Shown piece after piece: positions 1 to 64,000 of a stretch of 64,000 nt of DNA. The stretch lies in assembly GCA_031546925.1 (NCBI GenBank), contig JAVBJO010000051.1, forward strand, positions 301-64,300, given 5' to 3'. Source of the stretch: Rhodospirillaceae bacterium. GTDB lineage: Bacteria > Pseudomonadota > Alphaproteobacteria > Rhodospirillales > Magnetospirillaceae. A program made the translations under genes and the position numbers. Under the pieces are notes generated by a model. That model had not been told where the DNA came from, did no database searches, and worked only from the letters and a program-made list of their open reading frames with translations. Each line of letters starts with the position of its first letter. Position 1 is the stretch's first letter.

Positions 1-619
1 CTTCCTCCCGCGTGCCGATGCCTCGCGGGAGAGGATCGAAGGCGAGAACGCTCACCAGAGCTTTCAAGCGTTCCACCTCCTCGTGCGCAGCAGCCAAGGC
101 TGCGGTATTTTCCGGAGGCGGAGGGGGCGGTGGAGGGGGCGGTGGAGGGAGCGCACGGGTATCCTCGAGCCGAACCAGACGGTCGCCCCGATCCATGGAC
201 AGAGCCAGCGCCAAGGCGCGACGGATCACCAGAGGGTCATACCCCGGAGTCATGCGGACTTGGAGCCTGGGCTTCCGACGCCAAGGCCGCCCCTGCGCCG
301 GACCGGACTTCAGGACCACCGTCTCGCGATCCTCCGCCGGAGGATCGCCGGGATCGGGAAAATCGGCGATCACCGAAGCGGGAATGACCAACAGCACCGA
401 ACGCGCGATATCTCCCACATTGACACCCCGTCTCGCCGCCAGAGCCTCCAGCGAATCGCGGAAAGCCGACGAGCAGGTAACAGTGTAAGAGTGCTTCACC
501 ACCCCTCCCTGGCTCGAAGGGGCCTGGCTCGAAGGGGCCTGGCTCGAAGAAGTCTGTATCTCGGGCACGTCTTTGTCAGGCATGGGGGGTGCGGGGGCGC
601 TATGATCCAGGCTGTCCAT
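1..619 (-). CDS. hypothetical protein, N-terminal part only (gene runs off the left edge); RHH-like segment, SSQAP x3 repeat, 12-residue polyproline tract
   Basis: Absent from the ORF track because it has no stop in the window. My manual minus-strand translation from ATG 619 stays open to position 2: MDSLDHSAPAPPMPDKDVPEIQTSSSQAPSSQAPSSQGGVVKHSYTVTCSSAFRDSLEALAARRGVNVGDIARSVLLV...TRALPPPPPPPPPPPPENTAALAAAHEEVERLKALV. The + strand ORFs 12..488, 83..649 and 130..387 are Arg/Gly-rich shadows. Confidence 0.6.
   Translation of the reverse strand, partial: MDSLDHSAPAPPMPDKDVPEIQTSSSQAPSSQAPSSQGGVVKHSYTVTCSSAFRDSLEALAARRGVNVGDIARSVLLVIPASVIADFPDPGDPPAEDRETVVLKSGPAQGRPWRRKPRLQVRMTPGYDPLVIRRALALALSMDRGDRLVRLEDTRALPPPPPPPPPPPPENTAALAAAHEEVERLKALVSVLAFDPLPRGIGTREE
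508..550. repeat. 15-bp tandem repeat CCTGGCTCGAAGGGG, about 2.9 copies
   Basis: Read directly: copies at 508-522 and 523-537, partial copy at 538-550. It is in frame and encodes SSQAP repeats on the minus strand. Confidence 0.9.
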
Positions 620-783
620 GATGCTCCTTGGGATGAGGAGAGTCTATAAAACGGACCTGCGTTTGGGTCAACTACCGATGTTGGCGGAGAGGGGATTGCC
701 AAAGACCTAGGGCAATTTTTCGCTCTCCCCCGCCCTCCCGTGCTATACTAAAGAAGGCCACTAGGGCAGAGGGAGAGAGCGCA

Positions 784-1890
784 ATGGCGGATATGGAGCA
801 ATTGGACTGCGTCGTCATCGGAGCCGGTGTTGTTGGCCTCGCCATCGCCCGAGCCCTTGCCAAAGCCGGGCGAGAGGTGGTGATCCTGGAAGCAGCCAAG
901 GCCATTGGTACCGGTATTTCTTCGCGCAATTCCGAAGTGCTCCATGCGGGCATGCACTATGTCGCGGGAACCTTGCGCGCAGCCTTGTGCCGTCGCGGGA
1001 ACCAGATGCTCCGCACCTTTGCCGAGAAGTATGGCGTTCCCTGCAAGCCCGTCGGGAAACTCATCGTCGCCAACTCGCGGGAGGAGGAAATCCAGTTGTG
1101 GAGCCTCCTCGCCCGAGGCCGTATCAATGGGATCGAGGACGTGCGCCCCCTCACCGCCCGGGAGGCCATGAGCATGGAGCCGCAACTCTCCTGCCTGGCG
1201 GCGCTTTATTCTCCCTCGACGGCGATCATCGACGGAGGAGCCTTGATGCTGGCGCTGCTCGCAGATGCCGAAGCCCATGGGGCAAGCCTCGTCCTCGCCA
1301 CCAAGGTGGAGGAAGGCAAAGCAACCCCTGATGGCGTCGAACTCCGTCTCTCCGGAGCGGAGTCCCTCCGCTGCCGTGCCCGAACGGTGGTCATCGCCGC
1401 CGGTCTGAACTCCTGCCAAGTAGCACGTTCCCTGGGCCTCAACCGCGTTCCCCAAGAATACTGGTGCAAAGGCAACTACTTTTCCCTCACCGGACGGATG
1501 CCGTTCCAACGCTTGATCTACCCCCTTCCGGCCGAGGTGGGCTTGGGGATCCATTACACCCTCGACATGGCGGGCAGAGGGCGCTTCGGCCCCGATGTGG
1601 AGTGGATCGAAAGCCCTGACTATGCCGTCAACCCCAACCGACTTGAGTCCTTCCGCGCCGCGATTCGGCGCTACTGGCCTAGTCTTCCAGCCGGAGCCCT
1701 AGAGCCCGGAATGGCGGGCATTCGCCCCAAAATCCACGGCCCCAGCGAGCCTCAGGCTGATTTCCAGGTCCAGGATGCTGCGACTCATGGGGCACAAGGC
1801 GTTGTCGCCTTATACGGGATTGAATCGCCGGGGTTGACGTGTTGCTTAGCCTTGGGTGATCTTGTGCGGAACAAAATATGCGAGGGCTAA
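784..1890 (+). CDS. FAD-dependent oxidoreductase (LhgO/COG0579-like dehydrogenase)
   Basis: N-terminal Rossmann dinucleotide motif DCVVIGAGVVGLAIARALAKAG, followed by EVVILE. The ORF is full length with normal composition. Confidence 0.8.
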   Translation: MADMEQLDCVVIGAGVVGLAIARALAKAGREVVILEAAKAIGTGISSRNSEVLHAGMHYVAGTLRAALCRRGNQMLRTFAEKYGVPCKPVGKLIVANSREEEIQLWSLLARGRINGIEDVRPLTAREAMSMEPQLSCLAALYSPSTAIIDGGALMLALLADAEAHGASLVLATKVEEGKATPDGVELRLSGAESLRCRARTVVIAAGLNSCQVARSLGLNRVPQEYWCKGNYFSLTGRMPFQRLIYPLPAEVGLGIHYTLDMAGRGRFGPDVEWIESPDYAVNPNRLESFRAAIRRYWPSLPAGALEPGMAGIRPKIHGPSEPQADFQVQDAATHGAQGVVALYGIESPGLTCCLALGDLVRNKICEG

Positions 1891-3213
1891 GTGGCTCCTA
1901 CAAAACCGATGAAAAAAAAGGAGGTCTGGGGCATCGCCCCAGCCCGGGTACGGGGCGGGAGCCCCGGGCGTAAGCCCACCCTTGTCTTTTTCCTGACGCT
2001 CCTCCTAACCCTCCTCGGCATGCTCCTCCCCCCTCTCCCTGCTCTTGCGCTGGAAAAGCCGAAGGACTGGGTCCCTCCTCCCATCGAGAAAATCCCCAAT
2101 CACCGCGAGGCCGCTCGGGCTATCGTGGTAGAACTTTCCAGTTACGCCAAGAAGCGCAACAAAAACTTCCTGGTCCTGATTCGCAATTCGGTCGAACTGG
2201 TGGTCAAGGGCGAGCGGGAAGTTCAATGGGAGGACTTTCGCGACCCTCAAGGCCTCACCTTCGAGAAACGCCTTCCCCTCGGGACGGTCTTTCGTCCTTA
2301 CATGAAGGCCCTGGATGGGATTATTCTGGATAACATCTACTGTGGTCCGGATGCCTTCGGCATCCCCCTCGCCAAGGCCATCGAGGACCGGAAAACCTAT
2401 GACCGCATCCTGGCCGAGGAAAAAGCCAAGGGCATTCAGCGCCCCCCCGTCCCCAATCCTTACGGCCCCTTCAGTTTAGACCCGGCGGAGGAGCTGCGTC
2501 GGGCCGCCGAGCTGCGTCACAAAGCCCAACGAGAGGAACGCCAGCGCCGCCAACTCTACGCCATCGACGCCCTCCAAGGGATGGGGCGGCCCCTGTTCTC
2601 CATGGAGCAATGCGCTACCCCGGATGACGCCAAGAAAGCCGCCGTTGAATCCGATGTGGACGGCGTCTTAAGCTTCATCACCACCGACCGCTCGGGAAAA
2701 TTCAACCTGCTTCCTGCAGGTCGCCCGCGCTACGAGAACGCCAAAACCACCACCACCCTGGGTGCCGTGCGCAATTGGTTGCCCATGCTGCGCTCGGACT
2801 CCTTCACCACCCGGCCAGAGTGGGTTTCGGCCCTGTCCCGGACCAACCAGGATTTGCTGCTGATCGATGTCAGCCATGGCGGGACTGACCCGCTGACCAA
2901 GGAAGACATCCATCGCTTGAAATTTAAGGAATTGGGCGTGCCGCGGCTGGTGCTGGCGGTGTTGCCGGTGGGAAAAGCCTATGACTGGCGCTGGTATTGG
3001 CAAAAAGACTGGCAAGCCGGGTCTCCACCATTCCTCTTCGCCCCTGTGCCCGAAGATCCTGGCAGCTTCATCACCGATATCTCCGATCCCAAATGGAAGG
3101 AACTGGTGGGGAAATACTTGGCGGGAATCGTGGATCTGGGATTTGATGGCGTCGTTCTCGATGATATGGATACCTATCTGTGGTTCGAGGAACTCATGCC
3201 ACTGGAAGGCTGA
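1891..3213 (+). CDS. secreted TM1410/MJ1477-type (GH114-like) putative glycoside hydrolase; start uncertain (GTG 1891, ATG 1909 or ATG 2020)
   Basis: Hydrophobic signal-like segment LVFFLTLLLTLLGMLLPPLPALA. The C-terminal pattern LLLIDVSHGG...YDWRWYWQKDW...GFDGVVLDDMDTY is typical of this TIM-barrel family. The REP-like repeat lies inside the 5' end of the ORF. Confidence 0.6.
   Translation: MAPTKPMKKKEVWGIAPARVRGGSPGRKPTLVFFLTLLLTLLGMLLPPLPALALEKPKDWVPPPIEKIPNHREAARAIVVELSSYAKKRNKNFLVLIRNSVELVVKGEREVQWEDFRDPQGLTFEKRLPLGTVFRPYMKALDGIILDNIYCGPDAFGIPLAKAIEDRKTYDRILAEEKAKGIQRPPVPNPYGPFSLDPAEELRRAAELRHKAQREERQRRQLYAIDALQGMGRPLFSMEQCATPDDAKKAAVESDVDGVLSFITTDRSGKFNLLPAGRPRYENAKTTTTLGAVRNWLPMLRSDSFTTRPEWVSALSRTNQDLLLIDVSHGGTDPLTKEDIHRLKFKELGVPRLVLAVLPVGKAYDWRWYWQKDWQAGSPPFLFAPVPEDPGSFITDISDPKWKELVGKYLAGIVDLGFDGVVLDDMDTYLWFEELMPLEG
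1923..1980 (+). repeat. REP-like intergenic element, copy 1 (three short hairpins, two with GNRA loops)
   Basis: GGTCTGGGGCATCGCCCCAGCCCGGGTACGGGGCGGGAGCCCCGGGCGTAAGCCCACC is nearly identical to 14776-14834. Hairpins are CTGGGGC/GCCCCAG, CGGGGC-GGGA-GCCCCG and GGGC-GTAA-GCCC. Confidence 0.85.
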
Positions 3214-3217
3214 CCCG

Positions 3218-4909
3218 ATGCTAAAGCTGGCTCGCAGCTACGAGGAGGCCTGTCGCACCTTTCGCTGGCACCTGCCGGAGGTTTACAACCTCGCCTTCGA
3301 CGTTTGTGATCGTCACACCATCAGCGGTGCCGATGGTCACCGCACGGCGCTGACGGTGGAAACCCCCGACGGCCTGGTGGAGCGCTACACCTTCCTGATG
3401 CTAAAGCAGCTCTCCAACCGTCTGGCCAACGTGCTGGCGGCCCGAGGCGTGAAGCTGGGGGACAGGGTGGTGGTGTCGTTTGGCCCCTCCATCGAAGCGG
3501 CCATCACCCTGCTGGCCGTACTGAAATTAGGCGCCGTTGCGGTTCCCATCCCCATCACCCTGGGGGAAGAGCCCCTGGCATGGCGGCTCCAAGACTGCGG
3601 CGCGAGCTTTGCGGTGGTGTCCCAATCCGTGGTGCCGCGTCTGCGGGCGGTGGAGGCCGTCATTGGTCCCCTGAAATCCGTCTTGATCGCCGATCCCAAA
3701 GAGGAAGCCGAATACAACGAAGGTTTCGACGATACCCTGTGGCCCGCTCTGGACCAAGCGTCAGAGATTTTTTCCCTAGCGGTGACTCCCCTCGATCATC
3801 CTGCCTTTCTGTTTTATTCGCCCTATGCGGTGGATTCGTCTCTGGGCGTGCTGCACGCTCACCAAACCCTGCTGGGAAGCCTCCCCGCAGTGGAGTTCGC
3901 CTTGGGGTTCTTTCCTCGGGCTGGCGATATCTTCTGGACCCCCGCCGAGTGGATGGGATACGAGGGCCTGGTTTGGGGCATCCTCGCCGCCTGGCATCAT
4001 GGAACGCCCGTGGTGGCCCACTCCGCCGCAGCGGACCTGACCGAGCAACTGGCGGTGATGGGGCGTCACGGGGTCCGAGTCGCCTACATCCCCACGTCCT
4101 TCCTCGGTCCCCTGACCGAGGCGGCACGACTCGCTCCTCACCCCATCCTCCGCGTCATTGCCGCCGGTCCCACCCCCCTGCCGGCCAGCGTGCGCGAGCA
4201 GGCGATGGAGGTGTTCGATGCTGCCTGTAACGACCTCTGGGGTGGCCCGGAAACTGGGGCCATTGCCGCCAACAACGAGACGGTCATGGAACTCCGCCAG
4301 CCCTCTCCGGGGCGAGCGGCCCCGGGAATCGTCATTGACGCCATCGATGGAGAAGGCACGCCCTTGCCTCCGGGAACCTGCGGCATGCTAGCGGTGGCTC
4401 CTGGGGCTCCGGGAACCTTTCTCGACCACTGGAAGGGAGCGGCCTTGATGCGGGGGCGAACCCCGTCGGGATGGGTCATGACCGGACAATTGGGACTGCG
4501 TGACATCGACGGCTATGTCTGGCCCAATCCCCTCGGCACCCAGGAAGGCTCAGGGCCAGAGGGTTCGGGAGAGGAATGGGTTGAGGTCGAGGGCAAGCCC
4601 CTTGTCCTTGCGACCGTGCGCTCCATCCTCGCCTGCTATCCCAAGGTGAGCGACGTGGAGCTGCGGGTGGAAAAGGGCCTGCTGACGGCCTTCGTCATCC
4701 TGAACGACGACGAGAACGGGGATCGCGACGCCATCCGGCACGAACTCTGCGCCTGGGTGGCGCGTCTCCGCGCCACCTACGAGGCCCCGAGCAACATCGT
4801 GTTCGTCTCGACTCTGCCGATGAATCAAGCCGCTGCGTCCAAGCGGAAACCCCTACGCCTGGACACGCCCACCGCTGACGAGCGCTGGCAGCCTAGGGAT
4901 GAATCGTAA
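3218..4909 (+). CDS. ANL-superfamily (AMP-dependent synthetase/ligase-like) protein with degenerate core motifs
   Basis: The listed ORF 2981..4909 overlaps the upstream gene. The in-frame ATG at 3218 (MLKLARSYEEACRTF) sits just after the upstream stop. Overall layout is acyl-CoA-synthetase-like, but the P-loop position reads YSPYAVDSSLGV rather than a TSGTTGxPKG-type motif. Confidence 0.6.
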   Translation: MLKLARSYEEACRTFRWHLPEVYNLAFDVCDRHTISGADGHRTALTVETPDGLVERYTFLMLKQLSNRLANVLAARGVKLGDRVVVSFGPSIEAAITLLAVLKLGAVAVPIPITLGEEPLAWRLQDCGASFAVVSQSVVPRLRAVEAVIGPLKSVLIADPKEEAEYNEGFDDTLWPALDQASEIFSLAVTPLDHPAFLFYSPYAVDSSLGVLHAHQTLLGSLPAVEFALGFFPRAGDIFWTPAEWMGYEGLVWGILAAWHHGTPVVAHSAAADLTEQLAVMGRHGVRVAYIPTSFLGPLTEAARLAPHPILRVIAAGPTPLPASVREQAMEVFDAACNDLWGGPETGAIAANNETVMELRQPSPGRAAPGIVIDAIDGEGTPLPPGTCGMLAVAPGAPGTFLDHWKGAALMRGRTPSGWVMTGQLGLRDIDGYVWPNPLGTQEGSGPEGSGEEWVEVEGKPLVLATVRSILACYPKVSDVELRVEKGLLTAFVILNDDENGDRDAIRHELCAWVARLRATYEAPSNIVFVSTLPMNQAAASKRKPLRLDTPTADERWQPRDES

Positions 4910-5447
4910 CGGACGTTCCCACGGAAATTGTATTGAACAACTCCAGCATATCGGCATTGTCGAGAGCAATACAGCCCCACGTCCAATCTCGTTGCGATCC
5001 TTTTCCGTGGATGAAGATCTCCCCTCCCAACCGTGTTCCTGACGGAGGTGTTTTTTTCTCAGCGATAGCGGTGAGAATATTTTTGTATTCTTGTTGGGAG
5101 ATGATCTTGTCTTTAAGACCTCTCTCGGCATCGGAAACGCCGGGATAACTAATTCCCAGAGAGAGATAGAATTTACTCTGCTGATTTTTATGCGTGATGG
5201 TGTAGGTCCCCTCTGGGGTTGCTCTATCCCCTTGGATTTTTTTTGGCCCAATGGGATTCAACCCCAGTCCAATCCGGTAGGACTTGACCACATTATTTCC
5301 GTCATAAACCACGAGTTGGCGTTTTGCTTTAAATATTTCGATGTGCGAGGACGGTTCCTCCGTCTTCAACGCAAAGCCCTCTTGCGTCCATGCAAGGAAA
5401 AAAACAACGGCCAGTACGATTTTTCGTGTAAAAACCTTTCCCATCAT
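4893..5447 (-). CDS. L,D-transpeptidase (YkuD/ErfK family), secreted
   Basis: Catalytic-region pattern IFIHG...TWGCIALDNADM. The internal start MMGKVFTRKIVLAVVFFLAWTQEGFA gives a signal peptide. The gene is visibly AT-richer than its neighbours. Confidence 0.75.
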   Translation of the reverse strand: MMGKVFTRKIVLAVVFFLAWTQEGFALKTEEPSSHIEIFKAKRQLVVYDGNNVVKSYRIGLGLNPIGPKKIQGDRATPEGTYTITHKNQQSKFYLSLGISYPGVSDAERGLKDKIISQQEYKNILTAIAEKKTPPSGTRLGGEIFIHGKGSQRDWTWGCIALDNADMLELFNTISVGTSVTIHP

Positions 5448-5634
5448 GACACCAGACCCCCTAAAATCAATCAAGATCGTAAGCATAGATAGGGGTAAAA
5501 AAAAGCGCAAGATAGTAGATACGAAAGAATTTTTATATTTCCAAGCGCTGTAACCATCTGATGAATTCTTCACCTTCTTTACGCTGCGTAGGCGAAAGCC
5601 CTATCCAGGGTGGTAAAACCAAGGAGGATGGCCC

Positions 5635-6030
5635 ATGATGCAATTCGACGATCATCCCCACGTGTTGGTGATGGAAGACGAGCCTCTCATCGCCATGGGA
5701 CTGAGAATGGTACTGGAGGGAATGGGCTGCGAGGTTTGCGCCGTGGTTGATAATGCGGCCGATGCCGTGACTGAAGCCTTATCCGCGAAGAGCCTGGATC
5801 TCCTTCTTGCGGACGTGCGCCTGCGCGGGGGAGACGATGGCATTGCCGCCGTGCGGATGATTCTGGCCCAGCGAAACGTCGCCGTCCTTTTCGTCACCGG
5901 AAACGCGGGTGAAGTGGAACGGAGCGGGCTTGAAGCCCACCCCCTTCTGCACAAACCCTTCCTTCCCGCCGCTTTGGAGCGGGCCGTCCGAAGCGCCTTG
6001 GAGGGGGCTCAGAAATCCAGATCGGCGTAG
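5635..6030 (+). CDS. single-domain response regulator (CheY-like receiver)
   Basis: Acidic pocket VMEDEP, phospho-acceptor context LLLADVRL, and conserved Lys in LHKPF. At 131 aa there is no output domain. Confidence 0.8.
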   Translation: MMQFDDHPHVLVMEDEPLIAMGLRMVLEGMGCEVCAVVDNAADAVTEALSAKSLDLLLADVRLRGGDDGIAAVRMILAQRNVAVLFVTGNAGEVERSGLEAHPLLHKPFLPAALERAVRSALEGAQKSRSA

Positions 6031-6677
6031 TGCCGAGGGGGGGGGATCCCCGGCAGCAAGTCGGTCAACAAGGCCCGGAAGGCGGGGCGCGATTTGACCC
6101 GAGCGTACCATTCCTTCACCTGGGGTTGCTTATCCCAAGGCACATCGCCGATGTAGTCGATACAGGAGATTTGGGTCGCCGCCGCAATATCGGCTAAGGA
6201 AAAATGAGGCCCTGCGAGCCATGTCCGGCTTTCCGCCAGCCAAGCGATATAATCCAGGTGCTGGCGAATTGCCGCATAACCCAAACGAATTTTCCGCGAA
6301 TCCGGTTGTCCATGGGTTGGGACCAGTCGCTTATAGATCTTTTCACCCACCAGATTAAGCGTGACTTCGCTATGGAAGCGGCTATCGAACCAGGCGACCA
6401 AGCGGCGGGTTTCCGCTTTGGCCAGGGGTTCACTGGGCATTAAGGGGGGCGTGGGATAGACCTCTTCCAGGTATTCGCAGATGGCGCTGGAATCGATTAA
6501 GACGATGCCCCCATCCTCGGTCAAAAGAGGCGTTTCCTGAGGTCGGTCGCTGAGTTCATTCTCGCGCCGATCACGCCCCAATTCGGAGATGCTTTCAAAT
6601 TCCAACCGTTTTTCGGCCAGAACCACGCGTACTTTACGGGACAGGGGGCAAAGCTGGTGGTGATAAAGCCGTCTCAT
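6009..6677 (-). CDS. glutathione S-transferase family protein
   Basis: N-terminal thioredoxin-like fold MRRLYHHQLCPLSRKVRVVLAEKRLEFE plus a C-terminal helical domain. Its 3' end overlaps the convergent upstream gene. Confidence 0.75.
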   Translation of the reverse strand: MRRLYHHQLCPLSRKVRVVLAEKRLEFESISELGRDRRENELSDRPQETPLLTEDGGIVLIDSSAICEYLEEVYPTPPLMPSEPLAKAETRRLVAWFDSRFHSEVTLNLVGEKIYKRLVPTHGQPDSRKIRLGYAAIRQHLDYIAWLAESRTWLAGPHFSLADIAAATQISCIDYIGDVPWDKQPQVKEWYARVKSRPAFRALLTDLLPGIPPPRHYADLDF

Positions 6678-6698
6678 CCGCTTACGCTCCTAGAGCCT

Positions 6699-7163
6699 TT
6701 AAGCCGCACGGCTCGCGGGGGATTCCGTCAGCAGGGAGAACAGCCCCTCGGCGCTTTCCGTACCACGCAGTTTGTCGCAAACGCCTTTGTCGCGCAGCAG
6801 ACGTGAAACCCGGGCCAGGGCCTTCAAATGATCGGCTCCGGCAGATTCGGGGGCCAAAAGCAAAAAGATCAGGTCCACCGGCTGCTCGTCCACCGAGGCA
6901 AAATTGATCGGCTTTTCAAACCGGGCGAACAGGCCGCAAAGACGCTCCAACCCGGCGAGCTTCCCATGGGGAATGGCGATACCGTTCCCCACCCCGGTGG
7001 TGCCCAGGCGCTCACGTTCGTGCAGAACGTCGAAGATGGTGCGTTCGTGAAGGCCGGTCAATTCCGCCGCCTTTTTCGCCAGCTCCTGCAAGGCCTGTTT
7101 CTTCGAGGTCGCATGCAGGTTCGGAATCACTGCGGACGGAACGATAAGATCGGCGATGTCCAT
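6699..7163 (-). CDS. ptsN: PTS IIA-like nitrogen regulatory protein PtsN (EIIA-Ntr)
   Basis: MDIADLIVPSAVIPNLHATSKKQALQEL...GTTGVGNGIAIPHGKL includes the active-site His context. Internal ATG 7163 is preferred over the listed 7280 start. Confidence 0.8.
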   Translation of the reverse strand: MDIADLIVPSAVIPNLHATSKKQALQELAKKAAELTGLHERTIFDVLHERERLGTTGVGNGIAIPHGKLAGLERLCGLFARFEKPINFASVDEQPVDLIFLLLAPESAGADHLKALARVSRLLRDKGVCDKLRGTESAEGLFSLLTESPASRAA

Positions 7164-7491
7164 GGAAAACAACCCTTTACTGGATCTGACGCGGATCCAC
7201 ATATCCGCTGTTTTATGGTCACGCATTTGGCTCGGACATGACAACGGAAGCGAGGATTTTTCTCGCTCCACCGACACCAAGAGAGGTGCCGAAAATAGCT
7301 CTCCCCCTCTTCCGTGTCAAGTTTCCTCCCCAAACGCGTCCATCGCCTATTATCCGCGAGAAGGGGATAAAACCAGGTTAAGATATCCCTCGCTCAAGCA
7401 GGTCGCATGGCGCGACGTGCGCCCGGCTCCCCCGTTCTTGCCCTCTATATCTCTTGCCGCAGATTTCCTGGGCATCAAGAGCGAACAAGCC

Positions 7492-8160
7492 CTAGTTAAA
7501 CGGCATCACATCGACAGGATTGGGCTTGCGTCGGAAGACACGCTTGGCGGTCTTGACGGCGTTTTCCATCGCGGCGGACGAGGCCTTGGCCTGGATGAGT
7601 TTGCTACCATGTCCACCGGTATTGCCCCCGCGAGCCCCAGCATCAGGGTTGGGAATCGTCTCGACCGCGAGCGTAGCCTCGGGAGCACGTCCCCCCTTAT
7701 GGGGATTATAGATAAACCCGTGGACACGATAGACTCGCGAGCCGAACTGTTCGGTGGGTCCAAACCACACGCGAACACTGCTCCAGTCGTTGTTGGGGGA
7801 GACGTCAAGAACGGGAACAGCAACGGTGACAGCACCGCGTCCAGAGGAGCGCGCTGGAGCCCAATTGGCGTGATCCACCAGAATCGTGCGACTGTTCACG
7901 ACGCGCGTCACCACGGAAACATGACCGTAGCGCATATGCCCCTGACGAGAAAACACGAGAACGGATTTCGCTTGAGGCGTCCTTCCGCGGTCATAAGACG
8001 CTGCGGCTGCGGCATCCCACCACCGCCAAGCGTCCCCGCGCAGATTGATGCCCGATACGCTTCGGGCGTAGGGCACACACTGGATCGCACTTGCGGAGGA
8101 AATCCACAGAACGAAGATCAAGGCCGAGGCGATTCCCGTTAGAAAAGTCCTCATTTTCAT
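7492..8160 (-). CDS. CHAP domain-containing secreted protein (peptidoglycan amidase/peptidase family)
   Basis: Signal peptide MKMRTFLTGIASALIFVLWISSASA. CHAP pattern QCVPYAR...GHVSVV...DHANW provides Cys/His residues. Confidence 0.7.
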   Translation of the reverse strand: MKMRTFLTGIASALIFVLWISSASAIQCVPYARSVSGINLRGDAWRWWDAAAAASYDRGRTPQAKSVLVFSRQGHMRYGHVSVVTRVVNSRTILVDHANWAPARSSGRGAVTVAVPVLDVSPNNDWSSVRVWFGPTEQFGSRVYRVHGFIYNPHKGGRAPEATLAVETIPNPDAGARGGNTGGHGSKLIQAKASSAAMENAVKTAKRVFRRKPNPVDVMPFN

Positions 8161-8464
8161 GCGTGATCCTTCTTTTCCAGCCCCTGTTTCCGTAGAGCAG
8201 AGGCCCCCCAGGGTCAAGGGGCGCCTCGTGACGGCGGAGTCCTCATATCGAAGGGACCGATTGTTACCATCATTGAAGTCGATAGCAAACCCAAAATCGC
8301 GTCAATTTTTAAAAAAATGCGACTTTTTTGTAGTGCGAAGCCCCCCCTCTGGCGTTACCCTTCCGGACCGGATGAGGTTCCAAAAAGGGGACTCGTCTCT
8401 CCTCAAGGCGGCAAGGCTCTGTCCCTATGGGCGGTTTTTTGCTTGGAACTCTTAAGGGTGTGCC

Positions 8465-9478
8465 GTGAAAAGAAAACCTATTGGGATCGTGGCAAGCGCG
8501 GCTTTATTGCTGATTTTCCCGCTGTTGATGGGGACGCCCTCTGCGGCCGCCGAGCGTCGGACCTTGTTGATCGGTTCGGGAGAGGTTCGGGGGTACTATT
8601 ATCCCGCCGCCGGGGCCCTATGCCGCATTCTCAATAAGGACCACCCCAAGGGAATGGCGTGCGCGGTGGTGCCCTCTTCGGGGACCACGGCCAATGTGGC
8701 GGGGCTGAAGTCGGGGGAGACCGATCTTGCCTTGGTGCAATCGCGCTCCCTGACGCTCGCCTTGGAGGGGAAGGATGCTGGCCTGGGGGATCTCCGCACG
8801 GTGATGGCTCTGCATGGGGAAAGCGTCTTGGTGTTGGTGCGGCCGGAAAGCGAGCTGGCCAGTCTGGAAAACCTGAAAGGAAAGCGCGTCAATGTGGGGC
8901 GTCCCGGCTCATTTCAGCGCGGCGTGACCGAGGCGGTCATTTCTGTTGCCGGGCTCTCCATCGCCGATTTTTCGCCCGCCGTGGAATTGGAGTTGGAAGA
9001 GCAAGTGAAAGAACTGTGCGCCGGAAACATTGATGCAGCCTTCTTTACCGGCGTCCATCCCATGCCCGAGGTCATCTCCGCCATGGAAACCTGCGACGCG
9101 ATTCCGCTCCTGGTACAAGGGAAAAATCTGGAGGGGGCCTTGAAGAAATTGCCGTGGCTCTCGGAAAGCACGATTCGGCGGGGAACCTATGAGGAGATTA
9201 AGGAAGATCTTCCCTCCCTCCAACTGCGGACCTTGCTTGTGGCCACCACGCGCCTGTCAGCGGATGACGTTCAGGCGATCCTAACGGCACTGCATGCCAA
9301 CTTTTCCTCCCTGACCAAGCTACACCCCGTGTTGGATAAATTCTCCAAAAAAGAGAGCATTCCGGGAAGCGTTCCCCTGCCCTTGCACGACGGAGCCAGT
9401 GCCTTTTATGCGACGATCGCCTCGAAAACCGAGGCGCGTCCTCCGACGGCCTCCTCGCCCGCAGCAGCGACCCCGTGA
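8465..9478 (+). CDS. TAXI-family TRAP transporter solute receptor
   Basis: Signal peptide, then GSGEVRGYYYPAAGALCRILNK...VVPSSGTTANVAGLKSGETDLALVQS, which is typical of TAXI receptors. No adjacent TRAP permease gene is visible. Confidence 0.75.
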   Translation: MKRKPIGIVASAALLLIFPLLMGTPSAAAERRTLLIGSGEVRGYYYPAAGALCRILNKDHPKGMACAVVPSSGTTANVAGLKSGETDLALVQSRSLTLALEGKDAGLGDLRTVMALHGESVLVLVRPESELASLENLKGKRVNVGRPGSFQRGVTEAVISVAGLSIADFSPAVELELEEQVKELCAGNIDAAFFTGVHPMPEVISAMETCDAIPLLVQGKNLEGALKKLPWLSESTIRRGTYEEIKEDLPSLQLRTLLVATTRLSADDVQAILTALHANFSSLTKLHPVLDKFSKKESIPGSVPLPLHDGASAFYATIASKTEARPPTASSPAAATP

Positions 9479-9582
9479 CAATTCTCTCTTCTTGGGGGAG
9501 GAAGGCCAAGGAACGGATTGACGAAAGCTCTGGTTTGCGCAAGCCTACGCGAGGCGGAGAGCTTGACAGGAGAGAGGCGAAA

Positions 9583-9795
9583 GTGAAACCAATAGCGTCC
9601 ATTTCCTTGCAAGACACGCGCGTTATCAGCTTGGACGTGGATGAGGTCTCGCGCATCGAGATCTCCGTCCCCATACAAGTCGAAGAAGGCCTTTGGTGTG
9701 GAGAGCTGTTCATCCGCACCAGTAACGGGACCGTCGCACTTCAGTTGGTGTCCGATGATCCAGAAAAACTCAAGGCCATCGTTCTGGATCGATAA
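9583..9795 (+). CDS. small hypothetical protein (71 aa)
   Basis: GTG at 9583 is preceded by GAGAGG. The sequence VKPIASISLQDTRVISLDVDEVSRIEISVPIQVEEGLWCGELFIRTSNGTVALQLVSDDPEKLKAIVLDR has normal composition. The upstream part of listed ORF 9475..9795 looks non-coding. Confidence 0.4.
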   Translation: MKPIASISLQDTRVISLDVDEVSRIEISVPIQVEEGLWCGELFIRTSNGTVALQLVSDDPEKLKAIVLDR

Positions 9796-9811
9796 TGGGA
9801 GTCCCCTTAAG

Positions 9812-10579
9812 ATGTTAAGTCTGGAATGTCACAACGGGGTGGCGACCCTAACGTTGCGTCGCCCCGAGGCCCGCAATGCCCTATCCTCTGCCTTGATGAC
9901 CGAGATTGAACGTGCGGTAGCCTCCGTGGTCCCGCGACCAGATGTTCGGGTGGTGGTGCTCGCAGCGGAAGGACCGGTGTTTTGCTCGGGCCACGATCTG
10001 AAGGAAGTGGCGGCCCTGAGCGGACCCGAAGCGGTCTCCGCACTCTTTACCCAGTGTTCCCGTATGATGACCGCCCTGGTGCGCCTGCCCAAGCCGGTGA
10101 TCGCCAAAGTCCAAGGGACAGCCACGGCGGCGGGATGCCAACTGGTCGCTTCGTGCGATCTCGCCTTCGCCGCTGATACGGCTCAGTTCGCCACGCCAGG
10201 GGTGAATATCGGACTGTTTTGCTCCACGCCCATGGTGGCGTTGTCGCGTGCGGTGGGGCGCAAGCAGGCCATGGAAATGCTGTTGCTCGGAACTCCAATT
10301 TCCGCCGAAACCGCCGCACGGTGGGGCTTGATCAATCAAGCGGTGCCGGCGCAGTCCCTGGATGAAGTGGTGACCAAAGCGGCAGAGCTGATCGCTTCTA
10401 AATCGCCGGTGGCGCTGCAGATTGGGAAAGAAACCTTCTATCACCAAGCCGAAATGGACCTGGAGGAGGCTTATCGCCTCGCCGGAGACGCCATGACCCG
10501 CAATATGGCGGCAGAGGATGCCAAGGAGGGAATTGGGGCCTTCTTGGGAAAAAGAACGCCGCAGTGGCGAGGCTGCTGA
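9812..10579 (+). CDS. enoyl-CoA hydratase/isomerase family protein
   Basis: MLSLECHNGVATLTLRRPEARNAL...VVLAAEGPVFCSGHDLKE is the crotonase fold signature. In-frame ATG 9812 is preferred to the listed 9641. Confidence 0.8.
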   Translation: MLSLECHNGVATLTLRRPEARNALSSALMTEIERAVASVVPRPDVRVVVLAAEGPVFCSGHDLKEVAALSGPEAVSALFTQCSRMMTALVRLPKPVIAKVQGTATAAGCQLVASCDLAFAADTAQFATPGVNIGLFCSTPMVALSRAVGRKQAMEMLLLGTPISAETAARWGLINQAVPAQSLDEVVTKAAELIASKSPVALQIGKETFYHQAEMDLEEAYRLAGDAMTRNMAAEDAKEGIGAFLGKRTPQWRGC

Positions 10580-10764
10580 GATAAAGGGGATCAGGGGCAA
10601 AGGGGCTCTTGTGCTCCCTTGCCCCAGAGAGTTGATCGTCCTCTTGATTCATCGCGTTATCGCACGGGGGTCCTCCATCGCACGTTGACTTCCCGCCGGT
10701 CAGCAGTTAAACACGGATAGGCCATTTAAGGCTGATCGTCGATCCTCCCGAGGGCAATATCGCC

Positions 10765-11154
10765 ATGAGCACGAGCAATCGCCCGCTTTCCCCGCATCTT
10801 CAGATCTATCGGCTGCCTCTTTTGGCGCTGATGTCCATCGCCCATCGAATCACCGGCGTCGGCTTGGTGATGGGATTGGTGGTTCTCGCCTGGTGGCTCG
10901 GTTGCGCCGCCCACAGCCCCGAGTCCTTCGCCCGGGCACAAGCAATCTTGGGGCATCCCCTTGGTCTGCTCTGCCTGTTCGGCTGGTCGGTGACGCTGTT
11001 TTTCCACCTTGGCCACGGCATCCGCCATCTGTTGTGGGAAGCGGGATGGGGCTTCGAGCTCCCGACCGCTTATACCACAGCCAAGATTGCTCTGGGGTCT
11101 TGCGCCGTCTTGACGGCGATCACCTGGATCGCCGCCTTCGTCATGATGTCCTAA
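10765..11154 (+). CDS. sdhC: succinate dehydrogenase cytochrome b556 subunit
   Basis: NRPLSPHLQIYRLPLLALMSIAHRITG motif, three TM helices, and position ahead of sdhDAB. Confidence 0.9.
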   Translation: MSTSNRPLSPHLQIYRLPLLALMSIAHRITGVGLVMGLVVLAWWLGCAAHSPESFARAQAILGHPLGLLCLFGWSVTLFFHLGHGIRHLLWEAGWGFELPTAYTTAKIALGSCAVLTAITWIAAFVMMS

Positions 11155-11167
11155 GGGGGCTTCAGAA

Positions 11168-11548
11168 ATGACCCTACGCACTCCGCTGGGCCAAGCCCGC
11201 GGTCTCGGCTCGGCCAAGGACGGATCGTCCCATGCCCGGGCCACCATCGTTACCGCCGTGGCTCTTGTTCCGTTGTCGCTGTGGCTGGTGTACTCGCTGA
11301 TCCATCTGGCGGGGGCCGATTATGCGGACTTTGCGGCTTGGTTGAAGCTGCCGCTCAATGCCTCGCTGATGATCCTCTCTGTGTTGATGATCACCTATCA
11401 CGCCCAGTTGGGGGTGCAAATGGTGGTGGAGGATTATGTTCATTGCGAGATTGCCAAGTCCTTGTCGGTGATCGCCAGCAAGATTATCGCTGCTTTTCTG
11501 GCCGTCTTCATGACGGTATCGATCCTTAAAGTCGCCGTGGGGGGATGA
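11168..11548 (+). CDS. sdhD: succinate dehydrogenase hydrophobic membrane anchor
   Basis: 126-aa membrane protein lying between sdhC and sdhA, with [14 protein letters not shown] heme-ligand context. Confidence 0.85.
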
Positions 11549-13338
11549 GGGGCATGGCCAGCTATAAAATTATTGACCATACCTATGACGTGGTCGTTGT
11601 CGGTGCCGGTGGTGCCGGACTGCGGGCCACCATGGGAATGGGCGTTGCCGGGTTGAAGACCGCCTGTATCACCAAGGTTTTCCCCACCCGCTCCCACACC
11701 GTCGCCGCCCAAGGCGGCATCGGCGCGTCGCTCGGCAATATGGCCGAGGATAACTGGCGCTGGCATATGTACGATACCGTGAAGGGCTCCGACTGGTTGG
11801 GTGACCAAGACGCGATCGAATACATGTGCCGTGAGGCCGTTCCCGCCGTGCATGAATTGGAACACTTCGGCGTTCCGTTCTCTCGCACGCCCGAGGGGAA
11901 GATTTATCAGCGTCCGTTCGGCGGTCACATGCGCAATTTCGGCGAAGCTCCGGTGCAACGCGCTTGCGCCGCTGCGGATCGCACGGGACATGCTATTCTG
12001 CATACCCTGTATCAGCAGTCGCTGAAGCATTCGTGCGAGTTCTTCGTCGAGTATTTCGCCCTTGATCTGATCATGGATCAGGACGGGGTGTGTCGCGGCG
12101 TGATGGCCTGGAATTTGGATGACGGCAGTCTGCATCGTTTCCGGGCCCATAAGGTCGTGTTGGCCTCGGGTGGGTATGGACGAGCCTATTTCAGCTGTAC
12201 TTCGGCCCATACCTGTACCGGCGACGGGCACGGCATGGTGACTCGCGCCGGATTGCCTTTGCAGGACATGGAATTCGTGCAATTCCATCCCACCGGAATT
12301 TACGGCTCCGGCTGCTTGATCACCGAAGGTGCGCGGGGAGAGGGGGGCTATGTCACCAACTCCGCCGGAGAACGCTTCATGGAGCGTTATGCCCCAACGG
12401 CCAAGGATCTCGCATCGCGAGACGTGGTGTCTCGGGCAATGACGGTGGAAATCCGCGAAGGGCGCGGTGTCGGCAAGGAAAACGATCACATCTATCTGCA
12501 CCTGGAGCATCTGGGGGCCGAGACGTTGGAGCTTCGTCTGCCGGGCATCTCCGAAACCGCCAAGATTTTTGCCGGCGTGGATGTGACCAAGGAACCGATC
12601 CCGGTTCTGCCCACAGTTCACTACAACATGGGCGGCATTCCCACCAACATTCATGGCGAGGTGTTGCGTCCCACCCGAGAGAATCCCGATGCCGTGGTCG
12701 AGGGCCTGATGGCCATCGGCGAGTGCGCTTGCGTGTCGGTCCACGGGGCCAATCGATTGGGCACCAACTCGTTGCTGGATATCGTGGTGTTCGGTCGTGC
12801 TTCGGCCCTGCGGGTGCAGCAGACCTTGAAGGCGGGAACACCCCACAAGCCGCTTCCAGCAGATGCGGGAGACTTCGCCGTGGCGCGGTTTGACCGGTTG
12901 CGTACCGCGAAGGGCTCGTTGCACACCAGCGAGATCCGGTTGGCGATGCAAAAGACCATGCAAAACGATGCCGCCGTGTTCCGGACCAGCAAGACCCTGT
13001 CGGAAGGCGTGGCCAAGATGGCCGAAGTGGCGTCGTCGCTGTCGTCGCTGAAGATCGCCGATCGCTCTACGGTGTGGAACTCCGATCTGGTGGAGGCGTT
13101 TGAACTGGAAAATCTGATGGATTGCGCGTTGACCACGATGGCCTCGGCCGAGGCTCGGAAGGAATCCCGTGGAGCCCATGCGCACGAAGATTTCCCGAAC
13201 CGTGACGACACCAACTGGATGAAGCATTCCCTGGCCTGGGTGCACGACGGCAAGGTGGGATTGGACTACCGTCCGGTTCACGCCTACACGCTGACCTCCG
13301 AGGTCGAATACATCAAGCCGCAGAAGCGGGTCTACTGA
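11545..13338 (+). CDS. sdhA: succinate dehydrogenase flavoprotein subunit
   Basis: [17 protein letters not shown] motif, [10 protein letters not shown] covalent-FAD His context, and HPTG. ATG 11545 overlaps the sdhD stop (ATGA); ATG 11554 is an alternative start. Confidence 0.95.
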
Positions 13339-13362
13339 GGCTAGGGGAAGGAGAAGACAACC

Positions 13363-14145
13363 ATGGTCGAATTTGCCCTGCCCGCCAACTCCCGTGTTCA
13401 ACGCGGCCGGACCTTCAAGGCTCCGCCCGGTGCCACACGTGTGAAGATCTTCAACATCTACCGCTATGACCCGGATTCGGGCGAAAACCCGCGAGTGGAT
13501 AACTTCGAGCTGGATCTGGATGCCTGCGGGCCGATGGTGCTGGATGCGCTGTTGAAGATCAAGAACGAGGTGGACTCCACGCTGACCTTCCGCCGGTCCT
13601 GCCGCGAGGGGATTTGTGGCTCCTGCGCCATGAACATCGATGGCACCAACACCCTAGCCTGCCTGAAGCCCATTGAGGACATCCAAGGCGACGCCAAGAT
13701 CTACCCCCTGCCGCACATGCCGGTGGTGAAGGATCTCGTGCCGGATTTGACGCTGCCTTACGCGCAGCTGACCTCCGTCAAGCCGTGGATGCAAACCGTG
13801 ACGGCTCCGCCGCCCGATGGGGAGCGTCTGCAATCCCCCGAGGAGCGGGAGAAACTCGATGGCCTGTGGGAGTGCATCCTGTGCTTCTGCTGCCAAACCA
13901 GTTGCCCCAGCTATTGGTGGAACAGCGAGCGTTACCTCGGTCCGGCAGTTCTGTTGCAAGCCGCGCGCTGGATTCATGATAGCCGCGACGAGTTCACCGG
14001 GGAGCGTCTGGATAACCTGGAAGATCCCTTCCGGCTCTATCGTTGCCACACCATCATGAACTGCACCAAAACCTGCCCGAAGGGACTCAATCCCGCGAAA
14101 GCCATCGGGAGTATCAAGGAAATGATCTTGGAACGGCGAACATAA
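13363..14145 (+). CDS. sdhB: succinate dehydrogenase iron-sulfur subunit
   Basis: Cys clusters [27 protein letters not shown] and [12 protein letters not shown]. Confidence 0.95.
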
Positions 14146-14166
14146 CCCTTCCCCAATCCTAGGATG

Positions 14167-14199
14167 GTCGAGGAGGTGAAAACCTCCTCGACGACTTTT
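14167..14199 (+). terminator. intrinsic terminator after sdhB
   Basis: Perfect 11-bp stem GTCGAGGAGGT / ACCTCCTCGAC with a GAAA loop, followed by GACTTTTCC. Confidence 0.7.
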
Positions 14200-14265
14200 C
14201 CCTTCCGCTTAAGCCGATGGCTTGGGGTGCTGCAAGAACTGTTGTTTTTGCCACCTTTTACACTT

Positions 14266-14757
14266 ATGATGCACGCCATGAGCAAGAGCTATTTCGGTAC
14301 TGTCCACCTGATCGAGCGGCTTCACCGCCACTTCCTTGACGTTCTCCGCACAGAGACGCGCCGGATGGGTATCACCGATATCAATGCTGTTCAGGCCCTG
14401 CTTCTCTACAACATTGGAGAAGACGAGGTTGCTGTGCGCGACCTAAAGGACCGTGGCTATTACCAGGGCTCGAATGTTTCTTACAACATCAAGGCCTTGA
14501 CCGAATGTGGCTACCTGATGCAAGAACGCTCCCAGCATGACCGGCGATCGGTGCGCTTAAAACTTACCGACAAGGGGATGACCCTTTGTAACGCGGTACG
14601 AAAGCTGCAAAACGACCTCGCCACGGCCTTGGGCAACGAGGCGGAAACCATCCGGGCCATGGAAACCACCTTTACCACTCTCTCACGCTTGGAAAGAACG
14701 TGGACGGACTTCATCCACTTCGGTGTGGCGCGCCCCTCAAAAGAATCCGTGGACTAA
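14266..14757 (+). CDS. MarR-family transcriptional regulator
   Basis: Winged-helix pattern ITDINAVQALLLYNIGEDEVAVRDLKDRG...LMQERSQHDRRSVRLKLTDKG. The listed start 14164 lies inside the sdhB terminator, so ATG 14266 or 14278 is preferred. Confidence 0.7.
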   Translation: MMHAMSKSYFGTVHLIERLHRHFLDVLRTETRRMGITDINAVQALLLYNIGEDEVAVRDLKDRGYYQGSNVSYNIKALTECGYLMQERSQHDRRSVRLKLTDKGMTLCNAVRKLQNDLATALGNEAETIRAMETTFTTLSRLERTWTDFIHFGVARPSKESVD

Positions 14758-14775
14758 CTTTTCAAAAGAAAAGGG

Positions 14776-14834
14776 GGTCTGGGGCATTGGCCTCAGCCGG
14801 GGTACGGGGCGGGAGCCCCGGGCGTAAGCCCACC
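14776..14834 (+). repeat. REP-like intergenic element, copy 2
   Basis: GGTCTGGGGCATTGGCCTCAGCCGGGGTACGGGGCGGGAGCCCCGGGCGTAAGCCCACC has the same orientation as copy 1 and lies between marR and hldE. Confidence 0.85.
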
Positions 14835-14893
14835 GATCCCCCCGATGCCTCCCTTCTCCCCTTCTCCCTTCCTCCCCACCCCCGAGGTTCCGA

Positions 14894-16357
14894 ATGGTGC
14901 TCTCTTCGCTCCTCGCCGAGCAAGTCGAAGCTTTACGCGACACCCTTGTCCTCTGCGTGGGCGACATCATGCTGGACCGCTTCATCACGGGCTCAGTGGA
15001 CAGAATTTCCCCCGAGGCCCCCATCCCCGTCCTCCGCATTGAGCGCGAAACGGAGATGCTGGGAGGGGCTGGCAATGTGGTCCGCAATTTAGCAGCCCTA
15101 GGCTCTCGTTCTGCCTTCATCTCGGTTCTTGGCGATGATACACCTGGAGAACGCCTTCGTGCCTTGGCGGAGGATCTCCCTCAACTCCTCCCCGGCCTGG
15201 TGATCGAGCCGGGCCGGCGCACCACGGTGAAAACGCGCTTTTTTGCCGGTGTGCAGCAACTCCTCCGCGCGGATCACGAGACGTTGACAGAGGTGACTTC
15301 GGCCAGCCAAGCGCAGATTCTCGATTGGGTGGCGGAGTTTCTCCCCTTGGCGGGAGCGGTGGTATTATCGGATTACGGCAAGGGTGTCCTTACGCCGAAC
15401 CTAATTCAAACCATCATCCAGTGGGCGCGCGAGGCCAACAAACCCGTCATCGTGGATCCCAAAGGCAACGACTATGAGCGCTATCGCGGCGCGAGCTTCC
15501 TGACCCCCAACCGCAAGGAACTACGCGAGGCAACGCTTCTACCGGTGGATCATGACGCGGCCATCACCACTGCCGCGCGCCACCTTATCTCCACCTGCGG
15601 TGTCGAGGGCGTGCTGGTGACCCGCAGCCAAGAGGGCATGACCCTGGTGCAAGGCACCGAAGCGCCGGAGCACCTCCCCGCCCAGGCTCGGGAAGTATTC
15701 GATGTATCGGGTGCCGGGGACACGGTGGTCGCGGCCCTAGCCGCCTGTCTCGCCGCAGGCTCCAAGCCCCTGGAAGCGGCCCAGATCGCCAATACCGCCG
15801 CTGGCATCGTGGTGGGCAAAGTCGGCACCAATGTCGCCTATGCGGCCGAGGTCACCGCCGCCTTACATCATGGCCGCTTGCTTTCCGCAGAAAACAAAGT
15901 GCTGGATCGCTTCACCGCCGCCGAGACCATCGAACGCTGGCGACGCAAGGGATGGAAGATCGGCTTTACCAACGGCTGCTTCGACCTTCTCCATCCGGGG
16001 CATATCTCGTTGCTGACCCAGGCACGGAATGCCTGTGACAAATTGGTGGTCGGGATTAATGCGGACGCTTCGGTTGCCCGCTTGAAGGGACCGACGCGCC
16101 CGATCCAAACCGAGACCGCTCGCTCCACCGTCTTGGCCTCGCTGGCCTCGGTGGATCTGGTGGTGGTCTTCGGCGAGGACACGCCTTTGGAACTGATTCG
16201 TCTTCTGAAACCTGATGTGCTGGTGAAGGGCGCCGATTATACCCTCTCCACCGTGGTCGGGGCCGCCGAGGTCATGAGTTGGGGCGGAAAAATCATCTTA
16301 GCGGCCTTAGTCGAAGGCCAAAGCACCACCGCAACTCTTCGTCGGATAGGGCCATAA
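14894..16357 (+). CDS. hldE: bifunctional D-beta-D-heptose 7-phosphate kinase / D-beta-D-heptose 1-phosphate adenylyltransferase
   Basis: N-terminal ribokinase-like domain (DVSGAGDTVVAAL) plus a C-terminal cytidylyltransferase motif FTNGCFDLLHPGHISLL. Confidence 0.9.
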   Translation: MVLSSLLAEQVEALRDTLVLCVGDIMLDRFITGSVDRISPEAPIPVLRIERETEMLGGAGNVVRNLAALGSRSAFISVLGDDTPGERLRALAEDLPQLLPGLVIEPGRRTTVKTRFFAGVQQLLRADHETLTEVTSASQAQILDWVAEFLPLAGAVVLSDYGKGVLTPNLIQTIIQWAREANKPVIVDPKGNDYERYRGASFLTPNRKELREATLLPVDHDAAITTAARHLISTCGVEGVLVTRSQEGMTLVQGTEAPEHLPAQAREVFDVSGAGDTVVAALAACLAAGSKPLEAAQIANTAAGIVVGKVGTNVAYAAEVTAALHHGRLLSAENKVLDRFTAAETIERWRRKGWKIGFTNGCFDLLHPGHISLLTQARNACDKLVVGINADASVARLKGPTRPIQTETARSTVLASLASVDLVVVFGEDTPLELIRLLKPDVLVKGADYTLSTVVGAAEVMSWGGKIILAALVEGQSTTATLRRIGP

Positions 16358-16358
16358 C

Positions 16359-16808
16359 GTGATGAACAGACAGCAGCGCTGGGGATTCGTTGTTGTTCTG
16401 GCGGCTCTCCTCCTTGGCCTGGCCCCTGCTCCTGTTTTTGGCCCCGCTCCCGCTTTTGGTAATGAGCTTCAAGAAAGCATGTACGTCATCGACGGAGATA
16501 CCGTCGGCGTGGGCGAACAGCATTTCCGATTGCTCAAGATCAATGCACCAGAAGTTTCCAAAGCACGTTGCCAGAATGAATTGAACCAAGGACTCGCAGC
16601 GAAAGAGCGAGTCGAAGCGCTGATTGCGAATGCTCAGAACGTGGAGATGACGGGAAAAGGGTACACTGATAAGTATAAGCGTGGATTGATCAACTTGTTT
16701 GTTGATGGAGAAGACGTAGGGGAGATCCTGATCCGGGAGGGATTGGCCCTGAAATGGCGCTCTGGCGCGGCGGCCAAGGAGAGATACCGACGCTATTGGT
16801 GCGGTTAG
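16359..16808 (+). CDS. thermonuclease (SNase-like) family protein, secreted
   Basis: Signal peptide, then YVIDGDTVGVGEQHFRLLKINAPE...RGLINLFVDGEDVGEILIREGLA. Confidence 0.7.
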   Translation: MMNRQQRWGFVVVLAALLLGLAPAPVFGPAPAFGNELQESMYVIDGDTVGVGEQHFRLLKINAPEVSKARCQNELNQGLAAKERVEALIANAQNVEMTGKGYTDKYKRGLINLFVDGEDVGEILIREGLALKWRSGAAAKERYRRYWCG

Positions 16809-16967
16809 GCGTGTTGCCGTAAGGCTCTCCCTCGGCGGGGAGGTCTTTCGCGAGAACCCTGAGATCGATTTGCTTCCGACGGCTTCGGCCTTATTTTTGA
16901 GCCCATTTCTAAAAAATATCTTGCATTGTTCTCGCGTATTCTGCATATAGCTGTCGCCAGCCTTGAT

Positions 16968-17043
16968 GTCCCCTTCGTCTAGAGGCCTAGGACACCGCCC
17001 TCTCACGGCGGCAACACGGGTTCGAATCCCGTAGGGGACGCCA
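16968..17043 (+). tRNA. tRNA-Glu (anticodon CUC), CCA encoded
   Basis: Folded by hand. Acceptor GTCCCCT/AGGGGAC, anticodon stem CCGCC/GGCGG with loop CTCTCAC, T-arm ACGGG-TTCGAAT-CCCGT, and terminal GCCA. Confidence 0.9.
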
Positions 17044-17285
17044 CTTTCCGGGAAAAACCCCAGGAAAGCCACGCGCTTCAAGAGCGGCAGAAGCCTCCAA
17101 AAATCATTCTCGTAGAGCGCCTTGGTACAAACCAAGACGGCTGAAGGACGTTTTCCAACGGGGGGCAGTCCCTCCCCCGGCCACGGCAGCATTGCGAAAA
17201 GCCGTTGGTTCGCCTATTCCTGTTATCGGCTGTGGAGAGGATTTCCAGCGTCGCCGTTATTCTCTGTTGAACGCAAGGGGGCGTG

Positions 17286-20200
17286 ATGGCTGCGCTTGAG
17301 GATATTCACAAGGGGGCCAGGGTTCACGGTATCGTTTCGTCACAGGCGGTGCAGATTCTGTCGATGGAATGGGTGGGGGGGCTAGCCATAAGCGTGGTGT
17401 ACCGTGATCACAAGGGCGACACAAACACCGCAACGCTTTATCGGGAGGACGAGCCTCGCCTGGAGATACAAAGTCCGACCCAGCCTTTTGATGGGGATGG
17501 CGCCCTGTTTCGCCTTGTCACCGAGGCAAACCGGATTGAGCTTGCCCATCATTTTGATCCCTATCTGGCGATCCACACCAGCCTTATCGATCCCTTACCC
17601 CATCAAATTTCGGCGGTTTATGGCGTGATGCTGTCGCGTCAACCGCTCCGCTTTCTGCTTGCGGATGATCCTGGGGCGGGCAAGACCATTATGGCGGGAT
17701 TGCTCATCAAGGAATTGATAGCGCGCAGTGATCTGGAACGGTGCCTCATTGTCGCACCGGGGAGTTTGGTCGAACAATGGCAGGACGAGCTGAATGATAA
17801 ATTTGATTTAAAATTTGATATCTTCACCAATGATATGGCGGAGAATTCCCTCTCTGGGAATCCGTTTGAGGATCACGACCATCTGATTGTTCGTCTCGAT
17901 GCCCTGGCTCGGAATGAGGAGCTTCAGAAGAAGCTGATTCAATCTCGCGAGTGGGACATGATTATTTGTGATGAAGCGCATCGCATGTCGGCGTCTTATT
18001 TCAATGGTGAGACCAAGTACACGAAACGCTATCAGCTTGGTCAGAAATTGGGGCAAATTTGCCGTCATTTCTTGCTGATGTCGGCGACGCCGCACAGCGG
18101 CAGCGAGCAGAATTTCCAGCTTTTCATGGCTCTTCTGGATGGCGACCGGTTCGATGGCCGGTTTCGCGAAAACGCCGATAAGGCCGATATGATGCGGCGA
18201 TTGACGAAGGAAGACTTGCGGCGTTTCGATGGCAGCCCTCTTTTCCCCGAACGGTACGCCTATACCGTCAAGTACCCGTTATCGCCCAAGGAAGCGGCGC
18301 TTTACACCGCTGTGACCGCGTACGTTCGCGAAGAGATGAATCGCGTATTGCGCTTCGCCGCCGGTGAGGACAAGAAGCGAAACACGGTGGGTTTTGCGCT
18401 TCAGATCCTCCAGCGTCGACTGGCCTCGTCGCCGGCGGCTATTTACCAGTCTCTGCGGCGACGGCGCGAGCGACTGGAGAAGGAACTGACCGAGGCGCGT
18501 CAGAGTGCAAAGGGATGGAAGCCCAATTTCCCTGTTTCCGAGAATGAGGAGGAGGCTTTCGACGACGATCAAGAAGAGATTGACACGTTAGAAGCCGAAA
18601 TTTCCACAGGTGCAAGTTCCTCCGAGACCATTGAGGAGTTGTCGAAAGAAGTTGATACTCTCAAACGACTAGAGCAAGAAGCATTCAAAGTTCTCCATGC
18701 TGGGGAAGACGCCAAATGGACGCAGCTTAGCCGTATCCTCGACGACGATTTGATGCTTGATGCCGAGGGCGCGCGTCGTAAATTGATCATTTTCACCGAG
18801 GCCAAAGACACACTGCATTACCTACAAGAAAAGATCATCGCACGACTGGGCAAACCCGAGGCGGTGGAGGTCATCCATGGCGGTGTAAGCCGCGAGGCCC
18901 GCAGGGATGTCATCAAGCGCTTTATGCAGGACCGGGATTTGCTTGTTCTCGTCGCCAATGATGCGGCCGGCGAGGGTGTCAACCTGCAACGCGGTCACTT
19001 GATGGTGAACTATGATCTGCCGTGGAATCCCAACAAGATCGAGCAACGTTTTGGCCGCATCCACCGCATCGGCCAAACCGAGGTCTGCCACTTGTGGAAC
19101 TTGGTGGCCGCTGACACCCGGGAAGGGGAAGTCTATGGCCGATTGCTGGAAAAACTAGAAACAGCCCGCAAAGCCCTGGGCGGGCAAGTTTTCGATGTGC
19201 TTGGTGCGTTATTTGAAGGGATCGCGCTGAAGGATCTTCTGATCGAGGCGATCCAATATGGCGATGACCCCAAGACCAAGGCGAGCCTCTTCCAAAAGGT
19301 TGATGGCGCGGTCGATCAGGATCACTTGGTGGAGCTGCTCAAAAAGCGCGCCCTGACCAATGACAGCATGCCGGAAGCCAGGGTCGAGGAATTGCGGCTG
19401 GAGATGGAGCGTGCCGCGACCCAACGCCTCCAACCCCATCACATCCAAAGCTTTTTCGTCGAGGCCTTCCAGCACTTGGGCGGTCAGATGAAACGACGGG
19501 AGGAAGGACGATGGGAGATCACCCACGTCCCCTTGTGCTTGCGCGACCGCGACCGACAAATCGGTTTCCGCACGCCGTTGCAGCCCAAATACGAGCGGAT
19601 TTGCTTCGAGAAGACCCACATTCATCAACAGCCGGTGGCCGCTTTCCTCTGCCCCGGCCATCCCCTGCTCAAGGCGGTCCTCAGCGTGATCCGCGAGCGA
19701 TACGGACCCTTGATGCAGCAAGGAGCGATCCTCGTCGACAAAGCGGATTCGTCCGACGACGTAAGGGCGATTTTTTTACTGGAGCACAGTGTCCAAGACA
19801 GCCTAAGGATGTCCACGGATCGGCCGCATATTGTTTCCCGAAGGCTGCAATTCGCCACCGTGGATCGTCAAGGCCGCACGGCCAATGCGGGAATTGCCCC
19901 TCATCTCGATCTGCACCCCGCTACGGCAGAGGAGCGTGCCCTGGCCCTCACCCTCTGGAACACGGATTGGTTGACGGACGAACTGGAGAAACAGGTCGAG
20001 GACTTCGCCACGATCGAATTGGCCCGCCGCCATATTACAGAGGTCAGAACCCGCCGCTTGCCCGAGATCGAGAAGATCGAACAAGAGGTTCGGGAGTGCC
20101 TGACCAAGGGAATCAACTACTGGGATTTCAAAGCGGGGGAATTGAAGGAAGAAGAGCGTGCGGGCAAAAAGACGCGCCTGAGCTGGGAAAACGCCCAGCG

Positions 20201-20750
20201 CCGCGCCGACGATCTTCAGCAACGTCTGAAGCGACGGATGACCCTGTTGGCGCAGGAGAAAATTCTTGCCTCCCAAGCGCCGCACGTGCGCGGCAGGATG
20301 GTGGCCGTTCCGAAGCGCCTGCTGACCGCAGGGACGCCGACGTCCGGCTTTTGCGCGGACGCCCAAGCGCGCCAAGCCATCGAACAAGCGGCCATGCAGG
20401 CCGTCCTGAGCACGGAAAGGACACTCGGCAACACGCCGAAGGATGTTTCCGCGAAGAAATGCGGCTACGATATCGAATCCTACGATCCGAAAGCCAAGCA
20501 ATGGCGCTTCATCGAGGTCAAGGGACGCGTCAGCGGGGCCGAGAACGTGATGATCACACGCCAGGAAATCATCACCTCGCTTCATGAGCCGGAAAAATAT
20601 ATCCTCGCCGTGGTGTTGGTTGAGGAGGGTCGAGCGCACGAACCACGCTATATCCGGGGAGCCTTAGACACGCACGAACCCTCCTTCGAGAAAGCGGCCA
20701 TCCAGTTCAAGTTGGGCTGCTTGTTGGAGAAGTCCCGGGAACCCGCTTGA
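17286..20750 (+). CDS. SNF2/RapA-like superfamily-2 helicase fused to a C-terminal PD-(D/E)xK-like (DUF3883-type) domain
   Basis: Helicase motifs LADDPGAGKT (I), ICDEAHR (II), MSATP (III) and QRFGRIHRIGQ (VI). C-terminal segment KKCGYDIESYDPKAKQWRFIEVKGR supplies a D...E.K pattern. Confidence 0.85.
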   Translation: MAALEDIHKGARVHGIVSSQAVQILSMEWVGGLAISVVYRDHKGDTNTATLYREDEPRLEIQSPTQPFDGDGALFRLVTEANRIELAHHFDPYLAIHTSLIDPLPHQISAVYGVMLSRQPLRFLLADDPGAGKTIMAGLLIKELIARSDLERCLIVAPGSLVEQWQDELNDKFDLKFDIFTNDMAENSLSGNPFEDHDHLIVRLDALARNEELQKKLIQSREWDMIICDEAHRMSASYFNGETKYTKRYQLGQKLGQICRHFLLMSATPHSGSEQNFQLFMALLDGDRFDGRFRENADKADMMRRLTKEDLRRFDGSPLFPERYAYTVKYPLSPKEAALYTAVTAYVREEMNRVLRFAAGEDKKRNTVGFALQILQRRLASSPAAIYQSLRRRRERLEKELTEARQSAKGWKPNFPVSENEEEAFDDDQEEIDTLEAEISTGASSSETIEELSKEVDTLKRLEQEAFKVLHAGEDAKWTQLSRILDDDLMLDAEGARRKLIIFTEAKDTLHYLQEKIIARLGKPEAVEVIHGGVSREARRDVIKRFMQDRDLLVLVANDAAGEGVNLQRGHLMVNYDLPWNPNKIEQRFGRIHRIGQTEVCHLWNLVAADTREGEVYGRLLEKLETARKALGGQVFDVLGALFEGIALKDLLIEAIQYGDDPKTKASLFQKVDGAVDQDHLVELLKKRALTNDSMPEARVEELRLEMERAATQRLQPHHIQSFFVEAFQHLGGQMKRREEGRWEITHVPLCLRDRDRQIGFRTPLQPKYERICFEKTHIHQQPVAAFLCPGHPLLKAVLSVIRERYGPLMQQGAILVDKADSSDDVRAIFLLEHSVQDSLRMSTDRPHIVSRRLQFATVDRQGRTANAGIAPHLDLHPATAEERALALTLWNTDWLTDELEKQVEDFATIELARRHITEVRTRRLPEIEKIEQEVRECLTKGINYWDFKAGELKEEERAGKKTRLSWENAQRRADDLQQRLKRRMTLLAQEKILASQAPHVRGRMVAVPKRLLTAGTPTSGFCADAQARQAIEQAAMQAVLSTERTLGNTPKDVSAKKCGYDIESYDPKAKQWRFIEVKGRVSGAENVMITRQEIITSLHEPEKYILAVVLVEEGRAHEPRYIRGALDTHEPSFEKAAIQFKLGCLLEKSREPA

Positions 20751-20793
20751 CCCCCCTCTCCCCCTTCATCTCTTACGAATCGGAAGACGCCTT

Positions 20794-23622
20794 ATGCCCA
20801 AGTTGATCGAAGTCGCCATGCCTCTGGAGGCGATCAATGCGGCGTCGGTACGGGAAAAATCGATCCGGCATGGGCACCCTTCCACCTTGCATCTGTGGTG
20901 GGCACGGCGGCCTTTGGCGGCTTGCCGAGCGGTGTTGTTTGCGCAACTGGTGGATGATCCCTCCAGCCATCCCGACCAGTTTCCCACCGAAGACGCCATC
21001 ATTACCGAGCGGCAACGCCTGTTCGGCATTATCGAAAAGTTGGTGAAGTGGGAAAATTCCACCAACGAGGGGGTGCTGAACGAAGCCCGGGACGAAATCC
21101 GTAAGAGCTGCGGCGAGGTGTTGCCCTCCATCTACGATCCCTTCTCCGGCGGGTGTTCCATCCCCCTGGAGGCGCAACGTTTGGGCTTGCCTGCCTATGG
21201 CTCGGACTTGAATCCGGTGGCGGTGATGATCGGCAAGGCGATGATCGAGATCCCGCCGAAGTTCAAGAACCTTCCTCCCGCCCATCCCGGCATCAAGGAT
21301 CGTAACGAATATCGCAACGCCGAAGGACTGGCCGAGGATGTGCGGTATTATGGGGCGTGGATGCGGGAAAAAGCCTGGGAGCGCATCGGCCACCTCTACC
21401 CCCAGGTCGATCTGCCGCAAGCGCATGGCGGTGGCAAGGGGACGGTCATTGCGTGGATCTGGGCTCGGACCGTCTCAAGTCCCGATCCGGCTTTTGCCGG
21501 GGCACATACGCCTTTGATTAGTTCATTTGTTCTATCTGCTTATGCCGGGAGGGAAGTCATAATTGTTCCTTCTGTGGATAAAAATGAAAAAACAATTCAT
21601 TTTGCGATTAAGGATGGACCTTTCCAGATCTCCGACTTCGAGACAGCTCGTTTAGGCACAATGTCATCTAAAGCGAAGGGATTTTCCTGCCTTTATTCAA
21701 ATTCATCTATTCCTAGAGATTATGTTCGAGATGAAGCTAAGGCGGGGCGGCTCGGACAAAAATTAATAGCAATTGTTGCGGAAGGAAATAATGGCAGAGT
21801 ATATTGCAGCCCATCAGAATTGCACAAGGGGGTTTTAAATCATCTCCAGGATAAAATAAAATTAGAAGAAATTAGAGAGACGATTTTATCTGGAAAAGTC
21901 CCAACAAGAGCAGAGATGACAGGAGGGATTTGCTCAGCATATGGATTGTCAACCTGGGGAGATTTATTCACGGATCGCCAGTTAAATGCTTTATTAACTT
22001 TTTCCGATCTGTTTCCAAAATTACAAAAAACAATCGAAGCAGACGCAACAAAAGCCGGTTGGAGCGATGATGGCTTGGCATTGGCAAGTGGAGGAAAAGG
22101 CGCGCGAGCCTACGCCGAAGCTGTCAGCGTCTATCTCGCCTTCGCGGTAGATCGCCTCGCTGATGCTGGCAGTACTATTTGCACATGGGATTCCAGTCGA
22201 ACCACCGTCCGCAATACTTTTTCACGGCAAGCGATTCCCATGACTTGGGACTTTGCCGAGGGGAACCCTTTTTCCTCCTCTACCGGAAATTGGTCATCGT
22301 GTTGCGAATGGATCTGGAAAGTCATTAATAAATTTAAGCCAGAAGCCACAGGCATTCAGACTCAACAAGATGCTCAAGCTGCAAACTATAAAAAAAGTAT
22401 AGTTATAAGTACAGACCCACCATATTATGATAATATTGCCTATTCAATTCTTTCTGATTTTTTCTATTGCTGGCTTCGTCTTAATCTACGGGCAATTTAT
22501 CCAACTATTTTTGACGTTCTTTCTACACCGAAGACAGAGGAGCTTATCGCGATAGCCTCGCGTCATGGTGGAAAAGAAGGCGCCGAGCAGTTTTTTATTG
22601 AGGGCATGACCCAAGTCATCCGACGGATGGCCGAACATAATCACAATGACTACCCGGCGACGATTTACTACGCCTTCAAACAAAGCGAAATCAAAGACGA
22701 GGGGATCAGTTCGACCGGATGGGCAACCTTTCTTGAGGCGGTGATTTCAGCCGGTTATGCGGTGGTGGGGACATGGCCCATGCGCACGGAAATGGCCAAT
22801 CGTCTGGTGGCCTCGGGAACCAATGCGCTGGCCAATTCGGTCGTCCTGGTCTGCCGCAAGAGAGCCACCACCGCGAAAGCCGCCTCGCGCGCCGAATTCA
22901 TCCGTGCCCTGAAGGCGGAGTTGCCCAAGGCGATTGCCGCTCTTCAGGCGGCCAACATCGCCCCGGCGGACATGCCGCAATCGGCCATTGGTCCGGGCAT
23001 TGGGGTGTTCTCGCGCTATAAGGTCGTGTTGGAATCCGGCGATCATCCCATGTCGGTGAAAACGGCGCTCCAACTGATCAACCACGAACTGGACGACTAT
23101 CTGGGGGGCATTGAAGGCGAATTCGACGCCGATACCCGCTTCGCCATTACCTGGTTCGCGCAAAACGGCATGGAGGGCGGGGAATACGGGAAAGCCAACT
23201 CCATCGCTCAGGCGCGGGGCATTTCGGTTGAAAGCGTCAAACATGCGGGTATCGTGGCGAGCGTGGCCGGTCAGGTGCGCATCCTGCGACGCGAGGAGCT
23301 GGCGGCCCAATGGGACCCCGAGCAGGAAGGGCATCTGACCGTCTGGTTGTGCTGTCAACATCTGGTGCGAAGTCACGAGAAAGAGGGCGTGTCGCGCACC
23401 ACGCTCCACCTGCTCCGCCACATCGGCGATAAGGCGGAGGCGGTGAAAGACCTGGCCTATTGCCTCTATGATATCAGTGCCAACAAACGGCAAGATTCCA
23501 AGGAAGCGCTGGCTTACAATGCCCTGATTGCCGATTGGTCCGAGCTGCTCCGGGAAGCGGCGAAACACGAAGAAACGCCAAAAGAACAATTCACCTTAGG
23601 TCTGGGGGGAAGCACATCATGA
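20794..23622 (+). CDS. DUF1156-type DNA methyltransferase (N6-adenine/N4-cytosine class)
   Basis: N-terminus MPKLIEVAMPLEAINAASVREKSIRHGHPSTLHLWWARRPLAACRAV is the DUF1156 signature. SAM motif DPFSGGCSIP starts at 21136 and catalytic TDPPYYDN has DPPY at 22414-22425, about 420 aa apart. Confidence 0.85.
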   Translation: MPKLIEVAMPLEAINAASVREKSIRHGHPSTLHLWWARRPLAACRAVLFAQLVDDPSSHPDQFPTEDAIITERQRLFGIIEKLVKWENSTNEGVLNEARDEIRKSCGEVLPSIYDPFSGGCSIPLEAQRLGLPAYGSDLNPVAVMIGKAMIEIPPKFKNLPPAHPGIKDRNEYRNAEGLAEDVRYYGAWMREKAWERIGHLYPQVDLPQAHGGGKGTVIAWIWARTVSSPDPAFAGAHTPLISSFVLSAYAGREVIIVPSVDKNEKTIHFAIKDGPFQISDFETARLGTMSSKAKGFSCLYSNSSIPRDYVRDEAKAGRLGQKLIAIVAEGNNGRVYCSPSELHKGVLNHLQDKIKLEEIRETILSGKVPTRAEMTGGICSAYGLSTWGDLFTDRQLNALLTFSDLFPKLQKTIEADATKAGWSDDGLALASGGKGARAYAEAVSVYLAFAVDRLADAGSTICTWDSSRTTVRNTFSRQAIPMTWDFAEGNPFSSSTGNWSSCCEWIWKVINKFKPEATGIQTQQDAQAANYKKSIVISTDPPYYDNIAYSILSDFFYCWLRLNLRAIYPTIFDVLSTPKTEELIAIASRHGGKEGAEQFFIEGMTQVIRRMAEHNHNDYPATIYYAFKQSEIKDEGISSTGWATFLEAVISAGYAVVGTWPMRTEMANRLVASGTNALANSVVLVCRKRATTAKAASRAEFIRALKAELPKAIAALQAANIAPADMPQSAIGPGIGVFSRYKVVLESGDHPMSVKTALQLINHELDDYLGGIEGEFDADTRFAITWFAQNGMEGGEYGKANSIAQARGISVESVKHAGIVASVAGQVRILRREELAAQWDPEQEGHLTVWLCCQHLVRSHEKEGVSRTTLHLLRHIGDKAEAVKDLAYCLYDISANKRQDSKEALAYNALIADWSELLREAAKHEETPKEQFTLGLGGSTS

Positions 23623-26600
23623 GCAAGAGCATGCGCCAGTTCGTTTTCGAAGGCATGGAGCTTTTGCCCGATGCCTTGGCTCCCTTTGTCGAAAAACGGC
23701 TGGAAAGCGCCCTTCCCGCGCCTTGGCAGCTCCAAGCCGCCGAGAAGCTCAACTTGCGCCCCAACAGCCAGGGACTCATCACCTGGGATCAGGCCTCGCT
23801 TTTGGGGGCCATGGATCGCTTTTGGGCGGAAGCCTTCAAGGGTGCCCTGGGGAAAACAGAACGCTCCTGGGTCAACGAGCTGGCCGATGTTCGCAACAAG
23901 TTAGCCCACAACGAGCAATTCACCTACGATACGGCGGAGCGTGCCCTGGATACCCTGCGGCGTTTGATGGATTCCATCAGCGCGGAGGACACCGCAGAAC
24001 GCCTGACCAAGATGCGCGACACGATTTTGCGCACGAAGTTCACCGAACTTCAGCGCAATGAAGAGCGGAAAAAGACGCAGCGTGTTGAGATTTCGGTGGA
24101 ATCGCACATAATGGGCCTGTTGTCTTGGCGCGAAGTGGTCGAACCTTACCACGATGTCGCCAACGGCACGGCGCAACTGGCGGAATTTGCCGCCGACTTG
24201 GGCAAGGTTCATAAAGGCAGCGCCGCATCGGAATACCGCAACCCACAGGAATTTTTCGCGCGCACCTATTTGACCGAGGGCCTCAGTCAGTTGTTGGTCA
24301 ATGCCGCCAAGCGGTTGACCGACACGGGTGGGGATTCGGTGGTGGAACTCCAGACCAACTTCGGGGGTGGCAAGACTCACTCCATGTTGGCGCTCTATCA
24401 CATGGCGGGCCACGCCTCGGCCCAAGATCTCCCCGGACTGGACCAGTTGCTGAGCGAGCGCGAAGTGACCCTGCCCGCCAAGGTCAATCGGGCGGTGCTG
24501 GTGGGAACGGCACGGGGGCCGCTGGATGTCTTGACCATCCCCAACGGTCCCCAAATTCGCACCACCTGGGGCGAACTGGCTTGGCAATTGGGCGGAGCCG
24601 AAGCTTTCGCCTTGATCGCCGAAAATGACGCCAAGGGGATTGCACCCGGATCCAATCTTCTGGAGACCCTTTTCCGGCAATGTGCCCCCTGCCTGATCCT
24701 GATCGACGAGTGGGTGGCCTATTTGCGGCAAATCTACAAGATCGACGGGCTGCCTTCGGGCTCCTTCGACGCCAACTTGTCTTTCGTTCAGTCCCTGACC
24801 GAGGCGGTCAAGGCCAGTCCGGGAACCTTGCTTGTCGCCTCCCTCCCCGCCTCGCAAATCGAGGTCGGCGGCGAAGGGGGGCAAGAGGCGCTGGCTCGCT
24901 TGAAACAGACCTTTGCCCGCGTCGAAACCTCGTGGCGTCCCGCCAGCCAAGAGGAAAGCTACGAAATCGTCCGCCGTCGCCTGTTCAAGACCATCTCCGG
25001 CGACAAGGCGCACCACAAGGACAATACCGTCAAGCAATTCGCGCGACTCTACAAAGACAACGCGAGCGACTTCCCCCCCGGCTCCGCCGATGAGGATTAT
25101 CGTCGCAAGATGGATCGCGCCTATCCCATCCATCCCGAATTGTTCGATCAGCTTTACACCGGCTGGGGATCGTTAGAGAAGTTTCAACGCACGCGCGGCG
25201 TTCTCCGGCTGATGGCCCAAGTGGTTCACGAGCTGTGGATGGGGCACGATCCCGCCGTCATGATCATGCCGGGAAGCGTCGCCATCGCTTCCGAGCGCGT
25301 CGGGCCAGAGTTACTACATTACCTTGAAGGCAGTTGGCAGTCGATCATTTCGGGCGATGTGGATGGGTTCGGCTCGACGCCGTACAAAATCGACCAAGGT
25401 GCCCCCAACCTCAACCGCTGTTTTGCCACGCGGCGTATTGCACGCGCCATCTTCATGGGGACCGCCCCCACCTATCAGCAGAAGAACAAAGGTCTCGACG
25501 ATAAGCAGATCAACTTGGGAGTCGTGCAGCCCGGAGAACAACCCGCCCTGTTCGACGACGCCCTACGCCGCTTGACCAGTCAAGCCAAGTTCATGCACGC
25601 CGATCATGGACGGTATTGGTATTCCATGGCCGCGAGTCTCAACCGTCTGGCCGCAGATCGGGCGGATCAGCTGCAAGACGACGATGTGATGTTGATGATC
25701 AATGTGGAGCTTAAAAGCTACATTCATGGTCTCAAGGACCGGGGGCATTTCGAGACCGTTCAAGTGGCTTCGACCTCTTCCGCCGATATTCCCGACGAGA
25801 AAGGCATTCGCGCCGTCATCCTGAGAGTGGCGAACCCTCATAATGGCCGCGAGGGGTCGGAGGCCATGGCGCAGGCGAGAGACATTTTGCTCCATCGGGG
25901 CAGTGCGCCGCGCGTCTATCGCAATACGCTGGTGTTTCTCGCCGCAGACGCCCGTCAGCTCGACAATCTAAAGCGAATCACCCGATCCTGGATGGCTTGG
26001 GTGCACATCGTTGAAAATACCGCTCGGCTTGACCTCACCCAGAGCGACACCCTGCTCGCCAAGAAGAAGCTGGAGGAAACGGCGAAGACCCTGAAGACCT
26101 GTTTACACGAAACATGGTGCTACCTCCTCTATCCCGAGCAAGAAGACGCCAGGATCGAAGCGCAGTGGTCTTCTGTCAAAATCACCTCTCTTCAGGAAGG
26201 CTTGCTCGTATCCGCCAGTAAGATGCTGGTGAAAAATGAGAAATTATTGCTGGAATTAGGACCGCAACGTCTTGATCTCGATTTGCAAAAGTACATCTGG
26301 CATGGAAAACCCCATCTTTCCCTGAAGGATCTGTGGGAGCATCTCAACCGCTTCCCCTATCTGCCTCGGCTCAAAAGCCAAGACGTGTTGGTGAAAGGAG
26401 TTCACCTCGCCATCAGCGGCATGATCCCCGGTCCCTTCGCTTATGCCGAAGGCTGGGACGAAAAATCCCAGAGCTATCAGGGCTTGGTGGTTGAAAAAGC
26501 CTCTGAGACCGTCGTGGTGCGCATCGATGACAACAGCGTTATCGTTGCCCCCGAGAGCGCAGAGGCCCATCGCCCCCGCCCCGCCTCGGCCGCCGATCGG

Positions 26601-26918
26601 CCTGGTGGAGAAACCTCATCGGGCGATGGAGTATCTCCGGCAGGGGCAACCATCGATAAGGTTACCGGGGCAACGCTCCAAGAGCGGAAACTGACCCGCT
26701 TCCGGGGAACCGTCATGATTCCAGCGGAACGACCGGCGGGAAAATTCCAGCAGATCATCGAAGCCATCGTTGCTCAACTCACCACCCTTCCCGGCAGTGA
26801 AGTCAGCTTGAAATTTGAAATCGACGCCGAAGTTCCTGGCGGTCTTGATCCTGCCAAAGTGCGGACCTTGATGGAAAACGCGAATACCCTCAATTTTATC
26901 GACAAAAAGATCGATTGA
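23619..26918 (+). CDS. HEPN (Rx4H) plus DUF499-type P-loop ATPase (BrxC/PglY-like ATPase family)
   Basis: ATG 23619 overlaps the methylase stop (ATGA). RNKLAH motif at 23892-23909, Walker A FGGGKTHS (GKT at 24369-24377), and Walker B CLILIDEW. Confidence 0.8.
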   Translation: MSKSMRQFVFEGMELLPDALAPFVEKRLESALPAPWQLQAAEKLNLRPNSQGLITWDQASLLGAMDRFWAEAFKGALGKTERSWVNELADVRNKLAHNEQFTYDTAERALDTLRRLMDSISAEDTAERLTKMRDTILRTKFTELQRNEERKKTQRVEISVESHIMGLLSWREVVEPYHDVANGTAQLAEFAADLGKVHKGSAASEYRNPQEFFARTYLTEGLSQLLVNAAKRLTDTGGDSVVELQTNFGGGKTHSMLALYHMAGHASAQDLPGLDQLLSEREVTLPAKVNRAVLVGTARGPLDVLTIPNGPQIRTTWGELAWQLGGAEAFALIAENDAKGIAPGSNLLETLFRQCAPCLILIDEWVAYLRQIYKIDGLPSGSFDANLSFVQSLTEAVKASPGTLLVASLPASQIEVGGEGGQEALARLKQTFARVETSWRPASQEESYEIVRRRLFKTISGDKAHHKDNTVKQFARLYKDNASDFPPGSADEDYRRKMDRAYPIHPELFDQLYTGWGSLEKFQRTRGVLRLMAQVVHELWMGHDPAVMIMPGSVAIASERVGPELLHYLEGSWQSIISGDVDGFGSTPYKIDQGAPNLNRCFATRRIARAIFMGTAPTYQQKNKGLDDKQINLGVVQPGEQPALFDDALRRLTSQAKFMHADHGRYWYSMAASLNRLAADRADQLQDDDVMLMINVELKSYIHGLKDRGHFETVQVASTSSADIPDEKGIRAVILRVANPHNGREGSEAMAQARDILLHRGSAPRVYRNTLVFLAADARQLDNLKRITRSWMAWVHIVENTARLDLTQSDTLLAKKKLEETAKTLKTCLHETWCYLLYPEQEDARIEAQWSSVKITSLQEGLLVSASKMLVKNEKLLLELGPQRLDLDLQKYIWHGKPHLSLKDLWEHLNRFPYLPRLKSQDVLVKGVHLAISGMIPGPFAYAEGWDEKSQSYQGLVVEKASETVVVRIDDNSVIVAPESAEAHRPRPASAADRPGGETSSGDGVSPAGATIDKVTGATLQERKLTRFRGTVMIPAERPAGKFQQIIEAIVAQLTTLPGSEVSLKFEIDAEVPGGLDPAKVRTLMENANTLNFIDKKID

Positions 26919-27014
26919 AGCCGAACCTGGGGGGTAAGCGGAGAGGCTGCCCCCTCCGTTCGAGGGTGACGCAACCCTTGACCCAAAAGTCCGCTCTCAG
27001 GTACAAATGGGGAT

Positions 27015-27358
27015 ATGCATGAGCTATCCCTTACGGAAGGTGTCCTCCGTACCCTTGAAGAGCTGGCGAGCACACAAGGGTTTTCCTCGGTCAAGACCAT
27101 CTGGTTGGAGATTGGCGATCTGTCTCAGGTCGCGCCAGAGGCGATGCTGTTCTGCTTCGAGGCCATCGCCAAGACCAGTCCGCTGACCGCCGGAGCCACC
27201 TTAGAAATCATCCGCATCCCCGGTCGTGCCCTCTGCCCCCTGTGCGAGGTCATCGTCGAGGTCGCTCATCGGGTCGAGCTGTGTCCCTGTTGCAAGGAAA
27301 ACGTCCTCTCCGTCATTGGCGGAGAGGAGATGCGGATCAAAGAATTGGAGGTCGAGTG

Positions 27359-27359
<1 letters not shown>
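27015..27359 (+). CDS. hypA: hydrogenase nickel insertion protein HypA
   Basis: [11 protein letters not shown] start, with Zn-site CPLC...CPCC. Confidence 0.9.
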
Positions 27360-28224
<865 letters not shown>

Positions 28225-28228
<4 letters not shown>

Positions 28229-29313
28229 GAGCATCTTCACGGATTGCCCAGGAGATTCGTTTGCCTCGGTCTGGTCCCTCGGGACTGGCGGTGGGGGCTT
28301 TCCTTAAGAATACCGTTTGCGTGACCAAGGGTGACGTGGCGTTGGTCTCGGTCGGGCACGACGACTTGAGCGATCCCGCAGCAGTGGCCGCTTTCGAGAC
28401 CTCGGTGGAGGCCTTGGTGGAGGCCGCCGACGTCACCCCCACCTGGGTGGCCCATGATCTCCATCCAGATTTTGCCAGCACGCGCTTTGCTTTGGGGCTG
28501 GATGTCCCCCCCGTGCCGGTTCAGCACCACCACGCCCATGCCGCAGCCATCGCCGCCGAGCACGGGTATGACGGCGCCTTGCTGGGCTTGAGCCTCGACG
28601 GCTTTGGTCTGGGAGAGGAACGGCAATCGTGGGGTGGGGAATTGCTCGCCTGTAGCGCCGAGGGGCGTTTCCGGCGGTTGGGTCATCTGGCCCTGCTCCC
28701 TCAACCGGGTGGCGATGTGGCCGCGCGCGAGCCGTGGCGCATGGCCGCTGCCGTTCTCCATGTTTTGGGGCGAGGCGATGAAATTGCCACGCGCTGGCCC
28801 GCCTTTCCCGCATCAAGACGGCTGGGGGTCCTCTTGGAGCAGAAGGTGAATGCGCCGCTGACCTCCTCGGCGGGGCGGCTGTTTGATGCGGCTTGCGGCC
28901 TGCTCGACGTGGTCCCCGTGAGCCAGATGGAGGGGCAAGCCCCCCAGGCCCTGGAAAAGCAGGTGACAGCGCCCACCGTCCTCCCCGGAGGGTGGACCTT
29001 CGACTGCGGCGTGCTGAGCTTCCTCCCCCTGTTGACTCACCTGGCCGATCATCCCGAAGACGGGGCCAATCTGTTTCACGGCACCCTGATAGCCGGGCTG
29101 ACCCAGTGGTGCGCCTGGGGCGCTCAACAAACCGGACTTTCGACCATCGCCTTGGGGGGTGGCTGTTTCTTCAATCGCGTTCTCAGCGCGGGAATGACAG
29201 AGGCGCTGCCGCAGCAGGGCTTACGTCCGCTGTGCGCCGTGAAGCTGTCTCCCGGAGACGCCGCGCTGTCGTTGGGCCAGGCGTGGGTGGCCGTACAACG
29301 CGCCTTATCATGA
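28225..29313 (+). CDS. hypF: truncated HypF-like carbamoyltransferase (Kae1-like C-terminal domain only)
   Basis: The 362-aa protein begins MRASSR with an ATGA overlap on hypB. It contains [10 protein letters not shown] and [16 protein letters not shown] see no acylphosphatase, Zn-finger or YrdC-like segment upstream. Confidence 0.75.
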
Positions 29314-29329
29314 AAGGGTTATCGTCTCC

Positions 29330-29551
29330 ATGTGTCATGCTCTGCCCGCCCAAATCCTGGAGCTTCTTCCCGACCAACAAGCGAGGGTTCAGTTGGGCGG
29401 TGTGTCCAAGGTGGTGTCCCTCGCCATGGTCGAAGATGCCGCGCCGGGAGATTACGTGCTGATTCACGTGGGCTTCGCCTTGGTGCGTCTGGATCCCGAG
29501 GAAGCCGAAAAAACCCTGGCGTTGTTTGCCCAGGCGGATGCCACCCCATGA
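29330..29551 (+). CDS. hypC: hydrogenase assembly chaperone HypC
   Basis: N-terminal MC(H)ALPAQI, with the essential Cys2; 73 aa. Confidence 0.9.
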   Translation: MCHALPAQILELLPDQQARVQLGGVSKVVSLAMVEDAAPGDYVLIHVGFALVRLDPEEAEKTLALFAQADATP

Positions 29552-30675
29552 AATACATCGATGAATTTCGCGATGGCGAGCGCGCTCGTCATCTCGCCTC
29601 CGCCATTGCCGCCACCGTCGAACCGGGGCGAGTCTATCGCATCATGGAGTTTTGCGGCGGTCACACCCATGCCATCTCGCGCTACGGGTTAGAGGATATT
29701 CTCCCCGCTGCGGTGCGCTTGATCCATGGCCCCGGCTGCCCGATCTGCGTCCTGCCGGTGGGGCGGATCGACAGCGCGGTGCGCTTGGCCAAGGAGCCGG
29801 GAGTGATCCTCTGTTCCTACGGCGATACCATGCGGGTGCCGGGATCGGATGGAACCTCCTTGTTGCGCGCCAAGGCGCAAGGGGCCGATGTGCGCATGGT
29901 TTACTCGGCGCTGGATAGCGTCACCCTCGCGCGGGAGAACCCCGATAAAACCGTGGTGTTCTTCGCCATCGGCTTCGAGACCACCACCCCCCCCACGGCG
30001 GTGGCGCTGAAGCAGGCACAAGGGGGGGGACTCAGCAATTTCTTGGTGTTTTGTAATCATGTGCTGACGCCTCCGGCCATTGGACGGATTCTGGATGCTC
30101 CGGGGGAGACGGTGCCGTTGGATGCCTTCATTGGCCCGGCCCATGTCTCAACGCTGATCGGCATGGCGCCCTATGAGCCGTTCGTGCACAAGTATGGCCG
30201 TCCGGTGGTCATCGCCGGGTTCGAGCCGTTGGATGTACTCCAGTCGGTGTTGATGCTGATTCGCCAGATCAACCAAGGCGTGGCCAAGGTGGAGAACGAA
30301 TACACCCGGGCGGTCACCCGGGAGGGCAATCGCGTGGCCCAGGCCCTGGTGACCGAGGTGTTCGAGCTGCGCGACACCTTCGAATGGCGCGGATTGGGCG
30401 ATATCCAACGTTCGGCCTTGAAACTGCGCCCAGCCTTTGCCGCCTTCGATGTGGAAAACCGCTGGGAGATTCCCTCGCACTCTCCGCCCGACCATCGGGC
30501 TTGCGATTGCGGCGCGATCTTGCGTGGGGTCAAGCGCCCCACCGACTGCAAGCTGTTCGGCAAGGCCTGCACACCGGAAACCCCCATGGGAAGCTGCATG
30601 GTTTCGGGCGAGGGCGCTTGCGCCGCCGCTTGGGCCTATGGCCGCTTCAGAGATACCCCCGTCACCACCGCTTAA
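29548..30675 (+). CDS. hypD: hydrogenase maturation Fe-S protein HypD
   Basis: MKYIDEFRD start (ATGA overlap with hypC), then FCGGHTH, GPGCPICV and a C-terminal Cys cluster. Confidence 0.9.
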   Translation: MKYIDEFRDGERARHLASAIAATVEPGRVYRIMEFCGGHTHAISRYGLEDILPAAVRLIHGPGCPICVLPVGRIDSAVRLAKEPGVILCSYGDTMRVPGSDGTSLLRAKAQGADVRMVYSALDSVTLARENPDKTVVFFAIGFETTTPPTAVALKQAQGGGLSNFLVFCNHVLTPPAIGRILDAPGETVPLDAFIGPAHVSTLIGMAPYEPFVHKYGRPVVIAGFEPLDVLQSVLMLIRQINQGVAKVENEYTRAVTREGNRVAQALVTEVFELRDTFEWRGLGDIQRSALKLRPAFAAFDVENRWEIPSHSPPDHRACDCGAILRGVKRPTDCKLFGKACTPETPMGSCMVSGEGACAAAWAYGRFRDTPVTTA

Positions 30676-30681
30676 AGGATT

Positions 30682-31740
30682 TTGTTACCCATGGCGCTTC
30701 CTCGTCGTCGCCAGCCCCATGGGCTGGATTTGGAACAGGGATGTGTGGAACTGAGCCACGGCGGCGGAGGCCGGGCCATGGTCACCCTGGTGGAGACCCT
30801 GTTTATCGCAGCCTTCGACAACGAGGCCTTGCGCCAACGCAACGACCAAGCCGCCTTCACGGTGGAGGCCGGACGGATGGTGATCACCACGGACGGACAC
30901 GTCATCCATCCGCTGTTTTTCCCCGGCGGAGACATTGGCAGTCTTTCGGTGCACGGGACCATCAACGACGTGGCGATGGCGGGCGCTCGTCCTCTTTCCC
31001 TCTCGGCGGGGTTCATCCTGGAGGAAGGCTTTCCCCTGAAGGATCTCCGTCGCATCGTAGAGAGCATGGCCGAGGCCTCGCGAGCGAGCGGCGTTCCCAT
31101 CGTCACCGGCGACACCAAGGTGGTGGAGCGCGGCAAGGCCGACGGCGTCTTTATCACCACCACGGGGATTGGCGTGGTTCCTCCGGGGGTTGATATCTCT
31201 GGCGCACATGCTCGTCCCGGCGATGCGATCCTGATTTCGGGACGAATCGGGGATCACGGCATGGCGGTGCTGGGGCAACGCAACTCCCTGGGATTCGAGA
31301 GCAGCTTGCGCTCGGACTCCGCCGCGTTGCATACTCTGGTGGCGGAGATGGTGGCGACCTATCGTGGCATTCACGTTCTGCGCGATCCAACCCGAGGCGG
31401 CTTGGGGGCCACCCTGAACGAGATCGCTCATCAGGCAGGCGTGGGCATGATCCTGCAAGAGGACGCCATTCCCATCGGCCCCGAAGTCCGGGGGGCTTGT
31501 GAATTGTTGGGTCTCGACCCGCTTTACATTGCCAACGAGGGCAAGCTGATCTGCATCTGCCCGCCCGAGGCGACCGCCCCTCTGCTGGCGGTGATGCGCG
31601 CCCATCCCCTGGGGAAAGAGGCCGTACAAATTGGATTGTGCGATAAGGATCCGCACTGTTTTGTCCGGATGACCACAAAACTAGGCGGGATGCGCATGGT
31701 GGATTGGTTGGCCGGGGATCCGTTACCGAGGATCTGCTAA
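30682..31740 (+). CDS. hypE: hydrogenase maturation carbamoyl dehydratase HypE
   Basis: PurM-like fold with the characteristic C-terminal PRIC. The start could instead be ATG 30691. Confidence 0.9.
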   Translation: MLPMALPRRRQPHGLDLEQGCVELSHGGGGRAMVTLVETLFIAAFDNEALRQRNDQAAFTVEAGRMVITTDGHVIHPLFFPGGDIGSLSVHGTINDVAMAGARPLSLSAGFILEEGFPLKDLRRIVESMAEASRASGVPIVTGDTKVVERGKADGVFITTTGIGVVPPGVDISGAHARPGDAILISGRIGDHGMAVLGQRNSLGFESSLRSDSAALHTLVAEMVATYRGIHVLRDPTRGGLGATLNEIAHQAGVGMILQEDAIPIGPEVRGACELLGLDPLYIANEGKLICICPPEATAPLLAVMRAHPLGKEAVQIGLCDKDPHCFVRMTTKLGGMRMVDWLAGDPLPRIC

Positions 31741-31824
31741 GTCCAGATCCTGTTTTTGCTATTGTTTCCATCGGAATGATCGCCTAATTTTTACGATTGG
31801 GCTTGTTTTGCAAAGGGCTGAAAG

Positions 31825-33825
31825 ATGAGTTTCTTCACCAACATGAAAATTCCAGGGAAGATTGCTCTGGCATTCACGCTCTTGGTTGCCATCGTCCTTG
31901 TCAGCGGCGGACTTGCGATTTATCAGCTGGCAGCGCTCAACGAGGCGACAAAGAACGTTATGAACAATTCCCTCCCCAGTATCCGGGTTCTGGGACTGGT
32001 GCGGTCGTCTCTGGTTGAGTTGCGCCGTCAGGAGCTCACCTACATCGTCCGGGCCACGTCCTTGGTCGGGCAGCCCAATGCGGCGGCAGAGACAGAAAAG
32101 TATAAACAGATTATTATCCAGCGCATTAAAGCAACGGATGACATACTACAGGATTATTCCAATAATTATATTGGCGATGAAGGAGAAAGGGCAATATACA
32201 ACAAAATAAATAAAGAATGGAAGGGCTACTCTGAGATAACGGCCACCCTTTTTGAGTTAGTTGGGCGCCAGTCATTCTCTGAAGTTCAGGCATTTCAGTT
32301 TGGAAAGTCCTCTGAATATTTCGCACAGATGATGGTTCCGCTTGATGAAGACATTGCATACAATGATAAAGGCGCTACCACGTCTATGGATATCGCTAAC
32401 CATACCTACGATCAAGGTAAGGTTATTTCCATTATAGCCTCTGGCATAGCAATTATGCTGGCGCTCTTTTTTGCCCTTTTGCTGCGCGGCGCCATTGCGG
32501 TTCCCATCAGCCGGATGACCGAGGTGATGGGACGGCTGGCCAACAACGACAATGAGGTTGAGGTTCCCAGCCTTGGCCGCAGGGATGAAATCGGCAAGAT
32601 GGCCGAGGCCGTTCAGATCTTCAAACAAAATGGCATCGAAAAAATCCGCATGGAGCAGGAAGCCCAGGCCGCTCGCGTGGCCCAAGCCCAGGCAGAGGAA
32701 GCGCAGAGGAAGCGCGAAGCCGCCATCGTCGCCGAAGTTGCCACCGTCGCCAAAGCGGCATCAGAGGGCGATTTAGAGCGTCAGATCGATCTGCACGGCA
32801 AGGACGGGTTCCTGCTCAATCTGTGCGAGGGTGTCAATAATTTGGTTCACTTGACCGGCGTCGCCTTGACCGATGTGGCCAAGGTGTTGTCCGCTGTAGC
32901 GGATGGGGATCTCACGCAGCGCATCGAGGCGGCTTACGGCGGCGTGTTCGGCCAATTAAAGAGCGACGTGAACCGCACCGCCGACCAGTTGTTAGAGATC
33001 GTCAACAGCATCAACGCCTCTGCCGGCCAGATCGGTTCCGCCGCCTCGGAAGTGTCCGCAGGAAGCCAGGATCTGTCGGAACGCTCGGAGCAACAGGCCT
33101 CGGCCTTGGAGCAAACCGCAGCTTCCATGGAAGAATTGGCCTCGACCGTGCGCCAGAATGCCGCCAATGCCCAACAGGCGAACCAATTGGCCGCAGGAGC
33201 CCGGGAGACGGCGATGGCCGGTGGGCAGGTGGTCAGTGATGCCATCGTGGCCATGGGACGCATCGAAACCTCGAGCCAGAAGATCGAAGACATCGTTGGC
33301 TTGATCGACGAAATCGCCTTCCAGACCAACCTCCTGGCGCTTAACGCTGCGGTAGAGGCGGCTCGGGCGGGAGACGCCGGCAAAGGCTTCGCCGTAGTCG
33401 CGCAAGAAGTGCGTAATTTAGCCCAGCGTTCGGCCCAGGCCTCGCGGGAGATTAAAACCTTGATCGCTGAAAGCTCATCCCAAGTTCGCTCTGGGGTTGA
33501 TCTGGTCAAGAGCGCGGGGAAAACCCTGGAGGACATCCTCGGGGGTGTGCGCCGTGTCGCCGATATCGTTGCCGAGATTGCCGCTGCTTCCAGCGAACAG
33601 GCCACTGGTATCGATCAAGTCAACGCCGCCGTCAGTCAAATGGACGAGATGACCCAGCAGAACGCTGCCTTGGTGGAAGAATCCACCGCCGCAGCCCATG
33701 CCCTGGCGGAGCAATCGCGGGAACTCAACCAACAGATGGAGTTCTTCCATACCGACGGGGGGGCTCGAACCAAAAGGGGGAACTCCTCCGCTTCTTACAG
33801 CAAGGGACAACACGCCCGCGCATGA
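31825..33825 (+). CDS. methyl-accepting chemotaxis protein (two TM, periplasmic sensor, HAMP, signalling domain)
   Basis: The highly conserved hairpin [42 protein letters not shown] is present. The N-terminal sensor part is AT-rich. Confidence 0.9.
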
Positions 33826-33829
33826 GGAC

Positions 33830-33875
33830 GTGCCCCCTGGCGTTAAAAGCCAGGGGGCACCCTCTTTCGTTTGTT
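33830..33875. terminator. bidirectional intrinsic terminator between the MCP gene and hsp20
   Basis: Perfect 12-bp stem GTGCCCCCTGGC / GCCAGGGGGCAC, followed by a T-rich CCTCTTTCGTTTGTT. Confidence 0.75.
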
Positions 33876-34332
33876 ACGCGGCCTGATCGGTCAGCAGGTT
33901 TTTTTTGGCCTCGATCTTCACGATCCTCGGCTTCATTTGCTCTGGAATCTCGCGCCGCAGTTCGATGTGCAGCAGCCCATTGACCAGAGTGGCCTCGCCG
34001 ACACGGATGAAATCAGCCAATTCGAAACGACGTTCGAACGACCGCCCAGCGATTCCCCGATGGAGATACGCGACCCCCTCGGGGCTGGCTTCGCGCCGCG
34101 CCGCGCCGGTGACGGCCAGGGTCTGGCCGTGAACGGTGATGGTAATGTCGGATTCGGCAAAGCCAGCAACGGCCATGGCAATCCGGTAGTTGTCCTCGTC
34201 CAGCTTCTCGATATTATACGGGGGATAGGAGACGGCGCTGTCGTCAAGACGCTGCGCGGCATCCAACATCCGGGATAAGTGATCGAATCCCACTGTCGAA
34301 CGGAACAACGGGGAAAGGTCAAACGTACGCAT
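33874..34332 (-). CDS. Hsp20/IbpA-family small heat-shock protein
   Basis: MRTFDLSPLFRSTVGFDHL...YPPYNIEKLDEDNYRIAMAVAGF is an alpha-crystallin domain. Internal ATG 34332 is preferred. Confidence 0.85.
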   Translation of the reverse strand: MRTFDLSPLFRSTVGFDHLSRMLDAAQRLDDSAVSYPPYNIEKLDEDNYRIAMAVAGFAESDITITVHGQTLAVTGAARREASPEGVAYLHRGIAGRSFERRFELADFIRVGEATLVNGLLHIELRREIPEQMKPRIVKIEAKKNLLTDQAA

Positions 34333-34593
34333 TTCTAGTTCTCCTTCTCGAAGCAACCAGTATCATTTGGCTCCAGTTCCGAAACCAGGTCTCTCCGTGA
34401 TGGACGAGTCCTTCTTCGCTTCTTTCCTGGCACCGCTCTGTGGCCCCGGACCTCCGGCAACCACGCACGAGGATATTTAGGGATAGCTTTTTTTTCGTCA
34501 AGGCTGACGTTCGACCTTTTTTAACTGACCTTTGCCGCATTGAAACGACCGACCGTTATGCCACATGCTGGCGTACTGAAGCGGAGTACCCTC

Positions 34594-35001
34594 ATGCAAC
34601 AGCCGGTCTTTATCCTAAAAGTTTATGATGAAGCGATGAGCCTCATTGTTGAAACCAGAAACTATATTGCTTTTGTCGAGGCAAGGCGGCGACAGAGCCT
34701 TGATGAGATGACAAGCCTCCGTGCCTCGTGCGAAGCTCTGCGTGTCACCTCACGTCTTATCCAAGTCATGGCATGGCTGATGATGCAAAGAGCCGTCCAT
34801 AACGGTGAGATCTCTCATGAGGAGGCTCTCAGCGATCGGAATAGACTCTCCGGGGAGGTATTCTGTCTTGATGATGCTTTTGCCGAAGATGAATCTTTAC
34901 CAGGTGGGCTCAGGAGTTTATTGGACAGAAGCTATCGTCTTTATGTGCGGACCATTCGCTTGGAACGGCAGATGGTCCTCGCGGGGGTCAAGAGTCCCTG
35001 A
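34594..35001 (+). CDS. DUF1465 / RcdA-like protein
   Basis: VYDEAMSLIVETRNYIAF...LRVTSRLIQVMAWLMMQRAVHNGEIS pattern. Start is uncertain among TTG 34540, ATG 34558 and ATG 34594. Confidence 0.55.
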   Translation: MQQPVFILKVYDEAMSLIVETRNYIAFVEARRRQSLDEMTSLRASCEALRVTSRLIQVMAWLMMQRAVHNGEISHEEALSDRNRLSGEVFCLDDAFAEDESLPGGLRSLLDRSYRLYVRTIRLERQMVLAGVKSP

Positions 35002-35233
35002 CCCTTTGCGGGGGTGCGGGGGGAAACGTCCCCCCGGCGAGACGGAATACCAAGATTCTTCGAGGATTGGTCGTGGCGAGGAGGTTATCGACGCCTTGTC
35101 CGGGATGGAGGGGCAAAGGCTTCTCATTTTTGTGACCCGCTAACCGATTCTGGATTCAGGGATTCTCTGGGGGTTTGAGGAATATATTGGGATTTATGTA
35201 GGGTTTTTACGGGGTTGAGGGTGTGGGGTGGGG

Positions 35234-35306
35234 GATTTTGGATGGGAAAGATTTTGGACTCGGGTTCGGGGAGATGAAGGCTGATTGATGGGGGATTTTG
35301 GACTGG
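35234..35306 (+). repeat. three direct copies of GATTTTGGA(Y) in a G/T-skewed spacer
   Basis: Copies begin at 35234, 35250 and 35294. Related GGGATT(C/T) units occur at 35158-35204. Confidence 0.6.
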
Positions 35307-35357
35307 AAGAAAAATGTGCTGGCGGTAGAATGTCTATGAGAAATATGGGAGGAAGAT

Positions 35358-35804
35358 ATGAAATTTTTCTTTGTTTTCATGGTCGTATGCCTCTTTTCTG
35401 GGCAGGCGATGGCGGCTGGCCCTAAGGAAGCACGGGATTTTATAAAAAGACTCGATGCCGCAGTGGCGGAAGGGAGGAAAATTGTAAAACCAGGCGTGCA
35501 AACCAAAGATATTGCAAATCATAGCAGAAAAATGCAGGAACTCGTTGCTGAAGGAGAAGAGAGATTTGGAAAATTTGAATTTTCTCAGCCTTACGGATAT
35601 TGCACTTCAGCAGCCGGACAAGCAAACGCTATTTGGATGGATACATACAGTCCATCACATCATAATCCTGAGGGTATGAAGCTGACCATTAGAATTTTCA
35701 AGGAAAAGAAAAAAGATTGCCTCGACATGGCGCGAAAGGTGGAAACAGGAAAATGGCCAGAGAAAGAAGAAGAAGGGTTGGATGGCGAGGCACACCCTTT
35801 CTGA
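35358..35804 (+). CDS. hypothetical secreted protein (AT-rich gene)
   Basis: Signal peptide MKFFFVFMVVCLFSGQAMA and RBS GGGAGGAAG upstream. No family recognised. Confidence 0.6.
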   Translation: MKFFFVFMVVCLFSGQAMAAGPKEARDFIKRLDAAVAEGRKIVKPGVQTKDIANHSRKMQELVAEGEERFGKFEFSQPYGYCTSAAGQANAIWMDTYSPSHHNPEGMKLTIRIFKEKKKDCLDMARKVETGKWPEKEEEGLDGEAHPF

Positions 35805-35858
35805 AAAAATAGGAGAGGCCCGATCGTAACCCTATCGGAGCCTCTTCCCTTTACAGGG

Positions 35859-36191
35859 CTAGCAGGGGTTGGACTTTAGGCGGATGCGGACGTAAGTCCG
35901 GATTTCATCCATCTGGTGGACTTGGATTTTTCGATAGGAGCGCTCGCCAGCATGGGCGGCAATGCGGGAGAGTTCTCCGCTTAAAGAACTCTGGGAACAG
36001 GCTGTGAGTTTAAAGGCCATGAGTTTAATTTCCTCCTGCTCTTCTGGGCTGATCTGGCGCGTATTAGTGTAATAAGCTGCAACGAGACCAGTCGTTGTGA
36101 TTATTAAAAACGCAGTGATATAGCTGAGGTAGCGTGGCGTTTTGCTTTTTACATCTCCAAAGCTACCACGAACGTTGAACTTATCTTTCAT
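35859..36191 (-). CDS. hypothetical single-TM protein (AT-rich gene)
   Basis: TM segment YLSYITAFLIITTTGLVAAYY. It is convergent with 35358..35804. No family recognised. Confidence 0.5.
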   Translation of the reverse strand: MKDKFNVRGSFGDVKSKTPRYLSYITAFLIITTTGLVAAYYTNTRQISPEEQEEIKLMAFKLTACSQSSLSGELSRIAAHAGERSYRKIQVHQMDEIRTYVRIRLKSNPC

Positions 36192-36212
36192 GAGACATTC
36201 CCCAGATCCATG

Positions 36213-36308
36213 TGGCCAGGCTTCGGCCTGGCCGTGGCGCTGTGATTGGATGGTGGCGTGCCCACCAACGGGAGCGTCTTCGCAGGACGCTCCCCGCCAT
36301 GGGGCGGG
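36213..36308. other. cluster of four GC-rich hairpins inside AT-rich DNA
   Basis: GGCCAGGC-TTCG-GCCTGGCC (36213-36232), GGTGG-CGTGC-CCACC (36251-36265), GGGAGCGTC-TTCGCAG-GACGCTCCC (36269-36293) and CCCCGCC-ATG-GGCGGGG (36291-36308). Confidence 0.6.
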
Positions 36309-36404
36309 GAGTAAAAAGTATAGAGTGGAAATATGGGAGAAGTAAGTTCTTGTGATTTAAAATTAGTCGCCTAAAGATGTGCATTAAAATCAAGCAGTCG
36401 GATG

Positions 36405-36992
36405 TTACCAGCGCCAGAATTTTGGGGAGAAGGCATCTAGTATTTCCTTAGTTTTTCTTTCAATTTGACGCTCTGTCATTGACTCTTCCTCTGCTCTAAT
36501 CATGTTGGTGACGGAATCAACCAAGCCAATGAACCTATCCATCTCCATTTTCCAGCCTTTTCCCACCAACCACACTGATGTGGTATAGCAGATGATTAGC
36601 TTTAACGCGAAATCGTCTGCACTTGGGCGCTCTGGGCCTCGGACAAAGGGTTCTGACTGCTTGGAGGTATCTGACGCCTGATCTAGGCGCATGGGACCGC
36701 CACCAGATGCAAGCCAATCTAAGCTAATGTTCTTCTCTGAAGCTAAGCGTGCCAACACTTCAAACGGGGGGCTGCTCTGCCCCTTAACATATCTGCCTAG
36801 CTGCTCAGCGGAGACTCCCGACACATTTGCAGCATCCTTCTTGCTCTTATAGAGGGATATGACAGATGAGAGGCGCTTTCCAACCTCATTTATGTAGGGA
36901 GGAACGCTAGAGAGAGTCTGAAAATCTCGTTCCATCTTTGTTATCCAATTGAAATTAAAGAGATTTTTTGGCATGTCAAAAATGCTGAACAT
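36405..36992 (-). CDS. phage repressor (XRE-type HTH, Mu c-like position)
   Basis: HTH INEVGKRLSSVISLYKSKKDAANVSGVSAEQLGRYVKGQSSPPFEVLARLASEKNISLDWLASGGG. It is divergent from ner. The start may be internal (ATG 36974 or 36935). Confidence 0.7.
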   Translation of the reverse strand: MFSIFDMPKNLFNFNWITKMERDFQTLSSVPPYINEVGKRLSSVISLYKSKKDAANVSGVSAEQLGRYVKGQSSPPFEVLARLASEKNISLDWLASGGGPMRLDQASDTSKQSEPFVRGPERPSADDFALKLIICYTTSVWLVGKGWKMEMDRFIGLVDSVTNMIRAEEESMTERQIERKTKEILDAFSPKFWRW

Positions 36993-37039
36993 GAGGCAGC
37001 GTGGAACGACAAATTTGCGTTGAGTTGTCGCAAAAATGC
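36977..37039. promoter_or_regulatory. candidate operator repeats CAAAWWTGC in the repressor/ner divergent region
   Basis: CAAAAATGC at 36977-36985, CAAATTTGC at 37010-37018, CAAAAATGC at 37031-37039. The inverted repeat CGACAA...TTGTCG lies at 37007-37030. Confidence 0.35.
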
Positions 37040-37076
37040 GAGTATGTTCGCTAACATGATTACGAAATCCTCACCC

Positions 37077-37379
37077 ATGAACATCCCGAAAGACCCCCAA
37101 GAGAGGCGGGGATGGATTATCTGGCAATTGCGCAATCGCGGCTGGTCGCTCAGTCGCGTGGCGCGGGCGGAAGGGGTCTCCGTCACGGCGGTTAGCATCG
37201 CTTTATTGGTGTCCTCAAGGCACATCCAGGAAGCGATAGCCGACCGTTTAGACCTGACCCCCCAACAACTGTTCCCGGAGTTTTACGACATCCAGGGGCA
37301 GCGACTGGGGAATACCCGTGGGAAGCATCGTAGCACCGCCACGCCGAAGGGCAATGTCGAAGAAAGGGCACGGACATGA
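37077..37379 (+). CDS. ner: Ner/Nlp-family DNA-binding protein
   Basis: MNIPKDPQERRGWIIWQLRNRGWSLSRVARAEGVSVTAVSIALLVSSRHIQEAIADRLDLTPQQLFPEFY matches the Ner/Nlp pattern. ATG 37077 is preferred over the listed 37020. Confidence 0.75.
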   Translation: MNIPKDPQERRGWIIWQLRNRGWSLSRVARAEGVSVTAVSIALLVSSRHIQEAIADRLDLTPQQLFPEFYDIQGQRLGNTRGKHRSTATPKGNVEERART

Positions 37380-37618
37380 ACGTGTCCACGACAGGACCGG
37401 GGGGGGATTTCGCTGAAATCCTCCGGAAACTTGGTTGCGAGTGGGGTTCGACCCTCCCCCCGGAGGTGCTCGCGTTCCTGGAAAGTGATGACGGCCGCGC
37501 TGCATTTATCACTTGGTTTGAAGGGCGAGCTGACTATCAGCCTGAGGACTGGTTCCAGATTCTTATTCTTCTGACGATCTTGCGTCGAGATCTGTTTGAA
37601 GTCGTTGGAGTCGTCTGA
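37376..37618 (+). CDS. hypothetical early protein
   Basis: ATGA overlap with the ner stop suggests translational coupling. Composition is normal. Confidence 0.45.
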   Translation: MNVSTTGPGGDFAEILRKLGCEWGSTLPPEVLAFLESDDGRAAFITWFEGRADYQPEDWFQILILLTILRRDLFEVVGVV

Positions 37619-37859
37619 TGCACGCTTCGGCCCGAATGGCGACAATATTAATCTCTGATCCAGAGACTCGTGTGTCGGCGTCGAGTCGGAAAGCAGAGAT
37701 GAGATCCTCACGGGAAACTGTCTCTTGCGTCACCAGTAGCTTCAGCATTTTTTCTCCGATTGCCTCTTTCACAATCGGCTCTGTCGCCATGGCGGACCGA
37801 AGACTCCGTTCTACCCATGCTGCAATTTCTTGCGCCTGCTCTTCAGAGTTTCGTTTCAC
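37563..37859 (-). CDS. hypothetical protein (antisense to the early operon)
   Basis: MKRNSEEQAQEIAAWVERSLRSAMATEPIVKEAIGEKMLKLL has a balanced composition, unlike the + frame shadow 37618..38043. No family recognised. Confidence 0.35.
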   Translation of the reverse strand: MKRNSEEQAQEIAAWVERSLRSAMATEPIVKEAIGEKMLKLLVTQETVSREDLISAFRLDADTRVSGSEINIVAIRAEACIRRLQRLQTDLDARSSEE

Positions 37860-38043
37860 AGTTTTCCTCCGTGGTTTTTCACATCACACAACTCGCAATC
37901 ATAGAGGAAAAAACGCCGACGGTCTCCTTTCGAGGGGCCGTCGGCCATCCATCCCTGCCGCCGTGGGTTATCGGCGGAATCTCCCCAACTGGGGCCGGGC
38001 GCGGTCCGGAAATTTCGCGTCCGGCCTCCTTTTTCCGAGGGTT

Positions 38044-38532
38044 ATGATGCAAAAGAGCCAAAAAGGCCCGCGTCCGACCGATTCCAGGCAACTGGACTTC
38101 CTGGCTTTGCTGGAGGGCGTGGTGGCACTGCCGCCGCCGCCGCGCAGGGTCGAACGGTTGGATTTTAACCAACACATGCGCCGGGCGCTGAACGAGGCGA
38201 TCAAGGCGGGGCCATTCGCCAACCGCGAGAGCTTGGCCGAGGCGGTTAGCCCGATGGCGGGGCGAGTCGTCACCAAGGCGATGCTGGATTCCTGGACCGG
38301 GGCGAGCCGTCCCCATGCGCTGCCCGCCGCGATGGTGGCTCCTCTCAGCCTCGCGCTGGGGAACTCCATCTTGGTGAACGCGGTGGCGGAGCCTGCGGGA
38401 TGCGCCGTCAGCGAGAGCGCGGATCTGATTCAATCCCGAGTCGAGCGGTTGGGCTTGTTTATCCGATTCGCCAAGGCCGAGCAGCGCCGCTTGATCGCCG
38501 CGACGCCCCTGTTTCAGGGGAGGTTGCCATGA
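38044..38532 (+). CDS. hypothetical early protein upstream of the transposase
   Basis: In-frame ATG 38044 (MMQKSQKGPRPTDSRQLDF...). Its stop overlaps the transposase start (ATGA). Confidence 0.55.
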   Translation: MMQKSQKGPRPTDSRQLDFLALLEGVVALPPPPRRVERLDFNQHMRRALNEAIKAGPFANRESLAEAVSPMAGRVVTKAMLDSWTGASRPHALPAAMVAPLSLALGNSILVNAVAEPAGCAVSESADLIQSRVERLGLFIRFAKAEQRRLIAATPLFQGRLP

Positions 38533-40616
38533 GCGAAGAATGGCGGACGGCGGCGCAGTGGGCTGCGGAGGCGAAGCTGCTGAAGGTTAGTAAGGCTATT
38601 TTACCGCACACAACCAGAGGGGTTAACGGCAGATCTACGCGTGAATCCTGGCCGTCTCGCAAGCGCCAAGCGGCAGGCGGGGGCTTGGAGTACCCCCTTT
38701 CTGCCCTCCCCGCCGCCTTCCAAAAAGCCTTCGCCCGGAAGCTCCTCGCCTCCTCCTCCCCGGCCCCGACCCCGCGTGACCTCCCTCCGACCGCCTCGCT
38801 GAAGACGTTTCAGCGGGAGGCGATGGTGGCGCGGGCGGCTGTTCTGGCGGAGGTGGACCGGTTGGTGATGACGGGGATCGGGCGAGGCCGGGCGGTGGAG
38901 ATGCTGGTGGAGATGGCCAAAAACAACACGCTTGCGCCAGATCTGGCGCGTTTGGTCCCCCTCGCCAATGCGCGGACGGGGAAGTCGGGGCGGACGTTGT
39001 GCCGGGCCTCCATTTATAACTGGCTCAAGGCGCGAGATGAGGCTGGGGCGGTGGTGGCGTTGGCCCCGAAGGCTCCCAAGGAGGAGCCGGTGCCAAGCTG
39101 GGCCGAGGCGCTGATGGCGGTTTACGCCGTGCCCACCAAGGTTTCCCTGGCGTGGGCGGTGGAGGAAGTGGGGCGGATCCTCCCGCCCGAGGCAGCGCGG
39201 CCTAGTTATGGGCAGGCGATTCGTTTCCTGAAGCGGCTGGACTCGATCACCCGGAATAAGGGGCGGATGGGCGCGCGGGCGCTGAAGTCGATGAAGGCTT
39301 ATGTGGCGCGGGATGCCTCGGAGATGTGGCCGACGGCCATCTACGTGGCGGATGGGCATTGCTTCGATGCCGAGGTGGCTCATCCCCAGCACGGGCGGCC
39401 TTTCCGTCCAGAGATCACCACGGTTGTGGACGTGTATACCCGGCGAATCGTGGGGTGGTCTCTGGGGCTGTCGGAGAACAAGTGGGATGTGACCTCGGCG
39501 GCGGTGAAGGCGTTCACCGAGGCCGGGATGTGTGACATCTGGTACACGGATAACGGGCCGGGGTTTAACAATAAACTCTGGGATGACGAGCTGACGGGGT
39601 TGGTCTCTCGTCTGGCGATCACTAAGACCAACTCCATTGCTTACAATTCCCAGGCAAGAGGCGTGATTGAGCGGCTCCACCAAACCGTGTGGGTCCGAGC
39701 TGCGAAGCGATTGCCCACCTACATGGGGGCGGCCATGGATGGCGAGGCGCGGCAAAGGGCGTTTAAGCTCACCCGCAAGGACATCAAGGCGACGGGGTCT
39801 TCTCGGTTGCTTTTGGACTGGAAGCGATTCGTTGAATTCTGCGCGGAGACCGTCGCCGAGTACAACGCCCACCCCCATTCGTCCCTGCCCCCGATCCGCG
39901 ATCCCGAGACGGGCAAGAAGCGGTTCATGAGCCCTGATGAGGTGTGGGCCTCGGCTGTGGCCGAAGGCTGGCAGGCGGATGTGGTGGGCGAGGTCGAGGC
40001 GATTGATCTGTTTAGGCCTTACGAGAAGCGGACGACGCGCCGGGCGTTGGTGGAGATTTTCGGCAATTCGTATTTCTCGCCTGAACTGGAAGCCTTCCAC
40101 GGGGAGGAGGTCCAGGTGGGCTATGACCTGACCAACGCCGATCAGGTGTGGGTGCGGGCGCTGGATGGGCGATTCCTGGCGGTAGCGAAGTTCGAGGGCA
40201 ACAAGACCGGGTTCTACCCCAAGACAGGAGCCGAGGCCGCGCGGGAGAAGCGAGCGCTGGGTCGTCTGGCGCGGCTGGACGCCAAGCGAGGAGAAGCCAC
40301 GGAGGAGGCCTCCCCCTCCCTGGTGCTGGAGATGCCCAAGGCCTCGCCGGTCTCGCCGGAGCAGCAGGCGCGGCTTGAGGCATTGAAGGCGGAATTGTTG
40401 CCGTCGGAGGCTCCCGCCGCCGTGATTCCGCTGCTGACCAAGGCCGAACAATTCCGGCGGGCGCTGGATCTGGAGGCAAGACGAGAGGGAGGAGAGAGGC
40501 TCACCGACCGGGAGGCGGCTTGGCTGGAGACCTTCCAGAAAAGCGCAACCTACCGGTCCATGAGCATGATTGCGCAGGATTTCGGCCTTGAGAAGGCGAT
40601 GTCCTTAGCGCTGTAA
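38529..40616 (+). CDS. Mu-type DDE transposase (MuA-like)
   Basis: rve-type core VADGHCFDAEV...DVYTRRIVGWSL...WYTDNGPGF...ARGVIERLHQT, with an N-terminal DNA-binding region and a long C-terminal domain. Confidence 0.9.
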   Translation: MSEEWRTAAQWAAEAKLLKVSKAILPHTTRGVNGRSTRESWPSRKRQAAGGGLEYPLSALPAAFQKAFARKLLASSSPAPTPRDLPPTASLKTFQREAMVARAAVLAEVDRLVMTGIGRGRAVEMLVEMAKNNTLAPDLARLVPLANARTGKSGRTLCRASIYNWLKARDEAGAVVALAPKAPKEEPVPSWAEALMAVYAVPTKVSLAWAVEEVGRILPPEAARPSYGQAIRFLKRLDSITRNKGRMGARALKSMKAYVARDASEMWPTAIYVADGHCFDAEVAHPQHGRPFRPEITTVVDVYTRRIVGWSLGLSENKWDVTSAAVKAFTEAGMCDIWYTDNGPGFNNKLWDDELTGLVSRLAITKTNSIAYNSQARGVIERLHQTVWVRAAKRLPTYMGAAMDGEARQRAFKLTRKDIKATGSSRLLLDWKRFVEFCAETVAEYNAHPHSSLPPIRDPETGKKRFMSPDEVWASAVAEGWQADVVGEVEAIDLFRPYEKRTTRRALVEIFGNSYFSPELEAFHGEEVQVGYDLTNADQVWVRALDGRFLAVAKFEGNKTGFYPKTGAEAAREKRALGRLARLDAKRGEATEEASPSLVLEMPKASPVSPEQQARLEALKAELLPSEAPAAVIPLLTKAEQFRRALDLEARREGGERLTDREAAWLETFQKSATYRSMSMIAQDFGLEKAMSLAL

Positions 40617-40672
40617 CCCGGAGGGCTCCTGGCAGGGAGCCACCCCAACCCAAGACTTGAGGGGATTTTCTT

Positions 40673-41431
40673 ATGACTGAAATCAAACCCATCGTCAATC
40701 GTGTGTTTAGCGTCGCGCCCTTACGGAATGTGATCATCCTGAATGACCTCACGCAGAGGCTGCTCCAGCGCGACCCGGGGCTGCCGGGGATGGGGTGTTT
40801 CGCGGGGCCAAGCGGGTACGGGAAATCCGTCGCGGTGATGTACGCCGCGAATAAACACCGCGCTTACAGTGTTCAGGCCAACGCGGAATGGACCAAGCGG
40901 CATATGTGCCGGGTGATCCTGCGGGAGATGGGCGCTCCCCAAGTGGGGACGGTGCCGGAAATGGTCGAGGCCATTGGGCGGGAACTGGACGCGTCTCAAC
41001 GTCCTTTGTTCATCGATGAGGCGGATACTTTAGTCAGCAAGACGATGATTGAGACCGTCCGCGCCATCTATGAGGAGAGCGGCGGGCGGGGCGTGATTAT
41101 TTTAGTAGGCGAGGAGAATCTTCCCCGCACCCTGGAGCGCTGGGAGCGCATTCATTCCCGAATGCAGATCGGGATGGAGCTGGCAGAGCCTTGCGGGTTG
41201 GAGGATTGCTCTACCCTGGCGCGGCTCCGCTGCCCCGGAATCGTGGTGGCGGAGGATCTGTTGGCGGAAGTCTGCAAGGTGGCCGCTGGCTCCACCCGCC
41301 GAGCAGGTGGGAACCTGGATGTGGTCTATCACATCGCCCAGGGCGCGGACCTCGACTCAATCGATCTGAAGCGTTTCGCTGCGGCCAAGGGGGCGTTTGC
41401 CTCGGGCAAGTCTCCCGTGCGGGGGAAATGA
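40673..41431 (+). CDS. MuB-like AAA+ transposition ATPase
   Basis: Walker A GPSGYGKSV and Walker B LFIDEAD, in the position directly after the transposase. Confidence 0.85.
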   Translation: MTEIKPIVNRVFSVAPLRNVIILNDLTQRLLQRDPGLPGMGCFAGPSGYGKSVAVMYAANKHRAYSVQANAEWTKRHMCRVILREMGAPQVGTVPEMVEAIGRELDASQRPLFIDEADTLVSKTMIETVRAIYEESGGRGVIILVGEENLPRTLERWERIHSRMQIGMELAEPCGLEDCSTLARLRCPGIVVAEDLLAEVCKVAAGSTRRAGGNLDVVYHIAQGADLDSIDLKRFAAAKGAFASGKSPVRGK

Positions 41432-41434
41432 GTC

Positions 41435-42031
41435 ATGGGACGGAAGCCTATTCATCTGACCATGACCTCTAAAAAAACCGGCGGGCGTCAAGCGCTGTGG
41501 GAGGCGATGAGCGCTCAAGAGGGCCTCTTCAGTGCCTCTGCCATCGCGGTCACCTGTGGCGTGCCCTCCCGGACAGTCCAGACATACTTAGAGGCCCTGG
41601 TTGCCTCGGGTCATGTGGCAAAAGAAGGAAGCGGGGCATTTAAAATCGCCAAGTTCACAGGGGTAGAGGCACCACGGGTCCGCTCCGACGGGACGGTTGT
41701 CACGCAAGGGCTCGGCCGAGAGCAGATGTGGCGGACGTTGCGCGGGCGCGGGCTGGGGGAATTCGATTTCCGAGAGCTGGCCCTGATGGCCTCGACAGAA
41801 GCCGTCCCTGTGACGGAAGCTTACGCAAATGATTATTGTATTCGCCTCTTAAAAGCAGGGTATTTGCTCATTTCCGTCAAATCAAGGCCAGGGAAAGCGG
41901 CAAGATACCGCTTTAATCCGGCGATGAATACCGGGCCGAAGCCCCCCATGATCCAACGCACGTCTATGGTTTTTGACCAGAACCGGCGGGAAATTGTCTG
42001 GCCGAAGGTGGAGGATCTGGGCGATGACTAA
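41435..42031 (+). CDS. hypothetical early protein (possible winged helix)
   Basis: Tightly packed after the MuB-like gene, with normal composition. No family recognised. Confidence 0.5.
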   Translation: MGRKPIHLTMTSKKTGGRQALWEAMSAQEGLFSASAIAVTCGVPSRTVQTYLEALVASGHVAKEGSGAFKIAKFTGVEAPRVRSDGTVVTQGLGREQMWRTLRGRGLGEFDFRELALMASTEAVPVTEAYANDYCIRLLKAGYLLISVKSRPGKAARYRFNPAMNTGPKPPMIQRTSMVFDQNRREIVWPKVEDLGDD

Positions 42032-42392
42032 GCCGGTCCTTCTCCCCGCCCTGGTCCGCGCGCGCGTTGCTTGGGGGCTGATTCTGCCGGATTGGGTGGT
42101 GGTGCTGGCGCAGGAGTGTGACCGGACCAGTCAGGGGGCGGCGGCCGCGCGGCTTGGCTACTCCGGGACGGCGATCAGCCAGATCCTCAACGCCAAGTAT
42201 AACGCCGAATTGACGGCGGTTGAGCGGGCGGTGCGGGCGGTTTTCATGGCTGTGAGCGTGGAGTGCCCCGTGTTCGGTCGAATGCCGTCCAGCCAGTGTC
42301 TTGAGAATCAAAAATCCGAGAGAACAGGCCGTAACGCCCATGTGTTGGCCGCGTGTGAAAGCTGTTCCTCATCTCTACCTAAGAGAGGATGA
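42024..42392 (+). CDS. hypothetical HTH protein
   Basis: In-frame ATG 42024 overlaps the upstream stop. HTH-like segment SQGAAAARLGYSGTAISQILNAKYN. Confidence 0.5.
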   Translation: MTKPVLLPALVRARVAWGLILPDWVVVLAQECDRTSQGAAAARLGYSGTAISQILNAKYNAELTAVERAVRAVFMAVSVECPVFGRMPSSQCLENQKSERTGRNAHVLAACESCSSSLPKRG

Positions 42393-42396
42393 AGTC

Positions 42397-42618
42397 ATGT
42401 TGAGTGAAAAAATCAAGACTGTCTTATCTCATTTCAGTAAATACTGTGAATGCGGAGTCGAGATAGAGCCAGATGGTGTAAGGCATCTTTGTGATATCTT
42501 CACGGTCCTCATGGAGGATGCCCAGGATATGGAGCGAACCTCTGTCTCTCCGGTGGCGATGGCGGGTCTGGACCTGCCCGCCAACGTCATCCAACTCCCT
42601 CGGCGAGGTGTGGCATGA
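42397..42618 (+). CDS. hypothetical small protein (AT-richer)
   Basis: In-frame ATG 42397 (MLSEKIKTVLSHFSKYCECG...). The stop overlaps the next gene's start. Confidence 0.45.
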   Translation: MLSEKIKTVLSHFSKYCECGVEIEPDGVRHLCDIFTVLMEDAQDMERTSVSPVAMAGLDLPANVIQLPRRGVA

Positions 42619-43067
42619 CTGACCTGACTCAGATTCTGAAGGTCACTGCGGCTCGTTTCGGGGTGCTCCCCGAGGCGATGACGCGGCGGGGCTCCCTGCC
42701 CAAGCGTCTCATTCGTCCCCGCCAAGTGGCCATCGCCCTGGCGATGCGCTTGGCCCGGCTGCCCGTTCGGGTGATCGCGGCGGAGTTCGGCGGGCTGTCG
42801 GTCTCCATGGTGCGGCTGTCGGCCCGGAAGGTGGATGCTGCGAGCGAAACCGACCCCTCTTTGCGGGCGATCCTGATGGAGCTGCTGAAGAAGCTTGAGG
42901 ATCCCGAAGCCGCTCGGGCGCGGCGTCGCCCCGGAGCCCCGCTCGGTTCCAGAGTCCCGCCGGGCAGTCTCCGCCCTTGCATGTGCTGCCGCCTCCCCTT
43001 TCCCAGCGAAGGCGCCCACAACCGGCTGTGCTCGCGCTGCCGGTGGAAGTCCGAGGGGTACGCATGA
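42615..43067 (+). CDS. DnaA C-terminal-domain-like HTH protein with a C-terminal Cys4 ribbon
   Basis: RRGSLPKRLIRPRQVAIALAMRLARLPVRVIAAEFGGLSVSMVRLSARKV resembles the DnaA domain IV pattern. C-terminus reads CMCC...CSRC. Confidence 0.5.
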   Translation: MTDLTQILKVTAARFGVLPEAMTRRGSLPKRLIRPRQVAIALAMRLARLPVRVIAAEFGGLSVSMVRLSARKVDAASETDPSLRAILMELLKKLEDPEAARARRRPGAPLGSRVPPGSLRPCMCCRLPFPSEGAHNRLCSRCRWKSEGYA

Positions 43068-43170
43068 CCCGGCGCTCCCGTGTCCGACTCCGGAATCAGA
43101 TCCTGCACGGGGCGCTCGCGCCGATCCGCGCTCTCTCCTTCCTCTTTTCCTGTTTCCATCTGAGGTAAAT

Positions 43171-43938
43171 ATGTCAGCAATCACAAAGAAGATTCTCCCA
43201 GGAACTGTTGAAATTGAAGGCGTCCCTCATCTGCCTGGGGCCAAGGGCATCAAAATACCGGTGGAAAATTTCCGCGCCCAGGACTTACTCCTGCACGAAC
43301 TGGTCTATCAACTGACCGACTACGCCTTGGATTTGTCGGCGGAAATCGCTCGGTTCAACGGGCACTCCCGGGCCGATCTGGGGCAGTTCGATGCCCTGCT
43401 CGCTCAGGAATATGGGGTGACGCGGGATCCGGAATTCAAAGGCAACCGGACCTACACCAGCGCGGACGGGAAGCGACAGGTCAAAATCGCGCTGAACGAC
43501 CGGGTGACTTACGGGCCGGAGCTTCAGGCCGCCAAGCAGCTGCTCGACGAGATGATTCAAGAGAACGCCGCCGGTGCCGGGCCGGTGCTCATGCCCCTGG
43601 TGAACCTCGCGTTCCGCCTGGACAAGGAGGGCAAGGTGGACCCCGATCTGCTCCGCGCCATCCGCCGTCTGGAGGTGCCGGACCCGCGCTGGGCGAACAT
43701 CTGCCGCGCCATTGATGACGCAGAGAGAGTGATCGGGACCACCAGCTACGTCCGCTTTTACCAGCGGGAAGGCGACGGAAAATTTGAGCTGATTCCGTTG
43801 GACATCGCCAACGCCCCCCTCACCCCCGAGGCGCTGGCCCGGCGCAGCCTGCGCCGCCGCGTAGAGGAGGCAGAGGCCGCATTGGCGCTACTGAATAAAC
43901 CCAGCTTGATGAATGATCTGTCGGGAGGAAAAAAATGA
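43171..43938 (+). CDS. conserved Mu-like early protein (DUF3164-like)
   Basis: In-frame ATG 43171 (MSAITKKILPGTVEIEGVPHLPG...). The family call is from memory of Mu-like prophage early proteins. Confidence 0.45.
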   Translation: MSAITKKILPGTVEIEGVPHLPGAKGIKIPVENFRAQDLLLHELVYQLTDYALDLSAEIARFNGHSRADLGQFDALLAQEYGVTRDPEFKGNRTYTSADGKRQVKIALNDRVTYGPELQAAKQLLDEMIQENAAGAGPVLMPLVNLAFRLDKEGKVDPDLLRAIRRLEVPDPRWANICRAIDDAERVIGTTSYVRFYQREGDGKFELIPLDIANAPLTPEALARRSLRRRVEEAEAALALLNKPSLMNDLSGGKK

Positions 43939-44198
43939 TAACAATTACTCTATTAAGACGTGAGTTTAATAGTTTAGAACGCACACTGAATAATATGGTC
44001 AATGTCGCCGACAGATTTATTCTTTGTATGGAAATCATTAATGCGGGAGACTACAAGGGCCGGCTAGAAAGATCGGCCATTCCTCTCCGCGACTACGCAC
44101 TACGTTGTGAAAATCAGGCTGTGGATATAATCCGTACTCTTGGCGCTGCGAGAAGAAGAGCTCTTGCCCGCTCGGGTCTGATGAAGGAGTGGAAGTGA
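43935..44198 (+). CDS. hypothetical small protein (AT-rich)
   Basis: ATGA overlap with the upstream stop. No family recognised. Confidence 0.4.
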   Translation: MITITLLRREFNSLERTLNNMVNVADRFILCMEIINAGDYKGRLERSAIPLRDYALRCENQAVDIIRTLGAARRRALARSGLMKEWK

Positions 44199-44530
44199 TG
44201 GGGACGACTTACGCCTATTGTTGGGCTTCTGGGACCATTTGGTTCGGTGAAGACGTTCCTTGTGGGGCGCTTCCGATTGTGGAAGGGGAGAAAGATGCAG
44301 TCTATCGTCTTATGGAGACAGCTGCTCGCTATGCTTGTGATGGAAAGACATTGTTGGTTCCTGGCATTCCTGAAGCTGAAGACCTGCAAGCAAAGGCGGA
44401 TGCTTTCGCTCTCTGGGTGGAGAGGCTAGAGAAATGTGCGCCGGAGGGTCTCTCCGTCACCTTGGCAGGGCATCAACTGACGCACTCCGCGCCCGGAAGA
44501 ATTACAGCCGATTCCGGCGAGGACGAATGA
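44189..44530 (+). CDS. hypothetical protein
   Basis: Packed in the operon; alternative start ATG 44198. No family recognised. Confidence 0.45.
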   Translation: MEVMGTTYAYCWASGTIWFGEDVPCGALPIVEGEKDAVYRLMETAARYACDGKTLLVPGIPEAEDLQAKADAFALWVERLEKCAPEGLSVTLAGHQLTHSAPGRITADSGEDE

Positions 44531-44823
44531 TGCCCGAGGGGTATCTCAGCCTCCAGAAGGCGCTGAACGCGGCCCTGGATCAGGCGATCAACGGGAAAGG
44601 ACGCGAGCGCCACGGCAGCGATTTGTCCTTTGACGAGCAACCGATGCTGGCCATCAGTCGCGTGGTGGGAATCGGGTTTCCCCTGGGGCAGGTGTGCAAA
44701 AAGGTCCAGGAGGCTGCGCGTCTGGTGGCGCGGGACGAACCCGACCGGGCGCGCGCCGAGCTGCTGGGGGCGATCAACTATCTGGCGGGGGCGGTGGTTC
44801 TGTTGGAGGAGATGTCAAAATGA
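44527..44823 (+). CDS. small helical protein (possibly a MazG/dNTP-pyrophosphohydrolase-N-terminal-like fold)
   Basis: In-frame ATG 44527 overlaps the upstream stop. The pattern GKGRERHG...FPLGQVCKKVQEA is weak evidence for the fold. Confidence 0.35.
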   Translation: MMPEGYLSLQKALNAALDQAINGKGRERHGSDLSFDEQPMLAISRVVGIGFPLGQVCKKVQEAARLVARDEPDRARAELLGAINYLAGAVVLLEEMSK

Positions 44824-44828
44824 GACAT

Positions 44829-45479
44829 TCAGCGCTCCCAGGTGCGCGGTGGCAAGGTCAGAAAGGCGGCAAACAGGCTTTGCCACCAACGCAAGGGATA
44901 GGTTTCCTCGGAGCGTTGGAACCTTGCTTGTTGGTTGTGGCAAATCACCATCAGCGCCTCTTTAATCGCCGGTTCGGAGACTTCAATCAGAGTGAAATCC
45001 GCTTCGATTTCGCGCAACGATACTTCATCGTCTCCCGCCCGCACCAAGCGCTCGCCGAGGCGGGTGTACTGGCGATAAAGATCATCGTGTTGCCGGGCTT
45101 TGTCGCTCCAGCGGAAAGCACGACTGACGGCCATGGCGGCGACGACGAGCAGGCTGGCGAGAAGAACAATGCTTGTTCTCGCGCCGAATACTGCGCCGAA
45201 CGAAGCGCTGCCGCCAATCAAGCTGAGGACAGTCGCCCCGTTCTCCAGTCCGCTGTAATGACTGGCGAGGTGGCTGTTGTAACGGCGGGAGATGCCGATG
45301 CGAAACTGCATCTCCCACGCCTTATTGATTATTTTTTCCCTGTCTCCTGGGTCTTCTTCGATGTTGTCGGTTGTGGTGTCGCTACAGGAGAGATGGAGCA
45401 TTTCTCCATCTTGTCCGTCGGCGTCGAGACTCCGAGAACGAGTCTCTCCGTTTTGTTTGATGTTTTCTCGGACTGGCAT
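44829..45479 (-). CDS. two-TM membrane protein encoded antisense to the phage early operon (SLATT-like architecture)
   Basis: The central hairpin of two hydrophobic helices, ATVLSLIGGSASFGAVFG and SIVLLASLLVVAAMAV, is flanked by amphipathic helices. It is the only clearly minus-strand gene between 38 kb and 64 kb. Confidence 0.6.
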   Translation of the reverse strand: MPVRENIKQNGETRSRSLDADGQDGEMLHLSCSDTTTDNIEEDPGDREKIINKAWEMQFRIGISRRYNSHLASHYSGLENGATVLSLIGGSASFGAVFGARTSIVLLASLLVVAAMAVSRAFRWSDKARQHDDLYRQYTRLGERLVRAGDDEVSLREIEADFTLIEVSEPAIKEALMVICHNQQARFQRSEETYPLRWWQSLFAAFLTLPPRTWER

Positions 45480-45627
45480 GGGTTTTCCTTTTTATCCGAC
45501 ATTGAGATGTCTCCTGGTGGTTTGTCGGTCAGGGGGCAGGCGGGGTGGGTGTGGCAACACCCACCCGCCAACTTTAACGCGAAGATTATAGGTTATTCCA
45601 TACGTACTGTCACGAAGGGGCTAAATC

Positions 45628-46077
45628 ATGGCTGTTAATCCGATGATCGCCAAGATCCACATCGCCAAGAAGGATTTGGGGCTCGACGATGATACCTATC
45701 GGGATGTCTTGGAGCGCGTCACGGGCAAGCGAAGCTCCAAGGGGCTGGGGCCAAGCCAGATGGATGCCCTGTTGGTGGAATTCCGCAAGCTGGGCTGGAA
45801 GGCCAAGATGGGGGCTGCGGCAGGGTCCTACCGCAAGGGGTCGGGGAAGCTGCATGTGCGCAAGATTTTTGCGATTTGGCAGGAAATGTGTGACGCACAG
45901 ATCCCTGCCGCCCCCACGCGGGCCGGGCTCCTGGCCTTCGTCCAGCGTATGACCAAGACCGAGGCGCGGCCCGAGGGGGTGGCGGACCCGGAATGGCTCT
46001 CCCCGGAGGAGGCGCGCAAGGTCATCGAGGCCCTCAAGGCTTGGCGGACGCGCGAGTTGTCCAAAAGGGGGCGATAA
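45628..46077 (+). CDS. gemA: GemA / Mu gp16-family protein (DUF1018)
   Basis: IAKIHIAKKDLGLDDDTYRDVLERVTGKRSSKGLGPSQMDALLVEFRKLGW is the characteristic family pattern. Confidence 0.75.
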   Translation: MAVNPMIAKIHIAKKDLGLDDDTYRDVLERVTGKRSSKGLGPSQMDALLVEFRKLGWKAKMGAAAGSYRKGSGKLHVRKIFAIWQEMCDAQIPAAPTRAGLLAFVQRMTKTEARPEGVADPEWLSPEEARKVIEALKAWRTRELSKRGR

Positions 46078-46116
46078 AAATGCTTGACAGCCGCAGACAA
46101 TCGAGGCAGCGTTGGG

Positions 46117-46283
46117 GGTGGAGATTGAAACCTCCTTGTGTAGACGGCAGCCGCCCCGTCAGTCTTGCGGCCCTTTTTATGCCCAGTTTCCGGGCATGCT
46201 CCGCTTTGGCGGGAGGGCGACGGATACAACACCCGCAAGGGGAAGAAGTCCGCCTGATCTACACAGGGTTTCAACCTCCCGCC
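46117..46283. repeat. long imperfect inverted repeat enclosing about 100 nt of internal hairpins (candidate structured RNA or MITE)
   Basis: Left arm GGTGGAGATTGAAACCTCCTTGTGTAGACGG (46117-46147) pairs with right arm CCGCCTGATCTACACAGGGTTTCAACCTCCCGCC (46250-46283). Inner hairpins include ATGCCC/GGGCAT and CCC-GCAA-GGG. Confidence 0.55.
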
Positions 46284-46347
46284 ACCAGTGCGGTCGTGAA
46301 ACGCCTCACTGATGGTGCGTCTAAACGCCCCTGTAGAGGCATTAAAA

Positions 46348-46944
46348 ATGACCAATACCACCTCTTTAATTCCGGTTCCCTTCGCGGGGGAGACGGTCTT
46401 CTATCTCTCCGTCAAGGGAGAACAGATGGTCCCGGTGCGGACCATTTGCGACAATCTTGGTATTGCTTGGCAACCCCAGCAGCGCAAGTTGATGAGCGCA
46501 CGAGACCGATGGGGCGTCACCATCATGGTGACGGAGACGAATGCGGGCCCCCGCGAGGCCGTCTGCATCCCCCTGCGCCGCCTGTTCGCTTGGCTCCTGA
46601 GCATCCACCCCTCCAAGCTGGAGGTCCGCCTGCGCAAGAAGCTCATCGCCTATCAGCAGAAGTGCGACGAGGTGCTTTACCGGGCTTGGACCGAGCAACA
46701 CGAGGAGGCCCCTCGTCTTCTTCTCTCTGCTCCCCGACCGGTGGTGAGAGAGGAGCTCCTCACGCCCCTGTCGAGGAAGGTCTTGCGCTACCGCCGCTTG
46801 GGTCTGGGGACGGCGGAAATCTCTCGCCTGCTGGGATGCGGGAAGACCTCGGTCCTGAAGCTGACCCGCAGCTTGCGCGAGTCGTCGCTGCTGGAAGGGG
46901 GCCGTCTTCCCGATGGGCAGCCCTTTCGTTCCCTCCCTGGCTGA
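46348..46944 (+). CDS. P22 antirepressor N-terminal-domain-like protein with a C-terminal HTH
   Basis: SLIPVPFAGETVFYLSVKGEQMVPVRTICDNLGIAWQPQQRKL...IPLRRLFAWLLSIHPSK, plus C-terminal LGLGTAEISRLLGCGKTSVLKL. Confidence 0.55.
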   Translation: MTNTTSLIPVPFAGETVFYLSVKGEQMVPVRTICDNLGIAWQPQQRKLMSARDRWGVTIMVTETNAGPREAVCIPLRRLFAWLLSIHPSKLEVRLRKKLIAYQQKCDEVLYRAWTEQHEEAPRLLLSAPRPVVREELLTPLSRKVLRYRRLGLGTAEISRLLGCGKTSVLKLTRSLRESSLLEGGRLPDGQPFRSLPG

Positions 46945-47049
46945 GTCCGCCGCGCGGCTTCGCTTTTTCCTGTCCAGTGTCCGCCCGACCCGGCCGGACT
47001 GCTGGAGACCGGGCATCTGCCCCGTTTCGCCCTGACAGAGGGTCTCAAA

Positions 47050-47907
47050 ATGACGATGATTTTCAGCGCCACGCTTCCCGTGCAGGGATACCAGAGGGTC
47101 AATTTCCCGGTTTCCGAGGATGGTTTGGTGGACTTTGTTTTTTCCGCGCCCTCCCCCATCGCGTACCGGATCCCACCGCCCCCCGCCTCGTTCTCTCAAA
47201 CTTTCCCAGGGGGAGCGGAGATGGCTAAACCTCCCGCCACCCTCCCGCGCAAGGGCATCCGTCCCCTCTCGGCATGGGAGATCGACCTTAATCCCCTGCC
47301 GGAGCCAGAAAAGAACGCCGTGGCGCAGGCGCATGTGCCGTTCGACCCCTTGAATCCCGAGGCTGACCTGGTCGCGGTGTGGACCGGGGAGGGATCGGAG
47401 CCGGTGGCGTATCGGATTCCGCCGCCGCCCAACCCGTTGCCGCCGCGCCGCCGCCGTGCCCCCTTCCCGGACGAAGCCCAGGCGGCGGAGACTCTGCCTG
47501 CGCCCCTGTCTCCCAAAGCAAACGGGCACATCTCCTTCGCCGACGTGTGCGAGGTGATCGGTCCTCAGGCGTCGGTCGAGCTGGCGCTTCGCTTGCCGGG
47601 GCACAGCCTCGACATCTCTCGTCAGCCTCGGCGGGGCTCTCTTTTGGTGCAGGCCGTCGGCCTGGAGGCGGCGGAAAAGCTGGGCGCGGTTTACGCTGGG
47701 GGGCGGTTCCAGGTCTCGGTCTCTGCCACCAAGTTAGTGATGGTGAAAGTCTTGCGCGAAAAGGGCTGGTCGATTAACAAGATCGCCGCAGAGCTGTATA
47801 TGTCAAGGGACGCGGTTTATGCCAATTTAAGGAAGCGCACCCCGCTTTCCCTTAGGGCCGAGTCGGAAACGCTCCCCTTGTCCGAGCAACTGGACCTCTT
47901 CCCCTAG
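47050..47907 (+). CDS. Mor/C-like transcriptional activator with a long proline-rich N-terminal extension
   Basis: The C-terminal 110 aa (LGAVYAGGRFQVSVS...KVLREKGWSINKIAAELYMSRDAVYANLRK) fits the Mor-family pattern. The N-terminal part contains two (I/V)AYRIPPPP repeats. Confidence 0.5.
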   Translation: MTMIFSATLPVQGYQRVNFPVSEDGLVDFVFSAPSPIAYRIPPPPASFSQTFPGGAEMAKPPATLPRKGIRPLSAWEIDLNPLPEPEKNAVAQAHVPFDPLNPEADLVAVWTGEGSEPVAYRIPPPPNPLPPRRRRAPFPDEAQAAETLPAPLSPKANGHISFADVCEVIGPQASVELALRLPGHSLDISRQPRRGSLLVQAVGLEAAEKLGAVYAGGRFQVSVSATKLVMVKVLREKGWSINKIAAELYMSRDAVYANLRKRTPLSLRAESETLPLSEQLDLFP

Positions 47908-47920
47908 GGATTCCGACGGG
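47896..47920 (+). promoter_or_regulatory. late-operon motif copy A: CTCTTCCCCTAGGGATTCCGACGGG
   Basis: Near-identical to 54502-54527. It lies 60-85 nt upstream of the first lysis-region gene and overlaps the stop codon of the Mor-like gene. Confidence 0.5.
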
Positions 47921-47940
47921 CAACGTCTTTCCCGCTTCTT

Positions 47941-47979
47941 AATATCCTCGCTTGAAATCATCGAGCGAGGATATTTTTT
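47941..47979 (+). terminator. strong hairpin plus T-tract abutting the ATG of the first lysis gene (terminator or translational control)
   Basis: Perfect 12-bp stem AATATCCTCGCT / AGCGAGGATATT, extendable by 3 bp, then TTTT-A-ATG. The only SD-like GAGG (47967-47970) lies in the 3' arm. Confidence 0.55.
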
Positions 47980-48399
47980 ATGGCTCCCCCGAAACAGCCG
48001 CGCGGCATCCGAAATCACAATCCCGGCAATATCGAGCGCAACGCCATCAAATGGAAAGGGATGAAGGATGATCAATCGTCTGATCCACGCTTTATTGTCT
48101 TTAGCGCTCCGGTCTGGGGTCTCCGTGCGCTGGCTCGACTGCTGCGCAATTACTATAACCGAGGTCAAAGATCGGTGGCGTCTATTCTCCTTACGTACGC
48201 TCCAGCGGTGGAAAACGACACCAACGCCTATATCGCAGCCGTCGCGTCCGCCTTGGGGGTGGCTGCGAATGAAACGATCGAACTCGACCAAGACATGAAA
48301 TTGGGCCTGATGCGGGCCATCGTTAAGCATGAGAACGGGCAAGACCCCTACCCCGAAGACCTTTATCGCGAGGCGATTCGTCTGGAGAACCCCGCATGA
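47980..48399 (+). CDS. conserved phage protein in the endolysin position (function inferred from position only)
   Basis: N-terminal RGIRNHNPGNIERNAIKWKG motif. It lies immediately upstream of the holin, and its stop overlaps the holin start. Confidence 0.35.
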   Translation: MAPPKQPRGIRNHNPGNIERNAIKWKGMKDDQSSDPRFIVFSAPVWGLRALARLLRNYYNRGQRSVASILLTYAPAVENDTNAYIAAVASALGVAANETIELDQDMKLGLMRAIVKHENGQDPYPEDLYREAIRLENPA

Positions 48400-48821
48400 T
48401 CCCGGCGTTTCTCGCCCCCCTTTTGGGGCCTTTGATGGGGGCTCTGTCGGGGGCCATCAAGTCGGTCTTCCCCGACTCCGAGGATGAACTCAAGCGCTTA
48501 AAAATCGAGCAGGAGATTCATCTTGCGCTTTTAAGTCAAAGTTCCGCCATCGAGGCCGCCGCCGGAGAGATCGTTAAGGCAGAGGCTCAATCCCAGTTCT
48601 TTTTAGTGGCGGCGTGGCGTCCAGTTCTGATGCTGGTCTTTGGAGGTTTGATTGTCGCCCGATGGTTCGGCTGGGCTTCGCCCGGCCTTACGGAGGCGGA
48701 AGCCTTGAAGCTTTGGACGATTGTCGAGTGGGGGCTGGGCGGATACGTGGCTGGTCGCTCGCTTGAAAAGATCGTCCCCGATGTGGCCAAGGCGGTGATT
48801 TCCGCCAAGGGGACGAAATGA
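48396..48821 (+). CDS. 3-TM holin (GTA_holin_3TM-like)
   Basis: The pattern KAEAQSQFFLVAAWRPVLMLVFGGLIV and the flanking hydrophobic segments resemble the GTA-type 3-TM holin family. Confidence 0.55.
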   Translation: MIPAFLAPLLGPLMGALSGAIKSVFPDSEDELKRLKIEQEIHLALLSQSSAIEAAAGEIVKAEAQSQFFLVAAWRPVLMLVFGGLIVARWFGWASPGLTEAEALKLWTIVEWGLGGYVAGRSLEKIVPDVAKAVISAKGTK

Positions 48822-49126
48822 GCCAGCTTGATCTTCTTAAGGACTGGCTCTGGCTGTTGAGCCTCGCCGCCCCCGTGGCGGCGGCGGCCTCTCTGTGGTG
48901 GCTGTCTCAGCGCTTTGCGTCGCGGTCTTACGTGGATCGAGTGGACGCCAAGGTGAGGGCTGCGACGGAACGCTTGGCTCTGGTTGAACAGAAAGTTTCC
49001 GCTCTTCCAACGGCGGAGGCTTTCATGATCATGCGCGAAACCCTGGCCAGGGTGGAAGTCATGACGGAAAGTAATACCGCCATGCTTTCCACAATTCAGA
49101 AACATCTCTTGAGGCAGGACCAATGA
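48818..49126 (+). CDS. membrane-anchored coiled-coil protein (DUF2730-like / spanin position)
   Basis: N-terminal TM WLWLLSLAAPVAAAASLWWL followed by a helical region. ATGA overlap with the holin. Confidence 0.4.
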   Translation: MSQLDLLKDWLWLLSLAAPVAAAASLWWLSQRFASRSYVDRVDAKVRAATERLALVEQKVSALPTAEAFMIMRETLARVEVMTESNTAMLSTIQKHLLRQDQ

Positions 49127-49428
49127 GTTACGCCGAGACTTTTGCTCGTGATCTGCGACTGGCGATCTTACGTTCTCTCGACGAACTTCCACCAGGCGTG
49201 TGCAGCGATTCGTTTTTAATCAAACGGCTGCGGATGATTTACCACCCCGCCACCCGCGATCAGGTGGATGGGGCGGTGGTCTGGCTGGCCGAGCAAGGGT
49301 TGCTCCGCCTGGAGATCACGCCAGGCGTCGCGCCCAAGGGACTCGTCTTGTTGGAACGAGGCTCCGAGGTGGCTTGTGGCCGCGCGATGCATCCGGGCGT
49401 GGACAGTCCCTCCCGTCCCCGGTATTAG
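49123..49428 (+). CDS. hypothetical protein
   Basis: Overlaps the upstream stop and lies in the late operon. No family recognised. Confidence 0.45.
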   Translation: MSYAETFARDLRLAILRSLDELPPGVCSDSFLIKRLRMIYHPATRDQVDGAVVWLAEQGLLRLEITPGVAPKGLVLLERGSEVACGRAMHPGVDSPSRPRY

Positions 49429-49430
49429 CG

Positions 49431-49943
49431 ATGGGCCGCCGCTCCACGCTGTCCCGTCTGCCGACCGCCCTCCGCGCGGCGGTGGATGATGCCCTTCGCG
49501 AGGGCTCGACCATCGAAGAAATCGTTGCTCTGCTGAGGACCCTGGGGCAGTCGGCCAGCCGCTCGGCGGTGGGGCGCTACGCGAAAGAGGCCCGCCAAAT
49601 CACCGAACGCACCGATCGCGCCCGAGAGATTTCCCGCGTCCTGGTGGGGCGGCTGGGGGATGACCCCGAGGGGAAGATGAGCCGGGGGATTGGCTCGATG
49701 CTTCAATCCATGATTTTTGACTACCTCGCCCCCACGGTCGAGGGCGCGATCCCGCAGCTGAAACCGTCTGATTTCATGGCGATGGCGCGCGCACTCAAGG
49801 ATCTGGTGGGGGCCGAGAAGACCGCAACGGAGACCGCCCTTAAAGTCGGCATCAAGGCGATTGAAACCACCGGCAAGAAGAGCGGCCTGAGCAAAGAGGT
49901 CATTTCCCAAATCAAAGCCGAGTTCTTAGGGATCCTCTCATGA
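49431..49943 (+). CDS. DUF3486 / Mu gp27-like small terminase subunit
   Basis: MGRRSTLSRLPTALRAAVDDALREGSTIEEIVALLRTLGQSASRSAVGRYAKE is the typical family start. In-frame ATG 49431. Confidence 0.65.
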   Translation: MGRRSTLSRLPTALRAAVDDALREGSTIEEIVALLRTLGQSASRSAVGRYAKEARQITERTDRAREISRVLVGRLGDDPEGKMSRGIGSMLQSMIFDYLAPTVEGAIPQLKPSDFMAMARALKDLVGAEKTATETALKVGIKAIETTGKKSGLSKEVISQIKAEFLGILS

Positions 49944-51337
49944 GCGATATCCTTCTTCCTTATCAACGCCGTGCACTTAAACTTATCGCCGCTCACCCGG
50001 TGACGGTGATCGAGAAGAGCCGCCGCATCGGTTTGACTTGGGCGGTGGCCGCCGATGCAGTCCTTACCGCTGCCGCGGTTAAGACGGCTGGTGGGATGGA
50101 TGTTTATTACTTGGCTTACGAGAAGGAAATGACCCGCGAGTTCATTGATACCTGCGCCACGTGGGCCAAGATGGTGGATCAAGCCGCCTCGGAAGTAGAG
50201 GAGTTTGTCTTCAAGGACAGCGACAAAGACATCCTGGCCTTCCGCCTGCACTTCGCCAGTGGGTTTAATATTATCGCTCTGTCGTCCACACCGCGCGGCT
50301 TGCGGGGTCGTCAAGGCAAGGTGATCATCGACGAGGCCGCCTTTCACGACAACTTGGACGAGGTGCTCAAAGCCGCCCTGGCACTCCTGATCTGGGGCGG
50401 CAAGGTCATCGTCTTGTCCACCCATGATGGCGCGGATAATCCGTTTTACCGGCTGGTGGCGAATGCGACCTCGGGACAGACCCCCCACGGGCACTTGAGG
50501 ATCACTTTCGACGACGCCCTGAAAGACGGCCTCTATCACCGCATTTGCGCCACCACGGGGCAAGTCTGGTCGGCCGCAGCCGAAACCCAATGGCGAGAAG
50601 AGATCATTGCCCAGTACGGCGAAGGCGCGGACGAGGAGCTGTTTTGTCTCCCCCGCCAGGGGGGCGGATCCTGGATTGATCCCGCCGACATCGAACGAGC
50701 GGTCGATCCCGAGGCCGGGCGTCCGGACCTCTATCGGGGCGGGCTGGTTTATCTGGGCAACGATATCGCGCGAAGAAATGATCGTTGGGTTTTGACCGTC
50801 TTAGAGCGGGTGGGAGAGCAGCTCATTTTGCGGGAAGAAATCGTGTTGGCCAACGAACGCTTTTCCGTCCACGAGGACTTGATCGGCGCGGCGATGACCC
50901 ACTACCGGGTGCTGCGCCTGGCCATGGATCAAACCGGCATGGGTGAAGTTCCGGTCGAGAGAGCATTGGAGCGCTACGGAACCCGCGTCGAGGGCGTGGT
51001 GATGTCGGGGCCGCGCCGCTTGGCGGTGGCGACGGCGGCCAAGCAAGCCTTCGAGGACGGCACCCTTAAAATCCCCAACGATCCCGCCTTAAAAGCCGAT
51101 CTGCGCAAGCTGCGCCGGGTGGCGGGACCAACCGGTGCGCCCCGTTTGATGGCAGGACGGGACAGCACGGGACACGCGGATCGGGCGTGGGCTTTGTTCC
51201 TGGCGCTGGCCGCCGCGAATGGGGCCGCCGAGGAATACGCTTATCACCCGGTGCCCTCTCGGGGTGACTCCCAAAATTGGCTCCGCCCCACCCACGATGA
51301 TGAGGCTTCTCGCCGCTTTGGCCGAGGGACTTGGTAA
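49940..51337 (+). CDS. terminase large subunit (Mu gp28-like)
   Basis: LPYQRRALKLI...KSRRIGLTWA (P-loop-like) with a C-terminal nuclease region. It sits between the small terminase and the portal. Confidence 0.8.
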   Translation: MSDILLPYQRRALKLIAAHPVTVIEKSRRIGLTWAVAADAVLTAAAVKTAGGMDVYYLAYEKEMTREFIDTCATWAKMVDQAASEVEEFVFKDSDKDILAFRLHFASGFNIIALSSTPRGLRGRQGKVIIDEAAFHDNLDEVLKAALALLIWGGKVIVLSTHDGADNPFYRLVANATSGQTPHGHLRITFDDALKDGLYHRICATTGQVWSAAAETQWREEIIAQYGEGADEELFCLPRQGGGSWIDPADIERAVDPEAGRPDLYRGGLVYLGNDIARRNDRWVLTVLERVGEQLILREEIVLANERFSVHEDLIGAAMTHYRVLRLAMDQTGMGEVPVERALERYGTRVEGVVMSGPRRLAVATAAKQAFEDGTLKIPNDPALKADLRKLRRVAGPTGAPRLMAGRDSTGHADRAWALFLALAAANGAAEEYAYHPVPSRGDSQNWLRPTHDDEASRRFGRGTW

Positions 51338-51349
51338 GGATTTTCCCAG

Positions 51350-52888
51350 ATGGCACAGTTGCTTGGGCCGGATGGCCTGCCCCTGAAGCGTGAGACCTTG
51401 CTTGCCCAGCAGGCAGCCCCCTCGCTGGTTGGCACGCGCTCGATTCTCTCGGGGCATCCTTCCCGAGGGCTGACCCCGGCCCGGCTGGCCAGCCTGTTGC
51501 GTGAGGCCGAGGAAGGCAATCCTACCGCCTATCTGGAATTGGCCGAGGAGATGGAGGAAAAAGACCTCCACTACCGAGGCGTCATCGCTAAACGCAAGAC
51601 GGCGGTGAGTCAATTACCTCTGTCGGTCGTGGCGGTTTCGGACGAGTCCTCGGATCAACGCGCCGCCGCTCTGGTACGCGAAGTGATTTCCGGCTTCGCC
51701 ATCGAAGATCACCTGTTCGATTTGTTGGACGGCATCGGCAAGGGCTTCGCCGTGTGTGAGATTCTGTGGGATGTGTCGGGAACCACCTGGCGGGTGGCGG
51801 GGCTTAAGTACCGCGATCCGCGCTGGTTTCGTTTTGACCCCCTCGACGGGCAGACCCTGCATCTCCTGGGGGATGACGGCCTGCCGCAAGTTCTACCGCC
51901 CTACCAGTTTGTGATTCACACACCCAAGAGCAAGTCCGGCCTGCCGATCCGGGGCGGCTTGGCGCGCGCGTGCGCGTGGTCTTTCTTGTTCAAGTCGTTT
52001 GACCTTCGGGCTTGGGTGGAGTTCGCCGAGATTTACGGCCATCCCGTCCGCTTGGGGAAATACGGCCCTGGGGCGAGCGAGATCGATAAGGCGGCCCTGT
52101 TTCGCGCTCTCAGCAATATCAGGCGGGATTCTTGCGCAGCCATCCCCAACTCCATGATGATGGAGTTCATCGAGGCCAAGCAAACCGGCTCCATTGACCT
52201 CTACGAGCGCCTGGCCGATTACCTGGATCGCCAGATTTCCAAGGCTGTGCTCGGCGGGACCGCCGGGACCGATGCCATCGCCGGAGGCCACGCGGTCGGC
52301 AAAGAGCATCGCGCTGTTGAGGGTGACATCGAGCAATCCGATGCCCGCCAACTGGCGGCCACCCTCAATCGCGACCTGGTGCGTCCGCTGATCGGCTTTA
52401 ACTTCCCGCCCGGCTGCCCCTGCCCCAAGATCATCATCGGTCGCCCCGAGCAAGAAGACCTGAGCAAGCTCTTAGGACTGACCTTCGAGGCAGTGGATCG
52501 CGGCATGAGCGTGGGTCAATCCGTTGTGCGCGACAAACTGGGCTTCGAGGATCCCGGCAAGGACGAGGCCCTGCTGCGCCCCAAAGGCACCCCCAAAACC
52601 CCGCCGGTCCTGGCGGCAAGCCAGGTGGTCCTGGCCACAAGCGAGACGGAGCCGCCCCCAGATGACTTAGAGGACTTCATGGCGGCGGAACTGGGGCACT
52701 GGGAAGAGGTGATGGATCCCCTGCTGGAAACCGTCCGGGCGCTTTTGGACGATTGCGATTCTCTGGAAACCTTCCTGGAGCGCCTGCCCGAACTGGCCGC
52801 CGATCTGCCCCTAGAGGCCCTGACCCAAAGCCTCGCCAAGAGCCTGTTCGTCGCCCGCGCCTTGGGGGCCTCGGATGCCAAGCGTTAG
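51350..52888 (+). CDS. portal protein (DUF935 / Mu gp29-like)
   Basis: GLTPARLASLLREAEEGNPTAYLELAEEMEEKDLHYRGVIAKRKTAV is the characteristic DUF935 N-terminal pattern. Confidence 0.85.
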   Translation: MAQLLGPDGLPLKRETLLAQQAAPSLVGTRSILSGHPSRGLTPARLASLLREAEEGNPTAYLELAEEMEEKDLHYRGVIAKRKTAVSQLPLSVVAVSDESSDQRAAALVREVISGFAIEDHLFDLLDGIGKGFAVCEILWDVSGTTWRVAGLKYRDPRWFRFDPLDGQTLHLLGDDGLPQVLPPYQFVIHTPKSKSGLPIRGGLARACAWSFLFKSFDLRAWVEFAEIYGHPVRLGKYGPGASEIDKAALFRALSNIRRDSCAAIPNSMMMEFIEAKQTGSIDLYERLADYLDRQISKAVLGGTAGTDAIAGGHAVGKEHRAVEGDIEQSDARQLAATLNRDLVRPLIGFNFPPGCPCPKIIIGRPEQEDLSKLLGLTFEAVDRGMSVGQSVVRDKLGFEDPGKDEALLRPKGTPKTPPVLAASQVVLATSETEPPPDDLEDFMAAELGHWEEVMDPLLETVRALLDDCDSLETFLERLPELAADLPLEALTQSLAKSLFVARALGASDAKR

Positions 52889-54182
52889 CTTCACCCCCCA
52901 CATCCCCCAGGCGGAGGTGGATTACCTCAAGGCCAAGGGCCACGTCCTCGATCCTTCGTGGAATTGGCAAGAGCTGTGGAAACAAGACCACGCGCGCGCC
53001 TTCACCGTGGCGAAAAGCACCGGCTTTGACGTGCTGGGCGACATCCACGCCCTGGTGGAACGCGCCAAAACAGACGGCTGGACTTCCCAGCAATTTAAGA
53101 AGGAGCTTTCTCCCCTGCTTCAAGCGAAGGGCTGGTGGGGTCGCAAGGAGGTGGTCAATCCCCACACCGGCCAACTGCAAACCGTCCAACTGGGTTCGGC
53201 GCGGCGCTTGGATCTGATCTACGACGTCAACATGCGCACCGCCCACGCGGCGGGGGTGTGGATGCGCATCGAGCGTAATCAGACTTCCCATCCGTACTTG
53301 CGCTACATTACCATCTTGGACCGGCGCACGCGGCAACAGCACAAGCAATGGAACGGCACGGTGTTGCGCTGGGATCACCCCTGGTGGGAGACCCACTTCC
53401 CCCCCAACGGTTGGCGTTGTCGTTGTTCGGTGCAGCAGTTGTCGGAGCGGGATCTGGAGCGCTACGGGCACACCCTATCCCCCGATCCGCCCGAGCGGAC
53501 CCGTCGGGTGAAGCATCCCGTCACCGGAGAAGACATCGACGTTCCCGACGGCCTCGACCCGCCGTTCGCCTACAATCCCGGCAAGGCGGCGCTGGACGTC
53601 CACGCCGCCCAAGCCTTGGCGGGCAAGGTGGCGGGGCTGCCCCCCGCTTTGGCGCAACAAGCGGCAAGGGCTTCGGCGGAACTGGTGACGGGAACGTTGG
53701 CAAGGGGGTATCGCACCTGGATCGAGGACGTCATTAGGCAGGTTCCCCTTGCAGGGAAAGGCGAGGCGATTCCAATCGGGTTCATCAGTTCGCCTGTTCT
53801 GAATGCCTTGAAAGCAGCCTCGATTAGCGATGCCAGCCCCGTGATCTCTGTCAGCCACGCCTTCGGCCACGCGACTCGAAGCGTGAAGACGCAGGCGACG
53901 ACGCCGACAGGGAAGCCGAAGGCGTTGCCTGTCGATGAGATTCTGCGTTTGCCCGAGCTGCTCCGTCAGGCGACGGCCGTGTATCTGGACAAGGACAGTC
54001 TTATTTATGAGATTCCCACAGCTGTACCGGGGCGGGTGGGAAAGGTGGTCATGGAGCTTTCCAGAGAGACGAAAGATCGAGTCCGAGGGGAGAGAGTCAA
54101 GAGCCGTTCAACGCGAATCATTACCGTCGGGACGACCGATGCCACATCTTTAAAAGGCTATAAACTTTTGTGGAAAAAATGA
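52875..54182 (+). CDS. head morphogenesis protein (Mu F / gp30-like)
   Basis: RTRQQHKQWNGTVLRWDHPWWETHFPPNGWRCRCSV motif. Confidence 0.85.
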   Translation: MPSVSFTPHIPQAEVDYLKAKGHVLDPSWNWQELWKQDHARAFTVAKSTGFDVLGDIHALVERAKTDGWTSQQFKKELSPLLQAKGWWGRKEVVNPHTGQLQTVQLGSARRLDLIYDVNMRTAHAAGVWMRIERNQTSHPYLRYITILDRRTRQQHKQWNGTVLRWDHPWWETHFPPNGWRCRCSVQQLSERDLERYGHTLSPDPPERTRRVKHPVTGEDIDVPDGLDPPFAYNPGKAALDVHAAQALAGKVAGLPPALAQQAARASAELVTGTLARGYRTWIEDVIRQVPLAGKGEAIPIGFISSPVLNALKAASISDASPVISVSHAFGHATRSVKTQATTPTGKPKALPVDEILRLPELLRQATAVYLDKDSLIYEIPTAVPGRVGKVVMELSRETKDRVRGERVKSRSTRIITVGTTDATSLKGYKLLWKK

Positions 54183-54437
54183 GGCGATAGGCACCAGGAC
54201 GCTACCTCTGGATCGGATACGGGCGAAACCGCACCCTCGGTGGTCGCGCGACTTTCCACAACGCTTGCCAACCGCCTCGAATCTCAAGATGCGTCATTTA
54301 GAAAAAAATGCAAGAGCCTGAAAAAAACCACTTGCGTGGTGTCCGATAAAGCGGATGCCCATGGGAAATAAAAGGGTACGGTTTTTTTGGCGCCTGAGGC
54401 CTTTTCCTCCTTCTCCCCTCCCACCCTAGCGGCCATT

Positions 54438-54461
54438 TTTTTAAACGCCTTTTTAAACGGC
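54438..54461 (+). repeat. 12-bp tandem duplication TTTTTAAACGCC / TTTTTAAACGGC
   Basis: Read directly. It lies about 40 nt upstream of motif copy B, in the 368-bp non-coding gap. Confidence 0.7.
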
Positions 54462-54501
54462 TTTGGCGCGAATTAGCCCCCCTTCCTAGGGGTGAAAGAG
54501 A

Positions 54502-54527
54502 CTCTTCCCCCTAGGAATTCCGACGGG
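54502..54527 (+). promoter_or_regulatory. late-operon motif copy B: CTCTTCCCCCTAGGAATTCCGACGGG
   Basis: Matches copy A except for one extra C and one G/A change. It lies 24-49 nt upstream of the protease gene ATG. Confidence 0.5.
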
Positions 54528-54550
54528 AGAGTTTCCTCCGCCCCCCCCGC

Positions 54551-55567
54551 ATGATGCCCCCCATCATGCTGATCACCACCTCTCACTTATTGTCCCTTCC
54601 CGATTCCGATTCCGCCGTGCCGGAGTGGATCCTTTTGCTGCCCACGGGGGCGGCGCTGCCTCGGGATGGGCGGGGGCCGTGGCAAGTGGATCCGGGCGTG
54701 GTGGTCGCGGCTACCTTGGCGCGTCAGGGCACAACGGATCTGGCCATCGACTACGAGCATCAATCTGTTCACGCCAAGACCAATGGGCAGCCGGCCCCTG
54801 CGGCGGGGTGGATTTCCCAGTTGGAGGCCCGGCCCGATGGGGTCTGGGGGCGCACCTCTTGGACCGAACGCGCCAAGGGGCACCTTGCCGCTCGCGAGTA
54901 TCGCTATCTCTCCCCCGCCTTCCAGGTCGATCCGCGCAATCGAGCGCAGCATCTGGTCTCGGTGGCGCTGGTCACCTCTCCGGCGCTGGAGCTTCCGGCG
55001 TTGGCCTCTCAATCCTGTTTTTTGGAGTCTTCCATGCCTCTTGCTCCTGTTTTGGCGGCAACCCTTGGCCTACCCTCGGCCACGCCCGAGGACGCCTTGA
55101 TCGCCCGCGTGCGTGACTTAAACGAAGGGCATGTCGCCTTGTGTGCCGCCCTCGCCGTGCCGACGGCTACCCCGACGGCGGGATTGGTGCTGGCGGCGCA
55201 AGCCGGTCTGAGCCCTGATCCGGCCAAGTTCGCTCCCCTGGCGGCGTTGGAGGCGGCCAATGCCGAACTCGCCAAGTTGAAGCAGGCGGGGCAGCTCGCC
55301 GAGGCGGAGGCCTTGGTCCTTGCCGCATCGGCCGACGGGAAGTTGCCGCCCGCCATGCTGACCTGGGGACGGGAATACGCCGCCTCCAATCCCGTTGGCT
55401 TCAAAGCTTGGGCGGCGGCGGCCCCCAAAATCGTTCTTGCCGGTCAAGCGTTTGGGGCGGGGACGCCTCCGGTTCCGGGGGCGTCGTTGGACGCCGAAGA
55501 GTCCCGGGTGTGTGCCGCGATGGGCCTCACCCCGGAGGCTTTCCTTAAAGCCAAGGGAGAAAAATAA
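54551..55567 (+). CDS. Mu I-like prohead protease / scaffold
   Basis: WILLLPTG...DGRGPWQVD...AIDYEHQS...AAGWISQLEARPDGVWG...YRYLSPAF matches the Mu-like prophage protein I pattern. The C-terminal region is Ala-rich and scaffold-like. Confidence 0.8.
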   Translation: MMPPIMLITTSHLLSLPDSDSAVPEWILLLPTGAALPRDGRGPWQVDPGVVVAATLARQGTTDLAIDYEHQSVHAKTNGQPAPAAGWISQLEARPDGVWGRTSWTERAKGHLAAREYRYLSPAFQVDPRNRAQHLVSVALVTSPALELPALASQSCFLESSMPLAPVLAATLGLPSATPEDALIARVRDLNEGHVALCAALAVPTATPTAGLVLAAQAGLSPDPAKFAPLAALEAANAELAKLKQAGQLAEAEALVLAASADGKLPPAMLTWGREYAASNPVGFKAWAAAAPKIVLAGQAFGAGTPPVPGASLDAEESRVCAAMGLTPEAFLKAKGEK

Positions 55568-55956
55568 TGCCGATGTTGACCGAGAGCCGGGAACTCCTGT
55601 CCCGCGATGGGGCGTTTTTCAGCTTCCTCGCTGGGGCACAAATTTTCAAAGGATCCCTGGTGGCCTTGGTGGGCGGAAAAGCCGTCCCCGCCAGCGCGGA
55701 TCTCGCCCTCACCGTGGTGGGAATCGCCACGAAGAATGCCGAAGCGGGCGAGGCCTGCTCGGTTCGGCGCGAAGGGTGTTTCCTGTTCAACAACGCCGGT
55801 GGCGCGGATGCCCTCTCCCTTACACACGTCGGACGGCCCGCCTTCGTACTCGACGACCACACGGTCGCGGCGACAGATGGCGGGGCCACCCGACCTCTGG
55901 CCGGGATCGTCCGGGATGTGGATCTCGATGCTGATTGTGTTTGGCTCGAATTTTAA
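55567..55956 (+). CDS. DUF2190-like head decoration/cement protein
   Basis: Size and position between protease and capsid, with a beta-rich G/A/V composition. Confidence 0.45.
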   Translation: MPMLTESRELLSRDGAFFSFLAGAQIFKGSLVALVGGKAVPASADLALTVVGIATKNAEAGEACSVRREGCFLFNNAGGADALSLTHVGRPAFVLDDHTVAATDGGATRPLAGIVRDVDLDADCVWLEF

Positions 55957-55980
55957 ACCCTTTTGAAGGATTCTCCGCCC

Positions 55981-56853
55981 ATGCCTACGCCTTTGCTCCT
56001 CGCAGGGATCGGTTTTAAGGCCAACTTTAACAATGGGTTCGCGGGCGTCAGTCCCGTTTACGCCAAGCTCGCCACCCTGGTCACCAGTGCCAACACCGCC
56101 GAGGAATACGGGTGGTTAAAGGACTTCCCCGGCATCCGGGAATGGCTGGGAGATCGTGTGGTGCACGGCCTGGCGGCCGACGGTTACCGCATCCGCAATC
56201 GGGATTTCGAGATGACGGTCGCGGTCAAGAAAAATGACCTCGACGATGACACCCTGGGGATTTATGCCCCGATGATGGCGGAGGTGGGGCGCGCCAGTGC
56301 CACCTTCCCCGACCGCTTGGTTTTCGAGCTGCTCAAAGCGGGCCACAAGGAAAAGTGTTCCGACGGTCAGCCGTTCTTTTCCGCCAACCATCCCGACGGC
56401 AAGAAGAAACGCAGCAACTGGTTGGAAGGGGACGGGCCGCTCTGGGCGTTGATGGACACCTCGCGCGCTCTCAAACCGCTGATTTTCCAAGAGCGCAAGA
56501 AGTTTACTCTGGTGGCCAAAACCGATCCCACCGACGAGGCAGTATTTTCGCGCGGAGAGTACGTTTACGGGGTCGACGGACGTTGCAACGTCGGCTTCGG
56601 CTTCTGGCAAATGGCGTATGGCTCGCGCCAGCCACTGACGGTGGAGGCCTTCGAGACCGCTCGCGCCGCGATGATGTCGCTGACCAGTGAGAACGGGGCT
56701 CCCCTCGGACTGACTCCCAATTTGCTGGTGGCGGCCCCCGCGCATGAAGGAGCGGCGCGGCGTCTGTTGACCAGCGAGAGCCTGCCCAACGGCGAGAGCA
56801 ATCCTTGGAAAGGGGCCGCCGAGTTGCTGATCTCCCCCTGGCTGGCGGAGTAA
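55981..56853 (+). CDS. major capsid protein (Mu gpT-like)
   Basis: GFKANFNNGF...YAKLATLVTSANTAEEYGWLKDFPGIREWLGDR is the gpT family pattern. ATG 55981 is preferred to TTG 55963. Confidence 0.85.
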   Translation: MPTPLLLAGIGFKANFNNGFAGVSPVYAKLATLVTSANTAEEYGWLKDFPGIREWLGDRVVHGLAADGYRIRNRDFEMTVAVKKNDLDDDTLGIYAPMMAEVGRASATFPDRLVFELLKAGHKEKCSDGQPFFSANHPDGKKKRSNWLEGDGPLWALMDTSRALKPLIFQERKKFTLVAKTDPTDEAVFSRGEYVYGVDGRCNVGFGFWQMAYGSRQPLTVEAFETARAAMMSLTSENGAPLGLTPNLLVAAPAHEGAARRLLTSESLPNGESNPWKGAAELLISPWLAE

Positions 56854-56858
56854 GGCTC

Positions 56859-57170
56859 GTGCTCGACTGCGACGACTTCTTGTTGCGCTTTGATGTGGAC
56901 GTGGAGGGCTTGGGCGGCCTTCCCCGCGTCGAGCAGGCGCTGCGCACCGCCGTCGAACAGGCGGAGAGTCTCTGCCCCGATCATCTGGCACCCGACTGGG
57001 TGGTGGCGGACCTTGCGCTCTATCGGCTTTACAGCCAAGCGGCCTCGGAAGACGTGCGCAACCGCTACAACGAGGCGGTTAAATTCCTCCGCCATCTGGA
57101 CGAGGGCACCATCGAACCCGCGTCCCCCACCCCCAACGTGCTCTTTTCGAGCGGGCGGCGGTGGTGTTAA
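56859..57170 (+). CDS. Mu gp36-like (DUF1320) head-tail connector protein
   Basis: GTG 56859 follows the capsid stop. The call rests on size and position, plus helical composition. Confidence 0.5.
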   Translation: MLDCDDFLLRFDVDVEGLGGLPRVEQALRTAVEQAESLCPDHLAPDWVVADLALYRLYSQAASEDVRNRYNEAVKFLRHLDEGTIEPASPTPNVLFSSGRRWC

Positions 57171-57619
57171 GCGTCCGCTTCGATGTCTCTCAGTTGGCGC
57201 GGATCCGCGCTCAAGTGGCGCAGGCCCTGACCACCTGGGAAGACACCACGCCCCTGATGGAGCAGATCGGCCTGACCCTGCTGCTCGCCACCCAACACCG
57301 ATTCGAGACGCAGAAAGACCCCGCCGGGATGGATTGGCGGGAACTCAACGAAGCGTATTGGCAGTGGCGGGTGAGCAAAGGCTACGACGGTCCCAAGTTG
57401 CGCATGACGGGCGAACTCTACCGCTCGCTCAACATTCGCGCCCGGCATGGGGAGGTTTCGCTCGGGTCCAACAAGGTTTACGCCGCTTTCCAACAATTCG
57501 GCTCCAGCGACGGGAAGGTGCCCCGGCGGGCCTATCTGCCCACCGACGGCCTGCCGCGCGCCGAGGTGGAAGACATTCACGCCTTGATCAGCGACGCCTT
57601 GACGCGGGGGTGGCAATGA
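57161..57619 (+). CDS. virion morphogenesis protein (Mu gpG-like)
   Basis: The pattern HRFETQKDPAGMDWRELNEAYWQWRVSKGYDGPKLRMTGELYRSL is typical of the gpG/tail-completion family. The start codon is GTG. Confidence 0.7.
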   Translation: MVLSVRFDVSQLARIRAQVAQALTTWEDTTPLMEQIGLTLLLATQHRFETQKDPAGMDWRELNEAYWQWRVSKGYDGPKLRMTGELYRSLNIRARHGEVSLGSNKVYAAFQQFGSSDGKVPRRAYLPTDGLPRAEVEDIHALISDALTRGWQ

Positions 57620-58170
57620 TCGGGGCCATCGAGCGGGCGATGGTGGAACGCCTTAAGAGTCTCGACGGGGCCGCAGGCTACCGCGTGCGCTGCGAGTCCT
57701 ACGCCGGACAGTTGGAGGGTGAAAAGGGGTTGCCTCAGGTGCTCAACACCTTGCCCGCCCTGTTCGTTCAATACCGCTCCTTCTCCGCCGAGCCCCTTAA
57801 TCGGGGGGTGGTCATCACCGCACAGTTTTCGATCTTCCTCGCGGCGCGGACCGTCCAGGCCGAGGGAGCCTCGCGCCACGGAACCGGCAGTCATGTGGGA
57901 TCCTATCAGTTGCAAAGCGACGTCATCGGTCTGTTGCAAGGGGCACGCTTGGGGTTGGAGATTCAGCCCCTGACCCTGAAACGAGGGCGTTCGCTCGTGA
58001 CGGGAAATACCGCCGACTTGCGTTTGTCTCTGTTGGAGCTGGAGGTCGTAACGTCTTTTCAGCCCCCGTCTCGCCCCAATCCCGACAGCCTCGACGTCGC
58101 CGACTTCTTGAGCCTGCACGTGGATTGGACCGGTTTTCCCCCCGAGGACATCATCGAGGTTCGTTCATGA
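57616..58170 (+). CDS. Mu gp37-like (DUF1834) protein
   Basis: ATGA overlap with gpG. Starts MIGAIERAMVERLKSL. Called from position and size. Confidence 0.55.
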   Translation: MIGAIERAMVERLKSLDGAAGYRVRCESYAGQLEGEKGLPQVLNTLPALFVQYRSFSAEPLNRGVVITAQFSIFLAARTVQAEGASRHGTGSHVGSYQLQSDVIGLLQGARLGLEIQPLTLKRGRSLVTGNTADLRLSLLELEVVTSFQPPSRPNPDSLDVADFLSLHVDWTGFPPEDIIEVRS

Positions 58171-58361
58171 AACACCAGTTGCTCCGCCCCCTGGCGGGTT
58201 CGCGCGTGCGCACCCCAGAGGGCACCATTCTTCCTCCCGAAGGGGCGGTTGCGCCCCTCATCCCCTACTGGCTGCGCCGTCTGAAGGAGGGCGATGTGTT
58301 TGCTGCGCCCTCGTCCCAGCCCCTCTTCGCCAAGGAGATTCCCCATGGCCATGACCTTTAA
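58167..58361 (+). CDS. Mu gp38-like (DUF2635) small protein
   Basis: ATGA overlap with the upstream gene; 64 aa, directly before the sheath gene. Confidence 0.5.
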   Translation: MKHQLLRPLAGSRVRTPEGTILPPEGAVAPLIPYWLRRLKEGDVFAAPSSQPLFAKEIPHGHDL

Positions 58362-59808
58362 CCAAATCCCTACCGACTGGCGGGTGCCTGGCGTTTATAT
58401 CGAGGTCGCCCCCAATTACGCCAACCTCGGCTTGATGCCGATTCCCACCAAGATCCTGGTGATCGGGCAAGGGTTGGAGAGCGGAACCGCCGCCCCCTTG
58501 ACTCCCGTGCGCTGTCCCTCGGCCTCCGACGCGCGGCAGGCCTTCGGGGCGGGTTCCCTATTGTCCGACATGGTGGCGGTGTTGCGCCAGACCAATACGA
58601 CCCAAGATGTTTACGCCATCGCGCTACCGGATGATCCGGCGGGAATTGCGGCCAAGGCCACCCTCACCGTGGGCGGCGTGGCCACCGCCTCGGGACCGGT
58701 GACCCTGTTGATCGGGGGGCGACGCGTGCGCGTGCGGTGCGGGCAATTCGATACCGCGACGATCCTCGCCCAGCGCCTGGTCGAGGCGATCAATGCCGCG
58801 CGATTGATGGTCACCGCCTCGGTAGCCGAGGGCGGGCTGACCTTGATCAATCGTCATGCTGGGGTGTTTGGCAATGATCTTGCTTTGGCGGTGTGCAGTG
58901 GAGTCGAGGCCCCTCCGCCGGGGCTGTTCCTGGAGGCCGGATGTTTCTCCGGCGGAGCCGCCAACCCTGAGATCCTCCAAGCCTTTGCCGCCCTGGGCGA
59001 TACCTGGTTTACCGACGTCGTTTGTCCTTACACCGACGCCTTCAATCTGGATGTCCTGTCTGAGACGTTGCAGGATCGCTACGGGGCCATGTCGCCGCAT
59101 GATGCGCACGCCTACACCGGGTTGGCTGCGGGATTTGTCGCGGCCTCGACCCTGGGGGCGACGTTGAACTGTCCGCATCTCAGTGTGATCGCCGCCCACC
59201 AATCGCCCTCGCCGCCCTGGGAATGGGCAGCGGCCTTGGGGGGCGTGGCCGCGTTCCACCTCACCAACGATCCGGCGCGGCATCTGAGAACCCTTTCGTT
59301 ACCGGGGATTCAGCCTCCGCCCATGGGGTTTGCCTTCTCCACCCTGGAGCAAGACCTGTTGTTGCGCGACGGCATCTCCACCTGGAGCGCCGGAGAAGAC
59401 GGCACCGTCCACCTGGAACGGGTGATCACCACCTACCAGAACTCCGCCACCGGGTTCGACGATCCCGCTTGGCTGGACATCGTGACGCCCAAGACCCTGA
59501 CGCGCATTCGCTACGACTGGCGGGCCTACCTCTCGCTCAATTATCCGCGACACAAGCTGGCCGACAATGATTCCACCGCGCTCGGCGAGGGCAAGCCGGT
59601 GATGACGCCACGCCTGATGCACGCGGTTTGGGCCGGGCGCTGCGCCAAGTACGAAGAGGAGGGTTGGCTAGAAGGCACCAAAGAAACCGTCAAGCAAAGC
59701 CACTTCGAGCGCGATACCACCGACCGCAATCGGATGAATTCGCGTCAACCGGTCCGAGTCATCGGCCAGTTGATGGTGATTGCCGGACGGCTGGAATTTG
59801 AAGTTTAA
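58345..59808 (+). CDS. contractile tail sheath protein (Mu gpL-like)
   Basis: MAMTFNQIPTDWRVPGVYIEV is the typical sheath N-terminus. At 487 aa, it is followed by the tube gene. Confidence 0.85.
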   Translation: MAMTFNQIPTDWRVPGVYIEVAPNYANLGLMPIPTKILVIGQGLESGTAAPLTPVRCPSASDARQAFGAGSLLSDMVAVLRQTNTTQDVYAIALPDDPAGIAAKATLTVGGVATASGPVTLLIGGRRVRVRCGQFDTATILAQRLVEAINAARLMVTASVAEGGLTLINRHAGVFGNDLALAVCSGVEAPPPGLFLEAGCFSGGAANPEILQAFAALGDTWFTDVVCPYTDAFNLDVLSETLQDRYGAMSPHDAHAYTGLAAGFVAASTLGATLNCPHLSVIAAHQSPSPPWEWAAALGGVAAFHLTNDPARHLRTLSLPGIQPPPMGFAFSTLEQDLLLRDGISTWSAGEDGTVHLERVITTYQNSATGFDDPAWLDIVTPKTLTRIRYDWRAYLSLNYPRHKLADNDSTALGEGKPVMTPRLMHAVWAGRCAKYEEEGWLEGTKETVKQSHFERDTTDRNRMNSRQPVRVIGQLMVIAGRLEFEV

Positions 59809-59823
59809 CCAAGGAGGTGTGTC

Positions 59824-60192
59824 ATGCCCCAACCTCTGGGGATTGTAGATCTGGTCTGGAAGGGACGCGGCATTCCGTTTTCCCCCGACTCGGGCAAGAT
59901 CAAACTGGGCGGGATGAAAAACACCGCCATTCCTTACGGTCGCCAAGTGGGCCGCGCCATCACCTTCGAGCCCTCGGAAATCGAGGTCAAGACGGTATTG
60001 GAAAAAGGCCAGTCCGTGTCTGAACTTTACGGCCTGGAGGAAGGGGAATTGGTGGTGTTGTGCGACACCGGACAGACTTACACCTTCCGCGAGGCCTTCC
60101 TAATCGATTCGATTACGCTGACGGCCAACAAAGGGGGAGAAATTACCCTAAAATTCGCCGCAGGAACCTGGCAAGAGGTGGTTGCATCATGA
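59824..60192 (+). CDS. tail tube protein (Mu gpM-like)
   Basis: 122 aa, beta-rich, lying between the sheath and the chaperone. Confidence 0.7.
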   Translation: MPQPLGIVDLVWKGRGIPFSPDSGKIKLGGMKNTAIPYGRQVGRAITFEPSEIEVKTVLEKGQSVSELYGLEEGELVVLCDTGQTYTFREAFLIDSITLTANKGGEITLKFAAGTWQEVVAS

Positions 60193-60554
60193 GTTACCAG
60201 GACTACCCCATCAATGACCTCGGCGATGAAAATGACCTCGGCGATGAAGACGAGGATTACATCGAGAATAATGCTGACGGCACCGTGACGCTACTGTTGA
60301 AGTATCCCAAGACCTTGACCACGCGGACCGCGCATGGGGAAACGAGCGAGCGTCAGGTGGACAGCATCCGCTTCAAACGCTTGACCGGACGCAATATCCG
60401 CGAGGTGTCTAAGAATGCGACCAAACCCGAATTCATTCTGACGGTCTCCTCGGGCGAACCGACGGCTCTGTTTGATGTTCTCGACGCGGAAGACTGGGCC
60501 AGGGCCTCGACGGTGGTGATGGGTTTCGTCAAGAAGTCCCAACGAACTGGCTAA
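60189..60554 (+). CDS. tail assembly chaperone (short, zero-frame product)
   Basis: ATGA overlap with the tube gene, an acidic N-terminus, and position directly upstream of the tape measure gene. Confidence 0.7.
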   Translation: MSYQDYPINDLGDENDLGDEDEDYIENNADGTVTLLLKYPKTLTTRTAHGETSERQVDSIRFKRLTGRNIREVSKNATKPEFILTVSSGEPTALFDVLDAEDWARASTVVMGFVKKSQRTG

Positions 60555-60682
60555 ACATCCTGGTGTCCTGCGCCCGGTTCTATCGTGGCGACCCGGACGA
60601 CTGGATGGAAAAGCCGTTTGACGCGGTGCTGTCTTGGGCCGAGGCAGCGCGGGACTTGGTGGAGGCCCAAAAGGAGGGATAA
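60189..60682 (+). CDS. tail assembly chaperone, predicted -1 frameshift-extended product
   Basis: After the slip at 60521-60527 the reading continues GFRQEVPTNWLNILVSCARFYRGDPDDWMEKPFDAVLSWAEAARDLVEAQKEG*, ending 1 nt before the tape-measure ATG. Confidence 0.5.
60521..60527 (+). promoter_or_regulatory. candidate -1 programmed frameshift heptamer G GGT TTC
   Basis: X XXY YYZ in the zero frame of the chaperone (codons GGT TTC of ...MGFVKK). The -1 frame is open from 60476 to TAA 60680-60682. Confidence 0.6.
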
Positions 60683-60683
60683 A

Positions 60684-63059
60684 ATGGCTGGCGACAATCG
60701 TTTAGACTTGATCATTGCCCTCCGGGACCTGGTGACCGCGCCCCTCCGCCGCTTACAAGGCATGCTCCAGGGGTTGACCCAACCCCTGGACGCCATCCGC
60801 AACGCAGCAGGCCGGGTGGCGGGCGTTTTTCAGAAAATCGGGGTGCTGGGCGGCATCATCGGCGGCCTGTCGCTCGCCGGTCCCATCGCCCAAGCCGCTC
60901 AATTTGAGTCGATTCTGGTTGATACCGCCATCACCGCCGGGAAGACTGGAGCTGCCGCTAAGGCCGCCGTCGCGGAGATGAGTCGAAGCTTTGGTGAACT
61001 GTCTCTCAAGACAGGGCAGAGTTCAAAAGAGATTGCGAGAGGCGCTCAAGTCATGAGCGCCGCCAACCTCTCTCCCCTGGAGATAGACCAATTCCTGCCG
61101 GACGTTGCTCTGGTCACCACCGCTGCGGGGGCGGTGACAGACGAGATTGGGAAAATGGCTGCAACGATGAATAAAAATATGGGAGTGCAGGCAAAAGATA
61201 TGAAACAAGCCATGGCGGGACTGGTTGTGGCTGGGAAAATGGGCAGTTTTGAGCTGAAAGAAATGTCTAAGGAGTTCCCAAAACTCACAGCCAGTGCCAA
61301 ATCCCTTGGTCTGGAGGGCACGAAGGGGATTCACTCCATGGCGGCAGCTCTACAAGTCGCGAGAACTGGTGCTGGCGCGGGGGAGGAGGCTGCGAATAAT
61401 TTCAACAATTTTCTCTCCAAGATCTTGTCGGGGGATAGCATTAAAAACTTCAAGAAAATGGGAGTTGACATAACGAAAGTCATAGAGAGCGCAGGAAGCA
61501 AGCAGATAGATCCAATCGAGGCTGTTATTCAAAAAATTGACAATCTTCTCGGAAAGGGGAGCGAAGCAAGTCGTTCCGCTAAATTAAACTCTTTGTTTGC
61601 TGACATGCAGGTCCAGGGCTTCATTAAGTCTATGCTTCAACAGAAAGAGCTCTACAAGGCGGTCAGATCGGCAGCGCAAAGTGCTGATTCTGGTGTTATT
61701 GACGCTGACGCTGCCACTAGAATAAACACCATCGAAGGAAAACTCTCCAAGATCAAAGAACTTTCCTTCCAGTTGATCAATCGTATCGGGAATGGCTTTG
61801 CCCCTCTTTTAGACCCGGCCATCAAAGGTTTTGAGACCCTTCACGCCTGGATCGCCGATCTGGACAAAGACTTCCCCGGTTTGGTGGATAACATCATCTC
61901 CGTGGGCGGGGTGGTGCTGGCGGTGGTGGTCGGTGCGGCGGCATTGTGCGCGGTGATAGGACCACTCGCGGCGGGGTTTGAGGCCTTGGGCGCTGTGGCG
62001 GCGGTGGCGCTCTCCCCCATCGGGCTGGTGTTGGGGCTGCTGGCCTTCGCGGTTTGGCGCAAGTGGGACGTGCTGAAGGAGCGCTTTCAGGCGTTGTGGT
62101 CCTCCATTACCGCGATCTTCCGTTCGGCGGTGGGAGTGATCAAAGCGTTGTTCTCCGGCGATGGCTTTGCCCTCAAGGCTGCCTGGGCGCAGCTCAAGGC
62201 GGATCTCTCCCTGGGGGGGAAGAATTTCAAAGCCATTTTGTCCGGCATTGGCGACTCTCTTGGCGAGATTTGGGAGAGTGCATGGGAGGGATTGAAAACG
62301 ACAACGATCAATGTTCTCGGTTCTCTTCTCGGGGCGATGGGCGTGGATACGGCGAAAGCCACCCAGATTATGGAGGGCGTCGGCAAAGCCTTCGAGACCG
62401 TCAAGAAAACCATCACAGATGTGGCCAGCAGCCTCATCGACATGATTTGTGGTGTCTTCCGAGGCGACGGGAAAAAAGTCGGCGCGGCCCTGGTCGATGG
62501 CTGGGCCTCCCTGGGGGGGCTGGCTTATGAGGCCTTGGGGGCCATCATCGAGGCGGTGATGGGGGTTGTCGGCCTGGTGGCGGAAATCGATTGGGGCGCG
62601 GTGTGGAAAGCCTACGTGGGGTTTTGGACCGATATTGGAAAATTTATCTACACATTGTTTGATGGGGCGCTCGGGCGCATCAAAGATCGCTTGATGGATT
62701 GGGCCAATACCTCGCTCAAAGAAGCGGTTGATAGTATTAAAAACATCTTTAAAGGCATTACCGATACTTACGATGAGGTGACGGGGACCATCAACCAATG
62801 GGGTTCCGGCGTGGCGACCGGGGCGGGGAAAGCGTGGGACTCCGTGACCGGCGTCTTCGGCGGCGGCAACGAGGACAAGACCGCCCCCGCCCCTCAAGCC
62901 CCGCTGGGGCCGGTGGCTCCGCTTTCCAAATCGGAGTTTTCCGGCTCCGTCAAAGTGGTGGTCAGCGCGGACAAGGGGACAACGGTCGAATCGGCAAAAA
63001 CCGACAATCCGGGGGCCGTGAAGGTCGAGACAGGGGGGCTGTTTGGCTTTGCTTTCTGA
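60684..63059 (+). CDS. tail tape measure protein
   Basis: In-frame ATG 60684 (MAGDNRLDLIIALRDL). The 791-aa protein has long helical regions and hydrophobic GxxxG-rich central segments. Confidence 0.85.
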   Translation: MAGDNRLDLIIALRDLVTAPLRRLQGMLQGLTQPLDAIRNAAGRVAGVFQKIGVLGGIIGGLSLAGPIAQAAQFESILVDTAITAGKTGAAAKAAVAEMSRSFGELSLKTGQSSKEIARGAQVMSAANLSPLEIDQFLPDVALVTTAAGAVTDEIGKMAATMNKNMGVQAKDMKQAMAGLVVAGKMGSFELKEMSKEFPKLTASAKSLGLEGTKGIHSMAAALQVARTGAGAGEEAANNFNNFLSKILSGDSIKNFKKMGVDITKVIESAGSKQIDPIEAVIQKIDNLLGKGSEASRSAKLNSLFADMQVQGFIKSMLQQKELYKAVRSAAQSADSGVIDADAATRINTIEGKLSKIKELSFQLINRIGNGFAPLLDPAIKGFETLHAWIADLDKDFPGLVDNIISVGGVVLAVVVGAAALCAVIGPLAAGFEALGAVAAVALSPIGLVLGLLAFAVWRKWDVLKERFQALWSSITAIFRSAVGVIKALFSGDGFALKAAWAQLKADLSLGGKNFKAILSGIGDSLGEIWESAWEGLKTTTINVLGSLLGAMGVDTAKATQIMEGVGKAFETVKKTITDVASSLIDMICGVFRGDGKKVGAALVDGWASLGGLAYEALGAIIEAVMGVVGLVAEIDWGAVWKAYVGFWTDIGKFIYTLFDGALGRIKDRLMDWANTSLKEAVDSIKNIFKGITDTYDEVTGTINQWGSGVATGAGKAWDSVTGVFGGGNEDKTAPAPQAPLGPVAPLSKSEFSGSVKVVVSADKGTTVESAKTDNPGAVKVETGGLFGFAF

Positions 63060-64000
63060 CCTGCTCTCCGCCTCGTTTCGCGGTATCCCCTTCCACGTGT
63101 TCAGCGCCACGGAGACCAGTGGGCGGCGCAACCAACGCTACGACTTTCCCGGACGCGACGAGGCCGCCTTCGAGGACTTGGGGGCGGTGGATGGGCCGAT
63201 GCGCTTCACCGGGATTCTCATCGGCGATGACGTGATCCTCCAGATGGAGGCGTTACGCGCCGCTCTGCGTCTGCCGGGACCGGGGCGATTGATCCACCCC
63301 TGGGCCGGGGAAATGCAGGCGGTGGTGGCACCCGGCTCCCTGCCCGAGTTCTCCTTTGACGAGCGCGAAGGCCGCGTCGCCCGCATCACCATGAGCTTCG
63401 AGCGCGTCGGGGAACCGCCCTTGTTGCGGCGTTTGATGGCCTCTGGCGTCGCGGCCTTGGGGGCGTTTGACGCTTCCATCGCTTGGTTGGGCGGCCTGTC
63501 GCCTCTGGGCGCGCTGCACCTCGCCAGTCAACTGCACACCCTGGGGGAGGGCTTGGCGCGGTCGCTTCTTCGGCGACGCTCCCACACCCCTGCTTTGGAA
63601 AAGGTGGTTAATACCGTTCGACGTTTGGCGGCTTCTCCGAGCGAGATCAAAAGTGAATTGCCTGCCCTCGGCCCTGCCTTGGTCACCGCTTTAACCCCGC
63701 GTCCGACTCCGGCCTTGGCGGGGGTGGAGCGGGCGGATCCCCTCGCCCCGGCGCAAGCCCGAGGCGCGACCCTGGCCTTATTAGAGGTCGCCGCTCTCCT
63801 TCCGCCTGGGGTGGGGCTGATCCTGACGGCGGCCGCAACCGAGGTGGCTCCGGCGTTGGCTTATGACTCGCGGCAAGAGGCCTTGGCGTTGCGGGATCGT
63901 TTGGTTCAGGCCGCCGATGCCCTCGCCCGTGCGGTGAGTCTGCTCCTGGCGCAGCCCTGGACAAAAGAGTCCGGGGAAACCAACGCCCTACCCTTGCTCT
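63049..64000 (+). CDS. DNA circularisation protein N (Mu gpN/gp43-like), 5' part only
   Basis: Absent from the ORF track because it has no stop in the window. Manual translation from TTG 63049 gives (M)LSDLLSASFRGIPFHVFSATETSGRRNQRYDFPGRDEAAFEDLGAV, the family's N-terminal signature. It overlaps the tape-measure 3' end. Confidence 0.7.
   Translation, partial: MLSDLLSASFRGIPFHVFSATETSGRRNQRYDFPGRDEAAFEDLGAVDGPMRFTGILIGDDVILQMEALRAALRLPGPGRLIHPWAGEMQAVVAPGSLPEFSFDEREGRVARITMSFERVGEPPLLRRLMASGVAALGAFDASIAWLGGLSPLGALHLASQLHTLGEGLARSLLRRRSHTPALEKVVNTVRRLAASPSEIKSELPALGPALVTALTPRPTPALAGVERADPLAPAQARGATLALLEVAALLPPGVGLILTAAATEVAPALAYDSRQEALALRDRLVQAADALARAVSLLLAQPWTKESGETNALPLL

Follow-up and report, generated by a model that had tools for sequence, protein, structure and literature searches.

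Gene content and setting of the locus

Three large co-directional genes, hmaA, hmaB and hmaC, lie on the 3′ side of a tRNA-Glu(CTC) gene in the window (the whole 64,000-nucleotide stretch of DNA that was analysed). An ORF check of the sequence agreed with the initial annotation on gene coordinates, product lengths (1154, 942 and 1099 aa), the 43-nt gap between hmaA and hmaB and the ATGA overlap of the hmaB stop with the hmaC start. The locus has the following features.

16968..17043, + strand: tRNA-Glu(CTC) (ARAGORN; Rfam tRNA, 58.4 bits), left neighbour, outside the system
17044..17285, + strand: hmaA leader, the 242 nt between the tRNA and hmaA (sequence)
17286..20750, + strand: hmaA, 1154 aa, Swi2/Snf2 (RapA/BrxHII-like) translocase with a C-terminal PD-(D/E)xK nuclease (PADLOC, Pfam)
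20794..23622, + strand: hmaB, 942 aa, DUF1156-type N6-adenine (amino) DNA methyltransferase (PADLOC, Pfam)
23619..26918, + strand: hmaC, 1099 aa, ATG at 23619, HEPN-fused DUF499 AAA+ (ORC/Cdc6-clade) ATPase (PADLOC, Pfam)
26922..26962, + strand: GC-rich hairpin directly 3′ of the hmaC stop (RNA fold)

Each of the three hma starts is preceded by a Shine-Dalgarno-like run; that of hmaA, AAGGGGG at 17275–17281, lies in the leader, upstream of the ATG at 17286 and an in-frame GTG at 17283. The leader contained no ORF, no regulator gene and no sigma-70 consensus site, and its position is occupied in close relatives by a BrxR/WYL regulator gene. This copy had neither a BrxR regulator nor genes embedded between the hma genes. 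Of Hma loci, 62.7% carry unrelated defence genes there. Downstream of hmaC, where hypA starts at 27015, the RNA fold of 26915–27016 had an energy of −39.9 kcal/mol (z = −2.1), and the hairpin, which lacks a U-tract, is a candidate operon terminator.

The operon is placed in a Magnetospirillum-like chromosome, with tRNA-Glu on one side and the hyp operon on the other, and its neighbours are housekeeping genes. As the initial annotation had stated, the neighbourhood contained no PglZ, PLD, DUF1998 or classical restriction enzyme gene; BrxA, BrxB/F, BrxL and flanking defence genes were also absent from it. We found neither an integrase nor an att repeat or scar at the locus, the 3′ end of tRNA-Glu had no second copy anywhere in the window, and a tRNA lay within 10 kb in none of the eight related loci scanned. 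Thus, the adjacency to a tRNA, which the title of the initial annotation names, is genuine (242 nt upstream of hmaA) but incidental.

Domains and catalytic motifs of the three proteins

Pfam profile searches recovered all the domains that had been assigned by eye (SNF2 helicase, DUF3883 nuclease, DUF1156, HEPN and DUF499). The E-values, between 1e-17 and 0, and the ORF lengths of 942–1154 codons leave no room for chance matches. The PADLOC profiles HmaA, HmaB and HmaC all matched near full length: HmaA at 1510.6 bits (protein aa 1–1152 against positions 1–1171 of the 1176 in the profile), HmaB at 1148.1 and 1131 bits and HmaC at 915.8 bits over aa 165–1096. Every motif quoted beforehand was located, at aa 127, 229, 587, 1060 and 1075 of HmaA, 115 and 541 of HmaB, and 92, 249 and 359 of HmaC.

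17664..17687, + strand: HmaA helicase motif I (Walker A), DDPGAGKT, aa 127–134
17970..17981, + strand: HmaA helicase motif II, DEAH, aa 229–232, invariant in the alignment
19044..19076, + strand: HmaA helicase motif VI, QRFGRIHRIGQ, aa 587–597, invariant in the alignment
20379..20654, + strand: HmaA NOV_C/DUF3883 PD-(D/E)xK nuclease domain, aa 1032–1123 (Pfam NOV_C, E 9e-21)
21136..21165, + strand: HmaB SAM-binding motif I, DPFSGGCSIP, aa 115–124, conserved across phyla
21450..22560, + strand: hmaB central tract, about codons 221–590, compositionally foreign and hypervariable
22414..22425, + strand: HmaB catalytic motif IV, DPPY, aa 541–544, invariant in 43 homologues
23652..23981, + strand: HmaC Swt1-like HEPN domain, aa 12–121 (Pfam HEPN_Swt1, E 3e-26)
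23892..23909, + strand: HmaC Rx4H motif, RNKLAH, aa 92–97
24363..24383, + strand: HmaC Walker A, GGGKTHS, aa 249–255, invariant
24693..24713, + strand: HmaC Walker B, LILIDEW, aa 359–365, invariant in close homologues, with conservative substitutions in distant ones

HmaA contains the Pfam domains SNF2-rel_dom, ResIII, Helicase_C and NOV_C, the last being the same domain as DUF3883. Among solved structures, RapA is the closest to it (E 3e-33), and it also matches PADLOC profiles labelled BrxHI|BrxHII (E 6e-96 and 3e-87). Motif I is kept in the orthologues of four other loci, with DDPGSGKT in one, and T134 would be the counterpart of T136 of Halomonas HmaA, as judged by the motif with the proteins unaligned. 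In the Halomonas protein, the R610A substitution of the motif VI arginine abolished defence, and D1084, E1104, K1106 and E1121 were needed for both T4 defence and nicking (PMC11232893). The equivalents of the latter here, in the domain that holds GYDIES (aa 1060) and FIEVKG (aa 1075), are D1062, E1077, K1079 and E1094; they are candidate catalytic residues of the nuclease, and this D...ExK...E pattern was conserved across the loci compared.

HmaB has DUF1156 at aa 8–78 and a match to MTase_II (E 3e-33). A MethyltransfD12 match at motif I was weak and below threshold; in this motif, D115, P116, F117, S118, G119 and G120 were invariant among 43 homologues. The (D/N/S)PP(Y/F/W) signature of motif IV typifies amino-methyltransferases (N6A/N4C) and sets them apart from m5C enzymes. 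GC3 of the central tract was 0.25–0.50, as against 0.62–0.80 across the remaining gene, and protein identity fell to 46% at aa 241–400, the least conserved segment, from 80% at aa 1–240. We regard the tract as comprising a putative target-recognition insert and the surroundings of motif IV. Its hypervariable, low-GC3 part just upstream of DPPY has the position of the specificity region of MtsC, the MANTIS methylase, which lies 94–177 aa upstream of DPPY and where a TRD swap alters specificity (bioRxiv 10.64898/2026.09.23.753747).

HmaC combines HEPN_Swt1 with DUF499, a pair found in all 120 of its best database homologues. The pattern RN[KR]xxH was kept in the HmaC orthologues of five other loci from different phyla, and R92 and H97 were invariant in 43 homologues. 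The predicted structures of HmaB and HmaC (pLDDT 64 and 45, respectively) were of too low quality to corroborate the published domain architectures. Compared with orthologues of 40–70% identity, the motifs of the helicase, the nuclease, the methylase and the HEPN domain and the Walker motifs were all conserved, and the operon copy is therefore apparently intact.

Identity and distribution of the operon

The profile matches support the proposal that this is a methylase-linked defence module and identify it, from its sequence, as a complete, apparently intact copy of an anti-phage system already described under the names Hma and Type-1 DUF499-centred BREX-related (BR) system (PMC12839542, NAR 2026). 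The copy is of the common type, with HEPN at the N terminus of the ATPase and a PD-(D/E)xK nuclease at the C terminus of the helicase. The first description of the architecture dates from 2013 and already covered the HEPN-ATPase and helicase-DUF3883 fusions (PMC3710099); the later definition of Hma counted 1,638 instances across 26 phyla (Payne 2021, PMC8565338). The initial annotation was thus right that comparative-genomic surveys had noted the association. Type-1 BR systems occur in 2,446 taxa; 1,370 are HEPN-fused and 79% have a nuclease-fused helicase (PMC12839542). That annotation, which knew of no experimental characterisation and implied an unrecognised system, had missed both the tests of Halomonas HmaA (PMC11232893) and the mechanism of MANTIS (bioRxiv 10.64898/2026.09.23.753747). 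None of the NCBIfam equivalog cut-offs set for proteins of DISARM, Dpd or Gao_RL type was reached, as a new system might predict, but the near-full-length matches to named Hma profiles and the exact architecture in four papers (PMC8565338, PMC11232893, PMC12839542, PMC3710099) leave that reading practically no probability, and we rejected it. The observation was thus correct, but not new.

The same gene order and strand were found in Rhizorhapis, Desulfobacteraceae, Eisenbacteria, WOR-3, Neomegalonema, Acidobacteriota, Magnetospirillum SS-4, Kaistia and a Bradyrhizobium conjugative plasmid. The trio is thus conserved as a unit, with an order common to at least six phyla. The ATPase family comprised 1,581 representatives of 50%-identity clusters at E<=1e-30, and HEPN was present in 111 of the best 150. 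Plasmids also carry copies: 123 do, including 23 conjugative ones. Proteins with about 71% identity to HmaC came from many alphaproteobacterial orders, whereas for the housekeeping protein HldE the best matches were confined to the Magnetospirillum group; the patchy distribution of hma therefore resembles horizontal transfer.

Proposed mechanism and alternative readings

Our best explanation, which we hold with high confidence, is a complete, compact Hma (anti-phage/anti-plasmid) copy; its likely mechanism is the one suggested by homology with MANTIS and by the one tested HmaA. In MANTIS (Gao_RL), the four-gene sister Type-2 BR system characterised biochemically and structurally in a preprint of September 2026, the methylase, loaded by an AAA+ ATPase, hemimethylates asymmetric sites and guides a helicase-nuclease; restriction proceeds via the nuclease, the effector needs all its partners, and a methylase knock-out is non-toxic since the methylase supplies targeting (bioRxiv 10.64898/2026.09.23.753747). 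In the likely mechanism, HmaC, an ORC/Cdc6-clade AAA+ ATPase, would load HmaB onto DNA at short sites, probably asymmetric ones, that the variable central insert of HmaB selects. HmaB would methylate adenine (N6) of host DNA, probably on one strand only, as a self mark, and the HmaB–HmaC complex on sites of unmodified incoming DNA would license HmaA, which would track DNA by its Swi2/Snf2 motor and nick or cut it by the NOV_C nuclease. HmaC would probably contribute a second effector, its HEPN domain, which would be directed against RNA and may cause abortive infection if DNA restriction fails. For this locus we infer every one of these steps, methylation itself and HEPN RNase activity included. 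HmaC and HmaB matched the NCBIfam models DUF499_antiphage (E 2e-49) and DUF1156_antiphage (E 4e-39), and HmaA matched phospholipD_antiphage (E 8e-53) in its helicase part only; judging from their names, we take these models to represent MANTIS/Gao_RL proteins. All three matches were far below the equivalog cut-offs, so the mechanism is transferred from MANTIS by analogy. Unlike MANTIS, in which MtsB is required for methylation, Type-1 systems lack MtsB (bioRxiv 10.64898/2026.09.23.753747).

A second difference from MANTIS is that the Halomonas HmaA sufficed alone against T4. Halomonas meridiana HmaA by itself protects E. coli against T4 about 100-fold, its NOV_C domain being a Mn2+-dependent nickase; it is non-toxic without HmaB, and T4 propagated on an HmaB-expressing host does not escape it (Liu 2024, PMC11232893). 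This behaviour does not fit simple restriction-modification logic. Moreover, among 1,079 hmaA loci, hmaB is present in 85% and hmaC in 81%, so that some lack them (PMC11232893). Together with the defence genes often embedded between hma genes, these findings speak for an HmaA that, like Nhi or Hna, acts autonomously as a helicase-nuclease sensor-effector; it would sense a phage-replication feature or modified DNA and need no methylation mark, HmaB and HmaC forming a separate or regulatory module or an independent defence. However, T4 DNA is glucosyl-hydroxymethylated, and the T4 test therefore says little about adenine methylation. Non-toxicity without the methylase is likewise seen in MANTIS and is compatible with a model like restriction-modification, and co-occurrence, fixed order and translational coupling (here the ATGA overlap) across phyla point to one machine. 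An autonomous HmaA is thus a possibility to be taken seriously, but a doubtful one.

The relation to BREX bears on a further reading, exclusion by a replication block at unmethylated sites, with nuclease and HEPN as back-up only and no DNA degradation. The three proteins are reported homologues of BrxC, PglXI and BrxHII of Type-3 BREX (PMC12839542), in keeping with the BrxHI|BrxHII-labelled matches of HmaA. The initial statement that the module does not fit BREX holds in that, lacking PglZ, it is not canonical BREX, yet such systems are formally classed as Type-1 BREX-related (PMC12839542). We consider exclusion without degradation improbable, given the absence of PglZ, BrxA, BrxB/F and BrxL, the strict conservation of the PD-(D/E)xK residues, which defence needs in the tested homologue, and restriction via the nuclease in MANTIS. 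Still less credible, to the point of being very improbable, is a non-defence housekeeping role such as RapA-like transcription recycling with an orphan regulatory methylase. The kinship of HmaA with RapA and the chromosomal site among housekeeping genes, with no flanking defence genes, would suit it, but Hma is reported to lie, in general, apart from other defence systems. Against it also stand the patchy distribution, the plasmid-borne copies, and the fusion of nuclease and HEPN toxin domains to the motors.

Architecture of the hma operon and its family assignment

The initial annotation had described, directly after a tRNA-Glu gene, a methylase-linked defence module of three long co-directional genes. 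We confirmed the three open reading frames, found all of the quoted motifs in their places and, by a Pfam scan of all three proteins, upheld the domain assignments. The features of the locus are as follows.

16968–17043, tRNA-Glu(CTC), upstream of hmaA
17286–20750, + strand, hmaA, 1154 aa from ATG, with an in-frame GTG one codon upstream
20794–23622, + strand, hmaB, 942 aa
23619–26918, + strand, hmaC, 1099 aa
26922–26962, GC-rich hairpin directly 3′ of the hmaC stop codon

The hmaA and hmaB genes are 43 nt apart, and the stop codon of hmaB and the start codon of hmaC share the sequence ATGA, giving a 4-nt overlap. A purine-rich, Shine-Dalgarno-like run lies 5′ of each of the three start codons. 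The leader upstream of hmaA (242 nt) contains no regulator gene, and scans for promoter and terminator consensus sequences returned no more sites than shuffled controls and none in the leader. The 9.6-kb operon is contiguous and HEPN-bearing, contains neither embedded genes nor a separate regulator, and is apparently intact as judged from its sequence.

Searches with profile HMMs and PADLOC, which had been proposed as a check, gave near full-length matches to HmaA, HmaB and HmaC. The helicase-nuclease HmaA matched PDLC00659 with an E-value of 0 (1510.6 bits; residues 1–1152 on positions 1–1171 of the 1176 in the profile). Its Pfam domains are SNF2-rel_dom, ResIII, Helicase_C and NOV_C, the ResIII match being only a generic match to the helicase domain, and a sequence search of the PDB led from HmaA to RapA. 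NOV_C, the same domain as DUF3883, occupies residues 1032–1123 (E = 9e-21), with D1062, E1077, K1079 and E1094 conserved; helicase motifs I, II and VI and the nuclease signature D...ExK...E are kept in comparison with orthologues from other phyla. The methylase HmaB carries DUF1156 at residues 8–78 (E = 2.4e-30) and matched the HmaB profiles PDLC00660 and PDLC00661 (1148.1 and 1131.1 bits) over residues 3–932/935.

The ATPase HmaC contains DUF499 (E = 9.5e-32) and HEPN_Swt1 (E = 3.4e-26) and matched PDLC00662 with an E-value of 9e-276 (915.8 bits; residues 165–1096 on positions 1–937 of 941). The HEPN domain lies outside this profile, which begins at residue 165, where HEPN and its linker end. 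The Walker A, Walker B and HEPN Rx4H motifs are intact, and they are kept in orthologues from other phyla and in 42 closer homologues. HEPN_Swt1 was found together with DUF499 in all of the 120 best HmaC matches in a 90%-clustered database, and HEPN was present in 111 of the 150 best HmaC cluster representatives; HEPN-less relatives are ~930–960 aa long, and their alignments begin at query residue ~165. A sequence search of the PDB gave no match for HmaC, and its AlphaFold2 model (pLDDT 44.8) was too poor to define a domain architecture, the set of homologues being too uniform (88% mean column identity).

All of the elements by which PADLOC defines Hma were found, namely the HmaA, HmaB and HmaC profiles and one strand/spacing rule: the three genes lie on the + strand, in one copy each, with no gene between them, where up to three between neighbours are allowed. 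[quoted passage not shown] Markers of Type-2 and Type-3 BR systems (a DUF3780 gene, HKD/PLD on the helicase, PglZ and iSTAND) were found neither in HmaA nor in the neighbouring genes between 8.4 and 38.4 kb; the PLD_Helicase and phospholipD_antiphage profiles aligned to the helicase part of HmaA alone. By its sequence, the locus is an ordinary member of an already described and widespread family, called Hma in PADLOC and equivalent to Type-1 BR.

This family has been described under several names. Anantharaman et al. (2013) defined an "Ava_2192" family, in which a Swt1-like HEPN domain is fused to an AAA+ ATPase overlapping DUF499, in an operon with restriction-modification (R-M) components and an SNF2 helicase fused to DUF3883, a novel restriction-endonuclease-fold domain (PMC3710099). 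Payne et al. (2021) introduced Hma ("helicase, methylase, ATPase") from 1,638 operons in 26 phyla, with the same genes, order, strand and domains as in the window, including HEPN on the ATPase and NOV_C on the helicase (PMC8565338). A 2024 preprint from the same group counted 1,485 distinct Hma loci and reported that they mostly lie away from other defence systems; in 62.7% of them, other defence genes were embedded between the hma genes, whereas the window copy has none. The systems were renamed Type-1 DUF499-centred BR in a 2026 NAR paper covering 2,446 taxa, with 1,370 HEPN-fused ATPases and a nuclease fused to 79% of the helicases (PMC12839542). According to that paper, the helicase contains TUDOR, inactive REase and alpha+beta domains, the ATPase has wHTH units as well as a C-terminal RRM, and the methylase ends in an HTH triad, a fine architecture that our models of HmaB and HmaC were too poor to bear out.

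Comparison with related defence systems

The locus was not assigned to DISARM, Dpd or Gao_RL because the NCBIfam matches to these systems were only sub-threshold. Gao_RL, also named MANTIS or Type-2 BR, is a four-gene sister system, and we take the NCBIfam anti-phage DUF499, DUF1156 and PLD-helicase models, from their names, to represent its proteins. The window proteins matched these models with E-values of 2e-49, 4e-39 and 8e-53, respectively, but with scores of 168.5, 134.6 and 179.9 against equivalog cut-offs of 1200, 1000 and 1100. MANTIS shares with the window a DUF499 AAA+ ATPase and an SF2 helicase-nuclease effector, and its counterpart of HmaB is a DUF1156-type N6A methylase with an internal target recognition domain (TRD) upstream of DPPY (bioRxiv 10.64898/2026.09.23.753747). 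The fourth MANTIS gene, mtsB (DUF3780 in PMC12839542, DUF3870 in the MANTIS preprint), has no equivalent in the operon. The MANTIS nuclease is an N-terminal PLD/HKD domain and HEPN is absent, whereas the window nuclease is a C-terminal PD-(D/E)xK domain and HEPN is present. Membership of MANTIS was rejected on the scores far below the cut-offs and the absence of a fourth gene and of a PLD domain.

The initial annotation had held the module apart from BREX. This is right in so far as PglZ, BrxA and BrxF are absent, but the Type-1 BR proteins have been argued to be homologues of BrxC, PglXI and BrxHII of Type-3 BREX, the ATPase-methylase-helicase core being reported as homologous (PMC12839542). 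HmaA matched the PADLOC profiles labelled BrxHI/BrxHII with E-values of 6e-96 and 3e-87. Type-3 BREX, however, has PglZ, BrxA and BrxF, and the window helicase carries a predicted active nuclease. Canonical BREX (types 1–6) was rejected, as the neighbourhood contained no PglZ, BrxA, BrxB or BrxL and HmaC had no BrxC/DUF6079 match at E ≤ 0.01.

Class 1 DISARM also combines an SNF2 helicase (DrmD) with an adenine methylase (DrmMI), and HmaA matched the DrmD profiles of PADLOC (E = 2e-120) and NCBIfam (E = 1.6e-109). It was rejected because the DrmD score of 367.7 was below the cut-off of 610 and no DrmA, DrmB (DUF1998) or DrmC (PLD) was encoded nearby. Dpd was rejected on a sub-threshold NCBIfam match to DpdE, and classical Type I/III R-M on the lack of an S subunit and of any match of HmaB to a Type I/III Mod family. 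Type III and Type ISP R-M systems are analogous, following the MANTIS authors, in asymmetric-site hemimethylation, a methylase-directed helicase-nuclease and ATP-driven communication between sites. They are not homologous as a set: the Hma operon has no Res/Mod pair and encodes an additional AAA+ loader and HEPN.

The methylase and a proposed mechanism

In HmaB, motif I is at residue 115 and DPPY at residue 541, with a variable insert in between; this order of motif I, insert and motif IV resembles that of alpha-class Dam-type enzymes. Motifs I and IV are kept in orthologues of other phyla and in 42 closer homologues, and PCQ/ENV-type motifs are absent from HmaB. A PADLOC Type II methylase profile matched strongly (E = 3e-33), and the core with the insert removed gave a single Pfam match, to the Dam-like MethyltransfD12, which was below threshold (E = 0.003). 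Because of DPPY, the absence of PCQ/ENV-type motifs, the Dam-like motif order and the Dam/Type II profile matches, we read HmaB as a probable N6-adenine (possibly N4-cytosine) amino-methyltransferase, not an m5C enzyme. HmaB was called an m5C methyltransferase in the 2021 Hma paper (PMC8565338) and is labelled an adenine methylase in PADLOC-DB 2.0 and in the 2026 papers; the former label seems erroneous. The AlphaFold2 model of HmaB, made from a 43-sequence alignment, had a mean pLDDT of 63.7 with disordered catalytic loops and was too weak to define a domain architecture. Foldseek comparison of this model with the PDB brought up nothing but generic Rossmann SAM-methyltransferases, none of which reached E ≤ 1e-3, and a sequence search of the PDB gave no match for HmaB.

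Codons ~221–590 of hmaB (nt ~21450–22560) have a GC3 of 0.25–0.50, as compared with 0.62–0.80 on either side. This tract coincides with the least conserved protein segment, the hypervariable insert, and stops just past DPPY. The notion that the drop is unique to the window gene was rejected; the dip is a family trait, since hmaB of five alphaproteobacterial loci (L007, L009, L010, L012 and L015 of those fetched for comparison) also shows it, less deeply. In MANTIS, specificity resides in the equivalent segment, where a swap of an 83-residue TRD segment upstream of DPPY switched it (bioRxiv 10.64898/2026.09.23.753747). The shared dip suggests that recognition cassettes have been exchanged recurrently in the family, and the compositionally foreign centre of hmaB is consistent with an evolution of Hma specificity by such exchange.

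The initial annotation knew of no experimental characterization, a statement that is now outdated. HmaA of Halomonas meridiana, which is the only experimentally tested Hma component, has the same Snf2 + Helicase_C + NOV_C architecture as window HmaA and, alone, shields E. coli from T4, not from T5, T7 or EEP (Liu et al. 2024, PMC11232893). Its motif VI arginine mutant lost defence, its motif I threonine mutant gained it, and a quadruple D/E/K/E mutant of NOV_C gave none; the isolated C-terminal domain nicked supercoiled plasmid with Mn2+. Both the motor and the PD-(D/E)xK nickase are thus needed, and over-expression of HmaB left T4 sensitivity unaltered (PMC11232893). By motif position, the tested residues correspond to T134, R591/R594, D1062, E1077, K1079 and E1094 of the window protein. 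Septu and other genes are embedded in the Halomonas locus, whereas the window operon is contiguous; the Halomonas HmaC gene (2,877 bp) has the HEPN-less length, whereas window HmaC is HEPN-fused.

The sister system MANTIS has been dissected in a preprint of 24 September 2026. There, MtsA (the DUF499 AAA+ protein) loads the methylase MtsC on asymmetric 6-bp sites, MtsC with MtsB and ATP carries out adenine hemimethylation, and restriction by the PLD-helicase MtsD requires all four proteins, with a preference for inverted site pairs (bioRxiv 10.64898/2026.09.23.753747). By analogy, MANTIS is the best available mechanistic model for the window operon. With membership of Hma established from the profile matches, we infer from homology with MANTIS that HmaC would be an ATP-dependent loader and scaffold that puts HmaB on its sites. 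Two tasks would fall to HmaB, the marking of self DNA, probably through hemimethylation of an asymmetric motif, and sequence recognition for restriction; the motor-nuclease effector would be HmaA. A putative role of the HEPN domain of HmaC as a back-up RNase, put forward in 2013 and again in 2026, is plausible.

Three points fit this scheme imperfectly. The scores of the window proteins fall well short of the equivalog cut-offs for the NCBIfam models equated here with MANTIS, and Type-1 systems have no MtsB, which MANTIS requires for methylation. The third is that Halomonas HmaA acts on T4 alone and is harmless without HmaB. In the main rival reading, the family identity is kept but HmaA would act autonomously as sensor and effector, with HmaB and HmaC in accessory roles, as the activity of HmaA by itself might indicate. 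Its harmlessness has a parallel in MANTIS, where deletion of the methylase is non-toxic since the methylase provides targeting (bioRxiv 10.64898/2026.09.23.753747). We consider this autonomous logic a serious possibility, although less likely than not. The MANTIS-like scheme might also be extended. In the HEPN-fused Type-1 form, where no MtsB-like co-activator exists, HmaC could be both a loader and a second, RNA-level arm: detection of phage nucleic acid would fall to its RRM-like C-terminal domain, which is hypervariable, and the putative HEPN RNase would become active on ATP-dependent assembly. We think such an arm unlikely; if it existed, one three-gene operon would couple methylation-based DNA restriction to an abortive-infection RNase.

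As a discovery, the operon is of little weight, its architecture having been published since 2013 and its sister system explained biochemically. Being compact and without embedded genes, it is a convenient construct for questions that concern the whole family: whether HmaB hemimethylates asymmetric sites, whether it needs HmaC in the absence of MtsB, whether HmaA needs its partners, and whether HEPN is an RNase.

Distribution and setting of the locus

Conservation of the trio as a unit, which the annotation had proposed to test, was borne out by gene tables and by tblastn searches in which the three window proteins were compared with loci retrieved through HmaC. A scan of a genome collection for HmaC with strict peptide patterns gave 8 loci, which we supplemented with exact-protein look-ups and tblastn against plasmids. 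By tblastn, the A-B-C order and strand were the same in Rhizorhapis, a sphingomonad (60–70% identity), and in Desulfobacteraceae, Eisenbacteria, WOR-3, Neomegalonema and Acidobacteriota (37–62% identity); the contigs from Planctomycetota and Anaerolineales were too short to display all three genes. The gene tables showed the same order in Magnetospirillum sp. SS-4, a metagenomic contig, Kaistia and a conjugative Bradyrhizobium plasmid. The distance from hmaA to hmaB, 43 nt in the window, was 455–487 nt in two loci and 1.7–5.6 kb in four others, and in three further loci the gene tables revealed embedded genes in this interval. These spacings and embedded genes agree with the published embedding pattern of Hma.

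Between hmaA and hmaB, the Kaistia locus (L012, 2311–7061) encodes an embedded 1417-aa protein with a weak SACS-family Pfam match and a 160-aa protein. At the same place, the Bradyrhizobium plasmid pBb323S2c (L015, 452–6058) has three small hypothetical genes and one for a 1408-aa 'ATPase'. The large, unannotated genes are candidates for Hma-embedded defence genes.

An exhaustive search of 1.84 billion cluster representatives yielded 7,618 HmaC relatives at E ≤ 1e-3 and 1,581 at E ≤ 1e-30. Homologues were present on 123 plasmids, of which 23 are conjugative, whereas the phages in the collections searched carried none. The window Hma proteins are 66–73% identical to their nearest database entries. 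HmaC is ~71% (70–72%) identical to proteins of Rhizobium, Agrobacterium, Devosia, Kaistia, Phenylobacterium, Dongia and Magnetospirillum SS-4, and the homologues of these alphaproteobacteria have a mean column identity of 88% in a 43-sequence alignment that includes the window protein. This pattern suggests a recently spreading, partly plasmid-borne clade to which the window copy does not belong, standing on an older branch of its own. In the closest relatives, which are from Magnetospirillum sp. SS-4 and from a metagenomic contig whose HmaC is 72% identical, hmaA is directly preceded by a gene for a BrxR-type WYL regulator (L009, 2802–3686; L010/L011, 2290–3138, overlapping the hmaA start), whereas the window copy has none, which raises the question of how the operon is regulated.

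The host belongs to the Rhodospirillales and is Magnetospirillum-like, all of the best matches of its housekeeping protein HldE being from Magnetospirillum, Paramagnetospirillum and Phaeospirillum (60–68% identity). The operon is flanked by housekeeping genes on both sides. Upstream of it are sdhCDAB, a MarR-family regulator gene, hldE, an SNase-like gene and the tRNA-Glu gene, and downstream are hypA, hypB, a short hypF, hypD, hypE and genes for a chemoreceptor, Hsp20 and DUF1465; none of ten neighbour genes had a meaningful match to PADLOC models. The tRNA gene, stressed in the annotation, does adjoin the operon, but the adjacency is incidental, because the operon has no integrase within 9 kb, its flanks on the tRNA and hypA sides share no direct repeats, the tRNA 3′ end has no second copy, and none of the 8 related loci scanned had a tRNA gene within 10 kb. 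Since the closest genomes (HldE 67–68% identical) are not syntenic, hldE being followed by queF and queG, insertion cannot be demonstrated directly by comparison with an empty site. Indirect signs of horizontal origin are the GC3 of the three hma genes (0.58–0.70, against 0.71–0.74 in flanking genes) and the flat HmaC identity across orders.

Among the downstream genes, that for HypF (28126–29313, + strand; at most 395 aa) matched only the Kae1-like C-terminal domains (HypF_C and HypF_C_2); the acylphosphatase, zinc-finger and YrdC parts that full-length HypF also has were not matched. The hypD open reading frame (29332–30675) is extended by ~84 residues on the N-terminal side of the HypD domain, at a place where hypC might be expected.

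The nearest mobile element is a Mu-like prophage that begins at ~36.4 kb, with the following features.

36405–64000, Mu-like prophage, extending beyond the right edge of the window and separated from the Hma operon by ~9.5 kb of the same chromosome
36405–36992, − strand, CI-type HTH repressor
38400–40616, MuA transposase
40673–41431, MuB-like AAA ATPase; a DUF3164 gene is also present
49940–51337, large terminase
51350–52888, Mu portal
52875–54182, Mu F
54551–55567, Mu protease I
58294–59808, tail sheath
60585–63059, tape measure

Inside the prophage, just upstream of an open reading frame at 46312–46944, an Rfam match to sRNA-Xcc1 lies at 46208–46291 on the + strand (62 bits against a gathering score of 53; E = 9e-9). 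The stretch at 35000–36400, from the DUF1465 gene to the prophage repressor, is low in GC (0.475–0.49), with a strongly positive GC skew (+0.29 at 35001–36000). It encodes a 148-aa protein with a signal-peptide-like N-terminus (35358–35804, + strand) and a 110-aa protein with a hydrophobic segment (35859–36191, − strand), neither with a family match, and is probably left-end cargo of the Mu-like prophage. At the other side of the window, a YkuD-type L,D-transpeptidase gene (4893–5573, − strand) has GC contents of 0.46, 0.40 and 0.49 by codon position in a region of ~60% GC, and may be a small horizontal acquisition.
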